A DNA stretch of 64,000 nucleotides from a virus: IMG/VR virus record IMGVR_UViG_3300024272_000071. The stretch is one strand, 5' to 3'. Made by a program: the position numbers and the translations under genes. The notes below the pieces were generated by a model. That model did no database searches and was not told the DNA's origin. It worked only from the letters and a program-made list of their open reading frames with translations. Shown here piece after piece: positions 1 to 64,000 of this stretch (positions within the stretch are counted from its first letter, which is position 1; the number at the start of each line of letters is the position of its first letter).

Positions 1-54
1 CAAGGTTCAGCGACTGGAAGAGAAGCGCAAGGCTTACTTCACTCTGGTGAAGTG
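1..54 (+). CDS. 3' end of an upstream gene (partial, ends ...YFTLVK*)
   Basis: Open frame running into the window start; TGA at 52-54; followed by a GGGGCAGGGG/CCCTGCCCC hairpin. Confidence 0.3.
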
Positions 55-57
55 ACC

Positions 58-100
58 TTGCGGGGCAGGGGTAAAACCCTGCCCCATCTTCCCGAAAAAA
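58..100 (+). terminator. rho-independent terminator
   Basis: GGGGCAGGGGTAAAACCCTGCCCC hairpin followed by a T-rich tract. Confidence 0.55.
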
Positions 101-115
101 AGTTTCAAAAAGGTA

Positions 116-144
116 TTGACAAACAGCCCAACATCTGCTATAAT
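116..144 (+). promoter_or_regulatory. early sigma70-type promoter (TTGACA-17-TATAAT)
   Basis: TTGACA at 116-121 and TATAAT at 139-144 with a 17 bp spacer; upstream A-tract AAAAAAAGTTTC. Confidence 0.6.
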
Positions 145-188
145 AGATAATGTCGAAAGGCAATAGAACAAGAAAGAGGTAATGCAAA

Positions 189-845
189 ATGAATCGCCAC
201 TTCTACATTCTGATGGATACTGAAACTGCCAACGGTCTGGATTGCCCCATCAACTACAATACCGCATGGTCTGTAATTGACCAGCACGGCAACACCTACG
301 AAAACTTCAATTTCATCAACCGCGACATTTTCTTTGACCGTCCCGAACTCATGCAGTCCGCATACTACGCCCACAAGATTCCGCAGTATCTTGAACAGAT
401 TGAACGCGGCGAAATCAAGGTTGCAACGTGGTACGAAATCCGCAAGGCGTTCCGCGACTGTTGCGAAAAGTACAACATCAAGGCAGTTATCGCCCACAAT
501 GCCCGATTCGACTATCGCTCCTGCACGATGACCCAGCGTTACGAAACCTGCTCCAAGTATCGCTACTTCTTCCCGAAGGGCGTTGAAATTTGGGACACGC
601 TGGCAATGGCTCGTGATGTGGTCGCCCCGATGCCCACTTACCGCAAGTGGTGCGAAACCAACGGTTTCACCTTGAAGAACGGACAGCCCCGACTGACCGC
701 CGAAATCCTGTTCCGCTTCATCTCCAAGGACATTGACTTTGTGGAAGAACACAAGGCAATGGAAGATGTGAACATCGAAAAGGAAATCTTTTGGTACTGC
801 ATCCGCAAGCACAAGGCAATGCGTCGAAAGGCTTTCAAGGACTGA
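189..845 (+). CDS. DnaQ-like DEDDh 3'-5' exonuclease
   Basis: Exo motifs LMDTETANG (D-x-E), AHNARFDY and HKAMEDV (H..D); RBS AAGAGG upstream. Confidence 0.7.
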   Translation: MNRHFYILMDTETANGLDCPINYNTAWSVIDQHGNTYENFNFINRDIFFDRPELMQSAYYAHKIPQYLEQIERGEIKVATWYEIRKAFRDCCEKYNIKAVIAHNARFDYRSCTMTQRYETCSKYRYFFPKGVEIWDTLAMARDVVAPMPTYRKWCETNGFTLKNGQPRLTAEILFRFISKDIDFVEEHKAMEDVNIEKEIFWYCIRKHKAMRRKAFKD

Positions 846-853
846 AAAAGTCC

Positions 854-882
854 TTGACAGCCGCCCCAAAGTGTGATATAAT
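854..882 (+). promoter_or_regulatory. early sigma70-type promoter with extended -10
   Basis: TTGACA 854-859, TGaTATAAT 874-882, 17 bp spacer. Confidence 0.6.
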
Positions 883-913
883 AAGTACATCAAAAGGAAA
901 GAGGTAATTGACC

Positions 914-1150
914 ATGACTCAGTTTCAGTATGAAGTAAATGTTTACGAAGAAGACCACGTCCTGTCCTGCAAGACCAACAATCCCCGCACCGCCTGCCAG
1001 TTTATGCTGGATCATGCCGACTGCTATCTTGATGTCATCAACGGTTTTACTGGTGAAGTGCTCGCTGTGATGAACCATGAGAATGCTTACTGTCAAGAGG
1101 ATTTCGGGCTGATGCTTCTCGGCTATATGACCGAAACAATTTGGGGCTGA
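914..1150 (+). CDS. hypothetical small protein
   Basis: ATG preceded by AAGAGG; 78 aa ORF; terminator downstream. Confidence 0.5.
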   Translation: MTQFQYEVNVYEEDHVLSCKTNNPRTACQFMLDHADCYLDVINGFTGEVLAVMNHENAYCQEDFGLMLLGYMTETIWG

Positions 1151-1151
1151 C

Positions 1152-1215
1152 CCTTCGGGGTTGGCTCTTTTCTTTTGAGCCGGTCGTGCGCGGGCCACAC
1201 GACCGGTTTTTCCGC
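1152..1215 (+). terminator. tandem rho-independent terminators
   Basis: CCCTTCGGGG hairpin plus GGCCACACGACCGG hairpin with T tracts. Confidence 0.5.
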
Positions 1216-1387
1216 AATGGGCAGATCTACCAAGAAATTCGCTGAAAATTTGTGCATTTTGCCAATAGACATTTTATCCCGAAAGTGGTATACTAATAAT
1301 GTCAGGAGGGGAGGCCAAGAAACCGAGAGGCGGCCGACTCTCAGGAAGTAGAGGAAGAAAACTTGAAAAAAAGTTTCCGAAACCTCT

Positions 1388-1416
1388 TGACAAACCACTG
1401 ACCCTGTGGTATAATA
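1388..1416 (+). promoter_or_regulatory. early sigma70-type promoter
   Basis: CTTGACAAAC...TGGTATAAT; same upstream AAAAAAAGTTTCCGAAAC element as the other early promoters. Confidence 0.55.
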
Positions 1417-1537
1417 AGGGTGTCAGGTGAGGGAAGCAACTGACAGTCGCTTAGCCAAGGTAGCCTGCGGAGTGGGTGCGCAACACTCCATGGTTAGACC
1501 CTGTGCAAGCGAAGCGAAAAAAAAGTTTGCGAAACCC

Positions 1538-1566
1538 CTTGACAAACAACTGAATAGGTGCTATAA
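1538..1566 (+). promoter_or_regulatory. early sigma70-type promoter
   Basis: CTTGACAAAC-17-TGCTATAAT with AAAAAAAGTTTGCGAAAC upstream. Confidence 0.55.
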
Positions 1567-1612
1567 TAAGAGTGTCCTAAGGGACAAGACAAAAAGAAAG
1601 AGGTAATGAATC

Positions 1613-2020
1613 ATGATGAAGTTCACTAAGAAGGTTGCTCTGGAAGTCGCTATCAATGCTATCGAGAACTCCACCCTGCCCAACTGGTCTTTCACTGAGG
1701 GCGAGGAAACCCTGACCATCTCCAAAGCGGAAGCCATCGAGAAGCTCCAGAAGATGATTGAGCAGTTGGAGGCTAAGTCCAACGCTCCCAAGAAGCCCAC
1801 TAAGGTGCAGGAAGCCAACGAGGGTGTCAAGGACATCATCAAGGCTGTGCTGGAAGGTCAGTCCCCCATGACTGTCTCCGAAATCATGACCCACTCTGCG
1901 GAACTGAGTGCCCTGTCCAACCAGAAGGTCGCCTCTCTGGTGCGCCAGATGGTCGAGGCTGGCGTGCTGGTTCGCACTGAGGAAAAGCGCAAGGCTTTCT
2001 TCGCCCTCGCTCAGGGCTGA
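1613..2020 (+). CDS. hypothetical protein (135 aa)
   Basis: Strong RBS AAAGAGG; ORF followed by two hairpin terminators. Confidence 0.6.
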   Translation: MMKFTKKVALEVAINAIENSTLPNWSFTEGEETLTISKAEAIEKLQKMIEQLEAKSNAPKKPTKVQEANEGVKDIIKAVLEGQSPMTVSEIMTHSAELSALSNQKVASLVRQMVEAGVLVRTEEKRKAFFALAQG

Positions 2021-2023
2021 GCC

Positions 2024-2095
2024 TGAGACCCCGAAAGGGGTCTCTTTTTCTTGGGCTGCTCGCGGACGGGCGCCGCGAGCAGTTTTCCGCGATAC
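2024..2095 (+). terminator. tandem rho-independent terminators
   Basis: GAGACCCCGAAAGGGGTCTC + T-run, then GCTGCTCGCGG..CCGCGAGCAG + T-run. Confidence 0.6.
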
Positions 2096-2197
2096 ACTAG
2101 ACCCACCGAAAAATTTTCTTGAAAAATCGGCATTTTAGGGGTTGACAGATTATCCCGAATCTGATATAATAGAACCATCGAAAGGAGCTGATCTGAA

Positions 2198-2338
2198 ATG
2201 TTCACCTGTCCTGCACTCTGTATCCTTGGTCTGGTTCTCTCTATGTGGGGATTCATCTGGGGTATCTTCTTCCAGGAATTCCTGTGGCTGTGTGTAGCTG
2301 GTTTTGCGCTGGGCTGGATGTTTTCTAAAGATTGTTGA
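2198..2338 (+). CDS. small hydrophobic membrane peptide (46 aa)
   Basis: RBS AAAGGAG 8 nt upstream; hydrophobic two-helix sequence; own TTGACA/TATAAT promoter at ~2143-2172. Confidence 0.4.
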   Translation: MFTCPALCILGLVLSMWGFIWGIFFQEFLWLCVAGFALGWMFSKDC

Positions 2339-2401
2339 AATTAGGGGTTGACAAACTGCCCCAACTGTGTTATAATAATAATGTCGAAAGGAGCTGATAG
2401 C

Positions 2402-2875
2402 ATGGAGTTCAAGGAAGCTATCAAGGCTTACGCTAAAATGATGGGCGTAAGCGAATCGGAAGCGAAGCAGGATGCCGAAGCTACCATCAAAATGTGGATG
2501 ACCACCGAAGGCATGACAAGGGAATTTGCGGAAGCCAGCTGGATTGAAGAGCAGGAAGATGCAGACCCCGAATTGCTGAAACAGATGGAAAAGCAGGCGA
2601 AGGAATCTGGCGCAACAAAGGTCAAGGCAAAGCGTGCCCCGAATTACAGTCTGGAAGGACAGAAAAAGCGGGAACGCAAGCCCAACGAAGAAAAGCGTTC
2701 ACTGATTGAACAAATCGCCAATGCAATGGAAAGTTTTCATCACATGGATGAAGAAATTCCTGCTTCTGGTGTGGATTTGGTCGAAATTGTGAATCCTGAA
2801 CGAGAAATCACCTTCAAAATTGGTGAAAATTGCTACAGTGTGACCCTTACCTGCCATCGCAAGCCGAAAAAATGA
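2402..2875 (+). CDS. hypothetical acidic protein (157 aa)
   Basis: RBS AAAGGAG; promoter TTGACAAAC..TGTTATAAT at ~2348-2376; terminator after the stop. Confidence 0.6.
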   Translation: MEFKEAIKAYAKMMGVSESEAKQDAEATIKMWMTTEGMTREFAEASWIEEQEDADPELLKQMEKQAKESGATKVKAKRAPNYSLEGQKKRERKPNEEKRSLIEQIANAMESFHHMDEEIPASGVDLVEIVNPEREITFKIGENCYSVTLTCHRKPKK

Positions 2876-2877
2876 CA

Positions 2878-2908
2878 AAATGGGCGAGAAATCGCCCATT
2901 TTTTGCTG
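2878..2908 (+). terminator. rho-independent terminator
   Basis: GGGCGAGAAATCGCCC hairpin + TTTTTTG. Confidence 0.6.
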
Positions 2909-2959
2909 TTTTTGTCCGGTTTTGTGCGGTTTTACTAGAAAAATCGCATAATTTTTGTT

Positions 2960-3790
2960 GATTTTGCCTATTGACAAATGCGGCGGGCTGTGGTATAATA
3001 ATAGAGGGGAGTTGAGCGGGCCGGTCGCGGGCGATCCGGACCGAATTTCCCGATCGGACCTGTATATGCAAATTTTTCTCTTGAATGCAACTATATGCAA
3101 CTAATTACCTTGAATCCCGAAACCCCGGTCGGGCCCCGCCGATCGGATAACCGATCGGCTATCATATGCGCTCGTGCGCGGTGAAAGCGATTCCTCCAGC
3201 GCCTCACAAATCAATTCTCTCTGCCCCTCAGCGTAGATCGAACATACCCCGCGCGTTCTCTGGAACATGCATATGCTGCGGAATTTGACAAATTGAATTA
3301 AATATGATATAATATTTAAAAAAGGCACCTCCGCCGACCGGGAAATTGACAACATAATTTTTTTATGATATAATAAAAGTAGAAGGATATAGGCCGACCG
3401 GAAAGTCGGCAACAAGAGGAAGGAGATTTGACAAATAAACAAATATATGATATAATACGGTGGGGCATATTTTTACCGATCGGTAATAGATCAAGAGGAG
3501 CAAGAGTAAAGAATAGCAAGTGGACGGGCTGGCATATGCGGCATAATATATTGAACTTAATTACGGACACGAGGACGGATAAATGAGTAGAGTAGTCTAG
3601 GCCCGATCGGGCCACCCCACTTCCAGAATTTTCCCAGTTTTTACAATTTTATCTATCCTCATCTTCTCTCCCTTGATTTTTATAAAAAAATTTGCTATAA
3701 TATATATGTAAAGAATGAGGGAATCGCTTCGCTCTTCCCTCTATCCAATCCTGGGGTCGCTCCCCAGTGAATATCGAAAGGAGACTCCTT
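2960..3790 (+). promoter_or_regulatory. non-coding control region: five tandem promoters plus a CCGRYCGG palindrome array
   Basis: TTGACA/TATAAT-type promoters near 2971, 3287, 3343, 3427 and 3690; at least 8 copies of CCGATCGG / CCGACCGG / CCGGTCGG; repeated TATATGCAA and CATATGC motifs; no ORF of 60 aa or more. Confidence 0.5.
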
Positions 3791-3792
3791 AC

Positions 3793-4398
3793 ATGAATAC
3801 TTACGAGAATGAAATGATGGCTATGCTTCGTCAGGGTATGTCTATGGACGAGGTTATGAACAAGATGCGCACTCAGCTGGCCAATGCACAGGCCCAGATC
3901 AAGGCTGAAGAGGAAGCTAAGCGTAAGCAGGCTGAAGCTAAGCGCAAGGCCGATAATGAGACCAAGGCTCAGACTCTGGTTGATCTTTGCAACCGTGCAA
4001 TGGAGAATAAGCTGACCGCAGCCGATGTCGCTTATGTGCAGCAGCTCTATGCTACTCAGAAGTATCCTGAGCATGCTCGCATGTTCGCTCAGATGTTTGA
4101 TGCCAATGAAGTGGATTCCACTATCAAGATGGCAGTTGGCACTATGAGCGCTCTGACTCCTCTGGTCCATCTGGCTGGTGCCAAGGATTGGGATGAAGTT
4201 CTTGATGAACTTGATGCCAAGGAAATCAAGAATGCTCACGCTCAAGCCAATGCAAAAGTGGATGAAGATCTGAAGGAAATGCAGGACCTCTTCGGGCTTC
4301 TCTTTGGCCAGGCAAAGCCTGTCCAGAAGCCCGCTCAGCCTACTCCCAAGTCTGACGACACCATTCTGCGCGACTTCGTAAATTCCATCAATAAGTGA
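3793..4398 (+). CDS. hypothetical coiled-coil protein
   Basis: RBS AAAGGAG; K/E/A-rich heptad-like sequence. Confidence 0.55.
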   Translation: MNTYENEMMAMLRQGMSMDEVMNKMRTQLANAQAQIKAEEEAKRKQAEAKRKADNETKAQTLVDLCNRAMENKLTAADVAYVQQLYATQKYPEHARMFAQMFDANEVDSTIKMAVGTMSALTPLVHLAGAKDWDEVLDELDAKEIKNAHAQANAKVDEDLKEMQDLFGLLFGQAKPVQKPAQPTPKSDDTILRDFVNSINK

Positions 4399-4466
4399 AA
4401 GAAGGGCTAACGCCCTTCTTTCTTTTTTTATATAAATAAGAAAAAGGGAGGCTAATGCCTCCCTTA
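4399..4466. terminator. bidirectional terminator pair between convergent genes
   Basis: GAAGGGCTAACGCCCTTC + T-run (plus strand) and AAAAAGGGAGGCTAATGCCTCCCTT (serves the minus-strand gene). Confidence 0.55.
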
Positions 4467-4925
4467 TACCTTGCGCTTACCATATTTCTTGGCTTTCTCT
4501 TTTCCTTCATTCACAAGTTCTTGCAATCTTGCTGCTCCATCAGATTCATAATTTGCAAGATTCTCTTCACTCTCTCGAATAAGAGCCATCAATTTCTTCT
4601 CACCCTGTGCAAATAGAGCTTCAACAGTCGCTCTCTCAGTTACAACAGTAGAAGTCTGCTTTGCAGCCTCCTCTTTCTTATTGCCACGAATCGCAGTACC
4701 ATATACAATACTATAATGCAGTGGCTTCAAGTCATCTACAGACTTCAGATTAGGAGTAACCTGACCAATTATCATACCACCATTAATCAGTCTACGATCT
4801 TCACCAATCATCCACATAATATCATTGCGCGCTCTTCCCTGTTCACTAATCTCAAACAGAAACTCTCTCTTCGGGATTACATAAACTTCCTTACCTCTAT
4901 AAGCACCAAGACAATCATATGCCAT
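4464..4925 (-). CDS. hypothetical protein (153 aa)
   Basis: Minus-strand ORF with RBS AGGAGGAAA upstream of the ATG; first gene of a three-gene minus-strand module. Confidence 0.5.
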   Translation of the reverse strand: MAYDCLGAYRGKEVYVIPKREFLFEISEQGRARNDIMWMIGEDRRLINGGMIIGQVTPNLKSVDDLKPLHYSIVYGTAIRGNKKEEAAKQTSTVVTERATVEALFAQGEKKLMALIRESEENLANYESDGAARLQELVNEGKEKAKKYGKRKV

Positions 4926-5029
4926 AACTCATTTTCCTCCTTAAATTTGAGTTTTGAAATCATTTTTTCATTTGTTCCTCGCACCATGCGATTTTGAAAT
5001 CATTTTTTGAAAACATTGCCCCACTTATA

Positions 5030-5078
5030 TACGAGGCGGGCGTATAAGGTATGGTATACCTCGGAGCGAAGCGGAGAG
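5030..5078. repeat. perfect 15 bp inverted repeat (GGTATGGTATACCTC...GAGGTATACCATACC)
   Basis: Seen directly; 15 nt loop; lies between the minus-strand module genes. Confidence 0.6.
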
Positions 5079-5173
5079 GTATACCATACCGCCTATTTTA
5101 TTCTATTCTATAGGTTACTATTTTTTGTACAAAACTCAGAAATTTTTGTACATTTCATCTAAAATCCGATCGG

Positions 5174-5719
5174 TCACTCGGGCAACACATTAGATACTTT
5201 GGTAATCACAATATTCGTCTTATCATATTCTACTTGCTGCAATTCATATGTAATCAATCCTAATCTCCGCAAGATATCAAGGATATCATTGATTACAACA
5301 TTATTAGAAGTAGTTGATGTTGCTAAGCCAATGCGATTCTTTAACTCTTTATGAGTTACAACAAATGATGTTTCACCATTGCCTAAATAACGATTCAAGA
5401 GATAGACAAATAGGTTTACAGTATTGCGGTTTAAAGAGTTTACAAGCTGTCTCAAAGTAGTAAATGGAACCAACATTGCAGAAGATGCTTGCAACTCTTT
5501 TAAGATATATACTTTTCTATCGTCATCTTCTTCTAATAGACCCATTTTTACCAATTGTTTTACATATTTAGATGCGCTACGACGATCCATTCCAGTTTCA
5601 TTACCAATATTTACAAATGTAGCAACTTTATATGAAACGCTTCTTGCATCTTGACTATCCCAATCAGATTTACATTGAAACCATGCATAAACTAAATCAC
5701 AATAATTTCTATCTGCCAT
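5174..5719 (-). CDS. winged-helix DNA-binding protein, candidate repressor or replication regulator
   Basis: Two wHTH-like segments (SASKYVKQLVKMGLLEED; GLATSTTSNNVVINDILDILRRLGLI); divergent orientation; flanked by TTTTTGTACA repeats. Confidence 0.45.
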   Translation of the reverse strand: MADRNYCDLVYAWFQCKSDWDSQDARSVSYKVATFVNIGNETGMDRRSASKYVKQLVKMGLLEEDDDRKVYILKELQASSAMLVPFTTLRQLVNSLNRNTVNLFVYLLNRYLGNGETSFVVTHKELKNRIGLATSTTSNNVVINDILDILRRLGLITYELQQVEYDKTNIVITKVSNVLPE

Positions 5720-5972
5720 AATCCCAGCTTCCTTCGGAACTTGTCTTGAATTCTTCTAAATGTTCAATGGTTTTCACCTCCTCCCACGAGATATGAAAAC
5801 CAAATATAGATAATTGTACAACCTTGACCAAACATCATAGATTCGTGTACAAAATTTTCTAAGCGTTGTACATTTTTAGGAATTTTCTCTACTATTCCCA
5901 AGTCTTTAGATTTTTTCCTAAAAATTTTTACCAAAAATAACTAAGGGCTGTGCACGAACACAGCCCTCAAAC

Positions 5973-6161
5973 TTAAGCCTTCTTGTTCTCGTCGAGGACT
6001 GCCTGAAGGTCACGTTCAAACTTGGGAGTCACAGTAAAGATCCAACACAGAAACTCTGGCTTGCTAGGATTCGGCATAGTACCAGCAGGGACATTACCCA
6101 TTTCAACCAACTTCATTGCAATCTTACGAGTATAAATAATCTTATTAGTAGTATCAGCCAT
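5973..6161 (-). CDS. hypothetical small protein (62 aa)
   Basis: Minus-strand ORF with RBS GGAAAAGAGGAA upstream. Confidence 0.4.
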   Translation of the reverse strand: MADTTNKIIYTRKIAMKLVEMGNVPAGTMPNPSKPEFLCWIFTVTPKFERDLQAVLDENKKA

Positions 6162-6290
6162 AATATATTCCTCTTTTCCGGCTGCTTCGCAGCTCGCTTA
6201 TATTTGTTAAAGTTCGAACTCTTCGCTCAACCTTTATTACATATATATTATAGCAAAAATTTTTACAAAAGTCAACTGGTTCGGTCTAGT

Positions 6291-6325
6291 TTTCGATTGA
6301 CTTTTCAAAAAAAATATGATACAAT
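6291..6325 (+). promoter_or_regulatory. promoter of the folD gene
   Basis: TTGACT-17-TGATACAAT. Confidence 0.5.
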
Positions 6326-6351
6326 AAAAGAAAAAGGAGCTAATTATTGAT

Positions 6352-7185
6352 ATGACCCCCAAGATTATTGATGGCAAAGCAATTGCGGCAAGAGTTGAAC
6401 AAGAGTGTAAACACACTATCGAAGCATTCAACCTCCAGCCTAAACTTGTTGTAATTACTACCGACGAAGCTGACGCTGCCTCTAAAGTATACATGCGGAA
6501 TAAGCATCGTGCAGCTGAACGTGTCGGTATCCTATATGAAGAAATTATTCTTAATAAATATGCGGACATGACAATTATGCTATCTACTATTCGTCAGCTT
6601 AACGCTGATCCTACGGTACATGGCATTATCGTACAGCTGCCATTACCAGCTCGTTTCGATGTGCCGACTATTCAAGCTGAAATTGATCCTGATAAAGACG
6701 TTGATGGGTTCCATCCCGACTCAGCATTTGACCCTTGTACGCCCGATGCTGTGATGCATATGCTTCTGGATGACGAAAAAATGACTCTTGACGGAAAACA
6801 CGCCGTTGTCATTGGCCGTTCCAATATCGTTGGAAAACCTCTCGCTCGTCTCCTTCTCCAAGAGAATGCGACTGTTTCCGTCTGTCATTCTCATACTGAT
6901 TCAATTTTACTTGAGCAGCTTTGCAAGAGCGCTGATTACGTGTTCTGCGCCGCAGGCGTCCCGGGGCTCGTGAGACCCGAAATGTTGGCGTACGGCACAG
7001 TGCTCGTCGACATTTCTATCAATAGAGATATTGAAGGAAAGTTGTGCGGCGATGCCCATCCGGATTGTTATCCACTATGTTCTGCATATACTCCCGTTCC
7101 TGGCGGTGTTGGACCACTTACCGTATCCCGTCTCATGTGGCACACCGTTACCTCTGCACTAATGGCAAGAAAGGATGAAACTTAA
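6352..7185 (+). CDS. folD: bifunctional methylenetetrahydrofolate dehydrogenase/cyclohydrolase
   Basis: Full-length FolD signature (KVYMRNKHRAAERVGI, GIIVQLPLP, VVIGRSNIVGKPLA, PVPGGVGPLTV). Confidence 0.85.
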   Translation: MTPKIIDGKAIAARVEQECKHTIEAFNLQPKLVVITTDEADAASKVYMRNKHRAAERVGILYEEIILNKYADMTIMLSTIRQLNADPTVHGIIVQLPLPARFDVPTIQAEIDPDKDVDGFHPDSAFDPCTPDAVMHMLLDDEKMTLDGKHAVVIGRSNIVGKPLARLLLQENATVSVCHSHTDSILLEQLCKSADYVFCAAGVPGLVRPEMLAYGTVLVDISINRDIEGKLCGDAHPDCYPLCSAYTPVPGGVGPLTVSRLMWHTVTSALMARKDET

Positions 7186-8876
7186 TGGCAACCACTCGTA
7201 CTGAAACAGATATTAAACTGTATACAAACGAAGAGTTGCAAGATATTCAAGATAATTCACATTCTGGTTCAGCAACAGATTCAAAAGGTAATATTCAAGC
7301 AGTTCTTTCTGCGATTATTACCTACACTAAAGCTGCGGCTGAAGCTAATCGTAATTATGTAGATATTTTGTGGTCTTCTATTAAAACAGGTAATTATACC
7401 GATAAAATCCTTGGTTGGATTGAAATGAAACCCGAAAACTCATTGGATGAACACAAATATGGTATTGCAGACACCCGCTGGGCTGTCGATATTGGTGGTC
7501 GTATTACTGAAAGCGGATGTAGATGGATTTTTGTGTATAACCGCGACTCTGAAGAACCTTGCGGAATTCGTATTTCTTGGTGGGAAGAAAATGAAGATGA
7601 GACTGATCCAATTGAAGAAGCTTGGACCAACAATCCTTACATCATTCTTCCTAAGAATAAATATGCGTTTCCCACTGCTTCTGAAGTAAATACTATTATT
7701 GTACAACCAAATGCAATGCAAGTTAATAAGGACTTTATTAACAATATTTTTAGCACAATCAATTATCATATTCAAAATGCTGCAAAAAATAGTAATAACA
7801 ATGTTCGAATTCCTTGGGAGACATTTGGTAATTCTGCGGAAGTGCAAAAAATGTTTGTTGTTACATCAAGAGATATAACAATAGTAGAATCAGAAAGTCT
7901 ATCTGCGCTCGGTGGTTGTTTTAGCTATGGAGAACGCTCTGATGGTCATTATCCAAGAGCAACAAATCGTGCATTTACCGTTGATGACTTTGATCCACTG
8001 GAGATGGGCTTCTTTAATGATGCTACCTATTTGGAAGATAATTATACTGCCTTTGCACCTGCAACCAGTTTTACATTGTATCAAATTTTAACAGAAATTT
8101 TAGGATATGGTGTAAGCTATTCTGCTAGTGTTGATCTTCAGAATGGTCAAGCTTTTTGTATGGGTCTGTTAATCACTTGGGATAAAGAAAATTCCTATGC
8201 AACAAATACAAGCAATGCTAATTATCTTGCAAATGAAATTTTTGCTGATGAATCTCAGCAATATAGAGATTCTTTAACTTCAGTACTATCTTGGCCTGAT
8301 GGTACTGTACCAACTTTGGAACATTATATTGCAGCAAATAAAAAGAATAATACCTCTTGGCTAAAAACTTTTGTTGATTTAACAGTTAGTAAAATGAATA
8401 CTGCTTTTGCTAAAGGAGATCGTGCAATTCATATTCTATGGTCAGAAGTCAGTTCTTCTTATGCCGATGAAGTAAAACGAGCTTGGCAAAATGGTTCATG
8501 TGAATATGACGGTTATATTGAAGCAGCTGTACCAAGAGGAAGAGATCTTGGAGTTGGAACTCAAACTTCTGTGGCTAGTGCTTTTAATCAAATTATGGAC
8601 GCAGAACATTATTCTGCTGGTTCTACCAATCCTCCAACTTATGCTTATGGATATATCCGCTATAAAAAAGATGGTGACACCAGTGGTGGAGGTAGTGCTA
8701 ATTCTACAGCCATTGAAGATATTACTCACCCTGATTCCATTGGCTTAGCTATTACCCTGTATGGATATGTAGCAAGTTCTCCACAATCTGGTAATACTGC
8801 TGATGCTCAAACTGCTGATGCTATTCGTGATATTCAGCGGATTTGGTTAGCAAAAGAGGCCCCTAAAGCAAAGTAA
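7185..8876 (+). CDS. hypothetical large protein (563 aa), N/S/T/Y-rich
   Basis: ATG overlaps the folD stop (TAATGG); composition suggests a surface or structural protein. Confidence 0.5.
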   Translation: MATTRTETDIKLYTNEELQDIQDNSHSGSATDSKGNIQAVLSAIITYTKAAAEANRNYVDILWSSIKTGNYTDKILGWIEMKPENSLDEHKYGIADTRWAVDIGGRITESGCRWIFVYNRDSEEPCGIRISWWEENEDETDPIEEAWTNNPYIILPKNKYAFPTASEVNTIIVQPNAMQVNKDFINNIFSTINYHIQNAAKNSNNNVRIPWETFGNSAEVQKMFVVTSRDITIVESESLSALGGCFSYGERSDGHYPRATNRAFTVDDFDPLEMGFFNDATYLEDNYTAFAPATSFTLYQILTEILGYGVSYSASVDLQNGQAFCMGLLITWDKENSYATNTSNANYLANEIFADESQQYRDSLTSVLSWPDGTVPTLEHYIAANKKNNTSWLKTFVDLTVSKMNTAFAKGDRAIHILWSEVSSSYADEVKRAWQNGSCEYDGYIEAAVPRGRDLGVGTQTSVASAFNQIMDAEHYSAGSTNPPTYAYGYIRYKKDGDTSGGGSANSTAIEDITHPDSIGLAITLYGYVASSPQSGNTADAQTADAIRDIQRIWLAKEAPKAK

Positions 8877-8888
8877 GGAGGATCTTAA

Positions 8889-9692
8889 ATGAAATATTGT
8901 ACTTCATATTTCCAGAGTGAACCTGTTCGTCAAAAGATTGATGAATTACGCTTTTCTACCGCTGCCATGAATGACGCACTCGGCTATGCCGAGCGTCATT
9001 CAGACAAGCGGGTTATTATTGAATTTCTAGATTTACACGCAGATCATATTCCTACGATTGAAAAACTGCATAAGCTGCATCAAGAACAACCCAATATCTA
9101 CTATGATTTCTATAATTTACATGATCTTGTAGAATATTCTCGCGCATTTGAACGTCAAGTAGATTATATTATGTACCATCAGCCCGCATTAACTTGGGGA
9201 CTTGTGCAAATCTTACTTTATTACAAAGTTTGTGATATTGTTATTAGTGAACCTCTTACCTTTAACATGAATGAACTTGAAAAGAATGTGCATCCTTATG
9301 CTCGTATTCGTATTCGTCCTTACATTGCAAAACCAGAAATTGCAAGAGGGATTGAAACAGATTCTGGTATCCACCATTTCTGGGTACTACCCCAGCATAT
9401 GCACTTTTATGAACCATATGTTGATGTAATTGATTTGCTTGATGATAATATTGTGCGCGAAACAGCTTTGGTAAGTACTTATACATCTAATAAAGAGTTC
9501 TCTGCGCGACTGGATACTCTTATTGAAGGTGTAGAGTGCGGTATTGGTGCATCTTTTATCGACGATAAATTTGTACAGCGTCGTCTCACTTGCGGACAAA
9601 GCTGTTTAAAAAACAGCAATTATTGCCATTACTGTGATCAATATGTAAAAATGTATGATGTAATTGCCGCACAACGTAAATCTTCTAATTGA
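8889..9692 (+). CDS. hypothetical protein (267 aa)
   Basis: RBS AAGGAGG; C-terminal Cys/His cluster CGQSCLKNSNYCHYCDQY. Confidence 0.5.
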   Translation: MKYCTSYFQSEPVRQKIDELRFSTAAMNDALGYAERHSDKRVIIEFLDLHADHIPTIEKLHKLHQEQPNIYYDFYNLHDLVEYSRAFERQVDYIMYHQPALTWGLVQILLYYKVCDIVISEPLTFNMNELEKNVHPYARIRIRPYIAKPEIARGIETDSGIHHFWVLPQHMHFYEPYVDVIDLLDDNIVRETALVSTYTSNKEFSARLDTLIEGVECGIGASFIDDKFVQRRLTCGQSCLKNSNYCHYCDQYVKMYDVIAAQRKSSN

Positions 9693-9745
9693 TTTTTTTC
9701 AAAAAATATTATATAATATATATGTAAGATTGAGAGAGGGAATAA
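9690..9745 (+). promoter_or_regulatory. conserved phage promoter-leader cassette (copy)
   Basis: TGATTTTTTTCAAAAAATATTATATAATATATATGTAAGATTGAGAGAGGG. Confidence 0.6.
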
Positions 9746-9773
9746 AACCTCACTCGGAAAGGAGAAGTCGAAG

Positions 9774-10010
9774 ATGTTCCGAACATTTTGTGAAGCTATG
9801 GAACAAGAGCCAGCACTGACTCTCACCATGCTTGAAGAATTTGGTCATACTACTACTCGCACTGGTAAACTGAATCGTGCGGCAGCTCGTATCCGCCAAG
9901 ACCTTGAAATGTACGGAGATTTCAGTCTTGAAGATGCTCTCGTAGCTTGCGATCTCGATCAGCTTACGGAAGCTGAAATCAAGTATCTGGAAGGACGATT
10001 GAACTCATGA
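9774..10010 (+). CDS. hypothetical protein (78 aa)
   Basis: RBS GGAAAGGAG; stop overlaps the next start (TCATGA). Confidence 0.5.
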   Translation: MFRTFCEAMEQEPALTLTMLEEFGHTTTRTGKLNRAAARIRQDLEMYGDFSLEDALVACDLDQLTEAEIKYLEGRLNS

Positions 10011-11272
10011 ATAACTATAAGCTAAATCTCACTCGCACTGAGTTTTCTCGACTCATGCGAGGCTACTCCAATCAGTCTAACAAAACCGTTGATCGACAGC
10101 TTTGGAAGCGACTGAAGGGTGCGGCAATTGAGCCTAATACCCTCGGCTATGAGGTCACATATGATCGTGAGACCAAGATCGCTTGCATTGCCGTTCATTC
10201 TCGAAGAACCTGTGGGGATCTACGGTTTACAACCAAACTTTATCCAACTCTGAAAGAGTTCATTAACTACATCTTCTTCGAGAATCATATGGGACGACCG
10301 ATTGATGTTTCTGTTCAGGGTACCAGTTCTGCGGCTTATCAAGCTAAAGACTATTCTCTGAAAACTGATTATATGAGTAGTTCTACTCATAATACTCCTC
10401 TAAGTAATATTGCACAGGCTATCTCCAATGTGGGTAGCACCGCAAAGACTGCGGGAGATGCCATCCAGACTTTGACTATCAACGCTAATGATTTCTATGA
10501 GAGCGTTAAGGGATCTAAGATCAGTGATCTGGCTGATCTTACTGTACAGCCTTGGAGCTATGATCTTGATAGTAGTTCTGGAGTCCATAACTGGGGTACC
10601 ATTGCTATCAGTTCTGATGTTGACTCTCTGCGCACTGAGCTTGATGGCATTAAAAAACAAATTGACAAACTGAACGAAGAGAATAAGAAGGAGAAGAAGT
10701 CTATGTTTAATTTTGATTTTGGTAAGGTTACTTCTGATGCTGTCCGCGTTTCCATGTACGGTGTTGCTGTGAAGAATGTGGATGGTCGCTATGTTTCCTA
10801 CGATAAGACCTCTCACTCCGTAATGGATGTTGAGATTCTGAATATGCCGGCCGGCGATTTCTTGTACAAGATGCCTGTGGCTATCAAGGACGTGAAGGCT
10901 GGCGACGTGGTTATCCACAACCGTGTGCCGATGTTCGTGGTTGAGACTCATGAGTCTACCATGAAGGTCATCGACATCCGCGAGGGTACCGAGAAGGAGA
11001 TCTATCTGACTAAGTCTCCTTTCGGCTTCAATTTCGCTACCAAGGTTGTTTCCCTGATGGATATGACTGGCACCAAGGCCGACGAGAGCAATCCTTTCGG
11101 TGCTATGCTGCCTTTCATGCTGATGGGTGACAACAAGGACTTTGACCCCATGATGCTGATGCTGATGAATGGCGGCAAGTTTGATATGAGCAATCCCATG
11201 ATGATGTACTTCCTGATGAAGGACACCAATCATAAGGATCTGCTGCCCCTGCTGATGATGGCGAAGGCTTAA
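10007..11272 (+). CDS. hypothetical protein with methionine-rich C-terminal tail
   Basis: 421 aa; the last ~70 residues contain PMMLMLMNGG..MMMYFLMK..LLMMAKA; central coiled-coil. Confidence 0.55.
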   Translation: MNNYKLNLTRTEFSRLMRGYSNQSNKTVDRQLWKRLKGAAIEPNTLGYEVTYDRETKIACIAVHSRRTCGDLRFTTKLYPTLKEFINYIFFENHMGRPIDVSVQGTSSAAYQAKDYSLKTDYMSSSTHNTPLSNIAQAISNVGSTAKTAGDAIQTLTINANDFYESVKGSKISDLADLTVQPWSYDLDSSSGVHNWGTIAISSDVDSLRTELDGIKKQIDKLNEENKKEKKSMFNFDFGKVTSDAVRVSMYGVAVKNVDGRYVSYDKTSHSVMDVEILNMPAGDFLYKMPVAIKDVKAGDVVIHNRVPMFVVETHESTMKVIDIREGTEKEIYLTKSPFGFNFATKVVSLMDMTGTKADESNPFGAMLPFMLMGDNKDFDPMMLMLMNGGKFDMSNPMMMYFLMKDTNHKDLLPLLMMAKA

Positions 11273-11298
11273 TGCCTTCGCCTAAGGCGGTGTGATTC

Positions 11299-11643
11299 AT
11301 GGAAGATAGGTATATTTTTATTAATGACCTGCGCAAAGCAACTCAAGAAGTTCTCAAGAGAAAAGAAGATGAGCAGAAAAAGTTGCGGCAGGCGCATATA
11401 ATGGATCTATCTCGCAGTATGCGGGAATGTGTAAATGAATATATGGCTACTTCTGCGGCGAAAGGCAGTTACAAAGTAGCTATTAATATGGAAACTGCAC
11501 TAAAGACTCCGTGTGATACAGATGAAGAGCGTCAAATGCGACTTAAAGTTCTTGGTGATACTGCCACTGAACTTCATAGCCGCGGTTTTAAGGTACGCTT
11601 TGATAATCATTTGAATATTACAATTTCGTGGGAGGAAGAATAA
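11299..11643 (+). CDS. hypothetical protein (114 aa)
   Basis: ORF in a tight operon-like run. Confidence 0.5.
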   Translation: MEDRYIFINDLRKATQEVLKRKEDEQKKLRQAHIMDLSRSMRECVNEYMATSAAKGSYKVAINMETALKTPCDTDEERQMRLKVLGDTATELHSRGFKVRFDNHLNITISWEEE

Positions 11644-11644
11644 T

Positions 11645-12001
11645 ATGCTTGGTTCTGTATGTGAAGTTGTAATGCTGCCCACCAATGGTCTTGATGATAT
11701 TATCAAAACTGTAAATGAGAAGTATTCTCTTCAAGAGGGCGACCCTGAGTGGTTTGATCCCGACGAGTTTTGGTATCTGTTCTGGTGCGAACAGGAATTT
11801 GGTACCGATTGCTATATGAAAATTGATGTATCTGAACGAGCCATTGAGGATGAAAAGGACTGGCTCATTGAATATGAGGGTCGAGAAGATACTCAGGAAT
11901 ATGAAATCTATATCACCAAGGCCCGTATCCGAGTTCTTGAATACATTCGAGCGAACATCCCTGTAATGATTGATACGGTAATTATGCCTCTTTCCTATTG
12001 A
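11645..12001 (+). CDS. hypothetical protein (118 aa)
   Basis: ATG 2 nt after the previous stop. Confidence 0.5.
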   Translation: MLGSVCEVVMLPTNGLDDIIKTVNEKYSLQEGDPEWFDPDEFWYLFWCEQEFGTDCYMKIDVSERAIEDEKDWLIEYEGREDTQEYEIYITKARIRVLEYIRANIPVMIDTVIMPLSY

Positions 12002-12004
12002 CAC

Positions 12005-12090
12005 AAAGAGAGCCCACTGGACACAGTGAGGCTCTCTTTGATTTTTTTGAAAAATTTTGATATAATATATATGTAAGGTTGAGAGAGAAA
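12005..12090 (+). promoter_or_regulatory. terminator hairpin fused to a conserved promoter-leader cassette
   Basis: AGAGAGCC..GGCTCTCT hairpin then TTGATTTTTTTGAAAAATTTTGATATAATATATATGTAAGGTTGAGAGAG. Confidence 0.6.
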
Positions 12091-12102
12091 GGAAATGATA
12101 AG

Positions 12103-12411
12103 ATGACTGTTGAACGCATGGCGGTTGTTGATTGTTATGAGTTGGAAGATGCTGTGAAACTTCAGTTCGGACTTGGTGAAGAATTTGATATTCTGCGTGC
12201 CTGCTTCGAAATGGCTGAGAATGGTTCCTATCAGGATTTGTGCATTGACGAGCTGTCTGTGGAAAATGCTCGCAAGACTGTTGAGCGTTATGAAGAGTGG
12301 AACTATCTGCCTCATGAGATTGAATATGCTCGTCAGTTAATGCTGACGCTGACCTATCTTCATGACGTGTTTCCCGACGAAGAAACTATTCTTGTACATG
12401 TAAGTTGGTAA
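12103..12411 (+). CDS. hypothetical protein (~102 aa)
   Basis: First ATG after the leader; the listed TTG start at 12079 is less likely. Confidence 0.45.
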   Translation: MTVERMAVVDCYELEDAVKLQFGLGEEFDILRACFEMAENGSYQDLCIDELSVENARKTVERYEEWNYLPHEIEYARQLMLTLTYLHDVFPDEETILVHVSW

Positions 12412-12424
12412 GGAGGTAGATATT

Positions 12425-12838
12425 ATGATTCATCCCAATGAAGCTGTGCGAATGATGATGTCTGCGCATGATGCAGACCTGAAACTGGCTCGTGAAAAGT
12501 ATGTTCCTTACTGGATGGACCAGCTGAACAAGCGTATTATCAGCGCTGCCGAACATGGCTATGGCAATGTAACTCTTGAGCTTCGCTGGGCTGAACGACT
12601 TGGTGCTGCCCATGCTCCCAGCCGTCGTGTTCAGAAATATACTGAAAGAATTCTGGATGAAGAGCTGACTCGAGATACTGGTTACTATGTCGTTAAAAAA
12701 TCCGAAAATGATGACCATTATGCTCGTTATGAGGTATGGTGGTATTCTGAGGAATATGATGCCTATAAAGCAGAAAGAGAGGCAACTATTAATGGCATCG
12801 AAGAAGAAGAAGATTACCCTCTCCCGCCTCTTAGCTGA
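12425..12838 (+). CDS. hypothetical protein (137 aa)
   Basis: RBS AAGGAGG. Confidence 0.5.
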   Translation: MIHPNEAVRMMMSAHDADLKLAREKYVPYWMDQLNKRIISAAEHGYGNVTLELRWAERLGAAHAPSRRVQKYTERILDEELTRDTGYYVVKKSENDDHYARYEVWWYSEEYDAYKAEREATINGIEEEEDYPLPPLS

Positions 12839-12981
12839 AGACGGCTGGGAGCTAGCTTACTCCTCTAATAAATATCAGTATTACCTGTATCACCCTGCTC
12901 CGGGTATTTGGGGCGAAATCCGCAAGATCAAGAGAAGCATCGTTATTAACTACCTTGATAATAAGAAAGGATAGTGATATT

Positions 12982-13794
12982 ATGGCAGTCGCAAAATCTT
13001 ATGAGCGTTATCCTATTGTTTCTGACGTGTTCCTCAAGGAAGGTCGTAAGTATGTGAAGGTTCGTGAAACTTGCGGCCGTTGCGGCGGTTCTGGTATCTG
13101 GGCTTGGGGTCCGTATGGCGGTACTTGCTTTGCTTGTCAGGGTGCTGGCTATCGTACTCTGGAAGTTCGCTGGTATACTGACAAGGAACGTGCGGCTCAG
13201 GATCGTCAGGCTGAAAAACGTGCTGAGGCTCGTGTCCAGCGTCAGCTTGAGCACGATGCAAAAGTACAGGGTGCAGAATACAACGGTTTCACTGATGGTT
13301 TTGTAATTGCAGTCCTTGGCAATACCTATGAAATTAAGGACGAACTGAAGGAAGCCGGTGCAACTTACACCCATGGCCTTGGTTGGCATTTTGATAACAT
13401 CGCAAAAGTGCCGGCTAAATATGTGGATCGCACCCGCATGATTATGTGGGAAGACGCGTCTATTGATGGTAAGATCAAGAGTGCCGAAGAATTGGAGCAA
13501 CTGGTTGCGGTTGCCAGCCCGATCGATGGTTCTATCCATATGTATACTGTTGGTGAGCGTGTACGCGACCTGATTCTTAAGGTCTACAAGGTCTGGGAGG
13601 GTCCGGGTTATACCATGCATACTCTTGTTGATGACGACAACAATGTGTTCATGTGGACCACTTCTTCTCGCACTCTGCCGCTGGATGCTCAGGTAACTAT
13701 GGATGTTACCATTAAGGAGCACACTGAATACAAGGGTGTTAAGCAGACTGTTCTGACTCGTCCGCGCATTAAGGAGGTTGTTGGAGTAGCATGA
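12982..13794 (+). CDS. hypothetical protein with N-terminal zinc ribbon
   Basis: CGRCGGSG...CFACQGAGY; RBS AAAGGA before ATG 12982. Confidence 0.5.
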   Translation: MAVAKSYERYPIVSDVFLKEGRKYVKVRETCGRCGGSGIWAWGPYGGTCFACQGAGYRTLEVRWYTDKERAAQDRQAEKRAEARVQRQLEHDAKVQGAEYNGFTDGFVIAVLGNTYEIKDELKEAGATYTHGLGWHFDNIAKVPAKYVDRTRMIMWEDASIDGKIKSAEELEQLVAVASPIDGSIHMYTVGERVRDLILKVYKVWEGPGYTMHTLVDDDNNVFMWTTSSRTLPLDAQVTMDVTIKEHTEYKGVKQTVLTRPRIKEVVGVA

Positions 13795-13976
13795 AGCATT
13801 ATGTAAAGATTTTCTATGGCAATTTTATGGATACTCTGGAAAAAGAGGTCAATGACTACATCAGTCAGGTGGCATTTCAGGGTTCTACTGCCAAAATTGA
13901 AAATATTCAGAGCGTAGCACAAGATTCCAGTGTCGTTATTGTGATCCACTATGTTTCTCCTTATGAGGTGCGATAA
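13791..13976 (+). CDS. hypothetical small protein
   Basis: ATGA start/stop overlap with the neighbouring genes. Confidence 0.4.
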   Translation: MKHYVKIFYGNFMDTLEKEVNDYISQVAFQGSTAKIENIQSVAQDSSVVIVIHYVSPYEVR

Positions 13977-14308
13977 TGTTTTGGAATAAAAAGAAAAAGG
14001 CTGAATCCAATCAGCCTGTCGTTTTGCCCACCAAAGATGAGGCACATATGCTCGCCTGTGAGGAGTTCAACACGATCCTCAATGGGTGTATTCAGGCTAT
14101 GGCGAAAGAAATCCGTAGTCAGATTCGCAAAGGATTCTTCTCTGTCAAGTGGGATTGTATGATGTACTGCGGGCATGAGCAAGAGATGCATATACAGAAT
14201 GTGCGGCGAAATGAAAACATTCGCCTTGCTTTGTGCAAACATTTAGAGAACAGTGGCTACATTGTTCTGTGGGATGAAGGGAAACAGTTGCTTAAAGTTA
14301 AGTGGTAA
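13976..14308 (+). CDS. hypothetical protein (110 aa)
   Basis: ORF; Cys/His-containing. Confidence 0.45.
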   Translation: MFWNKKKKAESNQPVVLPTKDEAHMLACEEFNTILNGCIQAMAKEIRSQIRKGFFSVKWDCMMYCGHEQEMHIQNVRRNENIRLALCKHLENSGYIVLWDEGKQLLKVKW

Positions 14309-14317
14309 CAACGAACC

Positions 14318-14372
14318 TTCATTTGAAAATTCTAAAAATTTTTGATATAATATATATAGAAAGTGAGGGGAT
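14318..14372 (+). promoter_or_regulatory. conserved promoter-leader cassette (copy)
   Basis: CATTTGAAAATTCTAAAAATTTTTGATATAATATATATAGAAAGTGAGGGG. Confidence 0.6.
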
Positions 14373-14377
14373 GACTT

Positions 14378-16069
14378 GTGAACGCAGTAATGAAGATGTT
14401 TGAAGGTCAGGAAAAGTCTCTCGCCCAGTTTGACACTTATCGTCGTGATTACGCGGACGCTGAGTGTTGCACTCAGGCTAAGCCTGTTGAAGAATTGCTG
14501 ATGCCGTGGGCAATTAACAAGGCTGGTCTGTATCAGATGTTCGACGAGAAGCTGATTCTGACCAAGGAAGTTTCCTATAACCGTGACCATGAGGAACTTG
14601 CCCAGCAGATGGACGTTATGCTGAGCCAGCATCGTTCCTTTGTGCAGACTTTTTTCGCTCGTCTGGCGGAAGAGCTGGGTATCCGTCCTGATTCTTGGCG
14701 CACCAATGCATATATGGATGACTCTCCCAATGAGTTTTTCTACTACAGCATGCGCTATCTGATGAACGATCATAGTCTGGTCGAAGCTCGTGTGGACTCT
14801 CCCATGAAAGCTACTATTTGCGGTCAGCAGATGAATTTTGCCGTGGGTCAGAAGGCTATGCGTGCAATCGGCAAGGTGGCTCGTGCTCTTGGTCTGAACG
14901 AAGAGTTTGAAGCCTTCCGTGTGGCACACTCTATGGTGCTGAATCAGGCTAAGCTGAAGGGCAAGCTGTGTCTGTCTATCCATCCCCTCGACTATGCTAC
15001 TGCTTCCGACAACGAAAGCGGTTGGTCCAGCTGCATGTCTTGGCGTGAGGGTGGCGCATATCGTTTCGGCACTGTCGAAATGATGACTTCTTCCTATGTC
15101 ATTTGTGCCTATCTGGCTTCCGATTCCGTAGAAATGGAAATCGGTGAAGGTAAGTGGCCGTCCAAGAAGTGGCGTGCTTGGGTTATCGTTACCCCTGACT
15201 TCATTGTTGTAAACCGCAACTATCCCTATGACAATGAAGATCTGATGCGCGCTTGCGTAGATTGGGTCAAGGAAATGGCTGGCGAGTATTACCATGTCAA
15301 GTATGGTGAGACTCATAACAACTGGAATCAGAATGAGTTCTTTGAGATTGATATGAACTATATGTATAACGACCTTGGTGATGGTCACGTAGGTTGTTAT
15401 GCAGAAGGTGCCGATACTGGCTACTGTGATCATATCAACATCTCTGGTCCCGCTATCTGTATGTGGTGCGGCGAAACCGTTGACTACAACAGCGATGATG
15501 ATGCCGCATGCACCTTGACTTGTCAAGAGTGCAGCGGCCGGGTTCGGTGTGCCTGCTGTGGTGCGTCCATTAGTCACGGCTACGAGATGTGGGGTCCGGA
15601 TGATGAGCCGTACTGCGAGTGCTGCTATCAGGATCGGTTCAGCACTTGTGATTGCTGTAATGATGTGGTGGATAGTGACACAATTTATACTGTAAGCGTA
15701 CCCGTGGATCACGAATGGGCTAAGCAGTGGATTGCCGCCTGGGATCATGATCATCCTAATGGCTCGCGCTTCTATCACTACATTCCTGAGGAGATTACCG
15801 CTCGAGTATGCCCCATCTGCCTCAAGGATGCTGGCATTGATCCTGATAAGGATCTTGAATGGGATCCCATTCTTCCTTTCCACAAGCATAATCATTGGGG
15901 TGGCTATAGCCGCTACTGGAATGGTTCTGTCATTCATCCACGTTTCAAGTGGAATGATGTATGTGGACTGTTTGGCTGTGAATATGACGATGAGTTCTAT
16001 GCCGCGATTTGGCATCGCTATGCCGAGTCCGTGCGTAGCCATCGCTGGAACGAAGCCTTGTTCATTTGA
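14378..16069 (+). CDS. large hypothetical protein with C-terminal multi-Cys zinc-ribbon cluster (paralog A)
   Basis: Shares the LCLSIHPLDY..SDNESGWSSC block with the 18498-19913 ORF; C-terminus has more than 20 Cys in CxxC pairs. Confidence 0.6.
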   Translation: MNAVMKMFEGQEKSLAQFDTYRRDYADAECCTQAKPVEELLMPWAINKAGLYQMFDEKLILTKEVSYNRDHEELAQQMDVMLSQHRSFVQTFFARLAEELGIRPDSWRTNAYMDDSPNEFFYYSMRYLMNDHSLVEARVDSPMKATICGQQMNFAVGQKAMRAIGKVARALGLNEEFEAFRVAHSMVLNQAKLKGKLCLSIHPLDYATASDNESGWSSCMSWREGGAYRFGTVEMMTSSYVICAYLASDSVEMEIGEGKWPSKKWRAWVIVTPDFIVVNRNYPYDNEDLMRACVDWVKEMAGEYYHVKYGETHNNWNQNEFFEIDMNYMYNDLGDGHVGCYAEGADTGYCDHINISGPAICMWCGETVDYNSDDDAACTLTCQECSGRVRCACCGASISHGYEMWGPDDEPYCECCYQDRFSTCDCCNDVVDSDTIYTVSVPVDHEWAKQWIAAWDHDHPNGSRFYHYIPEEITARVCPICLKDAGIDPDKDLEWDPILPFHKHNHWGGYSRYWNGSVIHPRFKWNDVCGLFGCEYDDEFYAAIWHRYAESVRSHRWNEALFI

Positions 16070-16120
16070 AAAATCTAAAAAAATTTGATATAATATATAT
16101 GTAAGGTTGAGAGAGAAAGA
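16060..16120 (+). promoter_or_regulatory. conserved promoter-leader cassette (copy)
   Basis: TTCATTTGAAAAATCTAAAAAAATTTGATATAATATATATGTAAGGTTGAGAGAG. Confidence 0.6.
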
Positions 16121-16177
16121 AATCTCTCAGAAGATTTTGGCTAAGAGCCACGACAAAAAGAAAGTGAGGAAACCAAT

Positions 16178-16654
16178 ATGCCTAAGACCAAGATTGTTGA
16201 GATTACTGAGAAGTTCACCAAGAAGGATAATTTCGCCGCTCTGCGTGAGTGCGTTCTGGAGCACGCCGACTGGTTCAATGAGGGCGAGGCCGATCGTCTG
16301 GTTGAGTTCATCGACCATGAGGTTGAGCTGCTGACTCGCCGTGCCGCTGGTGCCAAGAAGTATGCTGAGAAGCATGCTAAGAAGGCCGAGGATGCTATGG
16401 CTGTCAATCTGATGGAAGTGCTGACTGCCAATGGCGGTCTGATGACCATTCCTCAGATCTGCGCTGAGATGAACCCCGAGCTGATGGCTACTCCTCAGAA
16501 GGTGACCTACCGCCTGACTTCTCTGGTGAAGGCTCATACCATCGTGAAGGAGCTCGTCTCCGTGAAGGAAGAGGGTAAGCCCACTCGTAAGGTCAACGCC
16601 TACCGCGTGGCTACCGAGAATGACACCTTCGAGGATGAGGTTGTCGAGGAGTAA
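16178..16654 (+). CDS. hypothetical acidic protein (158 aa)
   Basis: RBS GTGAGGAAA before the ATG; bidirectional hairpin after the stop. Confidence 0.55.
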   Translation: MPKTKIVEITEKFTKKDNFAALRECVLEHADWFNEGEADRLVEFIDHEVELLTRRAAGAKKYAEKHAKKAEDAMAVNLMEVLTANGGLMTIPQICAEMNPELMATPQKVTYRLTSLVKAHTIVKELVSVKEEGKPTRKVNAYRVATENDTFEDEVVEE

Positions 16655-16662
16655 TATAAAAG

Positions 16663-16695
16663 GGAATACCCCGGAAGTCATTTCCGGGGTATTCC
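16663..16695. terminator. bidirectional terminator hairpin between convergent genes
   Basis: GGAATACCCCGGAAGTCATTTCCGGGGTATTCC. Confidence 0.55.
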
Positions 16696-17271
16696 TAATA
16701 CTGGCAATAGTCCACCAATCGTATTACCAGCAGTGATAATCAAGAGTGCAGGCAACCATACCAAAATTGACTCTCCTGATGACCAAAAGTAGAAAGCGTC
16801 TGCAATACAATGATTGAATCCAGATAAAATAAATGCTGCCACACACCCTGAGGTAATCCATAAAGGTGTGTCTTTTCGTGTTGCCATTGTCATAAGGGCA
16901 CCACAGAATATGGATCGCACCCATAGCTCCATATATGGCATATTTAATTTTTCTCTTCCAACCAAACTTGCATCGCTCAGTAGGTCAATCGTACCTCCCA
17001 ACAGGGGTATGCATACAAGAACAAGAGCAACTCCAACTAAGTTGCCCGCCCAAATCCAAGGCATCTGCCACCATTTACGATCGCCTTCGACTAACTGATG
17101 TACTTGTCCTGTGTACAGATAAGATTGTGTTAAACGAACACTCAATAGTCCAAGAGAGAAAAGAATCGCTCCGACTACTGGGTTCGGCGCGAGTAGGTAT
17201 AATATGCATCCGAGTGCGATGAATGCTCCAGCACGAATTGATTGTACGTGCCAATTAGTAGGCATATTCAT
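16678..17271 (-). CDS. integral membrane protein (~6 TM, 197 aa); possibly an ECF-type substrate-capture component
   Basis: Six hydrophobic helices; minus strand; size and topology resemble ECF S-components, but no signature was recognised. Confidence 0.45.
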   Translation of the reverse strand: MNMPTNWHVQSIRAGAFIALGCILYLLAPNPVVGAILFSLGLLSVRLTQSYLYTGQVHQLVEGDRKWWQMPWIWAGNLVGVALVLVCIPLLGGTIDLLSDASLVGREKLNMPYMELWVRSIFCGALMTMATRKDTPLWITSGCVAAFILSGFNHCIADAFYFWSSGESILVWLPALLIITAGNTIGGLLPVLGIPRK

Positions 17272-17346
17272 AAGCTATTCAGATCCTTTCTTGCCATACT
17301 CTATAAATATTTTACCAGAAAATTTTCTTTTTGTCAAGCTGTATTA

Positions 17347-17425
17347 AGAGAGTGTTCTGGTTCCCAGAACACTCTCTATTGATTTTTATAAAAAAATATG
17401 ATATAATATCTATATACTGAAAGAA
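17347..17425 (+). promoter_or_regulatory. terminator hairpin fused to a promoter cassette
   Basis: AGAGAGTGTTCTGG..CCAGAACACTCTCT then TTGATTTTTATAAAAAAATATGATATAATATCTATATACTG. Confidence 0.55.
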
Positions 17426-17437
17426 GGAGATGAAATC

Positions 17438-18514
17438 ATGGGTAGACTATTTACAGACAAAGAACGTCGTACCTTTGAACAGCTCTGCGCACTGCGACAG
17501 AATGGTGTTCTTCAAATGATGCGACAATTTCTCAAGTCTAAATATGAAAATGTCATCGCTACTCCTTCTTATATTGTCGCAATAGGAGATATACCCGTGG
17601 CTCTTGTAGCTCATGCAGACACTGTATTCAAGAGTCCACCCAAAGAATTCTATTATGACAAAGATAAGAATATCATGTGGAGTCCTGATGGTTTGGGTGC
17701 GGACGATCGTGCTGGTGTATTTGCAATCATGAAGATTGTTGCACTTGGTCAGCGTCCTCACGTAATCATCACCACCGATGAAGAGAGTGGCTGTATCGGA
17801 GCGAATAAGCTTGCGGGAAAGATGAAAACTTTCCCTGCACCTTTGAAGTTTATGATTCAGCTGGATCGGCGAAACGACAAAGACGCAGTTTATTATGATT
17901 GCGACAATGAAGAATTTGAGAAGTTCATTACGCCTTTTGGCTTTGAAACTGAGTGGGGTTCTTTCACAGATATTTCTATCTTGGCTCCCGCTTGGAAAGT
18001 TGCTGCGGTAAACTTTTCTGTTGGTTATCGTGATGAACATTCTCAAGTCGAACGATTGAATGTTAATGCACTATTTGATACGATTGATAAAGTGCAGACT
18101 ATTCTTCATAAGGTAGATACTGATAAGTCTATTCCTACATATGAATATGTTGAGAAGTATGCATATGGTTATGGATATGGCTACGGTGGATGGTATGACG
18201 ATGGTTATTATCTTCACCGCAATGGATGGTATCAAAAGCTGGAAGATGGTGAAGAGCGTTGCCAGTTCTGCGGCGAAGTGGACAAGAAAGAAAATCTTCT
18301 TCCGCTACACTGGCATGCAGCCACTTCTACCGATATGATTTTCCATGTATGTAATGAATGTTATGCTCACTCAGTTCGTGAAATTGAGTGGTGTAGTAAA
18401 TGCAACAAGGGCTACTTCTTGACAAAGAACGACCTTGATAAAATGCCCGCAGATCGCAATAAATGGGTATGTAAACATTGTCAGGAGGATAAGCCTAATG
18501 ATACAGTGGGATAA
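17438..18514 (+). CDS. M42/M28-type metallopeptidase-like protein with YG repeat and C-terminal zinc ribbons
   Basis: Metal-ligand motifs AHADTV, GADDRAGV and TTDEESG; YAYGYGYGYGGWYDDGYY; CQFCGE..CNECYAH..CSKCNKG..CKHCQ. Confidence 0.5.
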   Translation: MGRLFTDKERRTFEQLCALRQNGVLQMMRQFLKSKYENVIATPSYIVAIGDIPVALVAHADTVFKSPPKEFYYDKDKNIMWSPDGLGADDRAGVFAIMKIVALGQRPHVIITTDEESGCIGANKLAGKMKTFPAPLKFMIQLDRRNDKDAVYYDCDNEEFEKFITPFGFETEWGSFTDISILAPAWKVAAVNFSVGYRDEHSQVERLNVNALFDTIDKVQTILHKVDTDKSIPTYEYVEKYAYGYGYGYGGWYDDGYYLHRNGWYQKLEDGEERCQFCGEVDKKENLLPLHWHAATSTDMIFHVCNECYAHSVREIEWCSKCNKGYFLTKNDLDKMPADRNKWVCKHCQEDKPNDTVG

Positions 18515-26919: not shown

Positions 26920-27394
26920 CTGTTTACCTGACCTCACTTACTCTTTATGAAAATAAACATGAATAGTAAACAGTTAGGAAACATTACTGAACTTGAAACG
27001 ATGTTGGCATTTCTTAAACTTGGTTATAATGTTCTTACTCCATATGGAGATTGTGAGCGTTATGACTTCGTGGTAGATATTGGCAATAAGTTTATAAGAG
27101 TTCAAAGTAAAACATCTCACTCAACAGATGATGGAGCATCATTCTCATTTAGTGGTAGAAGTTGTAATCGCAAAGATGGGAAAATTGTACACCATCAATA
27201 CACAGCGGATGAAATTGATTACTTCGCAACAACTTTTAATGGAACGACCTATTTGGTTCCAGTAGAAGAGTGCGGAGCGGATAAAAGACTCCGTATTCTT
27301 CCAGCCAAAAACGGTCAAACCCGAGGAATTACTTGGGCGAAAGATTATGAATTGGAGGAAGTAGTAAAGAGTTGGTGAGCTGATGTGTAAGCAA
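26920..27394 (+). mobile_element. intron-like insertion in the tRNA-Asn anticodon loop, almost entirely ORF
   Basis: 475 nt; only ~27 nt 5' and ~16 nt 3' of it lie outside the ORF. Confidence 0.55.
26947..27378 (+). CDS. PD-(D/E)XK nuclease of the Hjc / I-Ssp6803I-like family (paralog 1)
   Basis: E..(15)..YDFVVD..(12)..RVQSKT arrangement gives the E, D and Q/E-x-K catalytic positions; 143 aa; ~40% identical to the ORF at 37027. Confidence 0.55.
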   Translation: MKINMNSKQLGNITELETMLAFLKLGYNVLTPYGDCERYDFVVDIGNKFIRVQSKTSHSTDDGASFSFSGRSCNRKDGKIVHHQYTADEIDYFATTFNGTTYLVPVEECGADKRLRILPAKNGQTRGITWAKDYELEEVVKSW

Positions 27395-27625
27395 CCGCAG
27401 TGTCGTAGGTTCGAGTCCTACACGGGGCGCCAGCACCTCAATGGCCCATGTTGCCTCGGGTCAGAGAGGCGAAGTATTCAAACCGCTAACATGGATTCTG
27501 GCGTGCTAAACTACCACCGGCGCTCTAATTGCAATCCTCCGTACCCAATACGATACTGTACAGAGAGCGATATGTGGCTTAGTGGAAAGCGGTATATAAG
27601 AAAGCAAAGTAAGCACTCCCGCATT

Positions 27626-27700
27626 TGGGGCGTTAGTCAAGCGGCCAAGACGTGGCCCTTTCAAGGCCAAGTCACGGGTTCGACTCCCGTACGCCCTACC
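27626..27700 (+). tRNA. tRNA-Glu (TTC)
   Basis: GGGGCGT/ACGCCCT acceptor; loop CTTTCAA; T-arm ACGGGTTCGACTCCCGT; CCA. Confidence 0.75.
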
Positions 27701-27783
27701 AACTAAGGCAGACACAGCGAACTTACATTTACTTAAACATCTGATTTGGGATCTGATAAGTTTTTGAAATATCTGCCTTGCAA

Positions 27784-27858
27784 CGCTGAGTAGTTCAGTG
27801 GTAGAACACTCGCCTCATAAGCGAGCAGTCGGTGGTTCAAATCCACCCTCAGCGACCA
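27784..27858 (+). tRNA. tRNA-Met/Ile2 (CAT)
   Basis: CGCTGAG/CTCAGCG acceptor; loop CTCATAA; T-arm GGTGGTTCAAATCCACC. Confidence 0.8.
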
Positions 27859-28272
27859 TAGCTGAGTTTTTGGATGGTTCTCGGCATATTAAAATTACTA
27901 ATATAGCACCTACAACATGACTCCGATAATTAAGTTAATTGGTGATTAATACAGTGAGTCATATACTAATTACAGGGTGTGTATATTATATGATTACAAA
28001 AAAGACCATCCATACTGCTTCCCAAGTCGGCGATTAGAATGGACTGGGTGCGACCGATCCGTAGGTCAAGAGAAATCAGCGGACGCGGAAGAGATTGTAT
28101 GACACACTCCTCACTGGGCTGCGAAAACGCTTGAAAGATGTCGTAGTGTCAAGCCATCCAACTGGGCTTGTACAGTTGGGGATGGGCGACAGCCTGTGGT
28201 GGACCGACCACTCCGGAAAACAGGTCAGAGAGTAAGGGCAGTCCGCTCTTTAGAATAGGGACACCCCAATGT

Positions 28273-28347
28273 GGTTTGTTAGTTTAACGGCTAGAATGCT
28301 GCCCTGTCACGGCAGTGGCGCGGGTTCGATTCCCGCACAGACCGCCA
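28273..28347 (+). tRNA. tRNA-Asp (GTC)
   Basis: GGTTTGT/ACAGACC acceptor; loop CTGTCAC; T-arm GCGGGTTCGATTCCCGC. Confidence 0.75.
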
Positions 28348-28472
28348 TTTACTTCACTGCTGTATGCAGAGAGGAGCTCTTCTCCGACTGGGTTGTGACC
28401 GAAGAGAAGTAGTAACTTTATACTCACGGACGTAAGCTGTCTGACCCGTTAAAGCCAGAATCAGCGTCATAT

Positions 28473-28565
<93 letters not shown>

Positions 28566-28567
28566 GT

Positions 28568-28660
28568 GGAGTCTTAAGCCTAATTGGTAAGGCACTCGCT
28601 TGGAAAGCGAGCAGTAATCGGTAACACGGTGTCTGGGTTCAAGTCCCAGAGACTCCGCCA
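28568..28660 (+). tRNA. tRNA-Ser (GGA)
   Basis: GGAGTCT/AGACTCC acceptor; loop TTGGAAA; long variable arm; T-arm CTGGGTTCAAGTCCCAG. Confidence 0.8.
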
Positions 28661-28669
28661 AAATGTTAT

Positions 28670-28725
28670 ATCATTTGATTTTTTCAAAAATAAATGATAT
28701 AATATATATGTAAGATGGTTAAAGG
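28670..28725 (+). promoter_or_regulatory. conserved promoter cassette upstream of tRNA-Leu(TAA)
   Basis: TCATTTGATTTTTTCAAAAATAAATGATATAATATATATGTAAGATGG. Confidence 0.55.
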
Positions 28726-28727
28726 CA

Positions 28728-28790
28728 CGCACAGCAATCATTTCATATTTTCTTTTGTGCAGAAAAAAGTAATGAATGTGCCTTGTACTT
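28728..28790 (+). ncRNA. ACAGCAA-hairpin leader element (copy A)
   Basis: AAAGGCACGCACAGCAATC...GTGCCTT; stem covaries with the other copies while ACAGCAA is conserved. Confidence 0.45.
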
Positions 28791-29096
28791 GCCCAGGTGG
28801 TGGAATTGGCAGACACAGCGGACTTTGACTTAGCGACAACATTTGAGCACTATGAAGGAAACTTCATAAGTGAATGCTGGCTAATTCGGCGAATAGCTAA
28901 GAGAACGCCGAGCTAAATCGAAAGCCTTTGGCTTTCGTAAATGTGTAGAGACTATATACCAGCCTCCTAAGTCGTAAGATATGGAGAAGACATAGTCCGG
29001 ACTACAACGTAGAAATACGGCCATGGTGACATGGAGTAGTGCGAAAATCCGCTGGCCTTGAAAGCCGTACGGGTTCGAGTCCCGTCCTGGGCACCA
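28791..29096 (+). tRNA. tRNA-Leu (TAA) interrupted by a group-I-type intron between positions 34 and 35
   Basis: GCCCAGG-TGGTGGAATTGGCAGACACA-GCGGA-CTT | ~218 nt | AAAA-TCCGC + Leu-type variable arm + ACGGGTTCGAGTCCCGT-CCTGGGC-A-CCA; the joined loop CTTAAAA is the Leu(UAA) loop. Confidence 0.7.
28826..29043 (+). mobile_element. putative group I intron in tRNA-Leu(UAA)
   Basis: ~218 nt; ends in G; contains AGACTATA / TAGTCCGGACTA P7-like elements; inserted at the classic 34/35 site. Confidence 0.55.
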
Positions 29097-29160
29097 CATA
29101 AAAACCCCAAAGGGTTGGGAGGTTCTCATTAAGTTGAGTTTAGACCCTTCCCGCTAATAT

Positions 29161-29237
<77 letters not shown>

Positions 29238-29592
29238 GAGGAGTTCGCGGACGCTCTCCTAACAGAAAAAGCGCCGTGAAGGTGAGTAACGTATGACTCA
29301 TGCCACTACCGCTAAGTGTTTGTAAGCCATGGATAGCAGACGAGGTAAAATGTGGCAAAGCTATGACGGACAAGGCTTTGGCAGGTGAATCAATTAGCTT
29401 GGTGGGAGAGTTAATTAACTCATTAGGACCACGTTAAAGTTAATTGATAACAGACTGGTGGGACGCGAGTGGTCATGGTACTAATCAAGCGAGATGACAT
29501 AGAGCCTCGTCGAGACGAGCGAGGATAGCTGAGTGCGAGATAAGGAAGAAACGCCGGATGTAAGCCGCTTTCTTGATTAGATCGTCTTTCAT

Positions 29593-29669
29593 GGTGCGTT
29601 AGTTCAGTAGGCTAGAATGCCAGCCTGTCACGCTGGAGGTCACGGGTTCAAACCCCGTACGCATCGCCA
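29593..29669 (+). tRNA. tRNA-Asp (GTC), second copy
   Basis: GGTGCGT/ACGCATC acceptor; loop CTGTCAC; T-arm ACGGGTTCAAACCCCGT. Confidence 0.75.
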
Positions 29670-29843
29670 TTAGAGAGACATCGGTTCAAACCCGGTATCC
29701 TCACACAGTGGGGATTAGTTTAAAAGGTAAAAATACTCTAAACCAACCTGGCAAGGTGGCGCTTTCACTGATGTGAAAGGATGAGTCGGTGCGGAGACTC
29801 TCAAAACCCGTACAATTGGTGGGGTTTTATTCCTCACCTATAT

Positions 29844-29919
<76 letters not shown>

Positions 29920-29922
29920 TAT

Positions 29923-30006
29923 GGGTCAGTACCGAATCGGCAAACGGAGCGGACTGTAAATCCGCCGCCACTGGCATAGTTGGATCGACACCAACCTGGC
30001 CCACCA
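29923..30006 (+). tRNA. tRNA-Tyr (GTA), class II, unusual T-loop ATCGACA
   Basis: GGGTCAG/CTGGCCC acceptor; stem GCGGA/TCCGC; loop CTGTAAA; long variable arm; A54 in place of T54. Confidence 0.65.
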
Positions 30007-30146
30007 ACTCGTCTTTATGAGAGTTCTCGCGTCAAGAAACTCATTAGCGACTTAACTGCTACCGACTGTGATTAACAGAAGCTTCGAGGTCAGGGAACGA
30101 GGAAAGTGTTAAGAGTGTAGTAAGCAGGGCCTTGCTTACTATATGC

Positions 30147-30229
30147 GCTCCTGTGGTGGAATTGGCAGACACGCTGGTTTAAGGTACCAGTGGGAGACCA
30201 TGAGGGTTCGAGTCCCTCCGGGAGCACCA
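30147..30229 (+). tRNA. tRNA-Leu with apparent anticodon AAG (A34)
   Basis: Leu-type D-arm TGGTGGAATTGGCAGACAC; stem CTGGT/ACCAG; loop TTAAGGT; variable hairpin TGGGAGACCA; T-arm GAGGGTTCGAGTCCCTC. Confidence 0.6.
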
Positions 30230-30233
30230 ATAT

Positions 30234-30317
30234 GCGGGCGTGGTGGAATGGCAGACACGCTAGACTTAGGATCTAGTGCCGCAAGGCGTAAGGGTTCAAG
30301 TCCCTTCGCCCGCACCA
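30234..30317 (+). tRNA. tRNA-Leu (TAG)
   Basis: GCGGGCG/CGCCCGC acceptor; stem CTAGA/TCTAG; loop CTTAGGA; long variable arm. Confidence 0.8.
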
Positions 30318-30339
30318 TTTTATTCTTGGATGTGATACC

Positions 30340-31044
30340 ATGAAAGTATGGACAACATTACTTGGTACAGATGATTATTTAGAAGCGGTTTTAACTTTAG
30401 AGGAAAGTCGTAAAAGAGTAGCTTCTAAATATCCGCTGGTAGTTATTTGTTTTAATGATTTAGATTATAACACATATGAATCTTTAGATCAGGCAAACAT
30501 TAAATATGAAACTTTCCCAAGAGAGTTGTTTCAAGGAGAGAAACGAAACAAAGATTATTCTGTGACTATAGGCAAATTTTACGCTTATGTTCTAAAAAAC
30601 GTTTCTCGTTTTTGTTTTATTGATGCAGATTCATTTTTTGTAGAAAACATAGATTATATATTAGATATATCAGTACCTGTTTTCTTCGTGTTTGATCCAT
30701 CATTTAGAAATGGCTATACAGAAAATATGAACTGTTTAACAGGATGTATTTTTTCTGACAATACATCACAAGAAAAATTTGATTGTGCATTTACATATAA
30801 AGAACAATGCCGCGAAGATGAACAGGTGCTACCAATCTTGGCAGATAAGAGTAAATCTCATATGAGAATTTGTTATCGTGATTGGACATTGCGTCATCAA
30901 ATGGTGGTATTTCACGAAAGTGCATATTCAACTGCTCATAAATTTTGGAATCGACCTAATTATGACAGACATGCTTTTCTAAATGAAGTAATTTATTTTT
31001 TTAAACATGATTGGTCTTATATTAAGTCGATACCTGAAGAATAA
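30340..31044 (+). CDS. GT8 / glycogenin-like glycosyltransferase (paralog 1)
   Basis: N-terminal W.TLL..DDYLEAVLTL; DxD-type FIDADSFF motif; 234 aa. Confidence 0.55.
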   Translation: MKVWTTLLGTDDYLEAVLTLEESRKRVASKYPLVVICFNDLDYNTYESLDQANIKYETFPRELFQGEKRNKDYSVTIGKFYAYVLKNVSRFCFIDADSFFVENIDYILDISVPVFFVFDPSFRNGYTENMNCLTGCIFSDNTSQEKFDCAFTYKEQCREDEQVLPILADKSKSHMRICYRDWTLRHQMVVFHESAYSTAHKFWNRPNYDRHAFLNEVIYFFKHDWSYIKSIPEE

Positions 31045-31051
31045 ATTTAGG

Positions 31052-31180
31052 CACACACAGCAATTCTTCTTTAAGAAGAGTGTGGGTTCAAATCCCACAG
31101 AATGCGCAAAAGCAGCATTTTTGGCGGAATGGTTTACGCGATTGACTGAAAATCAATTTTCTTTATAATGTGCCTAGTCT
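31052..31180 (+). ncRNA. ACAGCAA element (copy B) with embedded T-arm-like hairpin and an internal promoter
   Basis: AGGCACACACAGCAATTC..GTGGGTTCAAATCCCAC..TTGACT-17-TATAATGTGCCT; 5' AGGCACA pairs with TGTGCCT. Confidence 0.4.
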
Positions 31181-31181
31181 T

Positions 31182-31255
31182 AGGGGTTTACGATAATGGT
31201 AGTCTAGCGGTCTCCAAAACCGTAAGTGGTGGTTCAAATCCATCAACCCCTGCCA
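31182..31255 (+). tRNA. tRNA-Trp (CCA)
   Basis: AGGGGTT/AACCCCT acceptor; stem GCGGT/ACCGT; loop CTCCAAA; T-arm GGTGGTTCAAATCCATC; weak D-stem. Confidence 0.65.
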
Positions 31256-31258
31256 TAT

Positions 31259-31333
31259 TGGCGATTGGTGTAATTGGCAACACGCCGGACTCTGACTCCG
31301 TTGTTCTAGGTTCAAGTCCTAGATCGCCAGCCA
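31259..31333 (+). tRNA. tRNA-Gln (CTG)
   Basis: U1-A72 acceptor TGGCGAT/ATCGCCA; G73; loop CTCTGAC; T-arm CTAGGTTCAAGTCCTAG. Confidence 0.7.
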
Positions 31334-31344
31334 AGAGGTATATT

Positions 31345-31641
31345 ATGCAGGACGACAAGATTTTAGAATGGATTCACCGCAGATTCCCCCATGATAGTAA
31401 TTGGTTAAATGGTAATTGCTATCAATTTGCTCTCCTGCTCAATTCTACTTTTGAGGGAGAGATTGTATATGACCCAATTGATGGACATTTCCTTTTTCTT
31501 GCGAGCAACGGTCAGTTTTATGACTGGTCTGGTGTGCGGATATACAGTGGGACTTATCAAAAGGCATTTGTCAAGTGGGCTGACTACCGACAGAAAGATC
31601 AACTCCACTATGATCGGGTGATGCGAGACTGTGCGTATTAA
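31345..31641 (+). CDS. hypothetical protein (98 aa)
   Basis: ATG after AAGAGGTA; the listed longer ORF overlaps the two upstream tRNAs and is rejected. Confidence 0.45.
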   Translation: MQDDKILEWIHRRFPHDSNWLNGNCYQFALLLNSTFEGEIVYDPIDGHFLFLASNGQFYDWSGVRIYSGTYQKAFVKWADYRQKDQLHYDRVMRDCAY

Positions 31642-31732
31642 ACCTCGATTATGTCAGCATGGTTGCCGACGATGCTTTTGGCTGCGGAAAATCACTCGTC
31701 CCGGTCGGAAATATTGGGCATGTACATATTGA

Positions 31733-31807
31733 CCCCTCGTAGTCTAACGGAGAAAACAAGGGCCTTCTAAGCCTTACTTCTGGGTTCGATTCCTAGCGGG
31801 GGGACCA
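31733..31807 (+). tRNA. tRNA-Arg (TCT)
   Basis: C1-G72 acceptor CCCCTCG/CGGGGGG; stem AGGGC/GCCTT; loop CTTCTAA; T-arm CTGGGTTCGATTCCTAG. Confidence 0.65.
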
Positions 31808-31808
31808 T

Positions 31809-31884
31809 GGTTCCTTAGCCAAGCTGGTAAGGCGGCGGATTGCAAATCCGTTATTCACTGGTTCGAGTCCAGTAGGAACCTCCA
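31809..31884 (+). tRNA. tRNA-Cys (GCA)
   Basis: GGTTCCT/AGGAACC acceptor; loop TTGCAAA; T-arm ACTGGTTCGAGTCCAGT. Confidence 0.8.
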
Positions 31885-31914
31885 TATTTATTTTGAGAAA
31901 AAGGTGGGATATAC

Positions 31915-32658
31915 ATGAGTCAAAATTCTCTTGATCCATCTCGTTTTGCTTATGTTACATTATTAAGCTCTGAAGATTATTTAGATGCAGTTTTAGTATT
32001 GCATGAAAGCCTGAAAGATGTGCAGGCTAAATTTCCTTTAATATGTGGAGTTACTAAAAATTTAAATTCCACACAACTTATCACAAAATTGATGAATTCT
32101 GGTATTCATATTGAATGGATTGAACCTTTGGAATATAGTGCTGGGACACAAGCAAAATATCCAGGAAAGGTAGTATTAAATACTGCATCCAAGGTTAATT
32201 TGTTTAATTTAGTAAATTATGATAAACTTTGTTACATTGACGCTGATACGATTGTCGTCAACAATATTGATGATGTATTCGATCGGCTGGATGGTTCAAT
32301 GGTAAAGTTCCAGAATGATGATTATGGTTTTACTGGACTATTTGTATTTAGCCCTCGTAATCATCGAGCAGATTTTTATTTGCATCTATTGAAGAATTTT
32401 GATTGTTTTGACGGTGATCTAATTGGTTCTTTATGGTTCCACACTCGTACAAGTGCAGATCACTGGATTAGTGATGACTATTGCAAACATTATAATAACG
32501 ATGTAAAACGCAAAGGTAATCATAACGTCCGTGTTTGGCATTTCTGCAATGAGGGTTGTAAACCTTGGAAACCTGCAGATCGAGAAAACATGAAACCCAC
32601 TTATGTGCTTCAAAAGTACGATGATCTTTTGGCTCGCGTTCATGGTATGTTTGATTGA
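31915..32658 (+). CDS. GT8 / glycogenin-like glycosyltransferase (paralog 2)
   Basis: YVTLLSSEDYLDAVLVL; DxD motif CYIDADTIV; 247 aa; RBS AAGGTGGGA. Confidence 0.55.
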   Translation: MSQNSLDPSRFAYVTLLSSEDYLDAVLVLHESLKDVQAKFPLICGVTKNLNSTQLITKLMNSGIHIEWIEPLEYSAGTQAKYPGKVVLNTASKVNLFNLVNYDKLCYIDADTIVVNNIDDVFDRLDGSMVKFQNDDYGFTGLFVFSPRNHRADFYLHLLKNFDCFDGDLIGSLWFHTRTSADHWISDDYCKHYNNDVKRKGNHNVRVWHFCNEGCKPWKPADRENMKPTYVLQKYDDLLARVHGMFD

Positions 32659-32700
32659 TTTTTTTCAAAATTTTTGATATAATATATATGTAAGGTCGAA
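32645..32700 (+). promoter_or_regulatory. conserved promoter cassette (copy) upstream of the suppressor tRNA
   Basis: TGATTTTTTTCAAAATTTTTGATATAATATATATGTAAGGTCGAAAAAG. Confidence 0.6.
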
Positions 32701-32722
32701 AAAGCCAACATCCCCTATTTAT

Positions 32723-32813
32723 AGGGGAGTGGTGTAACGGCAGCACGGCAGACTCTAAATCTGTTAGCCCTCTGAAGGCGTAAGTCAGGGTTCGAATCCC
32801 TGCTCCCCCGCCA
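32723..32813 (+). tRNA. amber-suppressor tRNA (anticodon CTA), class II, Ser-like (G73)
   Basis: AGGGGAG/CTCCCCC acceptor (A1:C72); D-arm GTG-TAACGGCAG-CAC; stem GCAGA/TCTGT; loop CTCTAAA gives anticodon CUA; 21 nt variable arm; T-arm CAGGGTTCGAATCCCTG; G73; CCA. Confidence 0.7.
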
Positions 32814-32847
32814 ATTATTTACATGGGGATGAATGACAAAAATAAAA

Positions 32848-32920
32848 AAGTCACATACAGCAATTTTCAAGTATAGTAAGAAGACATTCCATTCTCCTGA
32901 AATATTGATGTGACTTGTTT
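32848..32920 (+). ncRNA. ACAGCAA-hairpin leader element (copy C)
   Basis: AAAAGTCACATACAGCAATTTTC...ATGTGACTT; 7 bp covarying stem. Confidence 0.45.
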
Positions 32921-32922
32921 AT

Positions 32923-32998
32923 GCGGTAGTAGCTCAATTGGTAGAGTGCTAGCCTTCCAAGCTGGATGTTGCGGGTTCGAAACCCGTCTACCGCTCCA
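32923..32998 (+). tRNA. tRNA-Gly (TCC)
   Basis: GCGGTAG/CTACCGC acceptor; loop CTTCCAA; T-arm GCGGGTTCGAAACCCGT. Confidence 0.8.
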
Positions 32999-33088
32999 TT
33001 GGAATCTATCTGATTTGGGTGGATTTCATATTCGTGGAAATCATGCGGGGTCGACCCTACTGGGCCTCATCGTAACAGCCGATCTTAT

Positions 33089-33162
33089 GCAGGTATAGTA
33101 TAGTGGTAATACTCCTGCTTGCCAAGCAGGCGTCACGGGTTCGAATCCCGTTACTTGCTCCA
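33089..33162 (+). tRNA. tRNA-Gly (GCC)
   Basis: GCAGGTA/TACTTGC acceptor; stem CCTGC/GCAGG; loop TTGCCAA; T-arm ACGGGTTCGAATCCCGT. Confidence 0.8.
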
Positions 33163-33165
33163 CTT

Positions 33166-33242
33166 GCCGCGGTAGCTCAGTTGGTAGTAGCAGTGGACTG
33201 AAAATCCACGTGTCGGCGGTTCAAGTCCGCCCTGCGGCACCA
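33166..33242 (+). tRNA. tRNA-Phe (GAA)
   Basis: GCCGCGG/CTGCGGC acceptor; stem GTGGA/TCCAC; loop CTGAAAA; T-arm GGCGGTTCAAGTCCGCC. Confidence 0.8.
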
Positions 33243-33244
33243 AA

Positions 33245-33300
33245 AGTTATATCATTTGAAAATTTCAAAAAAAAATGATATAATATATATGTAAGGTTGA
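33245..33300 (+). promoter_or_regulatory. conserved promoter-leader cassette (copy)
   Basis: TCATTTGAAAATTTCAAAAAAAAATGATATAATATATATGTAAGGTTGAGAGAGG. Confidence 0.6.
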
Positions 33301-33316
33301 GAGAGGAGATGGCAGT

Positions 33317-33631
33317 ATGAATCGTTTCTACATCTTCGTCGATGACGAGCGTAAGTTCAATCCTGATGTTCTCAAAGATGACGTAGTTCTGATCACCTGT
33401 CGAACCTTCTCTAGTGCCATTGAGGTTCTCAAATGGTGTCGAGACAATGGGTGGGAAGCCTGGCTGGATCTCGACCATGATTTGGGAGAAGCTAAGACCG
33501 GTTATGATATATGTAAATTCATCGTGGAAAATCAAATTCCAATTCTCGGCTACACTCTGCATACTATGAATCCGGTCGGTAGGCAGAATATGAAACAGCT
33601 TCTTTCTCATTATGGATACACCGCTTTCTAA
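33317..33631 (+). CDS. hypothetical small alpha/beta protein (receiver/Rossmann-like)
   Basis: FYIFVDDERKF..VVLITCRT..AWLDLDHDLGE pattern; 104 aa. Confidence 0.4.
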   Translation: MNRFYIFVDDERKFNPDVLKDDVVLITCRTFSSAIEVLKWCRDNGWEAWLDLDHDLGEAKTGYDICKFIVENQIPILGYTLHTMNPVGRQNMKQLLSHYGYTAF

Positions 33632-33682
33632 ATAGAGCCTGCGGTCGGGGCCAACCTTGTAAGGAAGTACCGACCCTTATAT

Positions 33683-33758
33683 TGCGGGATGGAGCAGTTG
33701 GTAGCTCGCTAGCCCCATAAGCTAGAGGTCGAAGGTTCAAGTCCTTCTCCCGCACCCA
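33683..33758 (+). tRNA. tRNA-Met (CAT) with C33 and U1-A72 (initiator-like oddities)
   Basis: TGCGGGA/TCCCGCA acceptor; stem CTAGC/GCTAG; loop CCCATAA; C73; CCA. Confidence 0.65.
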
Positions 33759-33761
33759 TTT

Positions 33762-33837
33762 CTCCCATTCGTCCAACTGGACAGGACACGAGGCTACGGA
33801 CCTCGGAATGAGGGTTCAAATCCTTCGTGGGAGGCCA
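33762..33837 (+). tRNA. tRNA-Arg (ACG)
   Basis: CTCCCAT/GTGGGAG acceptor; D-stem GTCC/GGAC; stem CGAGG/CCTCG; loop CTACGGA. Confidence 0.75.
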
Positions 33838-33841
33838 TTAT

Positions 33842-33917
33842 GGGCTCATAGCTCAGTTGGTAGAGCACCTGCCTTGCAAGCAGGATGTCAGGGGTTCGAT
33901 TCCCCTTGGGTCCACCA
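33842..33917 (+). tRNA. tRNA-Ala (TGC)
   Basis: GGGCTCA/TGGGTCC acceptor with G3-U70; loop CTTGCAA; T-arm AGGGGTTCGATTCCCCT. Confidence 0.8.
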
Positions 33918-33927
33918 ATTTCAAAGG

Positions 33928-34002
33928 CGAGTACAGCAACTTTTCTTATTAAGCGCTATCCTTTTAAGATATGAAATGCTAAACAACTCGCCTTGATTTA
34001 TT
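33928..34002 (+). ncRNA. ACAGCAA-hairpin leader element (copy D)
   Basis: AAAGGCGAGTACAGCAACTTTTC...ACTCGCCTT. Confidence 0.45.
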
Positions 34003-34003
34003 T

Positions 34004-34079
34004 GCGGGATTAGCTCAGTTGGTAGAGCACCTGACTCTTAATCAGGGTGTCTAGGGTTCGAGTCCCTAATCCCGCACCA
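34004..34079 (+). tRNA. tRNA-Lys (CTT)
   Basis: GCGGGAT/ATCCCGC acceptor; loop CTCTTAA; T-arm TAGGGTTCGAGTCCCTA. Confidence 0.8.
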
Positions 34080-34081
34080 TA

Positions 34082-34145
34082 ACGGCATTGCCACTTAAGT
34101 GCCGCGGTCCGAGGCTAAAGCCTGAATATTAGTCCGCCGTTTTTC
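34082..34145 (+). terminator. hairpin with T-run after the tRNA block
   Basis: AACGGCATTGCC..GCCGCGGTCCGAGGCTAAAGCCTG..GTCCGCCGTTTTT. Confidence 0.4.
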
Positions 34146-34225
34146 TGGTAAAGGAATATTATCGCATGAGGATACGGCCGAGTGCGTGTCGGAAGAAAGT
34201 GGACGCCAGAAAAGGAGCTACGAAA

Positions 34226-34399
34226 ATGCTCATTCATATTAAAGAGATTGATTCTGCTGTTGAGAATAATCGCTGTCCAGAGCCTGCATTTTGTACGATT
34301 GCAACAACTGTTTACGATTCTCATACAAGAGAGCGTAAATGTTTGAAATGTTGGTTAGAGTTTTGTAAAACTCATAATATTGAAATCGACTATGATTGA
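34226..34399 (+). CDS. small Cys-rich (zinc-finger-like) protein (57 aa)
   Basis: RBS AAAGGAG; CPEPAFC..CLKCWLEFC. Confidence 0.4.
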   Translation: MLIHIKEIDSAVENNRCPEPAFCTIATTVYDSHTRERKCLKCWLEFCKTHNIEIDYD

Positions 34400-34402
34400 T
34401 AT

Positions 34403-34478
34403 GCGCCATTAGCTCAGTTGGCAGAGCACTAGACTTTTAATCTAGGCGTCTTGGGTTCGATTCCCAAATGGCGCACCA
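34403..34478 (+). tRNA. tRNA-Lys (TTT)
   Basis: GCGCCAT/ATGGCGC acceptor; loop CTTTTAA; T-arm TTGGGTTCGATTCCCAA. Confidence 0.8.
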
Positions 34479-34495
34479 CTTTCTTGGAGGTTATT

Positions 34496-35206
34496 ATGCA
34501 AGAGCGATATAAAAAGAATTGCGGCTCTTTTATGACAGAAGAGCATCAAAATGTTCTTCTTTCTAAAACTTTCGCGGTAATTGGAGTGGGCGGCAATGGA
34601 AGTTATATCGCAGAATTTCTTGCTCGATAGGGATGCAAAAAATTGATTGTAATTGACTTTGATTCTTTTGAAGAATCTAATCTTAATCGACAGGCATTTT
34701 GTTTTGAAGATAATCTTCAGCTCAATAAAGCTGAGCAAGCTGTTCAATACCTCCGTAAAATCAATTCATCTATTGAATATGAATGGTATACTTTCCCTTA
34801 TGGAACACAAAATATTCCTTCCATGCAAGAATGCGATATGATTTTTACCGCCGCAGATGGAAATCAATATACTAAAAAATATCGAGAAAATTTGCGTGAA
34901 TTAGTAAAGATCGGTATTCCAGTCGTTGAGCAATGCATTTGGAATCGTGGTGTTGAAGTATGCATTATTTCTGAATCATCTCTTTTAGAAATGTATGATG
35001 AAAATACTGCACGATGGGAATATTCTGCACATGATCCTTGCATTATTTCTCAACCCGCATGGTTATGTTCATTGGCTGCAAGTTTAGCAACAGCAGAAGC
35101 ATGGAGATATTTCTCTAAACAAGATCCTTTGATCGGTCAAAGATTAGTTTATGATATAGATGAAAATCAATTACACCGTTTGGTTAATGGGAAGTTCGTT
35201 TATTAA
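34496..35206 (+). CDS. ThiF/MoeB/E1-like adenylyltransferase with an in-frame TAG at 34628-34630 (read-through by suppression, or a pseudogene)
   Basis: The region before the TAG gives the GxGxxG Rossmann motif FAVIGVGGNGSYIAEFLAR; the region after gives GCKKLIVIDFDSFEESNLNRQ; together this matches ThiF LARAGVGKLTLVDFDVVELSNLNRQ, with the TAG aligned to Ala/Ser. Confidence 0.6.
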
Positions 35207-35217
35207 GGAGGATTTAA

Positions 35218-35643
35218 ATGGGTTTCTTTAACTGGGGCAAAAAGCAAACTGTCGAAGCGAAGCCCATTGAATTCAAGTGTAATCATAAATGGCAAGACTT
35301 CCCATGGTATATCACCGCAATGTATTATGAAGATACTCATGCTTTTGATTTGAAAATTATTGAGCCTTATGTGTGCATTCATTGCAAAGAGCGAAAAGAT
35401 GTAGTTCTTCATTCAGTTTCAAGAGCGAACTTCTCTTGGAAACAAGCATCAACGCTACTTGAAGAATGCGAAGAAAAGTATGGCGAGTTTTGTGAACCAC
35501 GTCCGATCGTTGAAGATATGATTCATGATATGCAGTTGGTTGATCGTCAATACTTAGAAATTGCGGAAAGTCTTTATCCAGAAAAATTTGGTAAACTCAG
35601 AGAGCAGGTTTCTCAAGGCCAGCTTCCTGAACTCAAAACTTGA
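35218..35643 (+). CDS. hypothetical Cys/His-containing protein (141 aa)
   Basis: RBS AAGGAGG; CNHKW...CIHCKERKD. Confidence 0.5.
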   Translation: MGFFNWGKKQTVEAKPIEFKCNHKWQDFPWYITAMYYEDTHAFDLKIIEPYVCIHCKERKDVVLHSVSRANFSWKQASTLLEECEEKYGEFCEPRPIVEDMIHDMQLVDRQYLEIAESLYPEKFGKLREQVSQGQLPELKT

Positions 35644-35644
35644 A

Positions 35645-35695
35645 AAAATCAAAAATTTTTGATATAATATATATACAAGGTTGAGAGAGGAGTCA
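35645..35695 (+). promoter_or_regulatory. conserved promoter cassette (copy)
   Basis: AAAAATTTTTGATATAATATATATACAAGGTTGAGAGAGGAG. Confidence 0.55.
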
Positions 35696-35829
35696 AGAAT
35701 ATGATTCTGGATTTCCGAATACGTGAGGCCTAAGGCCGATCACACAACCTAAAGGCGGGATCAGCAATGATTCAAATAGTATATGAATAAAACCCGTCTT
35801 GTTTAGCTTCTTTTTAAGAAGCTCTGTTT

Positions 35830-35906
35830 CGGGGTGTAGCGCAGTTTGGTAGCGCGCCTGATTTGGGATCAGGAGGCCGCAGGTTCGAATCCTGTCACCC
35901 CGACCA
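35830..35906 (+). tRNA. tRNA-Pro (TGG)
   Basis: C1-G72 acceptor CGGGGTG/CACCCCG; loop TTTGGGA; T-arm GCAGGTTCGAATCCTGT. Confidence 0.8.
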
Positions 35907-36018
35907 ATTCGCGTTTAAACGAGATAATAGGAGCATCAAGAGGAAACTCGCTCCCGCGATTTACTCAGACCAGTCCCGGGCGGCTCTCAACCGCCGGTTG
36001 AAAGAATACGGGGCACAT

Positions 36019-36101
36019 GCCCGAATGGCGGAACTGGCAGACGCGCTTGACTCAAAATCAAGTTCGAGAGAGTGTGGGTTCGAGTCCCACTTTGGGCACC
36101 A
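36019..36101 (+). tRNA. tRNA-Leu (CAA)
   Basis: GCCCGAA/TTTGGGC acceptor; Leu-type D-arm TGGCGGAACTGGCAGACGC; loop CTCAAAA; T-arm GTGGGTTCGAGTCCCAC. Confidence 0.8.
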
Positions 36102-36107
36102 TATATA

Positions 36108-36225
36108 AAGACGCTTTCAGCAAATGATTCTTTACAGAACAAAATGTAATTGGTTCGATTCCAATATTGCCCGCAATAGGACGATTAGCTCATTTGGTAG
36201 AGCATTTGTATAACATAAGGGCGTC
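36108..36225 (+). ncRNA. long hairpin (AAAGACGC...GCGTCTT) carrying a CAGCAAAT motif and tRNA-fragment-like arms
   Basis: Contains a T-arm-like AATTGGTTCGATTCCAAT and a D-arm-like GCTCATTTGGTAGAGC, but no pairing acceptor stem. Confidence 0.35.
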
Positions 36226-36260
36226 TTGTTATTTTTCAATTTCAAAAGGAGTGAAAGTCA

Positions 36261-36509
36261 ATGCCTCATAGTAGAGCGCATCTCCGACTTAGCACCACAG
36301 CAGAAGTAAGCGAGTTCATCGCCAAGATCAATACTGACGGTACAACTGATAAGTATGTGATTGAGGATTTTAATGGTGTGCAGCGCGCCAATGCTCGGTC
36401 TTTGATCGGTGTGATTTATGCAATGAGTGACTTTAATGATGAGTTGTATCTTGTCAATATGAGTCGTGATGGTGTATTCCCCTCTTTCATCGACGCTTAT
36501 CGCGCCTGA
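36261..36509 (+). CDS. hypothetical small protein (possible HPr-like fold)
   Basis: 82 aa; RBS AAAGGAG; weak resemblance to phosphocarrier HPr. Confidence 0.35.
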   Translation: MPHSRAHLRLSTTAEVSEFIAKINTDGTTDKYVIEDFNGVQRANARSLIGVIYAMSDFNDELYLVNMSRDGVFPSFIDAYRA

Positions 36510-36521
36510 TAAGCGTTATAT

Positions 36522-36599
36522 GGTGGGTGTAGTTCAGTTGGTAAGAACGCCAGATTGTGGCTCTGGAAGTCGCAAGTTCGAATCTTGTCACCCACCCCA
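36522..36599 (+). tRNA. tRNA-His (GTG) with encoded G-1
   Basis: G-1 + GTGGGTG/CACCCAC + C73; loop TTGTGGC; T-arm GCAAGTTCGAATCTTGT. Confidence 0.8.
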
Positions 36600-36613
36600 T
36601 TTAATTATGATGA

Positions 36614-36687
36614 TGGGGATTAGCCAAGTGGTAAGGCACGGGACTTTGACTCCCGCATCGCTGGTTCGAGCCCAGCATCCCCAGCCA
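36614..36687 (+). tRNA. tRNA-Gln (TTG)
   Basis: U1-A72 acceptor TGGGGAT/ATCCCCA; G73; loop CTTTGAC; T-arm GCTGGTTCGAGCCCAGC. Confidence 0.8.
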
Positions 36688-37000
36688 ATCCCAGAGTGCT
36701 AATATACGGGATTTATATAATTGAATTATTTAGATTAAAAGTTTTTAGTGGCGCTCTTCAGAAAGTTCTTTCAATGCACGAAGATTGAATAAGTAGGTTG
36801 AGTGTTGCGCAGGTATATTGAGGCAGATGTGAATGATGGACTCTTGTGGAGCAAGGGTTGGGTGGGCCCAGTACGTTAAGGGCATCAGGTCTGCGGCGTG
36901 TCGTCTTCGGCCGCATAAGTAGTGAAGCAAGCCGAAGTTTGAAGCACTGTTTCAATATACATTGTGCTGGCGTAGCTCAATTGGCAGAGCAGCTGATTTG

Positions 37001-37476
37001 TCAATCAAACTCAGTGAAAAAATGATATGGAATTAACTTCAAAACAAAAAGGTAATCTCACTGAATTACAATGTTTAACTGCATTTTCTCAATGTGGATA
37101 TTCAGTAAGTATTCCTTATGGTGATAATTCTAAATATGATTTTATCGCAGATGTTGATGGACGACTATTAAAAATTCAGGTAAAAACCGCATCATTAAAA
37201 AATGAAGGCGCAATTAAATTTTCTTGTAGAACTACGCATGTTAATTGTGCTGGAGTTAAAAATGAACGGTATTCAAGCAATGATGTTGATTATTTTGCTA
37301 CTTACTGGGAAGGTCAATGTTATCTTGTACCTGTAAATGAATGTTCAGTAGAAAAAACTTTACGATTTGAATATCCTAAAAATGGTCAGAAAAAAGGTAT
37401 TACTCTTGCTTCTGAATATAAATTGGAAATTCAACTACAAAAAGTAAAGGAGGAAGTAGCTGAGCATTGATAGATA
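37001..37476 (+). mobile_element. intron-like insertion in the tRNA-Thr anticodon loop, almost entirely ORF
   Basis: 476 nt; ORF 37027-37470; only 26 nt 5' and 6 nt 3' lie outside the ORF. Confidence 0.55.
37027..37470 (+). CDS. PD-(D/E)XK nuclease of the Hjc / I-Ssp6803I-like family (paralog 2)
   Basis: GNLTELQCLTAF..GYSV..YDFIADV..(7)..KIQVKTA; 147 aa; paralog of the 26947 ORF. Confidence 0.55.
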   Translation: MELTSKQKGNLTELQCLTAFSQCGYSVSIPYGDNSKYDFIADVDGRLLKIQVKTASLKNEGAIKFSCRTTHVNCAGVKNERYSSNDVDYFATYWEGQCYLVPVNECSVEKTLRFEYPKNGQKKGITLASEYKLEIQLQKVKEEVAEH

Positions 37477-37537
37477 AATCAGCAGGTTGGGGGTTCAAGT
37501 CCCTTCGCCAGCTCCAGTTGGCTGAGCGTTCCGTCTA

Positions 37538-37576
37538 AAACCGCTCCGAGAGGCATCTCGCCTCTCGTTTTTTTTA
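37538..37576 (+). terminator. rho-independent terminator
   Basis: GAGAGGCATCTCGCCTCTC + GTTTTTTTT. Confidence 0.6.
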
Positions 37577-37754
37577 GGCATATACAGCAAATTGTTTCGG
37601 CTCGTAGCCGAAGTAGCTCAGATGGTTAGAGCGTCAGACATTGATTCTGAAGGTCGTTGGTTCGATCCCAACCTTAACAATATGCCTAGTATTTTAAAAC
37701 GCTGACTCTGGTCGGCGCGGACACGACAAATCAAAAATGGGTTTAGAAAAATTT

Positions 37755-37845
37755 GGAGGGATACCCAAGCGGCTGAAGGGTTCGGTCTTGAAAACCGATA
37801 GGTCAGGTGACTGGCGCGTGGGTTCAAATCCCACTCCCTCCGCCA
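37755..37845 (+). tRNA. tRNA-Ser (TGA)
   Basis: GGAGGGA/TCCCTCC acceptor; stem TCGGT/ACCGA; loop CTTGAAA; long variable arm; G73. Confidence 0.8.
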
Positions 37846-37847
37846 TA

Positions 37848-37915
37848 TGCAACGCCTGTATTTGAATGCAGGCGTTGACTTTTATAAAAAATTTTGCTAT
37901 AATAATTATAGGAAA
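37848..37915 (+). promoter_or_regulatory. terminator hairpin plus a promoter variant
   Basis: AACGCCTGTATTTGAATGCAGGCGTT then TTGACTTTTATAAAAAATTTTGCTATAAT. Confidence 0.5.
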
Positions 37916-37935
37916 ATTGAAAGGGAGGCTGTTAT

Positions 37936-38217
37936 ATGGAACAGAATACCGTTATTCATGATAGAGCTTATACCCGTAGAATGAACTGGCGTAAAGCAAT
38001 TCGTAAGCGTAAGATTGTGCGTCAATATGGTTATGACTTCTATGACAACCTTCACCAATATTCTAAAAACAAAATTCATTGTTCCTGCCCGATGTGTAAA
38101 GGCAATGCTGATTGGGGTCTTTATACTAATTCCGAAGGGCGTTTAAAAGTTTCTGATCGTCGTAAAATTAGAGCAATGAATGAACAGTTCAGCGAAATTG
38201 AAGCTGAAGCTGAATAA
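37936..38217 (+). CDS. hypothetical basic protein (93 aa)
   Basis: RBS AAAGGGAGG; CSCPMCKG zinc knuckle. Confidence 0.5.
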   Translation: MEQNTVIHDRAYTRRMNWRKAIRKRKIVRQYGYDFYDNLHQYSKNKIHCSCPMCKGNADWGLYTNSEGRLKVSDRRKIRAMNEQFSEIEAEAE

Positions 38218-38244
38218 ACAATAGAGAAAAAGGAGAATCGCTTA

Positions 38245-39135
38245 ATGAATGCTAAATTTAATTTACCTGATTTTATTGCAGGTCGAGGTGTATACACTGC
38301 TCTCATTGAGTTAAAAGAACAGGCTCCTGATTTTTGGCGTCCCAATACAGAAATTGCATGTGTATATGGTAATTTTCCAAGTTGTATTTGGAATGGTGGC
38401 GGCCTTAATGTGTCTGGATCTTGGAACCGTAGAGACATTACAGCTTTAATTGAGTTTTATAATTATACCTTGCGTATTCCGTTGCGTTTTACATTCACCA
38501 ATCCTTTGATTGATGAGCGTCATTTGCATGATTGTTATGCAAATATGATCGCAGAATGTGGTCACAATGGAATGAATGAAATCTTAACCTCTTCCACCAT
38601 TTTGGAAAAGTATCTTCGTGAAAAGTATCCTAATTATAAGTATTGTCGTAGTATTATTGGTGCGCGCGACTCTGCTATTGATCTTTCTGATAAGTATTAT
38701 TTAACTGTATGCCAGCGTCGTATGAATAACAATTGGGACTTTTTGGAAACTATTCCTGAAGAACATCGTCATAAAGTTGAATTCCTGTGCACCGATCCTT
38801 GTCCTGACAATTGTCCACGGTTATATACTCATTATCGTGATTTTGCACGTGCTCAAATTGAATATCTACCCGGCACTCCAGAATGTGCTTGCTCTATGAA
38901 TGAAGTTAAAGGTACTTTTTCTCATAAATATCTACACAGTCTTGAAACTTATATTTCTCGTGATAAGATTGATGCAGAATATTTGCCTCGCGGATTTAAT
39001 CAGTTCAAAATTTCTGGACGTGGATCTCCTATGGGCGGTATTATGGGTACTTTGAATTATATGGTTAATCCCGAATATCGTGATGATGCATTAAGTATTT
39101 TTGTAAGTTCTGCTTATGGTAGCGAACCGGTATAA
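38245..39135 (+). CDS. hypothetical protein (296 aa)
   Basis: RBS AAAGGAG; several Cys clusters; no family recognised. Confidence 0.5.
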   Translation: MNAKFNLPDFIAGRGVYTALIELKEQAPDFWRPNTEIACVYGNFPSCIWNGGGLNVSGSWNRRDITALIEFYNYTLRIPLRFTFTNPLIDERHLHDCYANMIAECGHNGMNEILTSSTILEKYLREKYPNYKYCRSIIGARDSAIDLSDKYYLTVCQRRMNNNWDFLETIPEEHRHKVEFLCTDPCPDNCPRLYTHYRDFARAQIEYLPGTPECACSMNEVKGTFSHKYLHSLETYISRDKIDAEYLPRGFNQFKISGRGSPMGGIMGTLNYMVNPEYRDDALSIFVSSAYGSEPV

Positions 39136-39139
39136 TTTG

Positions 39140-39190
39140 ACTTTTGAAAAAATTTTTGTTATAATATATATGTAAGGTTGAGAGACCTGC
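39140..39190 (+). promoter_or_regulatory. conserved promoter cassette (copy) reading into a ~480 nt non-coding region
   Basis: GAAAAAATTTTTGTTATAATATATATGTAAGGTTGAGAGACC. Confidence 0.55.
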
Positions 39191-39672
39191 ATCCCCTTCA
39201 TTTGATTGTTTAGCCATTTCAACTTATAAAGAAATGGCCCTATATCCAAGAACTGAGGTAAATGACTCAAATCTTGGTCCTTTACGCAATCGGGGCGGTT
39301 TATTTTCAGCAATCTATTTAATAGTAATAAAGATGATATTTTACAAATGAAATTGATTGTAAATAAAGCACCGGCAATTCGCCTTGCGGAGTCGCCCCTC
39401 GCAAGAAAGAACCTCGCGCAAGGCGAGAGCCGGAAGAGTCACGCAGCAAAGCCTTTATTGGTATTATGATTTTATTCAAGAAATAAAATATTTTACTAAA
39501 ATATAGGAATTGCTTATCCGCAACTGGATGAAGTTTTAAATGTAGACTCTTGCATTTGCGACATTTTTAACAGGTTACGGAATAGCAATTCTCCCTTTTC
39601 TTTCTCTGTTCTTTCTTCCTTTCCTTTCTGTTGTGCGTTCATAGGGGCATCCTACACAGAGGGTGCCCTACG

Positions 39673-39748
39673 TGCGGGGTTAGCTCAGCTGGGAGAGCAT
39701 CTGCCTTACAAGCAGAGGGTCGGCGGTTCGAGCCCGTCACTCCGCACC
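39673..39748 (+). tRNA. tRNA-Val (TAC)
   Basis: GCGGGGT/ACTCCGC acceptor; loop CTTACAA; T-arm GGCGGTTCGAGCCCGTC. Confidence 0.8.
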
Positions 39749-39805
39749 AGCCTCGGGTGCATGGTTCTCCATGTGCCCAATTTTTTCATTTTATGGAGGT
39801 TTATA

Positions 39806-40863
39806 TGGGACTGATTTTTACTAGTGAACAAGTTTCTAAGGGTCATCCTGATAAAATTTGTGACCAAGTTTCTGATGCAATTTTGACCGAATGTCTATCT
39901 CAAGACCCCAATACTCGTGCTGGTATTGAGTGTCTCATTAAAAATAAACATCTTTTTATCGCTGGTGAAGTAACTACCAATGCACGCATTGATATTGACC
40001 AGTTTGCAAGAGAAGTGGTTAATCCACTTATGGAAGATGGTTGGATGATTCAAGTTCATAATCATCTTGCTCGACAGTCTGGCGATATTGCTCTTGGCGT
40101 AGATAAAGGCGGCGCCGGTGATCAGGGTATGATGTTTGGTTATGCTTGCCGTGATACCGAAGAGATGATGCCTCTTCCTTGGGCAATGGCTACTGAAGCC
40201 CTCCATATGCTTGATAATGTGCGTGAAATTATGGGTGAAACCAGTTATCTTTTAACTGACGCCAAGAGTCAGGTTACATATGACCGCACCAATAACATTG
40301 TTGATACTTTCTTGATTTCTACGCAGCACACAGAAGATGCCAATATGGAAGATGTCCAAAAGATGTGTAAAGCAATTATGTATGATGTTTGCGATAAGTA
40401 TAATGTAAAGTTCCCCATTCGCACTCTTGTTAATCCGACTGGCCGTTTTGTAATGGGTGGACCTTATGCGGATGCTGGTTTGACTGGTCGTAAAATTATC
40501 GCTGATACATATGGTGGATATTGTCCACATGGCGGTGGCGCTTTTAGCGGCAAAGATCCTACTAAGGTTGATCGTTCCGCGGCATATGCGGCTCGCAAGA
40601 TTGCAAAAGACATTCTGCGTGAACGCACCAATGCACATGAGTGTGTAGTTCAGCTTGCATATGCGATCGGAATTGATGAACCTGTTAGTGTATTTGTTTC
40701 TCTTGATGGAAAGCCCTCCGAAGAATTGGCTATTCAAGTGATGCGCAAATATGATCTTACTCCTAATGGTATTATCAAAGATTTTGATTTGAAACATTTT
40801 GATTACAACAAAGTTTCTGCTTATGGTCATTTTGGTAAAGCAGGACTCCCCTGGGAGGAATAA
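39806..40863 (+). CDS. metK: S-adenosylmethionine synthetase
   Basis: FTSEQVSKGHPDKICDQVSDAIL, GAGDQGMMFGYA, DAKSQVT, GGGAFSGKDPTKVDRSAAYAAR signatures. Confidence 0.85.
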
Positions 40864-40932
40864 GTTATGCAAATGAGAATGATGTACGGAACAAAAGCTC
40901 ATTTAGATTAGTGTGAATTTTGTCCCGGTGCA

Positions 40933-41148
40933 GTGTATTTTATTACTGACACTTGTGAAATTTATTTTGATGCTCCTAATCGAGAAGAACGCATTCGCAT
41001 GACATTAAATCCAGAACAACTTGAATGTGATAAAGTAATTACCAATAGTAGAATTGCTTCATTTGAAAATGCTCTTGATGGTACAGAAGCATTCTTACGA
41101 GAACTTAGTTCTATATCATTTCCTAATTATAGCTCAGATAGATATTAA
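40933..41148 (+). CDS. hypothetical small protein (71 aa)
   Basis: ORF only; weak. Confidence 0.3.
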   Translation: MYFITDTCEIYFDAPNREERIRMTLNPEQLECDKVITNSRIASFENALDGTEAFLRELSSISFPNYSSDRY

Positions 41149-41164
41149 TCTATCTGGGCTATTT

Positions 41165-41225
41165 CTTTTTTCTATTGATTTTTTCAAAAATAAATGTTAT
41201 AATATATATGTAAGAAATGAGAGAG
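41165..41225 (+). promoter_or_regulatory. conserved promoter cassette (copy)
   Basis: TGATTTTTTCAAAAATAAATGTTATAATATATATGTAAGAAATGAGAGAGG. Confidence 0.55.
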
Positions 41226-41237
41226 GGGTAATGGCTA

Positions 41238-41561
41238 ATGGATAAAATGCCTTTGAATTGGAAAATTAAGAGCAAGTGGTACTCTATGAAGCAGACTTGC
41301 CAGCAATTTGGTCATTTTATCGCGGGCCGCGGTCTTACCGAACGAGGTCATGCCGCATATGATTATCTGTGCAAGGTAATCTTTGATAAGTATGAGCCTA
41401 CTACTTATGCGGAAACCATGTATGAAGAAGAACTCAAAGGTATGATGCAAGAGACTGAACTTGATCGTAAATCTGCGGCGATTCTTATGGCTGGCACTCT
41501 TGCTAAGTGTATTGCTCCATGGGATTTCAAGAAAAAGACCCATAAGATCGTGAGTGGTTGA
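41238..41561 (+). CDS. hypothetical protein (107 aa)
   Basis: ATG after GAGAGGGGTAATGG. Confidence 0.5.
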   Translation: MDKMPLNWKIKSKWYSMKQTCQQFGHFIAGRGLTERGHAAYDYLCKVIFDKYEPTTYAETMYEEELKGMMQETELDRKSAAILMAGTLAKCIAPWDFKKKTHKIVSG

Positions 41562-41564
41562 ATT

Positions 41565-41620
41565 TTCACTTGAAAATTTCAAAAAATTTTGATATAATAT
41601 ATAAGTAAGGTTGAGAAAGC
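41565..41620 (+). promoter_or_regulatory. conserved promoter cassette (copy)
   Basis: CACTTGAAAATTTCAAAAAATTTTGATATAATATATAAGTAAGGTTGAGAAAGC. Confidence 0.6.
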
Positions 41621-41623
41621 AAT

Positions 41624-41887
41624 ATGATAACAAGAGAAAAATGTAAGTTCCTGATTCCTATGGAGTTTGAAGAGGTTGACCTTGAAGATACCGACGTGTT
41701 CACCATGGAAGAGTTCATTGAAGCCGTCCGAGGACATGGCATCATGAACTATGACGGTATCGGCTATCTTGCAAAAGCAGATGGTGCTGGTAAGATCTGG
41801 GAATCTGAAATCGAAGTTGATTGTTATGTGGGCTGGCTTATGAAACAGCCTAAGGAATTTACTCATGTTTGCTGGTACAACAAGTAA
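41624..41887 (+). CDS. hypothetical protein (87 aa)
   Basis: ATG immediately after the leader. Confidence 0.5.
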   Translation: MITREKCKFLIPMEFEEVDLEDTDVFTMEEFIEAVRGHGIMNYDGIGYLAKADGAGKIWESEIEVDCYVGWLMKQPKEFTHVCWYNK

Positions 41888-41938
41888 TTGTTCCTTGTCC
41901 TAAGGAACCGACGATAAGAGAAAAAGGAGAAATGTGAT

Positions 41939-43453
41939 ATGAATTCTATGCTGAATGGTCTGAAGAATGCTACTAACTACACTCTGACCGAAAATGGTGG
42001 TATTACCCATAAGACCACCAAGAGCGATCTGCTTGACATGTTTGCTATGGGTGCGGCAATGCGTAACCGCTCTGACTCTGATGTTATGCTGATGTTCCGC
42101 AAGGCGTTTTCCGAGAACCCGGTTTACGCTCTGAAGTGCCTGTTCTATATCCGCGACGTGCGCGGTGGTCAGGGTGAGCGTCGTTTCTTCCGTGTAGTCA
42201 TCAAGGATATGGCTACCTACTCCAAGCCCACTCAGGAAGCTATCGCTCGCAACATGGAGCTGATTCCCGAGTTCGGTCGCTGGGATGACCTGTATGCCTT
42301 TATGGATACTCCCCTGCAGGATAAGGCTCTGAATATCATCAAGCATCAGCTTGCTCTTGATGTTCAGTGCAAGACCCCTTCCCTTCTGGCGAAGTGGATG
42401 CCCTCTGAGAACGCTTCTTCCAAGAAGACCATTCATCTGGGCAATATCACTCGCTCCTATCTGAATATGACCCATAAGGAGTATCGTCGTACTCTGGCGA
42501 TCCTGCGTTCCCGCATCAACATCGTTGAGAAGCTGATGTCTGAGAACCGTTGGGATGAAATCGAGTTCGATAAGATTCCTTCCAAGGCTGGTCTGATCTA
42601 CAAGAACGCTTTCGCTCGCCGCGATATCATCAAGGCGAAGTTCGAGAAGTTTGCTAAGGACGAGACCACCAAGGTGAACGCATCCACTCTGTATCCTTAC
42701 GAGGTTGTGGAGAAGGCTCTGCGTATCAACACCTATCGTCCCGACGAGACTGACCGCGCGATGGTAAACAAGTACTGGGCAAATCTGGCTGACTACTTCA
42801 ATGGAGCCAACCTGAATGCTCTGGCTGTTGTGGATACCTCTGGTTCCATGCACGGCACCCCCATCAACGTAGCTATCTCTCTCGGCATGTACTGTGCCGA
42901 GAAGGCTGGCGGTCCTTTCGCCAACCACTACATTTCCTTCGCTTCTCGTCCTCAGCTGATTGAGTGCGAAGGTGTGGACTTCGTCGATAAGGTGCATCGT
43001 ATCTATCGGACCAATCTGGTAGATAACACCAACATCGAGGCTGTCTTTGATCTGCTCCTGGACACCGCTAAGGCGAATAAGTGTTCTCAGGACGACATGC
43101 CCCAGAACATCCTGATCATCTCCGACATGGAGTTTGACTCTGCTTCTCGCGGCGGTTCCTATAACTGGCGTACTGGCAAGTATGAGGGTAGCTACGGCTT
43201 CACTCAGGCTCAGGCTGATACTGTCATGGAAGGTATCGCTCGTAAGTGGGCGGCTGCAGGCTATAAGATGCCTCACCTGATCTACTGGAATGTGGATGCT
43301 CGTCAGAACAACATTCCTATGATCGGCAACGGTCCTATCTCCTATGTGTCTGGCTTCTCTCCTTCCATCTTCCAGAGCATCATCACCGGCAAGACTGGCT
43401 ATGAGCTGATGATGGAATGCCTGAACAAGGAGCGCTATGCTCAGGTTCAGTAA
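41939..43453 (+). CDS. TROVE-like helical domain + C-terminal vWA domain protein (Ro60/Rsr-like RNA-binding protein candidate)
   Basis: C-terminal MIDAS motif AVVDTSGSMHG with vWA-like downstream region; ~295 aa N-terminal helical domain resembling Ro60; RBS AAAGGAGAAA. Confidence 0.45.
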   Translation: MNSMLNGLKNATNYTLTENGGITHKTTKSDLLDMFAMGAAMRNRSDSDVMLMFRKAFSENPVYALKCLFYIRDVRGGQGERRFFRVVIKDMATYSKPTQEAIARNMELIPEFGRWDDLYAFMDTPLQDKALNIIKHQLALDVQCKTPSLLAKWMPSENASSKKTIHLGNITRSYLNMTHKEYRRTLAILRSRINIVEKLMSENRWDEIEFDKIPSKAGLIYKNAFARRDIIKAKFEKFAKDETTKVNASTLYPYEVVEKALRINTYRPDETDRAMVNKYWANLADYFNGANLNALAVVDTSGSMHGTPINVAISLGMYCAEKAGGPFANHYISFASRPQLIECEGVDFVDKVHRIYRTNLVDNTNIEAVFDLLLDTAKANKCSQDDMPQNILIISDMEFDSASRGGSYNWRTGKYEGSYGFTQAQADTVMEGIARKWAAAGYKMPHLIYWNVDARQNNIPMIGNGPISYVSGFSPSIFQSIITGKTGYELMMECLNKERYAQVQ

Positions 43454-43513
43454 GACATATGCCTCGGATATTCTCGAATGTTCGGGGCAATTTTTCTATT
43501 TGGGAGGCCCGAC

Positions 43514-64000: not shown

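Follow-up and report, generated by a model that had tools for sequence, protein, structure and literature searches.

Organization of the region

The window analyzed here is a stretch of 64,000 nt from the IMG/VR virus record IMGVR_UViG_3300024272_000071. Positions 2960–3790 form a 0.8 kb conserved control region of a large human-gut phage, which is non-coding in practice. The initial annotation had stated that no open reading frame of 60 or more amino acids is present. As worded, this does not hold: a mechanical list contains minus-strand ORFs of 133, 113 and 99 aa within the region, starting with TTG or GTG. Their length and frame are not kept in close relatives, and the indels found between relatives are not multiples of three. 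For these two reasons we treat the region as non-coding.

The region is part of a transcription unit with a single gene and with intrinsic terminators at both ends, on the plus strand. On the left, the terminator of the upstream early gene (2402–2875) lies at 2877–2902 and has an 11-bp stem followed by a T run. On the right, the unit is closed by a terminator at 4397–4422, with convergent genes beyond it. No terminator-like site is found from 2951 to 4397, hence there is none between the promoters. The order of elements is P1, a hairpin, a conserved core, three cassettes with a promoter and a box each, a conserved block, the first class II promoter and the gene at 3793–4398. This gene (plus strand) codes for an acidic (pI 5.2), all-helical protein of 201 aa, and its position is always beside or within the array of boxes. 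Its AlphaFold model has a pLDDT of 56, too poor for a fold search. A hint of IncFII RepA in the upstream gene failed to reproduce.

More than 40 contigs from metagenomes (human gut and IMG/VR) carry a homologous region, in phages of 95–175 kb which are distant relatives of phAss-1 and of Enterococcus phage H1. A DNA similarity search gave no deposited phage with similarity to the window, and the downstream protein, used as a probe in IMG/VR, gave no confirmed locus. Non-coding regions are not a subject of the phAss-1 paper. As a weak hint about the host, the pattern of the hairpin described below matched one short contig among genome contigs, binned to a Clostridia MAG.

Promoters

Five consensus-like promoters in the same direction had been proposed, and all five are present on the plus strand. 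Four of them are perfect 12/12 matches to TTGACA-N17-TGnTATAAT: P1 (2971–2999, with TGgTATAAT), P2 (3285–3313), P3 (3346–3374) and P4 (3428–3456). The fifth, at 3673–3701, is a 10/12 site of a different class, TTGATT-17-TGcTATAAT followed by ATATATGTAA. The perfect sites belong to class I, with ten copies between 116 and 3428, while a distinct conserved family, class II, begins at 3673. This agrees with the placement of the region between the early and the middle regions.

Most close relatives have P1, but it is deleted in L021, L050 and L058; the L010 and L016 groups lack it. The leader of P4, ACGGTGGGGCATATTTTTA, is nearly invariant, with about 30 nt almost unchanged among relatives. Downstream of P3 and P4, all relatives have stretches of transcript rich in purines. 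The class II promoter is preceded by a pyrimidine-rich, G-poor tract (3623–3672, plus strand), of which relatives keep the composition, not the sequence. Its leader, TTGAGAGAGGAG, resembles the region downstream of the T5 N25 promoter.

CCGRYCGG boxes

The region contains eight copies of the palindrome CCGRYCGG, in line with the earlier count of at least eight. They start at 3050, 3125, 3139, 3151, 3334, 3394, 3476 and 3603, and the expected pair spaced by ATAA is found at 3139–3146 and 3151–3158 (boxes S2 and S3). Boxes S1 (3050–3057) and S6 (3476–3483) are CCGATCGG, box S2a (3125–3132) is CCGGTCGG, and boxes S4 (3334–3341) and S5 (3394–3401) are CCGACCGG. A comparison with shuffled sequence, named beforehand as a check, gives a clear enrichment: eight copies against 0.066 expected, with a maximum of one in 500 dinucleotide shuffles. 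The whole window has 14 copies (1.17 expected). Beyond the region, one is found at 5166–5173 (CCGATCGG, abutting the stop codon of a minus-strand wHTH gene), and five elsewhere. Nothing relevant to CCGATCGG was found in the literature.

Each promoter was said to be followed by a palindrome within 15–60 nt. This is the case for P1, with a box 50 nt past its -10, and for P2, P3 and P4, where boxes S4, S5 and S6 start 20, 19 and 19 nt past the -10, respectively; the fifth promoter has no box. The spacing is conserved. In 11 diverged genomes, whose downstream proteins are 46–93% identical, the -35 and -10 of P2–P4 are kept. For both P3 and P4, the distance from the -10 to the box start is 19 nt in all 11 genomes; for P2 it is 20 nt in nine. 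In the other two, L050 and L061, a degenerate P2 box (TGACCGG and GCGACCGG) occupies the same position. Distances between cassettes range from 61 to 103 nt in the same genomes, and the leaders have diverged. From the inferred start sites of P2–P4, the boxes lie at about +13 to +21.

Conservation is limited to the 8-mer, as seen in 95 distinct contexts. Tolerated variants are symmetric (R in position 4, Y in position 5), the pattern that a pair of equivalent CCGR half-sites would give. An extended operator may be ruled out, since there is no base preference beyond the 8-mer. A variant, CCAATCGG, is rare and appears in one orientation only, in three lineages. The pattern ATATGNNAATTTTTCTNTTGAAT gave a single chance match, inside a gene (L007). 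We also considered a cluster of protected restriction sites, and dropped it because CGRYCG is not avoided in the genome (47 copies, 27 expected).

Boxes are irregularly spaced, at distances from 12 to about 260 nt. In all related loci they are confined to a stretch from about +30 to +1350 nt after hairpin H1; the window extends this to +2150. The gene's promoter in the L010, L016 and L008 lineages has a weak -35, with a box 0–4 nt upstream of it. Some boxes are located beyond terminators: the one at 5166 in the window, and those after the gene in L008, L010 and L016. A transcript shared with the other boxes is thus unlikely, which favours recognition on DNA. The other early promoters (116–2348) have no box, so the boxes are not a general signal for early shut-off.

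Hairpins, conserved core and other motifs

Hairpin H1 (3017–3043, plus strand) may be written as C-GGGCCGGTCG-CGGG-CGA(T)C-CGGACC-G, with an 11-bp stem, one bulge and a CGGG loop. No other element of the family is as conserved as this 25-nt hairpin, and its pattern is found in 36 further loci. Compensatory changes affect three of its pairs: 93.6% of the cells are paired, compared with 84.3% in shuffles, and none of 500 shuffles reached such a value. G.T wobbles are found on the plus strand only. The conserved core which follows (3043–3124, plus strand) contains GAATTTCC, box S1, TATATGCAAATTTTTCTCTTGAAT, the second copy of TATATGCAA and TTGAATCCCGAAAC. Alignments show that it is kept even where the flanking protein is only 36–45% identical, and the L011 group has a 140-nt core and no boxes; the L002 lineage is also box-free. 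H1 and the core could serve as a distinct site, recognised by another conserved early factor.

Two more repeated motifs had been pointed out, and both are confirmed. TATATGCAA is found twice, at 3063 and 3092. CATATGC has three copies (3163–3169, 3270–3276 and 3533–3539), compared with 0.16 expected, and they are conserved at homologous positions. The conserved block ATTACGGACACGAGGACGGATAAATGAGTAGAGTAGTCTAG-GCCCGATCGGGC-CACCCCAC (3560–3622, plus strand) contains box S7 (3603–3610); in L008, L010 and L016 this block is found downstream of the gene.

Boxes S2 and S3 form an inverted repeat, H2 (3138–3159, plus strand), GCCGATCGG-ATAA-CCGATCGGC, with a G-C closing pair which may be read directly from the sequence. 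We have compared adjacent box pairs in ten genomes, one pair in each being chosen by a script, which in the window selected S2a/S2 (3125/3139, with unpaired C and A flanks), not S2/S3. The two boxes of each such pair are complementary in 8/8 positions, and in nine of the ten the closing pair is G-C (4), C-G (4) or G.T (1), with a loop of 3–6 nt. Boxes S6 and S7, which lie far apart, are also complementary through their changes, 8/8 in nine of ten genomes. They appear in two states, AT/AT or AC/GT, and a pairing probability of about 1 is predicted for the S6:S7 helix in AC/GT genomes.

Other structures have been considered. An RNA panhandle in which the P4 leader pairs with the C-rich tract, and pairing between the purine and pyrimidine tracts, are predicted in all relatives, no better than in shuffles of matched composition. 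Column-shuffle z-scores obtained with alifold have been set aside, as we judge them inflated by the conserved palindromes. In a comparison with Rfam, only tRNAs located elsewhere reach the gathering score, and nothing credible appears in 2850–3850 at E values up to 10.

Possible functions of the region

The region had been described as an iteron array or origin, as an operator array or switch, or as a cluster of short decoy or sRNA transcripts. Of these three options, the operator array is best supported: the elements are 8-bp palindromes without flank preference, located 19–20 nt past the -10 of three promoters, and this arrangement is maintained in 11 genomes. The fact that the unit is monocistronic also counts for it. 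We tentatively propose, somewhat short of an even chance, that the boxes are operators for a putative dimeric DNA-binding protein which governs these early promoters. Several points count against this proposal. Eight bp is short for a classical HTH operator, neither the other early promoters nor the class II promoter in the window have a box nearby, and CCAATCGG is found in one orientation only. In addition, S2 and S3 are always complementary, with a covarying closing pair and a loop of 3–6 nt, and S6 and S7 change jointly; sites bound independently by a protein would explain this less well than base pairing within one strand.

These last features suggest a different explanation, which we consider unlikely: the plus-strand transcripts from P1–P4 might be a structured leader specific to this family, or an abundant non-coding RNA. 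The boxes would be GC-rich pairing modules (S2:S3 in H2, and S6:S7), and H1 would be a further helix. Acting in cis, the RNA would affect gene 3793 (its expression or its stability); acting in trans, it would serve as a sponge or decoy. A more specific version, to which we give a somewhat lower probability, takes the boxes not as operators but as pairing modules of a new family of highly expressed phage non-coding RNA with the helices H1, H2 and S6:S7. Transcribed from P1–P4 within minutes of infection, this RNA would titrate a host factor or a defence system as a decoy or sponge, with gene 3793 as a mere passenger. The compensatory changes of H1 and its wobbles restricted to the plus strand agree with an RNA, as do the 9-bp stem kept by H2 with any of three closing pairs, the complementarity of S6 and S7 with its high predicted pairing probability, and the almost invariant leader of P4. 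Four consensus promoters without an ORF behind them would also yield a very abundant RNA. However, there is no Rfam match even at E = 10, fold energies are no better than those of shuffles (z = -0.13 and -1.36), and composition alone accounts for pairing between the leader and the C-rich tract. P1 is deleted in close relatives and missing in other lineages, and in L008 and L031 it is too near H1 for the whole hairpin to be transcribed. No terminator delimits a short RNA, the fixed distance to the -10 has no obvious rationale in an RNA, and boxes are found past terminators. Finally, CCAATCGG would disrupt pairing, while CCGATTGG, which is compatible with a wobble, is never seen. Of the suggestion of short sRNA or decoy transcripts, what survives is that two hairpins and one long-range box pair keep their complementarity.

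An origin of replication appears improbable. In such a case the boxes would be initiator sites and the AT-rich cassettes an unwinding region, with transcription from the tandem promoters activating the origin or priming it through an R-loop. It is true that repeats, hairpins, AT-rich stretches and strong promoters are grouped in a conserved non-coding region, that purine-rich segments follow P3 and P4 in all relatives, and that a double-wHTH protein with weak initiator-like matches is found 1.4 kb away. Nevertheless, iterons are phased direct repeats of about 17–22 bp, and these are 8-bp palindromes with irregular spacing. There is no DnaA box in 2960–3790 (the window has 21, with 18.7 expected), and the cumulative GC skew, which had been proposed as a check, has its minimum in the window at 6–7 kb, beside the wHTH gene. 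That gene carries TGTACA repeats of its own on both sides, L016 has separate iteron-like repeats beside its wHTH-like gene, and the L011 group keeps the core without boxes. The data do not support an iteron array. We give a similarly low probability to a genome-end or DNA-entry signal like the injection stop signal of T5. Placed where the first-entering, strongly promoted early genes end, it would pause DNA transfer, or mark the boundary of a long terminal repeat or a terminase site, or both. In the T5 signal and its Repeat Region 3, repeat features are conserved in order among relatives while neighbouring genes are not, and paired DnaA boxes in inverted repeats are central to the signal according to Davison (bioRxiv 10.1101/866236). 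Our region is likewise a large untranslated repeat region which closes the early genes and is conserved among relatives. It lies where a run of small genes ends, each of them having a consensus promoter, and its repeats, palindromes and hairpin keep their order while the flanking genes have diverged. Moreover, the early exonuclease g189 has homologues in Enterococcus phages of 138–142 kb, and in one of them, phage H1, non-coding repeat arrays flank the early genes and contain a comparable GC hairpin. The likeness of the class II leader to the T5 N25 downstream region also counts for this reading. But paired DnaA boxes are absent, the region is built around promoters, and the fixed spacing between promoter and box indicates transcription, not DNA transfer. 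No terminal repeat or fixed end can be demonstrated either: in contigs of 169–175 kb the gene is found at 6.7, 21.5, 40, 133 and 136 kb; the assemblies are circularly permuted. As these large contigs are permuted and loci are stored in pieces, contig ends say nothing about genome termini. Less probable still are sites where a processive antiterminator would load (as in lambda Q/qut, nut/put or RfaH/ops) and act on polymerase just past P2–P4. An element at a fixed distance from the promoter, such as +13 to +21, is typical of these systems, but a single gene followed by a strong terminator and convergent genes leaves no long operon to read into, the boxes are symmetric, and some are far from any promoter.

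The operator proposal would work as follows. The region at 2960–3790 would be the control region and long untranslated leader of an early unit with a single gene, where host sigma-A RNA polymerase would initiate at P1–P4. A symmetric, probably dimeric, sequence-specific protein would bind the boxes, those of P2, P3 and P4 and others along the leader. Bound there, it would border the promoter complex on its downstream side and shut promoters which otherwise would be constitutive. Expression of gene 3793–4398 would then fall to the box-free class II promoter at 3673, and the outcome would be an early-to-middle switch.

Candidate regulators

The wHTH protein coded at 5174–5719 (minus strand) had been suggested as the partner of the boxes. 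It is not the best candidate: its gene has its own TGTACA repeats, and no homologue was detected in several loci which carry boxes. This double-wHTH protein, coded 1.4 kb away from the region, has weak matches to replication initiators or ScpB-like proteins. The early proteins also include two wHTH proteins of a 'SNQKV' type (window 1613–2020 and L047:910–1263). A partner of the ParB/Noc type was considered as well, and scans of about 40 ORFs of the window against Pfam and PHROGs gave no match to the ParB family.

An early AbrB/SpoVT-type protein is a candidate for binding the boxes. Its gene (L047:144–422) is found in the same genome, 0.8–1.1 kb to the left of the window start, and has its own class I promoter. 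The protein has a DNA-binding domain of the AbrB family (TIGR01439, 50 bits, with a cut-off of 28). Among the box-rich loci, 11 have at least 4.2 kb of upstream sequence and cover its usual position, about 4–6 kb upstream of H1; each of them has a homologue, and the groups without boxes have none. In L016 the upstream sequence reaches 4.3 kb, and no homologue is found there; L001, of a lineage with variant boxes, and L033 have boxes and no detected homologue. This co-occurrence is weak, as it corresponds to two or three independent lineages with incomplete flanks.

MetJ, a small dimeric regulator, acts on multiple 8-bp palindromic metboxes (AGACGTCT, in tandem). The resemblance lies in the 8-bp palindromic unit in multiple copies, and in the presence of an AbrB-type protein among the early genes of this phage. 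On the other hand, metboxes are directly adjacent while our boxes are irregularly spaced, and AbrB proteins are not known to recognise a sharply defined GC-rich octamer.

Comparison with other phages

This locus provides a concrete regulatory region for an uncultivated family of large human-gut Bacillota phages (95–175 kb), related to the recoded phAss-1 group. Promoters of the host type with a perfect consensus are combined there with an exact 8-bp control element, a conserved hairpin and a candidate regulator. Should the boxes act as operators, the locus would show how early and later expression may be separated while host polymerase is used throughout. The cassette formed by a consensus promoter, a 19-nt spacer and an 8-bp box would then be a compact, switchable strong promoter for Clostridia and other Bacillota. 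If the transcripts are the functional element, the region would yield a new abundant phage non-coding RNA.

As a putative switch, the region is a fresh example of a type already familiar in phages, not a new type of system. In lambda, OR and OL with CI and Cro, and in phi29, A2c, A2b and A3 with p4 and p6, are early promoter/operator switch regions. As in those phages, copies of a short symmetric site are found in register with strong promoters for the host polymerase, at the boundary between temporal classes. The site is just 8 bp here, and it lies downstream of the start (+13 to +21) instead of over the -35 and -10. There are three to four cassettes in the same direction with no gene between them, and extra sites extend over 0.6–2 kb.

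T7 also has tandem early promoters, A1, A2 and A3, ahead of gene 0.3 (ocr). Both phages have strong host-type promoters in one direction and a small acidic early protein. The T7 promoters do not share a downstream palindrome, and they serve an early operon with several genes, while the unit described here is monocistronic.

Transcription unit and promoters

The non-coding region at 2960–3790 is a genuine feature, conserved and strongly non-random. The description that fits it best is a tandem promoter-operator control region serving one early gene, to which a further conserved hairpin and core element belongs. Its sequences and exact architecture are undescribed, as we found neither an Rfam family nor a literature match. 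The findings require no new mechanism and this kind of system is already known. The locus has clear limits and lends itself to direct tests.

The stretch 2903–3792 is bounded on the left by the terminator of an early gene (2877–2902) and on the right by the start codon of a gene coding for a 201 amino acid protein (gp3793, 3793–4398). Another terminator (4397–4422) directly follows this gene, and convergent genes come next. The stretch is therefore the promoter and leader portion of a monocistronic unit. Its + strand contains four perfect TTGACA-N17-TGnTATAAT promoters (P1–P4, at 2971, 3285, 3346 and 3428) and a fifth promoter, a 10/12 site, at 3673. Class I promoters, ten in number and all perfect, span 116–3428, one for each small early gene. 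Class II promoters start at 3673 and recur at least 17 times downstream (for example at 14323, 16066, 20932, 25103, 25465, 33256, 35640, 41570 and 43833). Upstream they carry a conserved "cat", followed by a -35 of the TTGAAA type, a spacer rich in A/T, TGaTATAAT and a conserved leader, ATATATGTAAGGTTGAGAG / ATATATGTAAGGTTGAGAGAGGAG. The form ATATATGTAAGGTTGAGAGAGGAG resembles the downstream region of the T5 early promoter N25. This change of promoter class places the region at the boundary between early and later genes, in agreement with the initial annotation. Its claim that no ORF of 60 or more amino acids is present holds only in part: a mechanical list includes minus-strand TTG/GTG ORFs of 99–133 amino acids, but close relatives do not preserve them and differ by frame-breaking indels.

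Two class I promoters (151 and 2382) have TGTCGAAAGG in their leaders, and within it the Spo0A-box heptamer TGTCGAA. The related loci L001 and L002 have similar leaders; the resemblance may be simply a shared 5' UTR.

The conserved hairpin and related loci

Using the upstream protein as query, we found 6 IMG/VR loci. The hairpin pattern GGGCCGNNCGCGGGCGNNNCGGNCCGAATTTCC gave 10 IMG/VR loci (2 of them on contigs found already), 26 loci in metagenomes, many of them human-gut assemblies, and a single contig assigned to a Clostridia MAG. Exact-protein look-ups of gp3793 homologues added 16 further loci. In all of them the non-coding module adjoins a gp3793 homologue. Its universal part is a 25-nt GC hairpin (hairpin H1, 3017–3043), followed by GAATTTCC, a CATATG(G/C) motif, AAAATTTTC and TCCCGAAA. 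Positions left free in the search pattern covary (G-C/T-A, C-G/G.T, G.T/G-C, A-T/G-C, C-G/T-A and C-G/G-C), and the L002-5 group has an extra exchange, C-G to T-A. Among ten distinct versions of the hairpin, 93.6% of the cells are paired (84.3% in shuffles) and 13 cells have double changes (4.0 in shuffles), values reached by 0 of 500 shuffles, with the caveat that the search pattern itself fixed most columns.

L021, L050 and L058 have lost P1 by deletion. The promoter is also absent from the L010 and L016 groups, where the upstream terminator runs directly into the hairpin, and in L008 and L031 its -10 lies just 3 nt ahead of it. P1 is thus not conserved in front of hairpin H1, and the role of the hairpin, whatever its nature, is independent of a P1 transcript. 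Two short contigs, L063 (4695 nt, binned in a Clostridia MAG) and L024, end or start within 20 nt of the hairpin. The assembly may have broken there because of the GC hairpin, and the cases are too few for inferring a genome end. The hairpin and core share their distribution with a pair of paralogous early proteins (1613–2020, and L047:910–1263 in a locus of the same genome), whose C-terminal winged helix includes a nearly invariant "SNQKVSxLVRQ" helix and which are found in every related lineage, including those without boxes; these proteins may be linked to hairpin H1.

Boxes and their relation to promoters

The region contains eight CCGRYCGG boxes (3050, 3125, 3139, 3151, 3334, 3394, 3476 and 3603), compared with 0.066 in dinucleotide shuffles; the window has 14, with 1.17 expected, including an outlier at 5166. 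The enrichment is thus confirmed, and the initial description also holds for the box pair with an ATAA spacer, the two copies of TATATGCAA and the three of CATATGC. A restriction-avoidance pattern was ruled out, since CGRYCG is not avoided genome-wide. The window has 46 copies of the motif CATATG, twice the number expected (22), and several copies lie exactly at tRNA 3' ends (e.g., 22930, 29918 and 37844).

Each lineage has 3–8 boxes of the CCGATCGG type, found only about 0.03–1.35 kb downstream of the hairpin (up to 2.15 kb in the window). The L001 lineage has CCAATCGG as an exception, and no boxes were found downstream of the hairpin in the L011 and L002 groups. Outside the octamer there is no base preference (95 distinct contexts); the variants allowed, A/G at position 4 and T/C at position 5, are symmetric.

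The most telling result is a fixed distance from promoter to box despite drifting leaders. In 11 genomes with gp3793 46–93% identical, the -35 and -10 of P2, P3 and P4 are preserved. In each of the 11 the box starts 19 nt past the -10 for both P3 and P4; for P2 it starts 20 nt past the -10 in 9; in the other two, L050 and L061, the P2 box is degenerate but in the same position. Cassette spacing varies (61–103 nt) and the P2 and P3 leaders drift. Assuming a start site about 7 nt past the -10, the box would lie at about +13 to +21, at the downstream edge of the polymerase footprint. Lineages that lack tandem promoters have a box 0–4 nt upstream of the weak -35 of the single promoter of the gene.

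Judging from this geometry and its conservation, we tentatively consider the boxes as putative operators of a symmetric sequence-specific DNA-binding protein, which would control otherwise constitutive consensus promoters. Repression would be the simplest mode of control; gene 3793 would then be expressed later from the box-free class II promoter.

The main rival is a structured + strand RNA formed by transcripts of the region. When one adjacent box pair per genome was picked by script in 10 genomes, the boxes paired 8/8, with a closing pair in 9 of the 10 (G-C in 4, C-G in 4, G.T in 1) and a loop of 3–6 nt, a pattern which fits a hairpin better than two protein sites of fixed geometry. In the window the script picked the boxes at 3125 and 3139; the inverted repeat at 3138–3159, with a G-C closing pair, was read directly from the sequence. 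The last two boxes of the region (3476 and 3603), separated by 127–203 nt in the different genomes, have the form AT/AT in four genomes and AC/GT in another five, all complementary; L053 has a single mismatch. Together with hairpin H1, this complementarity keeps the RNA alternative in contention, and if true it would make the locus more valuable. Nevertheless, fold energies of the region are not better than those of shuffles, composition alone explains the predicted 5'/3' panhandle, there is no terminator defining a short transcript and P1 is not conserved. Some boxes also lie outside the transcribed unit, past terminators: the one at 5166, and others after the gene in L008, L010 and L016.

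Other readings concern replication, DNA entry and antitermination. An iteron array or replication origin, as initially proposed, is not supported: phased direct repeats and DnaA boxes are absent, and the cumulative GC-skew minimum of the window lies at 6–7 kb, beside the wHTH gene (5174–5719) and its repeats, not at the region. In position and conservation pattern the region matches a T5-like injection-stop signal (bioRxiv 10.1101/866236) or a terminal-repeat boundary, and in the related Enterococcus phage H1 the early genes are likewise surrounded by repeat arrays and a similar hairpin; however, DnaA boxes, the hallmark of the T5 signal, are absent here. Genome ends cannot be inferred from contig coordinates because large contigs are circularly permuted. 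It is unlikely that the boxes are antiterminator loading sites, since the unit stops after one gene.

Candidate binding proteins

If the boxes are operators, the wHTH protein coded by 5174–5719, initially suggested as their binder, is not the best candidate: five TGTACA sites of its own lie around its gene, and no homologue was detected in several box-carrying loci. These TTGTACAA-like sites (5126, 5147, 5815, 5846 and 5867), on both sides of the double-wHTH gene, are probably its own operators or iterons. A large inverted repeat, GGTATGGTATACCTC...GAGGTATACCATACC (5049–5091), lies between this gene and the convergent gene 4464–4925.

A better lead is an AbrB/SpoVT-type protein (TIGR01439 match, 50 bits), whose N-terminal domain is very close to bacterial transition-state regulators. 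Its gene has its own class I promoter and is found at L047:144–422, 786–1064 nt left of the window start, in a locus identical to the window across 5,136 nt. A homologue occurs in each of the 11 box-rich loci whose upstream sequence is 4.2 kb or longer and covers the usual position of the gene, about 4–6 kb upstream of the hairpin. None was found in L016, with 4.3 kb of upstream sequence. Box-free groups have no homologue, but neither do L001 and L033, and the correlation with boxes is weak. The product of the controlled gene does not look like a box binder; gp3793 homologues are acidic and helical, with a pI of 4.5–5.2.

Genome context and related phages

The phage genome holding the window is about 174 kb long. 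An early exonuclease-like protein (189–845) links it distantly to phAss-1, a code-15 gut phage (PMC10607447), and to 138–142-kb Enterococcus phages, including H1. Because of this distant relationship to the TAG-recoded phAss-1 group, late genes may be TAG-recoded and the table-11 ORF calls there broken. Downstream of a tRNA-like 3' end (GGTTCGACTCCC...CCACCA), phAss-1 (L044, OQ749652) has a consensus promoter, a GC hairpin and GTGCAA repeats (L044:6620–6740, 6800–7000), a layout like that of P1, the hairpin and the core in the window. A second gap (L044:11800–12300) has 11-nt AAAATCGNYAA tandem repeats and GGGGGCCGG palindromes. Enterococcus phage H1 (L046, OP534061) is a cultured phage which could serve as an experimental model. 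Non-coding arrays flank its early region (L046:3560–4550, 12790–13600, 15750–16320), with AAATAACA repeats, Rex-operator-like TGTGAAAnnTTTCACA palindromes and GTAAGCGCTTAC; two GC hairpins (near L046:13065 and 16114) resemble the hairpin of the window. In L016, iteron-like repeats (TTTCATGGTATTGTCAGAATAC and variants) are found +1690 to +1960 past the hairpin, next to a minus-strand gene with an in-frame TAG and a wHTH replication-organiser-like product.

The window encodes 33 tRNAs (ARAGORN), tRNA-repair genes and topoisomerase II. One tRNA is a suppressor with a CTA anticodon and a long variable arm (32723–32813), labelled "Pyl" by ARAGORN. At the head of the tRNA array (22.8–39.7 kb) there are three Rfam tRNA matches without an ARAGORN call (20997–21122, 21129–21246 and 21541–21655; 115–126 nt, 41–47 bits), possibly tRNAs interrupted by inserts or introns, or else tRNA-like elements. 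An RNA-repair set (phrog "RNA-binding protein", nucleotidyltransferase and RNA ligase) and a small PD-(D/E)XK endonuclease among the tRNAs are found at 41939–43453, 46795–47640, 50133–51575 and 26947–27378. Host-like metabolic genes code for a formate/nitrite transporter (16678–17271, - strand), a CitMHS citrate transporter within the tRNA region (23039–24385, + strand) and FolD (6352–7185, + strand).

What the first reader, a model, noticed from the sequence alone, without database searches (positions are those of the whole stretch)
28791..29096. Group-I-type intron at the classic 34/35 site of tRNA-Leu(UAA)
Exons give GCGGA-CTT | AAAA-TCCGC, that is the loop CUUAAAA with anticodon UAA. The ~218 nt insert ends in G and contains GACTA-type P7-like segments. 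This is the ancient cyanobacterial/plastid tRNA-Leu intron position, here in a phage-like element, and it coexists with a different, ORF-filled insert type in two other tRNAs.
Basis: partly seen in the sequence, partly recalled or inferred. Interest (0 to 1): 0.55.

Follow-up and report, generated by a model that had tools for sequence, protein, structure and literature searches.

The report
Self-splicing intron in phage tRNA-Leu gene
A large gut phage carries a leucine tRNA gene interrupted, at the site long known from cyanobacteria and chloroplasts, by a compact catalytic (group I) intron; the RNA type is ordinary, but finding it inside phage tRNA genes, and in many other large phages, appears not to have been described.

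Summary
Window 28791-29096 is a tRNA-Leu(UAA) gene (exons 28791-28825 and 29044-29096, CCA encoded). A 218-nt insert (28826-29043) splits it between U34 and A35.

The insert is a real group I intron of the small IC3 type:
- Rfam Intron_gpI covers the full model, E 4.8e-11, at 47.4 bits, just under the 50-bit cut-off.
- A complete P1-P9 fold can be drawn, with a U·G at the 5' splice site and a terminal G.
- In 16 related sequences 92.8% of proposed pairs form (32-40% in shifted controls), and 34 of 58 pairs show compensatory changes.
- It aligns collinearly with the self-splicing Nostoc tRNA-Leu intron (52% identity).

It has no endonuclease gene. Relatives carry HNH or LAGLIDADG genes in loop L6.

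The same intron family interrupts tRNA genes, mostly tRNA-Leu(UAA), on about 90 IMG/VR viral contigs and in more than 120 bacterial genomes, mainly Bacteroidota. The window's nearest relatives are viral. Distantly related phages have an uninterrupted gene.

Verdict: a new member of a known kind. The setting is notable: a 2014 review says all known phage introns lie in protein genes, and I found no later report of group I introns in phage tRNAs. Splicing is inferred, not shown.

The parts
28675..28713 (+). Promoter-like site upstream of the pre-tRNA: TTGATT, 17-nt spacer, TG-TATAAT. It overlaps one copy of the 18-mer GATATAATATATATGTAA (28696-28713).
   Evidence: Consensus scan, 10 of 12 matches with an extended -10. 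The 18-mer occurs 28 times in the window against 0.08 expected. Function is inferred.
28791..28825 (+). 5' exon of tRNA-Leu(UAA): acceptor arm, D arm, 5' anticodon stem GCGGA, then C32 U33 U34.
   Evidence: ARAGORN intron mode and the in-silico spliced product.
28826..29043 (+). Group I (IC3-type) intron, 218 nt, with no ORF.
   Evidence: Rfam RF00028, 47.4 bits, E 4.8e-11, model positions 1-253. Covariation. Collinear alignment with IC3-labelled introns.
28823..28828 (+). P1 5' strand: exon CUU plus intron UGA. U28825 is the 5' splice-site U.
   Evidence: C-G, U-A and U·G are invariant in 16 of 16 sequences. The Rfam alignment puts the consensus splice-site U here.
28842..28847 (+). Internal guide sequence UUUGAG (P1 3' strand). 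G28845 pairs with U28825. U28842-28844 could pair with the 3' exon AAA (P10; inferred).
   Evidence: P10 is read from the sequence only.
28851..28868 (+). P2 hairpin UAUGAAG-GAAA-CUUCAUA. The L2 GAAA tetraloop is conserved in the family.
   Evidence: All 7 pairs show changes on both sides. Recovered in the minimum-energy fold.
28876..28880 (+). P3 5' strand GCUGG.
   Evidence: All 5 pairs are compensatory and 100% of cells are paired.
28885..28912 (+). P4 (UUCGGCG / CGCCGAG) enclosing a reduced P5 segment AAUAGCUAAGAGAA (28892-28905).
   Evidence: Of the 7 P4 pairs, 5 are compensatory and 2 change on one side only; 93.8% of cells are paired. P5 pairing is unresolved. The same short P5 occurs in relatives L123, L172, L192 and L204.
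28913..28943 (+). P6 with the P6a hairpin CGAAAGCC-UUU-GGCUUUCG (28919-28937). This is where homing-endonuclease ORFs sit in longer relatives.
   Evidence: Minimum-energy fold. BLAST breakpoints of ORF-bearing relatives fall at query positions 128 to 148. The ORFs are HNH or LAGLIDADG.
28950..28955 (+). P7 5' strand GACUAU, preceded by the J6/7 segment GUGUAGA. Forms a pseudoknot with P3.
   Evidence: Matches the Rfam consensus AGACUA. Nearly invariant, 92.7% of cells paired.
28959..28963 (+). P3 3' strand CCAGC.
28964..28986 (+). P8 with the 11-nt GAAA-tetraloop receptor motif (CCUAAG...UAUGG) and a GUAA loop.
   Evidence: Read from the sequence. The motif is conserved in most relatives. 5 of 7 pairs are compensatory. 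The L2-P8 contact is inferred from knowledge of IC3 introns.
28987..28997 (+). J8/7 (AAGAC) and the P7 3' strand AUAGUC.
   Evidence: Matches the Rfam consensus GAAGAUAUAGUC. Invariant in the family.
29001..29040 (+). P9 three-way junction: P9 ACUAC/GUAGU; P9a CGUA-GAAA-UACG (29008-29019); P9b CCAUG-GUGA-CAUGG (29021-29034).
   Evidence: P9a has 3 of 4 and P9b 4 of 5 compensatory pairs; P9 is invariant. Recovered in the minimum-energy fold. Nostoc and Bacteroidota introns share the architecture.
29043..29043 (+). Terminal G (omega-G) at the 3' splice site.
   Evidence: An invariant column in the 16 sequences. The insert ends in G.
29044..29096 (+). 3' exon: A35 A36 A37 A38, 3' anticodon stem UCCGC, long variable arm, T arm, acceptor strand, A73, CCA.

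Best explanation
This is a tRNA-Leu(UAA) gene of a phage of about 170 kb, interrupted between U34 and A35 by a 218-nt group I intron of the IC3 type that lacks an ORF.

Inferred mechanism:
1. The gene is transcribed from its own promoter-like site about 90 nt upstream.
2. In the precursor the two exon halves of the anticodon stem pair and hold the splice sites together.
3. The intron folds into P1-P9. The exon CUU pairs with the guide GAG, giving a U·G at the splice site. P3 and P7 form the core pseudoknot. The L2 GAAA loop docks on the 11-nt receptor in P8.
4. A free guanosine bound in P7 attacks after U28825.
5. The terminal G29043 then takes the same site, and the freed 3'-OH of U34 attacks before A29044.
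6. This joins the exons into an 88-nt tRNA that reads UUA and UUG codons, and releases the intron.

The intron has no homing-endonuclease gene. It is probably a stripped-down descendant of mobile relatives that carry HNH or LAGLIDADG genes in L6. It is now inherited with the phage or moved only in trans.

Shown here: the gene structure, the fold and its covariation, family membership, distribution, and uninterrupted genes in distantly related phages. Inferred: catalysis, promoter use, the tertiary contacts and the evolutionary history.
For: - Gene structure: exact exon and intron boundaries and a normal cloverleaf after in-silico splicing.
- Rfam: Intron_gpI matches the full model at E 4.8e-11. 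Collinear relatives score 54-62 bits, above the cut-off.
- Covariation: on a structure-blind MAFFT alignment of 16 sequences, 92.8% of cells pair against 32-40% when partners are slid. 34 of 58 pairs have compensatory changes. No shuffle out of 500 reaches the observed value on any of the five measures. P2, P3, P4, P8, P9a and P9b covary; the splice-site U·G and the omega-G are invariant.
- Energy: the minimum-energy fold recovers P2, P3, P4, P6a and the P9 domain, z = -4.9.
- Sequence conservation: the window agrees with relatives at 99 of 103 strongly conserved columns.
- Reference comparison: it aligns collinearly with introns that their authors labelled IC3, including the experimentally self-splicing Nostoc PCC 7120 tRNA-Leu intron. 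Identity is 52% over 193 columns, and the P9 three-way junction is shared.
- Family mobility: about 90 IMG/VR contigs and more than 120 species genomes hold the family. Intron lengths are bimodal, and the long forms carry HNH or LAGLIDADG ORFs in L6. 47 viral contigs hold an uninterrupted tRNA-Leu(UAA) with the same anticodon arm, among them distant relatives of this phage.
- Need for splicing: it is the only tRNA-Leu(UAA) gene in the 39-gene array.
Against: - No experimental or transcript evidence of splicing.
- The Rfam score is 2.6 bits below the curated cut-off, so the default annotation run reports nothing here.
- P5 is reduced to a 14-nt A-rich segment for which I could not establish a pairing. 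In canonical IC3 introns P5 receives the L9 tetraloop.
- P1 has a U×U mismatch next to the splice site and an unusually large 13-nt loop.
- The window differs from all 15 aligned relatives at two otherwise invariant adenines (G28999 in J7/9 and G29041, two bases before the omega-G). The effect is unknown.
- UUA and UUG make up only about 22% of Leu codons in 27 long ORFs, so selection on this tRNA may be modest.
Confidence: 0.85

Rival explanations
1. A decayed intron that no longer splices. On this reading the interrupted gene is a tRNA pseudogene and the phage relies on host tRNA-Leu(UAA).
For: The intron has lost its endonuclease gene. P5 is reduced. Two family-invariant adenines are changed. 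The Rfam score is below the cut-off. UUA and UUG are minor Leu codons in this window.
Against: Every core helix is intact. 99 of 103 conserved columns are retained. The U·G and the omega-G are present. One deviation, U28965 in P8, is compensated (pair U-A where relatives have A-U). The same reduced P5 is conserved in several independent relatives, which argues for a working variant rather than decay. Both exons are intact and give a perfect cloverleaf.
Confidence: 0.07
2. A group I intron that needs help or is conditional. With a minimal P5 it would fold or splice efficiently only with a protein cofactor (host or phage) or at particular Mg2+ or GTP levels. Supply of tRNA-Leu(UAA) would then be timed during infection.
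For: The P4-P6 domain is reduced. Many group I introns with weak peripheral domains depend on proteins in vivo (general knowledge). The gene has its own copy of the repeated promoter-like motif.
Against: The L2-P8 tetraloop-receptor pair and a conserved GNRA loop in L9b are present. Small IC3 introns such as the Nostoc one self-splice without proteins (PMC13011429). No candidate maturase lies in or beside the intron: the antisense ORFs have no Pfam match.
Confidence: 0.08

Closest known systems
[quoted passage not shown]
   Same: Same insertion site (U34/A35). Same exon context (GGACUU|AAAAUCC). Same subgroup label. Collinear P1-P9, including the P2 GAAA loop and the P9 three-way junction with a GNRA-capped P9b.
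   Different: Only 48-52% identical over the 193 shared core columns. Nostoc has a fully paired P5 and P7 GACUC/GAGUC, where the window has GACUA/UAGUC. It is chromosomal or organellar, not viral. The window's intron is not nested in that lineage.
tRNA-Leu(UAA) 34/35 IC3 introns of Bacteroidota (table in PMC13011429; genome scan here)
   Same: Same site and subgroup. Same conserved 3' block (AUAGUCCAGAC..ACAA ... G|AAAAUCC). Some carry an HNH endonuclease gene, as the viral relatives do.
   Different: Single chromosomal tRNA genes rather than phage tRNA arrays. 55-57% identity over the core and about 60-63% over the 3' domain. The 19 nearest relatives of the window are all viral.
Azoarcus tRNA-Ile IC3 intron (structural model of the subgroup)
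   Same: From memory, a lead and not a test: a compact intron of about 200 nt with an L2 GAAA to P8 11-nt receptor contact, an L9 to P5 contact, and the core motifs AAUUCGGCGAA, GCCGAGC and GUGUAGAGACUA, which the window shares almost verbatim.
   Different: A different tRNA and a different position in the anticodon loop. It has a complete P5 receptor.
Classical phage group I introns (T4 td, nrdB and nrdD; SPO1 and Twort introns)
   Same: Carried by phages. Spread by intron-encoded homing endonucleases. Present or absent among related phages.
   Different: All lie in protein-coding genes. The 2014 review states that every phage intron then known was in a protein gene, despite the many phage tRNA genes (PMC3984707). 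Per general knowledge they belong to other structural subgroups.
'Enigmatic' tRNA introns of Lak megaphages (Devoto et al. 2019, PMC6784885)
   Same: Introns within tRNA genes of phage tRNA arrays, in phages with stop-codon recoding.
   Different: The Lak introns are 80-114 nt, were predicted one base 3' of the anticodon, and gave 'no hit in rfam'. The window's Leu intron is a clear group I ribozyme. The three short inserts at 20997-21658 resemble the Lak type more closely.

Membership tests
Group I intron (Rfam RF00028) | The 5' splice site follows a U that forms a U·G wobble with an internal guide sequence in P1. | tested here: met
   U28825·G28845, flanked by C-G and U-A. These three pairs are identical in 16 of 16 homologues.
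Group I intron (Rfam RF00028) | The intron ends in a guanosine (omega-G). | tested here: met
   G29043, an invariant column in the alignment.
Group I intron (Rfam RF00028) | A conserved core with P3-P7 pseudoknot, P4-P6 domain and P8, supported by comparative evidence. | tested here: met
   92.8% of cells paired against 32-40% in slid controls. 34 of 58 pairs are compensatory. No shuffle out of 500 matches. P7 and P9 are invariant, so covariation says nothing about them. The P5 pairing is unresolved.
Group I intron (Rfam RF00028) | The covariance-model score reaches the curated gathering threshold (50 bits). | tested here: inconclusive
   47.4 bits, 2.6 below the cut-off, so nothing is reported at the gathering threshold. 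The match is full length with E 4.8e-11. Collinear relatives score 54.3, 61.5 and 62.0 bits. This is an operational cut-off, not a biological property.
Group I intron (Rfam RF00028) | Guanosine-dependent self-splicing. | not testable with these tools
   Needs in-vitro transcription and splicing, or transcript data.
IC3 subgroup (bacterial tRNA anticodon-loop introns) | Collinear homology to introns classified as IC3. | tested here: met
   Aligns end to end with six introns labelled IC3 in PMC13011429 (Nostoc and two other cyanobacterial tRNA-Leu, two Bacteroidota tRNA-Leu, one cyanobacterial tRNA-Arg), at 48-57% identity over 177-193 shared core columns.
IC3 subgroup (bacterial tRNA anticodon-loop introns) | Peripheral contacts: L2 GNRA loop to a P8 receptor, and L9 GNRA loop to P5. 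| tested here: inconclusive
   The L2 GAAA loop and the exact 11-nt receptor CCUAAG/UAUGG in P8 are present and conserved. L9b GNRA is conserved, but P5 is reduced to 14 nt with no recognisable receptor.
IC3 subgroup (bacterial tRNA anticodon-loop introns) | Assignment by subgroup-specific covariance models. | not tested
   Those models are not in the tool set.
Cyanobacterial and plastid tRNA-Leu(UAA) intron lineage | Insertion between U34 and A35 of tRNA-Leu(UAA). | tested here: met
   The site is described as the classic one in PMC13011429.
Cyanobacterial and plastid tRNA-Leu(UAA) intron lineage | The closest relatives are cyanobacterial or plastid introns. | tested here: not met
   Cyanobacterial introns are 48-52% identical, Bacteroidota 55-57% and viral 59-77%. 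28 of the 30 nearest 3' domains are viral. Only one cyanobacterium appears among the 120 genome hits to the family-specific pattern.
Mobile group I intron (spread by a homing endonuclease) | An endonuclease gene inside the intron. | tested here: not met
   218 nt with no ORF of 50 aa or more on the coding strand. The overlapping antisense ORF has no Pfam match. Relatives do carry HNH or LAGLIDADG ORFs in L6.
Mobile group I intron (spread by a homing endonuclease) | Alleles with and without the intron among related genomes. | tested here: met
   Viral contigs L337, L339, L340 and L369 share 65-72% nucleotide identity with window genes and carry an uninterrupted tRNA-Leu(UAA). The relationship is distant, so this shows gain or loss, not recent homing.

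The most novel reading that the evidence does not exclude
tRNA arrays of large phages may be a major, overlooked reservoir and vehicle of IC3 tRNA introns. On this reading, endonuclease-bearing copies home between co-infecting phages and into host tRNA-Leu genes. That would explain the patchy spread of the 'ancient' tRNA-Leu(UAA) intron across Bacteroidota, Clostridia and perhaps cyanobacteria. In this phage the group I intron would be only one of three co-existing ways of interrupting tRNA genes, at least one of which (the ORF-only PD-(D/E)XK inserts) would need a splicing route not yet described in bacteria or phages.
Probability: 0.2. Interest if true: 0.7.

Novelty: new member of a known kind. 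Interest (0 to 1): 0.42.

Why it matters
1. Annotation. Default tRNA finders and Rfam at its curated threshold both miss this gene, so the phage looks as if it lacks tRNA-Leu(UAA). The same will hold for many large phages, and their tRNA repertoires are under-counted.

2. A textbook generalisation. The statement that phage introns sit only in protein genes (PMC3984707) does not hold for uncultivated large phages. About 90 IMG/VR contigs matched one narrow family-specific pattern.

3. An old debate. Phage-borne copies with HNH or LAGLIDADG genes offer a concrete, testable vector for lateral spread of the tRNA-Leu(UAA) intron. Whether that intron is ancient or laterally transferred has been argued since the 1990s.

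4. A practical point. A natural 218-nt IC3 ribozyme with a minimal P5 is a compact candidate scaffold for permuted-intron RNA circularisation, and a useful case for asking what P5 is needed for.

Tried and rejected
- Rfam at the gathering threshold on the whole window found tRNAs only and no intron. The intron appears only at the E-value threshold.
- blastn (word size 11) of the 306-nt gene against 50,697 GenBank phage records (INPHARED) found no match. The family seems absent from deposited phage genomes at that sensitivity.
- P5: I tried to pair 28892-28905 by eye and against relatives and found no convincing helix. It is left unresolved.
- P9.0 and P10: only a tentative 3-bp P10 (exon AAA with U28842-28844), and it is not conserved in relatives. 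No clear P9.0.
- I asked whether the two ORF-filled tRNA inserts hide a group I core. Permissive Rfam scans of each found nothing. The same search also misses known ORF-bearing members such as the 714-nt L041 intron, so that negative is weak. The stronger argument is space: only about 25-35 nt and 6-14 nt of each insert are non-coding.
- Antisense ORFs over the intron (28881-29129 and 28580-28816, minus strand) have no Pfam match and are treated as spurious.
- I considered a bulge-helix-bulge or protein-spliced intron for the Leu insert and rejected it, given the complete ribozyme.
- I did not build my own covariance model. The alignment exceeded 400 columns, and a model of about 230 positions would probably exceed the calibration limit.
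- Literature: seven full-text searches and seven papers read. None describes a group I intron in a phage tRNA gene. The library is open-access only, so this is absence of evidence.

Full report
**Observation**

Window 28791-29096 reads GCCCAGGTGGTGGAATTGGCAGACACAGCGGACTT, then 218 nt, then AAAATCCGCTGGCCTTGAAAGCCGTACGGGTTCGAGTCCCGTCCTGGGCACCA. A script located the exon ends at 28825 and 29044, so the insert is 28826-29043. Joining the exons gives an 88-nt class II tRNA. ARAGORN calls that product tRNA-Leu(taa), with anticodon loop CUUAAAA. In intron mode ARAGORN also calls the unspliced gene tRNA-Leu(taa) i(36,218). In default mode neither ARAGORN nor Rfam at its curated threshold reports anything here. 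The insert ends in G, and GACUAU (28950-28955) is complementary to AUAGUC (28992-28997).

**What the insert is**

Against the 501-nt region, Rfam Intron_gpI (RF00028) matches 28816-29020 over the whole model (positions 1-253). The score is 47.4 bits and E is 4.8e-11. In a 22-kb search E is 2.1e-9. The curated cut-off is 50 bits. The Rfam alignment puts the consensus splice-site U on U28825 and the consensus AGACUA and GAAGAUAUAGUC core segments on the window's P7 strands.

Guided by that alignment and by homologues, I drew a complete fold (window coordinates):
- P1: exon CUU plus intron UGA (28823-28828) with UUUGAG (28842-28847). U28825·G28845 is the splice-site wobble.
- P2: 28851-28868, with a GAAA loop.
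- P3: 28876-28880 with 28959-28963.
- P4: 28885-28891 with 28906-28912.
- P5: a reduced 14-nt segment, 28892-28905.
- P6 and P6a: 28913-28943.
- P7: 28950-28955 with 28992-28997.
- P8: 28964-28986. It contains the exact 11-nt tetraloop-receptor motif CCUAAG...UAUGG and a GUAA loop.
- P9: a three-way junction, 29001-29040, with GAAA- and GUGA-capped arms.
- Omega-G: 29043.

RNAfold on the 236-nt construct recovers P2, P3, P4, P6a, the whole P9 domain and the exon anticodon stem. The energy is -75 kcal/mol and z = -4.9 against 200 shuffles. It cannot predict the P7 pseudoknot.

**Comparative test**

Two pattern scans of IMG/VR gave homologues. The generic core pattern hit at least 120 viral contigs. 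A family-specific 3' pattern (ATAGTC, 25-55 nt, GTAGYRNG|AAAATCC) hit 90 viral contigs, most of them 100-470 kb long. On the 204 loci fetched, ARAGORN in intron mode found 62 tRNA-Leu(taa) genes split at this site by more than 150 nt. It also found split Phe, other Leu, Ser and suppressor tRNAs.

I aligned 16 ORF-less members with MAFFT, giving it no structure. I projected the window's structure onto the columns and counted pairs:
- 92.8% of 912 cells form standard pairs, against 32-40% when every 3' partner is slid by 1 to 3 columns.
- 34 of 58 pairs have changes on both sides.
- No shuffle out of 500 reaches the observed value on any of the five measures.
- P2 (7 of 7 pairs), P3 (5 of 5), P4 (5 of 7), P8 (5 of 7), P9a (3 of 4) and P9b (4 of 5) covary.
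- P7 and P9 are invariant and so uninformative.
- The splice-site C-G, U-A and U·G pairs and the omega-G are identical in all 16.

The window agrees with its relatives at 99 of 103 columns conserved in at least 13 of 15 of them. The exceptions are a P1-loop base, a compensated P8 pair, and two family-invariant adenines that are G here (28999 and 29041). Relatives score 45-62 bits in Rfam, three of them above the cut-off. The family straddles the threshold, and the window's 47.4 bits is typical of it.

**Subgroup and relation to the classic intron**

The supplementary tables of a 2026 survey of bacterial tRNA introns (PMC13011429) give sequences with subgroup labels. They include the Nostoc PCC 7120 tRNA-Leu(UAA) 34/35 intron, which served there as the self-splicing positive control.

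The window's intron aligns collinearly with these IC3-labelled introns. Over the 193 shared core columns its identity is 52% to Nostoc, 48-49% to two other cyanobacteria, 55-57% to two Bacteroidota tRNA-Leu introns and 59-77% to viral relatives. All share the P2 GAAA loop and the P9 three-way junction with a GNRA-capped arm.

So it has the same site, the same subgroup and the same architecture as the cyanobacterial and plastid intron. It belongs to a different sub-lineage.

**Distribution and mobility**

They are mainly Bacteroidota (Bacteroidales, Prevotellaceae, Chitinophagaceae), with some Clostridia, Verrucomicrobiota and others. Most loci held a single tRNA gene, so these copies are chromosomal.

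Over the 97-nt catalytic 3' domain, the window's 19 nearest relatives are all viral, and 28 of the top 30 are viral. The comparison set held 77 genomic and 55 viral distinct sequences. The nearest genomic hits are short contigs from rumen Clostridia MAGs.

Intron lengths are bimodal, 195-413 nt and 606-1087 nt. The long forms carry an ORF where P6a sits in the window, and that ORF is an HNH or, once, a LAGLIDADG endonuclease.

Forty-seven viral contigs carry an uninterrupted tRNA-Leu(UAA) with the identical anticodon arm. Among them, L337, L339, L340 and L369 share 65-72% nucleotide identity with several window genes, so distant relatives of this phage lack the intron. The window's copy has no ORF, and the antisense ORFs have no Pfam match.

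**Context**

The window holds 39 tRNA genes on one strand between 20.9 and 39.8 kb, and this is the only tRNA-Leu(UAA) among them. It also holds phage-type RNA ligase and topoisomerase II hits.

An 18-mer, GATATAATATATATGTAA, is present 28 times against 0.08 expected. One copy overlaps a TTGATT-17-TATAAT site 90 nt upstream of the tRNA-Leu gene.

Window 26340-35044 is 100% identical to part of an ENA contig of 167,964 bp. The topoisomerase protein occurs on 22 or more contigs of up to 172 kb in ENA and JGI samples. The locus has therefore been assembled more than once. The source is a phage of at least 170 kb.

**Mechanism**

The steps below follow the established chemistry of group I introns and are inferred here:
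1. The anticodon-stem halves hold the exons together.
2. P1 presents U28825·G28845.
3. An exogenous guanosine bound in P7 attacks the 5' splice site.
4. G29043 replaces it.
5. The U34 3'-OH attacks the 3' splice site.
6. The exons join into a tRNA that reads UUA and UUG, which are 8.5% and 13.9% of Leu codons in 27 long ORFs.

The gene structure, fold, covariation and family membership are shown. Catalysis, promoter use and the tertiary contacts are inferred.

**Literature and novelty**

- Devoto et al. 2019 reported 'enigmatic' introns of 80-114 nt in Lak megaphage tRNAs. They had no Rfam hit, and the authors noted that phage tRNA introns had not been reported before (PMC6784885).
- A 2026 jumbo-phage survey mentions intronic sequences in tRNAs without classifying them (PMC13037316).
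- The 2026 bacterial survey covers cellular genomes only.
- I found no paper that describes a group I intron in a phage tRNA gene, and blastn found no match in 50,697 GenBank phage records. The paper library is open-access only, so this is not proof of absence.

The RNA is a textbook kind at a textbook site. What is new is the host, a phage tRNA array, and the evidence that this is common in uncultivated large phages. I rate it a new member of a known kind, of moderate interest.

**Seen in passing**

- Two other tRNA genes carry inserts of about 470 nt that are filled by PD-(D/E)XK (PF11645) endonuclease ORFs and have no room for a ribozyme.
- Homologous ORFs lie inside split tRNAs in 11 of 16 tblastn hits in other viral loci.
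- Three further tRNA-like genes have inserts of 26-47 nt.
- There is an amber-suppressor tRNA, and TAG is never the stop of the 38 long plus-strand ORFs.

These features look more unusual than the group I intron and deserve separate study.

Noticed in passing
window 26889-27432: A split tRNA gene with an insert of about 468 nt, almost entirely filled by an ORF (26947-27378, 143 aa) that matches PF11645, the PD-(D/E)XK endonuclease family (E 4e-30). It reads as Asp(GUC) if split at 35/36 (the exon then ends in U and the insert in G), or as Asn(GUU) if split at 36/37. Asn is otherwise missing from the array. A permissive Rfam scan found no group I signal, and there is no room for a ribozyme. The splicing route is unknown.
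   Followed up: partly
window 36966-37516: A second split tRNA with an insert of about 475 nt filled by a PF11645 ORF (37027-37470, E 2e-31). The anticodon is ambiguous (AUA, UUA or UGU) depending on the junction. A 72%-identical copy of the whole unit is present in viral loci L340 and L369. PD-(D/E)XK ORFs lie inside ARAGORN-predicted split tRNAs in 11 of 16 tblastn hits among the fetched loci, so this is a recurrent class of ORF-only tRNA insert.
   Followed up: partly
window 20997-21125, 21129-21247, 21541-21658: Three tRNA-like genes (Rfam tRNA scores 41-47 bits) with short inserts of 26-47 nt in or next to the anticodon loop. The first has a tyrosine-type body, and CGGTCT is repeated at both junctions, so it could yield anticodon GUA or the amber-suppressor CUA depending on the excision point. 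They resemble the 'enigmatic' Lak megaphage tRNA introns.
   Followed up: partly
window 32723-32813, and the whole window: A tRNA with anticodon CUA (amber suppressor, long variable arm). None of the 38 plus-strand ORFs of at least 150 codons ends in TAG (TAA 22, TGA 16), which is consistent with a phage that reassigns TAG.
   Followed up: partly
window, 28 sites (for example 12059, 16087, 20009, 20953, 28696, 32676, 60763): The 18-mer GATATAATATATATGTAA occurs 28 times with up to 3 mismatches (17 exact copies) against 0.08 expected. All but one copy are on the plus strand, typically just upstream of genes or tRNA clusters. It is probably a phage-specific promoter.
   Followed up: partly
window 50133-51575, 41939-43453, 36117-36235: An ATP-dependent RNA ligase (PF09414 plus the PHA02142 OB domain; phrog_968). 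A 504-aa DUF7788/DUF2828 protein that PHROGs calls RNA-binding. A weak Y-RNA-like (YrlA) match of 30.6 bits, against a gathering score of 69, inside the tRNA array. Together they may form an RNA-repair or RNA-processing module relevant to the non-ribozyme tRNA inserts.
   Followed up: no
window 28999 and 29041: The window has G at two positions that are A in all 15 aligned relatives: one in J7/9, and one two bases before the omega-G. This may be a linked change near the 3' splice site.
   Followed up: no
L227 (GTDB 'Acholeplasmatales' MAG contig CAAGJD010000133.1) and L166 (IMG/VR): Both come from contigs of 123,552 bp and give the same BLAST alignment to the window. L227 carries 10 tRNA genes. 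This is a phage contig binned into a bacterial MAG, so some 'genomic' hits for the intron family may in fact be viral.
   Followed up: no
L041 1708-1777; L127 6451-6796: In relatives, a skipping-rope RNA (60.4 bits) lies directly downstream of the intron-bearing tRNA-Leu, and a tmRNA gene (81.6 bits) lies directly downstream of another.
   Followed up: no
window 21271-21537, 23039-24385, 39631-40863: Genes interspersed within or beside the tRNA array include a weak ParE-toxin-like ORF, a CitMHS-family transporter and a complete S-adenosylmethionine synthetase.
   Followed up: no

What the first reader, a model, noticed from the sequence alone, without database searches (positions are those of the whole stretch)
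36965..37516. Second copy of the same architecture: tRNA-Thr(TGT) split at 36/37 by a 476 nt insert carrying a paralogous PD-(D/E)XK ORF
Same position (36/37), same orientation and the same nuclease family (about 40% identity to the Asn copy), in a different tRNA. The ORF ends only 6 nt before the 3' exon, and the 5' flank between exon and ATG is 26 nt. The intron start (CAAT) again pairs with ATTGA near the intron end, leaving an unpaired TAGAT. Finding the element twice, with diverged sequence but conserved position, points to a functional and mobile element class rather than assembly noise.
Basis: seen in the sequence. Interest (0 to 1): 0.85.

Follow-up and report, generated by a model that had tools for sequence, protein, structure and literature searches.

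The report
Ribozyme-less mobile intron in phage tRNA
A phage threonine-tRNA gene is split exactly after its anticodon by a 475-base mobile insert that carries only a homing-nuclease gene and two short arms that pair with each other and with the anticodon; it has no self-splicing ribozyme, so it looks like a kind of tRNA intron not yet described for bacteria or their viruses.

Summary
tRNA-Thr(UGU) spans 36966-37516 and is interrupted between nt 36 and 37 by 475 nt (37002-37476). The insert's 147-aa ORF belongs to the I-Ssp6803I homing-endonuclease family (PF11645, E=2e-31) and is 42% identical to the ORF that splits tRNA-Asn(GUU) at 26889-27432.

About 45 related loci have the same layout in tRNA-Thr, Asn, Lys, Ile, Gln and an ochre-suppressor tRNA, always at 36/37. 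They come from viral contigs, Bacillota MAG contigs and the cultured Enterococcus phage EFP01. About 30 sibling phages of EFP01 carry the exact intronless allele, so the element is mobile.

Only 25 + 6 nt are non-coding. No group I or II match appears even at E<=10. There is no terminal G and no bulge-helix-bulge motif.

Instead, the anticodon plus the first 7 intron nt pair with the last 10 intron nt. An internal loop and a second helix follow, enclosing the ORF. Covariation is strong: 89-93% of cells paired against 26-44% in slid controls.

The window also encodes an RNA ligase, a kinase and phosphoesterases. Best reading: a ribozyme-less mobile tRNA intron removed by protein enzymes. Splicing itself is inferred, and the nuclease is unknown.

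The parts
36966..37001 (+). tRNA-Thr(UGU) 5' exon, tRNA positions 1-36; anticodon TGT at 36999-37001
   Evidence: Sequence. ARAGORN finds a split tRNA at 36966-37516. The spliced product is a canonical tRNA-Thr(tgt).
37002..37476 (+). Insert (intron), 475 nt, between tRNA positions 36 and 37. It holds 25 nt of 5' arm, the ORF, and 6 nt after the stop codon.
   Evidence: Junctions were assigned from the anticodon stem (5/5 bp), U33 and A37. There is no Rfam group I, group II or self-cleaving ribozyme hit at E<=10.
36999..37008 (+). Helix A, 5' strand: anticodon U34 G35 U36 plus intron nt 1-7 (CAAUCAA)
   Evidence: 9 of 10 positions pair with 37467-37476. Across 35 loci aligned only on the splice sites, 89.2% of cells are paired against 37-44% in slid controls. 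The covariation score is 0.866 against <=0.15.
37010..37015 (+). Helix B, 5' strand (CUCAGU), after the single unpaired A37009
   Evidence: Pairs with 37459-37464. All six helix B pairs are standard pairs in at least 11 of the 13 Thr/Ile loci, and five of the six show changes on both sides (for example CUCAA/UUGAG, CUUAA/UUAAG, UUAUU/AAUAA).
37027..37470 (+). Homing-endonuclease ORF, 147 aa, I-Ssp6803I / PDDEXK_5 family. Active-site residues E13, D38, Q51 and K53 are conserved.
   Evidence: Pfam E=1.9e-31. PDB 2OST E=8.8e-10. These residues are invariant in 18 intron ORFs. There are 604 homologues at E<1e-5.
37459..37464 (+). Helix B, 3' strand (GCUGAG), inside the last codons of the ORF; followed by the unpaired C37465 A37466
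   Evidence: In L003, L004 and L006 the stop codon moves upstream, yet the sequence GCATTGATAGATA is kept as non-coding.
37467..37476 (+). Helix A, 3' strand (UUGAUAGAUA). It contains the ORF stop codon UGA at 37468-37470. The last 3 nt pair with the anticodon.
   Evidence: Position 34 against the last intron base is G-C in 21 loci and U-A in 13, never unpaired. Positions 35 and 36 behave the same way, with G.U wobbles.
37477..37516 (+). tRNA-Thr(UGU) 3' exon, positions 37-76 including the encoded CCA
37547..37575 (+). Intrinsic-terminator-like hairpin plus T-run, 30 nt after the tRNA
   Evidence: 8-bp stem, 6 G-C pairs, TTTTTTTT.
26889..27432 (+). Paralogous element. tRNA-Asn(GUU) exon 1 is 26889-26924, the intron is 26925-27392 (468 nt; ORF 26959-27378, or 26947-27378 if the upstream in-frame ATG is used), and exon 2 is 27393-27432.
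   Evidence: The ORF is 42% identical. The layout is the same, but the internal loop differs (5' CUGAC / 3' CUGAUGU).
50133..51575 (+). ATP-dependent RNA ligase (PF09414) with an N-terminal PHA02142 OB domain; candidate sealing enzyme
   Evidence: Pfam. It is 44-46% identical to annotated RNA ligases of tRNA-rich Bacillus phages. Its link to the intron is inferred, not shown.
54715..56096 (+). AAA_33 P-loop kinase (54715-55299) and calcineurin-like phosphoesterase (55491-56096); candidate RNA end-healing enzymes
   Evidence: Pfam. RlaP, an 'RNA repair pathway' nucleotidyltransferase, lies at 46795-47640. Further phosphoesterases lie at 47640-48449 and 53351-54196.

Best explanation
The insert is a mobile tRNA intron with no ribozyme. 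It is a homing-endonuclease gene of the I-Ssp6803I family, bracketed by two short RNA arms, inserted between positions 36 and 37 of the anticodon loop.

DNA level. The nuclease is inferred to cut intronless tRNA genes in the anticodon-arm region. The element is then copied in by repair, which gives the presence/absence pattern seen among sibling phages.

RNA level. The precursor folds so that the anticodon stem continues into one long rod. U33 pairs with A37. The anticodon and intron nt 1-7 pair with the last 10 intron nt (helix A). A small conserved internal loop follows, then helix B, which closes off the ORF.

Splice sites. Both lie on this rod. The 5' site is three base pairs up on one strand. 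The 3' site is at the foot of helix A on the other strand. The cuts would therefore leave a 3-nt 3' stagger centred on nucleotide 35.

Inferred mechanism. Nothing in the insert can encode a known ribozyme, so I infer that protein enzymes remove it. An endonuclease that reads the shape of the rod makes the two cuts; its identity is unknown (host, phage or the intron protein itself). An RNA ligase then joins U36 to A37. The phage's own ligase at 50133-51575 is a candidate, with the neighbouring kinase and phosphoesterases healing the ends if needed. A host ligase such as RtcB is the alternative.

Shown: the architecture, the family membership of the ORF, mobility, absence of known ribozyme signatures, and covariation of the rod. 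Inferred: that mature tRNA forms at all, the cleavage chemistry, and which nuclease and ligase act.
For: 1. Precise insertion at 36/37. Spliced products are canonical tRNA-Thr and tRNA-Asn.

2. Same layout in about 45 loci and six tRNA species: Asn, Thr, Lys, Ile, Gln and Sup-UUA.

3. Mobility. EFP01 carries a 463-nt insert at T36|A37 of a tRNA-Asn that is uninterrupted in about 30 sibling phages at 97-98% identity, with no target-site duplication.

4. No ribozyme.
- Only 31 non-coding nt remain.
- No Rfam hit to group I, group II or self-cleaving families at E<=10.
- The last intron base is A or C, never G.
- Published bacterial tRNA group I introns are 184-894 nt, and those that encode a nuclease exceed 500 nt (PMC13011429).

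5. The structure is selected at the RNA level.
- Helix A plus the anticodon stem are 89.2% paired against 37-44% when slid. The covariation score is 0.866 against <=0.15, and 0 of 500 shuffles reach it.
- With helix B included, 92.7% are paired against 26-40%.
- The intron's last three bases track the anticodon of each host tRNA. They include G.U wobbles, which DNA-level repeats would not explain.
- Minimum-energy folds of all 36 junction constructs give the same rod.

6. The arm sequence is kept even where it is no longer coding.

7. In this window the intact tRNAs cover 19 amino acids. Asn is supplied only by interrupted genes.

8. An RNA ligase, kinase, phosphoesterases and RlaP are encoded 9-19 kb downstream.
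Against: - No RNA data: mature tRNA, excised intron and end chemistry are all unobserved.
- No candidate splicing endonuclease was identified. A 3-nt stagger does not fit RNase III, which leaves 2 nt (own knowledge). There are no BHB bulges for an EndA-type enzyme.
- EFP01 and its relatives have no detectable homologue of the window's ligase. None is annotated in the roughly 100 kb of Schiekvirus genomes inspected.
- Intact exons could simply reflect recent homing into functional genes, rather than selection after insertion.
- Ligase co-occurrence on the same contig was seen only once (L015 and L077), in a narrow search.
- Arms joined across the ORF could not be searched against ribozyme models.
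Confidence: 0.55

Rival explanations
1. Selfish nuclease gene that simply disrupts a dispensable tRNA gene. The rod exists for the element's own benefit. For example, it could be a double-strand RNase processing or stability site that frees or regulates the nuclease mRNA from the highly transcribed tRNA precursor. The tRNA halves are never rejoined.
For: - Homologues can be free-standing next to tRNA genes: phage My1 and MAG loci L204, L205 and L207.
- EFP01 is viable, and its siblings show that the phage tRNA-Asn is a single copy that might be dispensable.
- Helix B sequesters the region just upstream of the start codon. The stop codon lies in helix A, which suits regulation of expression.
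- No splicing nuclease was found.
Against: - Pairing runs exactly to the splice junctions and includes the three anticodon bases, re-adapted for six different anticodons. A mere processing stem need not do this.
- Asn would be the only amino acid missing from an otherwise complete phage tRNA set.
- All host exons still fold as canonical tRNAs.
- The insertion always leaves a clean 7-nt loop on removal.
Confidence: 0.2
2. The intron-encoded PD-(D/E)XK protein is itself the splicing endonuclease. Between the tRNA core and the internal loop, the rod is a 17-bp duplex centred on nt 35. It would mimic in RNA the enzyme's roughly 17-bp DNA target, the anticodon-arm gene. The enzyme would cut both strands with the same stagger it uses on DNA, leaving 3'-OH and 5'-phosphate ends for direct sealing by the Rnl-type ligase.
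For: - The I-Ssp6803I family recognises a 17-bp target (PMC3424549).
- In Thr, Ile and Gln introns the rod has 8 bp on each side of nt 35.
- The left half of the rod (27-36 paired with 37-43 and the intron end) necessarily has the sequence of the DNA target's left half.
- The element would carry its own splicing factor, which would explain its spread into phages of different families.
- The PD-(D/E)XK fold also includes tRNA-splicing endonucleases.
Against: - Cleavage of double-stranded RNA by a restriction-like, metal-dependent enzyme of this family is unknown (own knowledge).
- The right half of the rod does not resemble the 3' half of the target across loci (checked by eye output: L008 and L010 do not match).
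- In Asn/Lys introns the distance from nt 35 to the loop varies by 1 nt.
- The cleavage geometry of I-Ssp6803I could not be verified, because the papers are not held.
Confidence: 0.15
3. Cryptic self-splicing. Either the two arms form a new small ribozyme, or a degenerate group I-like core is hidden inside the coding sequence.
For: - The internal loops are conserved in sequence within each type: A/CA in Thr/Ile; CUGAC/CUGAUGU in Asn/Lys; GA-rich/AGUAA in Gln.
- Rfam searches cannot see a motif split by a 440-nt ORF.
Against: - Three different loop types serve the same architecture, which argues against one catalytic core.
- The splice sites lie in Watson-Crick helix.
- There is no terminal G, and no invariant U-G pair at the 5' site: position 36 is G in Gln and A in Sup.
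- ORFs diverge to 33-65% identity with no Rfam hit at E<=10.
Confidence: 0.07
4. Assembly or annotation artefact: chimeric contig, or chance juxtaposition of tRNA fragments and an ORF.
For: None found.
Against: The architecture is the same in about 45 independent contigs from many samples, and in a cultured, completely sequenced phage.
Confidence: 0.01

Closest known systems
Group I intron of cyanobacterial tRNA-fMet encoding I-Ssp6803I (and PF11645-bearing group I introns in tRNA-Arg(UCU))
   Same: Same nuclease family (PF11645; 2OST E=8.8e-10; conserved D...QxK). The element sits in a tRNA anticodon loop and is a mobile insert.
   Different: - The cyanobacterial intron is 655 nt for a 150-aa ORF, which leaves about 200 nt of ribozyme (PMC1995217). 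It sits at 33/34 (PMC13011429).
- Here 31 nt are non-coding and the site is 36/37.
- Here there is no group I signature and no terminal G.
- Here the ends pair with each other and with the anticodon, instead of forming P1/P10.
Archaeal enzyme-spliced (bulge-helix-bulge) introns, including rRNA introns that carry LAGLIDADG homing-endonuclease genes, and archaeal/eukaryal pre-tRNA introns with an anticodon-intron helix (own knowledge; reviews PMC6379350, PMC10485636 listed, not read)
   Same: - Works alike in outline: there is no ribozyme.
- A short structural motif made from both intron ends defines the splice sites.
- The ORF sits in the loop.
- The anticodon is paired with intron sequence.
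- Ligation needs a separate RNA ligase.
   Different: - There are no 3-nt bulges and no 4-bp central helix. The anticodon pairs are continuous.
- The position is 36/37, not 37/38.
- The host is a bacteriophage of Bacillota.
- No EndA homologue was seen among the window ORFs scanned.
- The nuclease family differs.
Free-standing homing endonucleases in phage tRNA clusters (T4 SegB, PMC2330249, title and abstract; PF11645 genes beside tRNAs in phage My1 and in MAGs)
   Same: A nuclease gene living in a phage tRNA island, probably targeting tRNA genes. Some close homologues are free-standing.
   Different: Here the gene is inside the tRNA, with arms adapted to the anticodon. SegB is a GIY-YIG enzyme and lies between genes.
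Phage tRNA repair (T4 Pnkp plus Rnl1 against the PrrC anticodon nuclease; own knowledge) and 'RNA repair' gene neighbourhoods
   Same: The window encodes a ligase, kinase, phosphoesterases and RlaP next to a large tRNA set. The repaired bond would lie in the anticodon loop.
   Different: Repair restores damage done by the host. Here the break would be a programmed excision of 475 nt. The link is inferred only.
RNase III processing stems of phage transcripts (own knowledge)
   Same: A long, imperfect double-stranded rod of about 25-30 bp with an internal loop, and cuts on both strands.
   Different: RNase III leaves 2-nt 3' overhangs. The exon boundaries here imply 3 nt.

Membership tests
PD-(D/E)XK homing endonuclease, I-Ssp6803I family (PF11645) | Sequence match to the family profile above the curated threshold | tested here: met
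   109.4 bits against a cut-off of 26.1, E=1.9e-31, covering 3-137 of 138 profile positions. 2OST E=8.8e-10.
PD-(D/E)XK homing endonuclease, I-Ssp6803I family (PF11645) | Conserved active-site residues (acidic residue ... Q/E-x-K) | tested here: met
   E13, D38, Q51 and K53 are invariant in 18 intron ORFs. They align with YD...QVK of 2OST.
PD-(D/E)XK homing endonuclease, I-Ssp6803I family (PF11645) | Presence/absence polymorphism at a precise site between otherwise near-identical genomes (homing signature) | tested here: met
   EFP01 against about 30 Schiekvirus phages; exact T36|A37 junction.
PD-(D/E)XK homing endonuclease, I-Ssp6803I family (PF11645) | Site-specific cleavage of the intronless allele | not testable with these tools
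   Needs enzyme assays.
Group I intron | Conserved catalytic core (P3-P9, G-binding site) detectable by the covariance model | tested here: not met
   No RF00028 hit at gathering score or at E<=10 in either insert. Only 31 nt are non-coding.
Group I intron | Terminal G at the intron 3' end, and a U at the exon -1 position forming U.G in P1 | tested here: not met
   The last base is A (Thr, Lys, Gln, Sup) or C (Asn, Ile). The exon -1 base is G in Gln and A in Sup.
Group II intron | Domain V/VI RNA and a reverse-transcriptase/maturase ORF | tested here: not met
   No Rfam hit. The ORF is a 147-aa nuclease.
Archaeal/eukaryal BHB (EndA-spliced) intron | Two 3-nt bulges holding the splice sites, separated by a 4-bp helix | tested here: not met
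   Positions 34-36 pair continuously with the last 3 intron bases; two of the three pairs are standard in all 34 distinct sequences, and position 35 is unpaired in a single sequence (L040). Helix A has no bulges. A hand search for alternative BHB registers failed.
Archaeal/eukaryal BHB (EndA-spliced) intron | A tRNA-splicing endonuclease (PF01974 family) available | tested here: inconclusive
   None among 31 window ORFs scanned with Pfam. The rest of the phage and the host were not examined.
RNase III substrate | About 20 bp or more of double-stranded RNA | tested here: met
   The rod is 5 + 1-2 + 10 + 5-16 bp.
RNase III substrate | Cuts staggered by 2 nt (3' overhang) | tested here: not met
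   The exon boundaries imply a 3-nt stagger. The boundaries are unambiguous in the sequence.
Kink-turn / box C-D-like motif (Asn and Lys introns only) | Tandem sheared G.A pairs flanked by a 3-nt bulge and a Watson-Crick stem | tested here: inconclusive
   The 5' strand has CUGA(C) and the 3' strand has CUGAUG(U). These could form G.A, A.G, U.U and G-C, but the bulge is 2+1 nt rather than 3+0. The Thr copy lacks the motif.

The most novel reading that the evidence does not exclude
These elements are a third kind of tRNA intron, besides self-splicing group I/II introns and BHB introns. They would be mobile, ribozyme-free introns of bacteriophages. Their splice sites are defined by an anticodon-intron duplex and cut by a protein nuclease, possibly the intron's own PD-(D/E)XK enzyme acting on an RNA mimic of its DNA target. 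The exons are then rejoined by an RNA ligase. That would be the first enzymatic tRNA splicing pathway in the bacterial world. A cultured model is available: Enterococcus phage EFP01, with intronless siblings.
Probability: 0.5. Interest if true: 0.95.

Novelty: categorically new. Interest (0 to 1): 0.85.

Why it matters
Textbook knowledge, and a 2026 survey of 333 bacterial tRNA group I introns (PMC13011429), hold that bacterial and phage tRNA introns are self-splicing ribozymes. Protein-dependent tRNA splicing is treated as a hallmark of archaea and eukaryotes.

A widespread phage intron with no room for a ribozyme, but with a strongly covarying splice-site duplex, would break that division. 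Several consequences follow:
- Phage RNA ligases and 'RNA repair' cassettes would gain a possible routine job.
- It would explain why standard tools miss tRNA genes in phage genomes. Here Asn and Thr(UGU) were invisible to ARAGORN's default run and to Rfam.
- It would offer a minimal system for how a homing-endonuclease gene can become phenotypically neutral without a ribozyme.
- If the tRNA is not rejoined instead, the elements are still a new case of a selfish gene whose RNA ends adapt to each target's anticodon.

Because EFP01 and its intronless relatives are in culture, the question can be tested directly.

Tried and rejected
1. Group I or II intron, or a known self-cleaving ribozyme: Rfam found only tRNAs at gathering score and at E<=10. 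Rejected. Caveat: arms joined across the ORF could not be submitted to Rfam.

2. BHB motif: no register gives 3-nt bulges around a 4-bp helix, and covariation shows continuous pairing. Rejected.

3. The in-register helix is.

4. A DNA-level inverted repeat or target duplication as the source of the terminal complementarity: rejected. The pairs include G.U wobbles, and intronless alleles show no duplication.

5. Structured RNA in the flanks acting as a split ribozyme: the GC-rich spacers at 36703-36965, 37517-37754, 26640-26888 and 27433-27626 are not related to one another and fold only mildly better than shuffles (z from -0.4 to -2.9). In EFP01 the insertion brought no flanking sequence. Rejected.

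6. The intron 3' end copying its own 5' exon: true only in EFP01 (score 28 against <=16 for other pairs). Not general.

7. ORF-less mini-versions of the Asn intron: 0 hits in viral contigs.

8. Ligase co-occurrence: the window's ligase type is absent from Enterococcus phages. It was found on only one of the intron-bearing contigs in a narrow scan. Inconclusive.

9. Cleavage geometry of I-Ssp6803I: the primary papers are not held. My memory of 3-nt 3' overhangs was therefore not used as evidence.

10. Literature searches for prior descriptions: none found.

11. The three short-insert tRNA-like genes at 20997-21655 as arm-only relatives: they do not show the 36/37 anticodon-helix layout. Left unresolved.
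Full report
**What is at the coordinates**

The window holds a phage-type tRNA island. ARAGORN finds 33 tRNAs between 22.8 and 39.7 kb, all on the + strand.

- At 36966-37001 lies the 5' part of a tRNA: acceptor GCTGGCG, D arm, anticodon stem GCTGA, loop TT, anticodon TGT.
- At 37477-37516 lies the matching 3' part: AA, TCAGC, variable loop, T arm, CGCCAGC, T, CCA.
- ARAGORN with long introns allowed spans 36966-37516.
- Joining the two parts gives a canonical 76-nt tRNA-Thr(tgt).
- The 475 nt between them (37002-37476) hold one ORF, 37027-37470, 147 aa. This leaves 25 nt upstream and 6 nt downstream.

The boundary is unambiguous if the mature loop is the usual UU-UGU-AA.

**The ORF**

- It matches Pfam PF11645 (PDDEXK_5) over the whole profile, E=1.9e-31.
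- It matches the solved structure of the homing endonuclease I-Ssp6803I (2OST) at E=8.8e-10.
- In an alignment of 18 such ORFs, E13, D38, Q51 and K53 are invariant.
- The large protein database holds 604 homologues at E<1e-5. All 120 listed come from metagenomic assemblies.
- The paralogue in the window is 42% identical. It lies in a tRNA-Asn(GUU): exons 26889-26924 and 27393-27432, intron 468 nt, again between positions 36 and 37.

**Recurrence and mobility**

Queries with the two ORFs returned 43 viral contigs and 10 loci from genome collections.

- In nearly all close relatives the ORF is flanked by tRNA halves.
- Junction assignment places every insert at 36/37.
- The host tRNAs are Asn(GUU), Thr(UGU), Lys(UUU), Ile(GAU), Gln(UUG) and a UUA suppressor.
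- One contig carries two such introns, Thr and Lys, 1.3 kb apart (L011 and L026).
- The split genes in the genome collection are on Bacillota MAG contigs (L201-L203).
- More distant homologues are free-standing beside an intact tRNA-Thr(UGU) in Patescibacteria and DPANN MAGs (L204, L205, L207). Another is free-standing beside tRNA-Ile in phage My1.

The cultured Enterococcus phage EFP01 has the same architecture in its tRNA-Asn.

- A query made of EFP01's exons and flanks, joined, matches about 30 other Schiekvirus genomes in one piece at 97-98% identity, where the region is annotated tRNA-Asn. EFP01 itself matches in two pieces.
- The alignment with phiSHEF16 shows an exact insertion between T36 and A37 with no duplication.
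- For Thr, the uninterrupted anticodon arm occurs in at least 120 viral contigs. Whole uninterrupted genes are up to 93.4% identical to the spliced product.

The element is therefore real, mobile and site-specific.

**No ribozyme**

- Rfam finds nothing but tRNAs in either region, at gathering thresholds and at E<=10.
- The non-coding part is 31 nt.
- The intron never ends in G. The exon base before the 5' site is not always U.
- For comparison, the I-Ssp6803I intron is 655 nt for a 150-aa ORF (PMC1995217).
- In a 2026 survey, all bacterial tRNA introns were group I (184-894 nt; those with nuclease genes exceed 500 nt) or, rarely, group II. PF11645 genes were found only inside group I introns, at 33/34 of tRNA-fMet and in tRNA-Arg(UCU) (PMC13011429).
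- In EFP01 the insertion brought in nothing beyond the 463 nt, so no ribozyme is supplied by the flanks.

**What the ends do instead**

In every locus the anticodon and the first ~7 intron bases are complementary, in register, to the last ~10 intron bases.

In the Thr copy the pairs are:
- U34-A37476
- G35.U37475
- U36-A37474
- C-G
- A x A (mismatch)
- A-U
- U-A
- C-G
- A-U
- A-U37467

Then come one unpaired A (37009) opposite C37465-A37466. Helix B follows, CUCAG(U) at 37010-37015 with (G)CUGAG at 37459-37464, and it closes off the ORF. U33 can pair with A37, so the anticodon stem runs on into the rod. Minimum-energy folds of 36 junction constructs all give this rod.

The first test used an ungapped alignment of 35 loci positioned only by the splice sites. 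The named structure was the anticodon stem plus the 10-bp helix A.
- 89.2% of cells form standard pairs, against 37-44% when the partner strand is slid by 1-3 columns.
- The covariation score is 0.866 against <=0.15.
- All 15 pairs show changes on both sides.
- No shuffle in 500 reaches the observed paired fraction or covariation score.
- Position 34 against the last intron base is G-C in 21 sequences and U-A in 13, never unpaired.
- Position 35 shows U.G, G.U, U-A, A-U and G-C.

The wobble pairs and the absence of a target duplication argue for selection on RNA, not for a DNA repeat.

The second test used the 13 Thr/Ile introns with fixed offsets for helix B.
- 92.7% of cells are paired, against 26-40% in slid controls.
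- The covariation score is 0.712 against <=0.12.

Where the stop codon has moved upstream (L003, L004, L006), the 3' arm is kept unchanged as non-coding sequence.

The internal loop comes in three types that follow the nuclease clades:
- A / CA in Thr and Ile;
- 5' CUGAC / 3' CUGAUG(U) in Asn and Lys, resembling box D / box C and perhaps a kink-turn;
- a GA-rich strand opposite AGUAA in Gln.

**Geometry of the splice sites**

The 5' site lies after the third base pair of helix A. The 3' site lies at the foot of helix A on the other strand. The implied cuts are staggered by 3 nt (3' overhang) and are symmetric about nucleotide 35.

In the Thr, Ile and Gln types, 8 bp separate nt 35 from the tRNA core on one side and from the internal loop on the other. 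This is a 17-bp duplex. The I-Ssp6803I family is reported to read a 17-bp DNA target (PMC3424549).

- The layout is not a bulge-helix-bulge motif.
- It does not fit RNase III's 2-nt stagger.
- I could not identify the nuclease.

**Context that bears on mechanism**

Downstream in the window lie:
- an RNA ligase (50133-51575; PF09414 with an N-terminal OB domain; 44-46% identical to annotated RNA ligases of tRNA-rich Bacillus phages);
- RlaP (46795-47640);
- an AAA_33 kinase (54715-55299);
- three calcineurin-like phosphoesterases;
- a DUF2828/DUF7788 protein;
- a major-vault-protein-like protein.

This is the make-up of an RNA heal-and-seal kit. It could finish a splicing reaction whichever ends the nuclease leaves, but it could equally serve only against host anticodon nucleases.

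EFP01 and its relatives have no homologue of this ligase. None is annotated in the 100 kb of Schiekvirus genomes I read. A phage ligase is therefore not a universal partner.

Within the window, intact tRNAs cover 19 amino acids and Asn is present only as interrupted genes. This favours the view that the interrupted genes are used.

**Interpretation**

Firmly supported:
- a family of mobile elements built from an I-Ssp6803I-type nuclease gene plus two arms;
- insertion at 36/37 of phage tRNA genes;
- RNA ends that have adapted to each host anticodon and form a conserved rod;
- absence of any known self-splicing apparatus.

I rank the explanations as follows.
1. A protein-spliced intron that yields functional tRNA: 0.55.
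2. A selfish insertion whose rod serves only the nuclease mRNA, with the tRNA lost: 0.2.
3. A variant of (1) in which the intron protein itself cuts the RNA: 0.15.
4. A cryptic new ribozyme: 0.07.

No paper in the searchable library describes such elements.

**Comparison with known systems**

- The nuclease is a member of a known family.
- The element works most like archaeal enzyme-spliced introns that carry homing-endonuclease genes, but it fails the BHB membership test.
- It shares family and habitat with the cyanobacterial tRNA-fMet group I intron, but it fails every group I test.

I therefore file the nuclease as a new member of PF11645 and the intron architecture as new. Splicing itself remains to be shown. 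EFP01 and its intronless siblings make that experiment straightforward.

Noticed in passing
window 20997-21122, 21129-21246, 21541-21655: Rfam calls three more tRNA genes (41-47 bits) with 43-54 extra nt in the anticodon arm, which ARAGORN's default run misses. The third looks like a second tRNA-Asn(GUU) whose anticodon stem is interrupted between positions 28 and 29 by 43 nt. The first has a long variable arm and a CGGTCT direct repeat at its insert ends. None shows the 36/37 anticodon-helix layout or a BHB motif by hand.
   Followed up: partly
window 21271-21537 (+): An 88-aa ORF between the short-insert tRNAs has a weak RelE/ParE-toxin match (PF05016, E=8e-4, below the curated cut-off). A small RNase-fold protein inside the tRNA island is a possible lead for the missing nuclease.
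   Followed up: no
window 41939-56096: A cluster typical of 'RNA repair' neighbourhoods: DUF2828/DUF7788 (vWA-like), major-vault-protein-like (823 aa), RlaP, three metallophosphoesterases, RNA ligase, DUF5662 and an AAA_33 kinase.
   Followed up: partly
window 21672-22829 and 41939-43453; L212 20318-21406 and 11627-13156: The AAA ATPase inside the tRNA island and the DUF2828 protein are 42% and 32% identical to an 'ATPase' and an 'RNA-binding protein' that flank the tRNA island of Enterococcus phage EFDG1. This is a shared accessory module of tRNA islands in unrelated phages. It is also present in intronless phages.
   Followed up: partly
window 37611-37675: A tRNA-like element (Rfam tRNA, 45.9 bits, model positions 5-66 only). 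It has almost no acceptor pairing and A instead of U at position 33. It is enclosed by a longer stem (AGGCATAT...ATATGCCT) just after the tRNA-Thr terminator. It may be a tRNA-mimic RNA rather than a tRNA.
   Followed up: no
window 32723-32813; L032 and L038 intron ORFs: The window encodes a CTA-anticodon (amber suppressor) tRNA with a long variable arm. ARAGORN labels it 'Pyl'. In two related contigs the intron nuclease ORF contains in-frame TAG codons at conserved positions. Some of these phages therefore appear to read TAG as sense.
   Followed up: partly
L002 (Enterococcus phage EFP01) 966-989 versus 937-960: In EFP01 only, the 3' end of the intron (TATGTTGAAACGATATTATGGCTG, still inside the ORF) is 20/24 identical to the D-arm/anticodon-stem part of its own 5' exon. 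No other locus shows this.
   Followed up: partly
L009 1270-1970: A nested arrangement. The 5' part (GCTGGCGTAGCTCC...) and the 3' part (T arm plus TACCAGCACCA) of a degenerate tRNA enclose about 115 nt, a complete tRNA-Thr(tgt) and the nuclease ORF. It may be a decayed or rearranged copy of the element.
   Followed up: partly
window 37450-37459, 27354-27363, and the same place in most related introns: The string GGAGGAAGTA, which looks like a Shine-Dalgarno sequence, is conserved at the nucleotide level 15-30 nt before the intron end in families whose proteins are only ~40% identical. It may just encode the conserved E-E-V, or it may have an RNA role.
   Followed up: no
window 36998-37026: A weak sigma-70-like match whose -35 hexamer TTGTCA spans the exon-intron junction and whose -10 ends at the ORF start (9/12 matches). 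The number of such sites in the region is at chance level.
   Followed up: no
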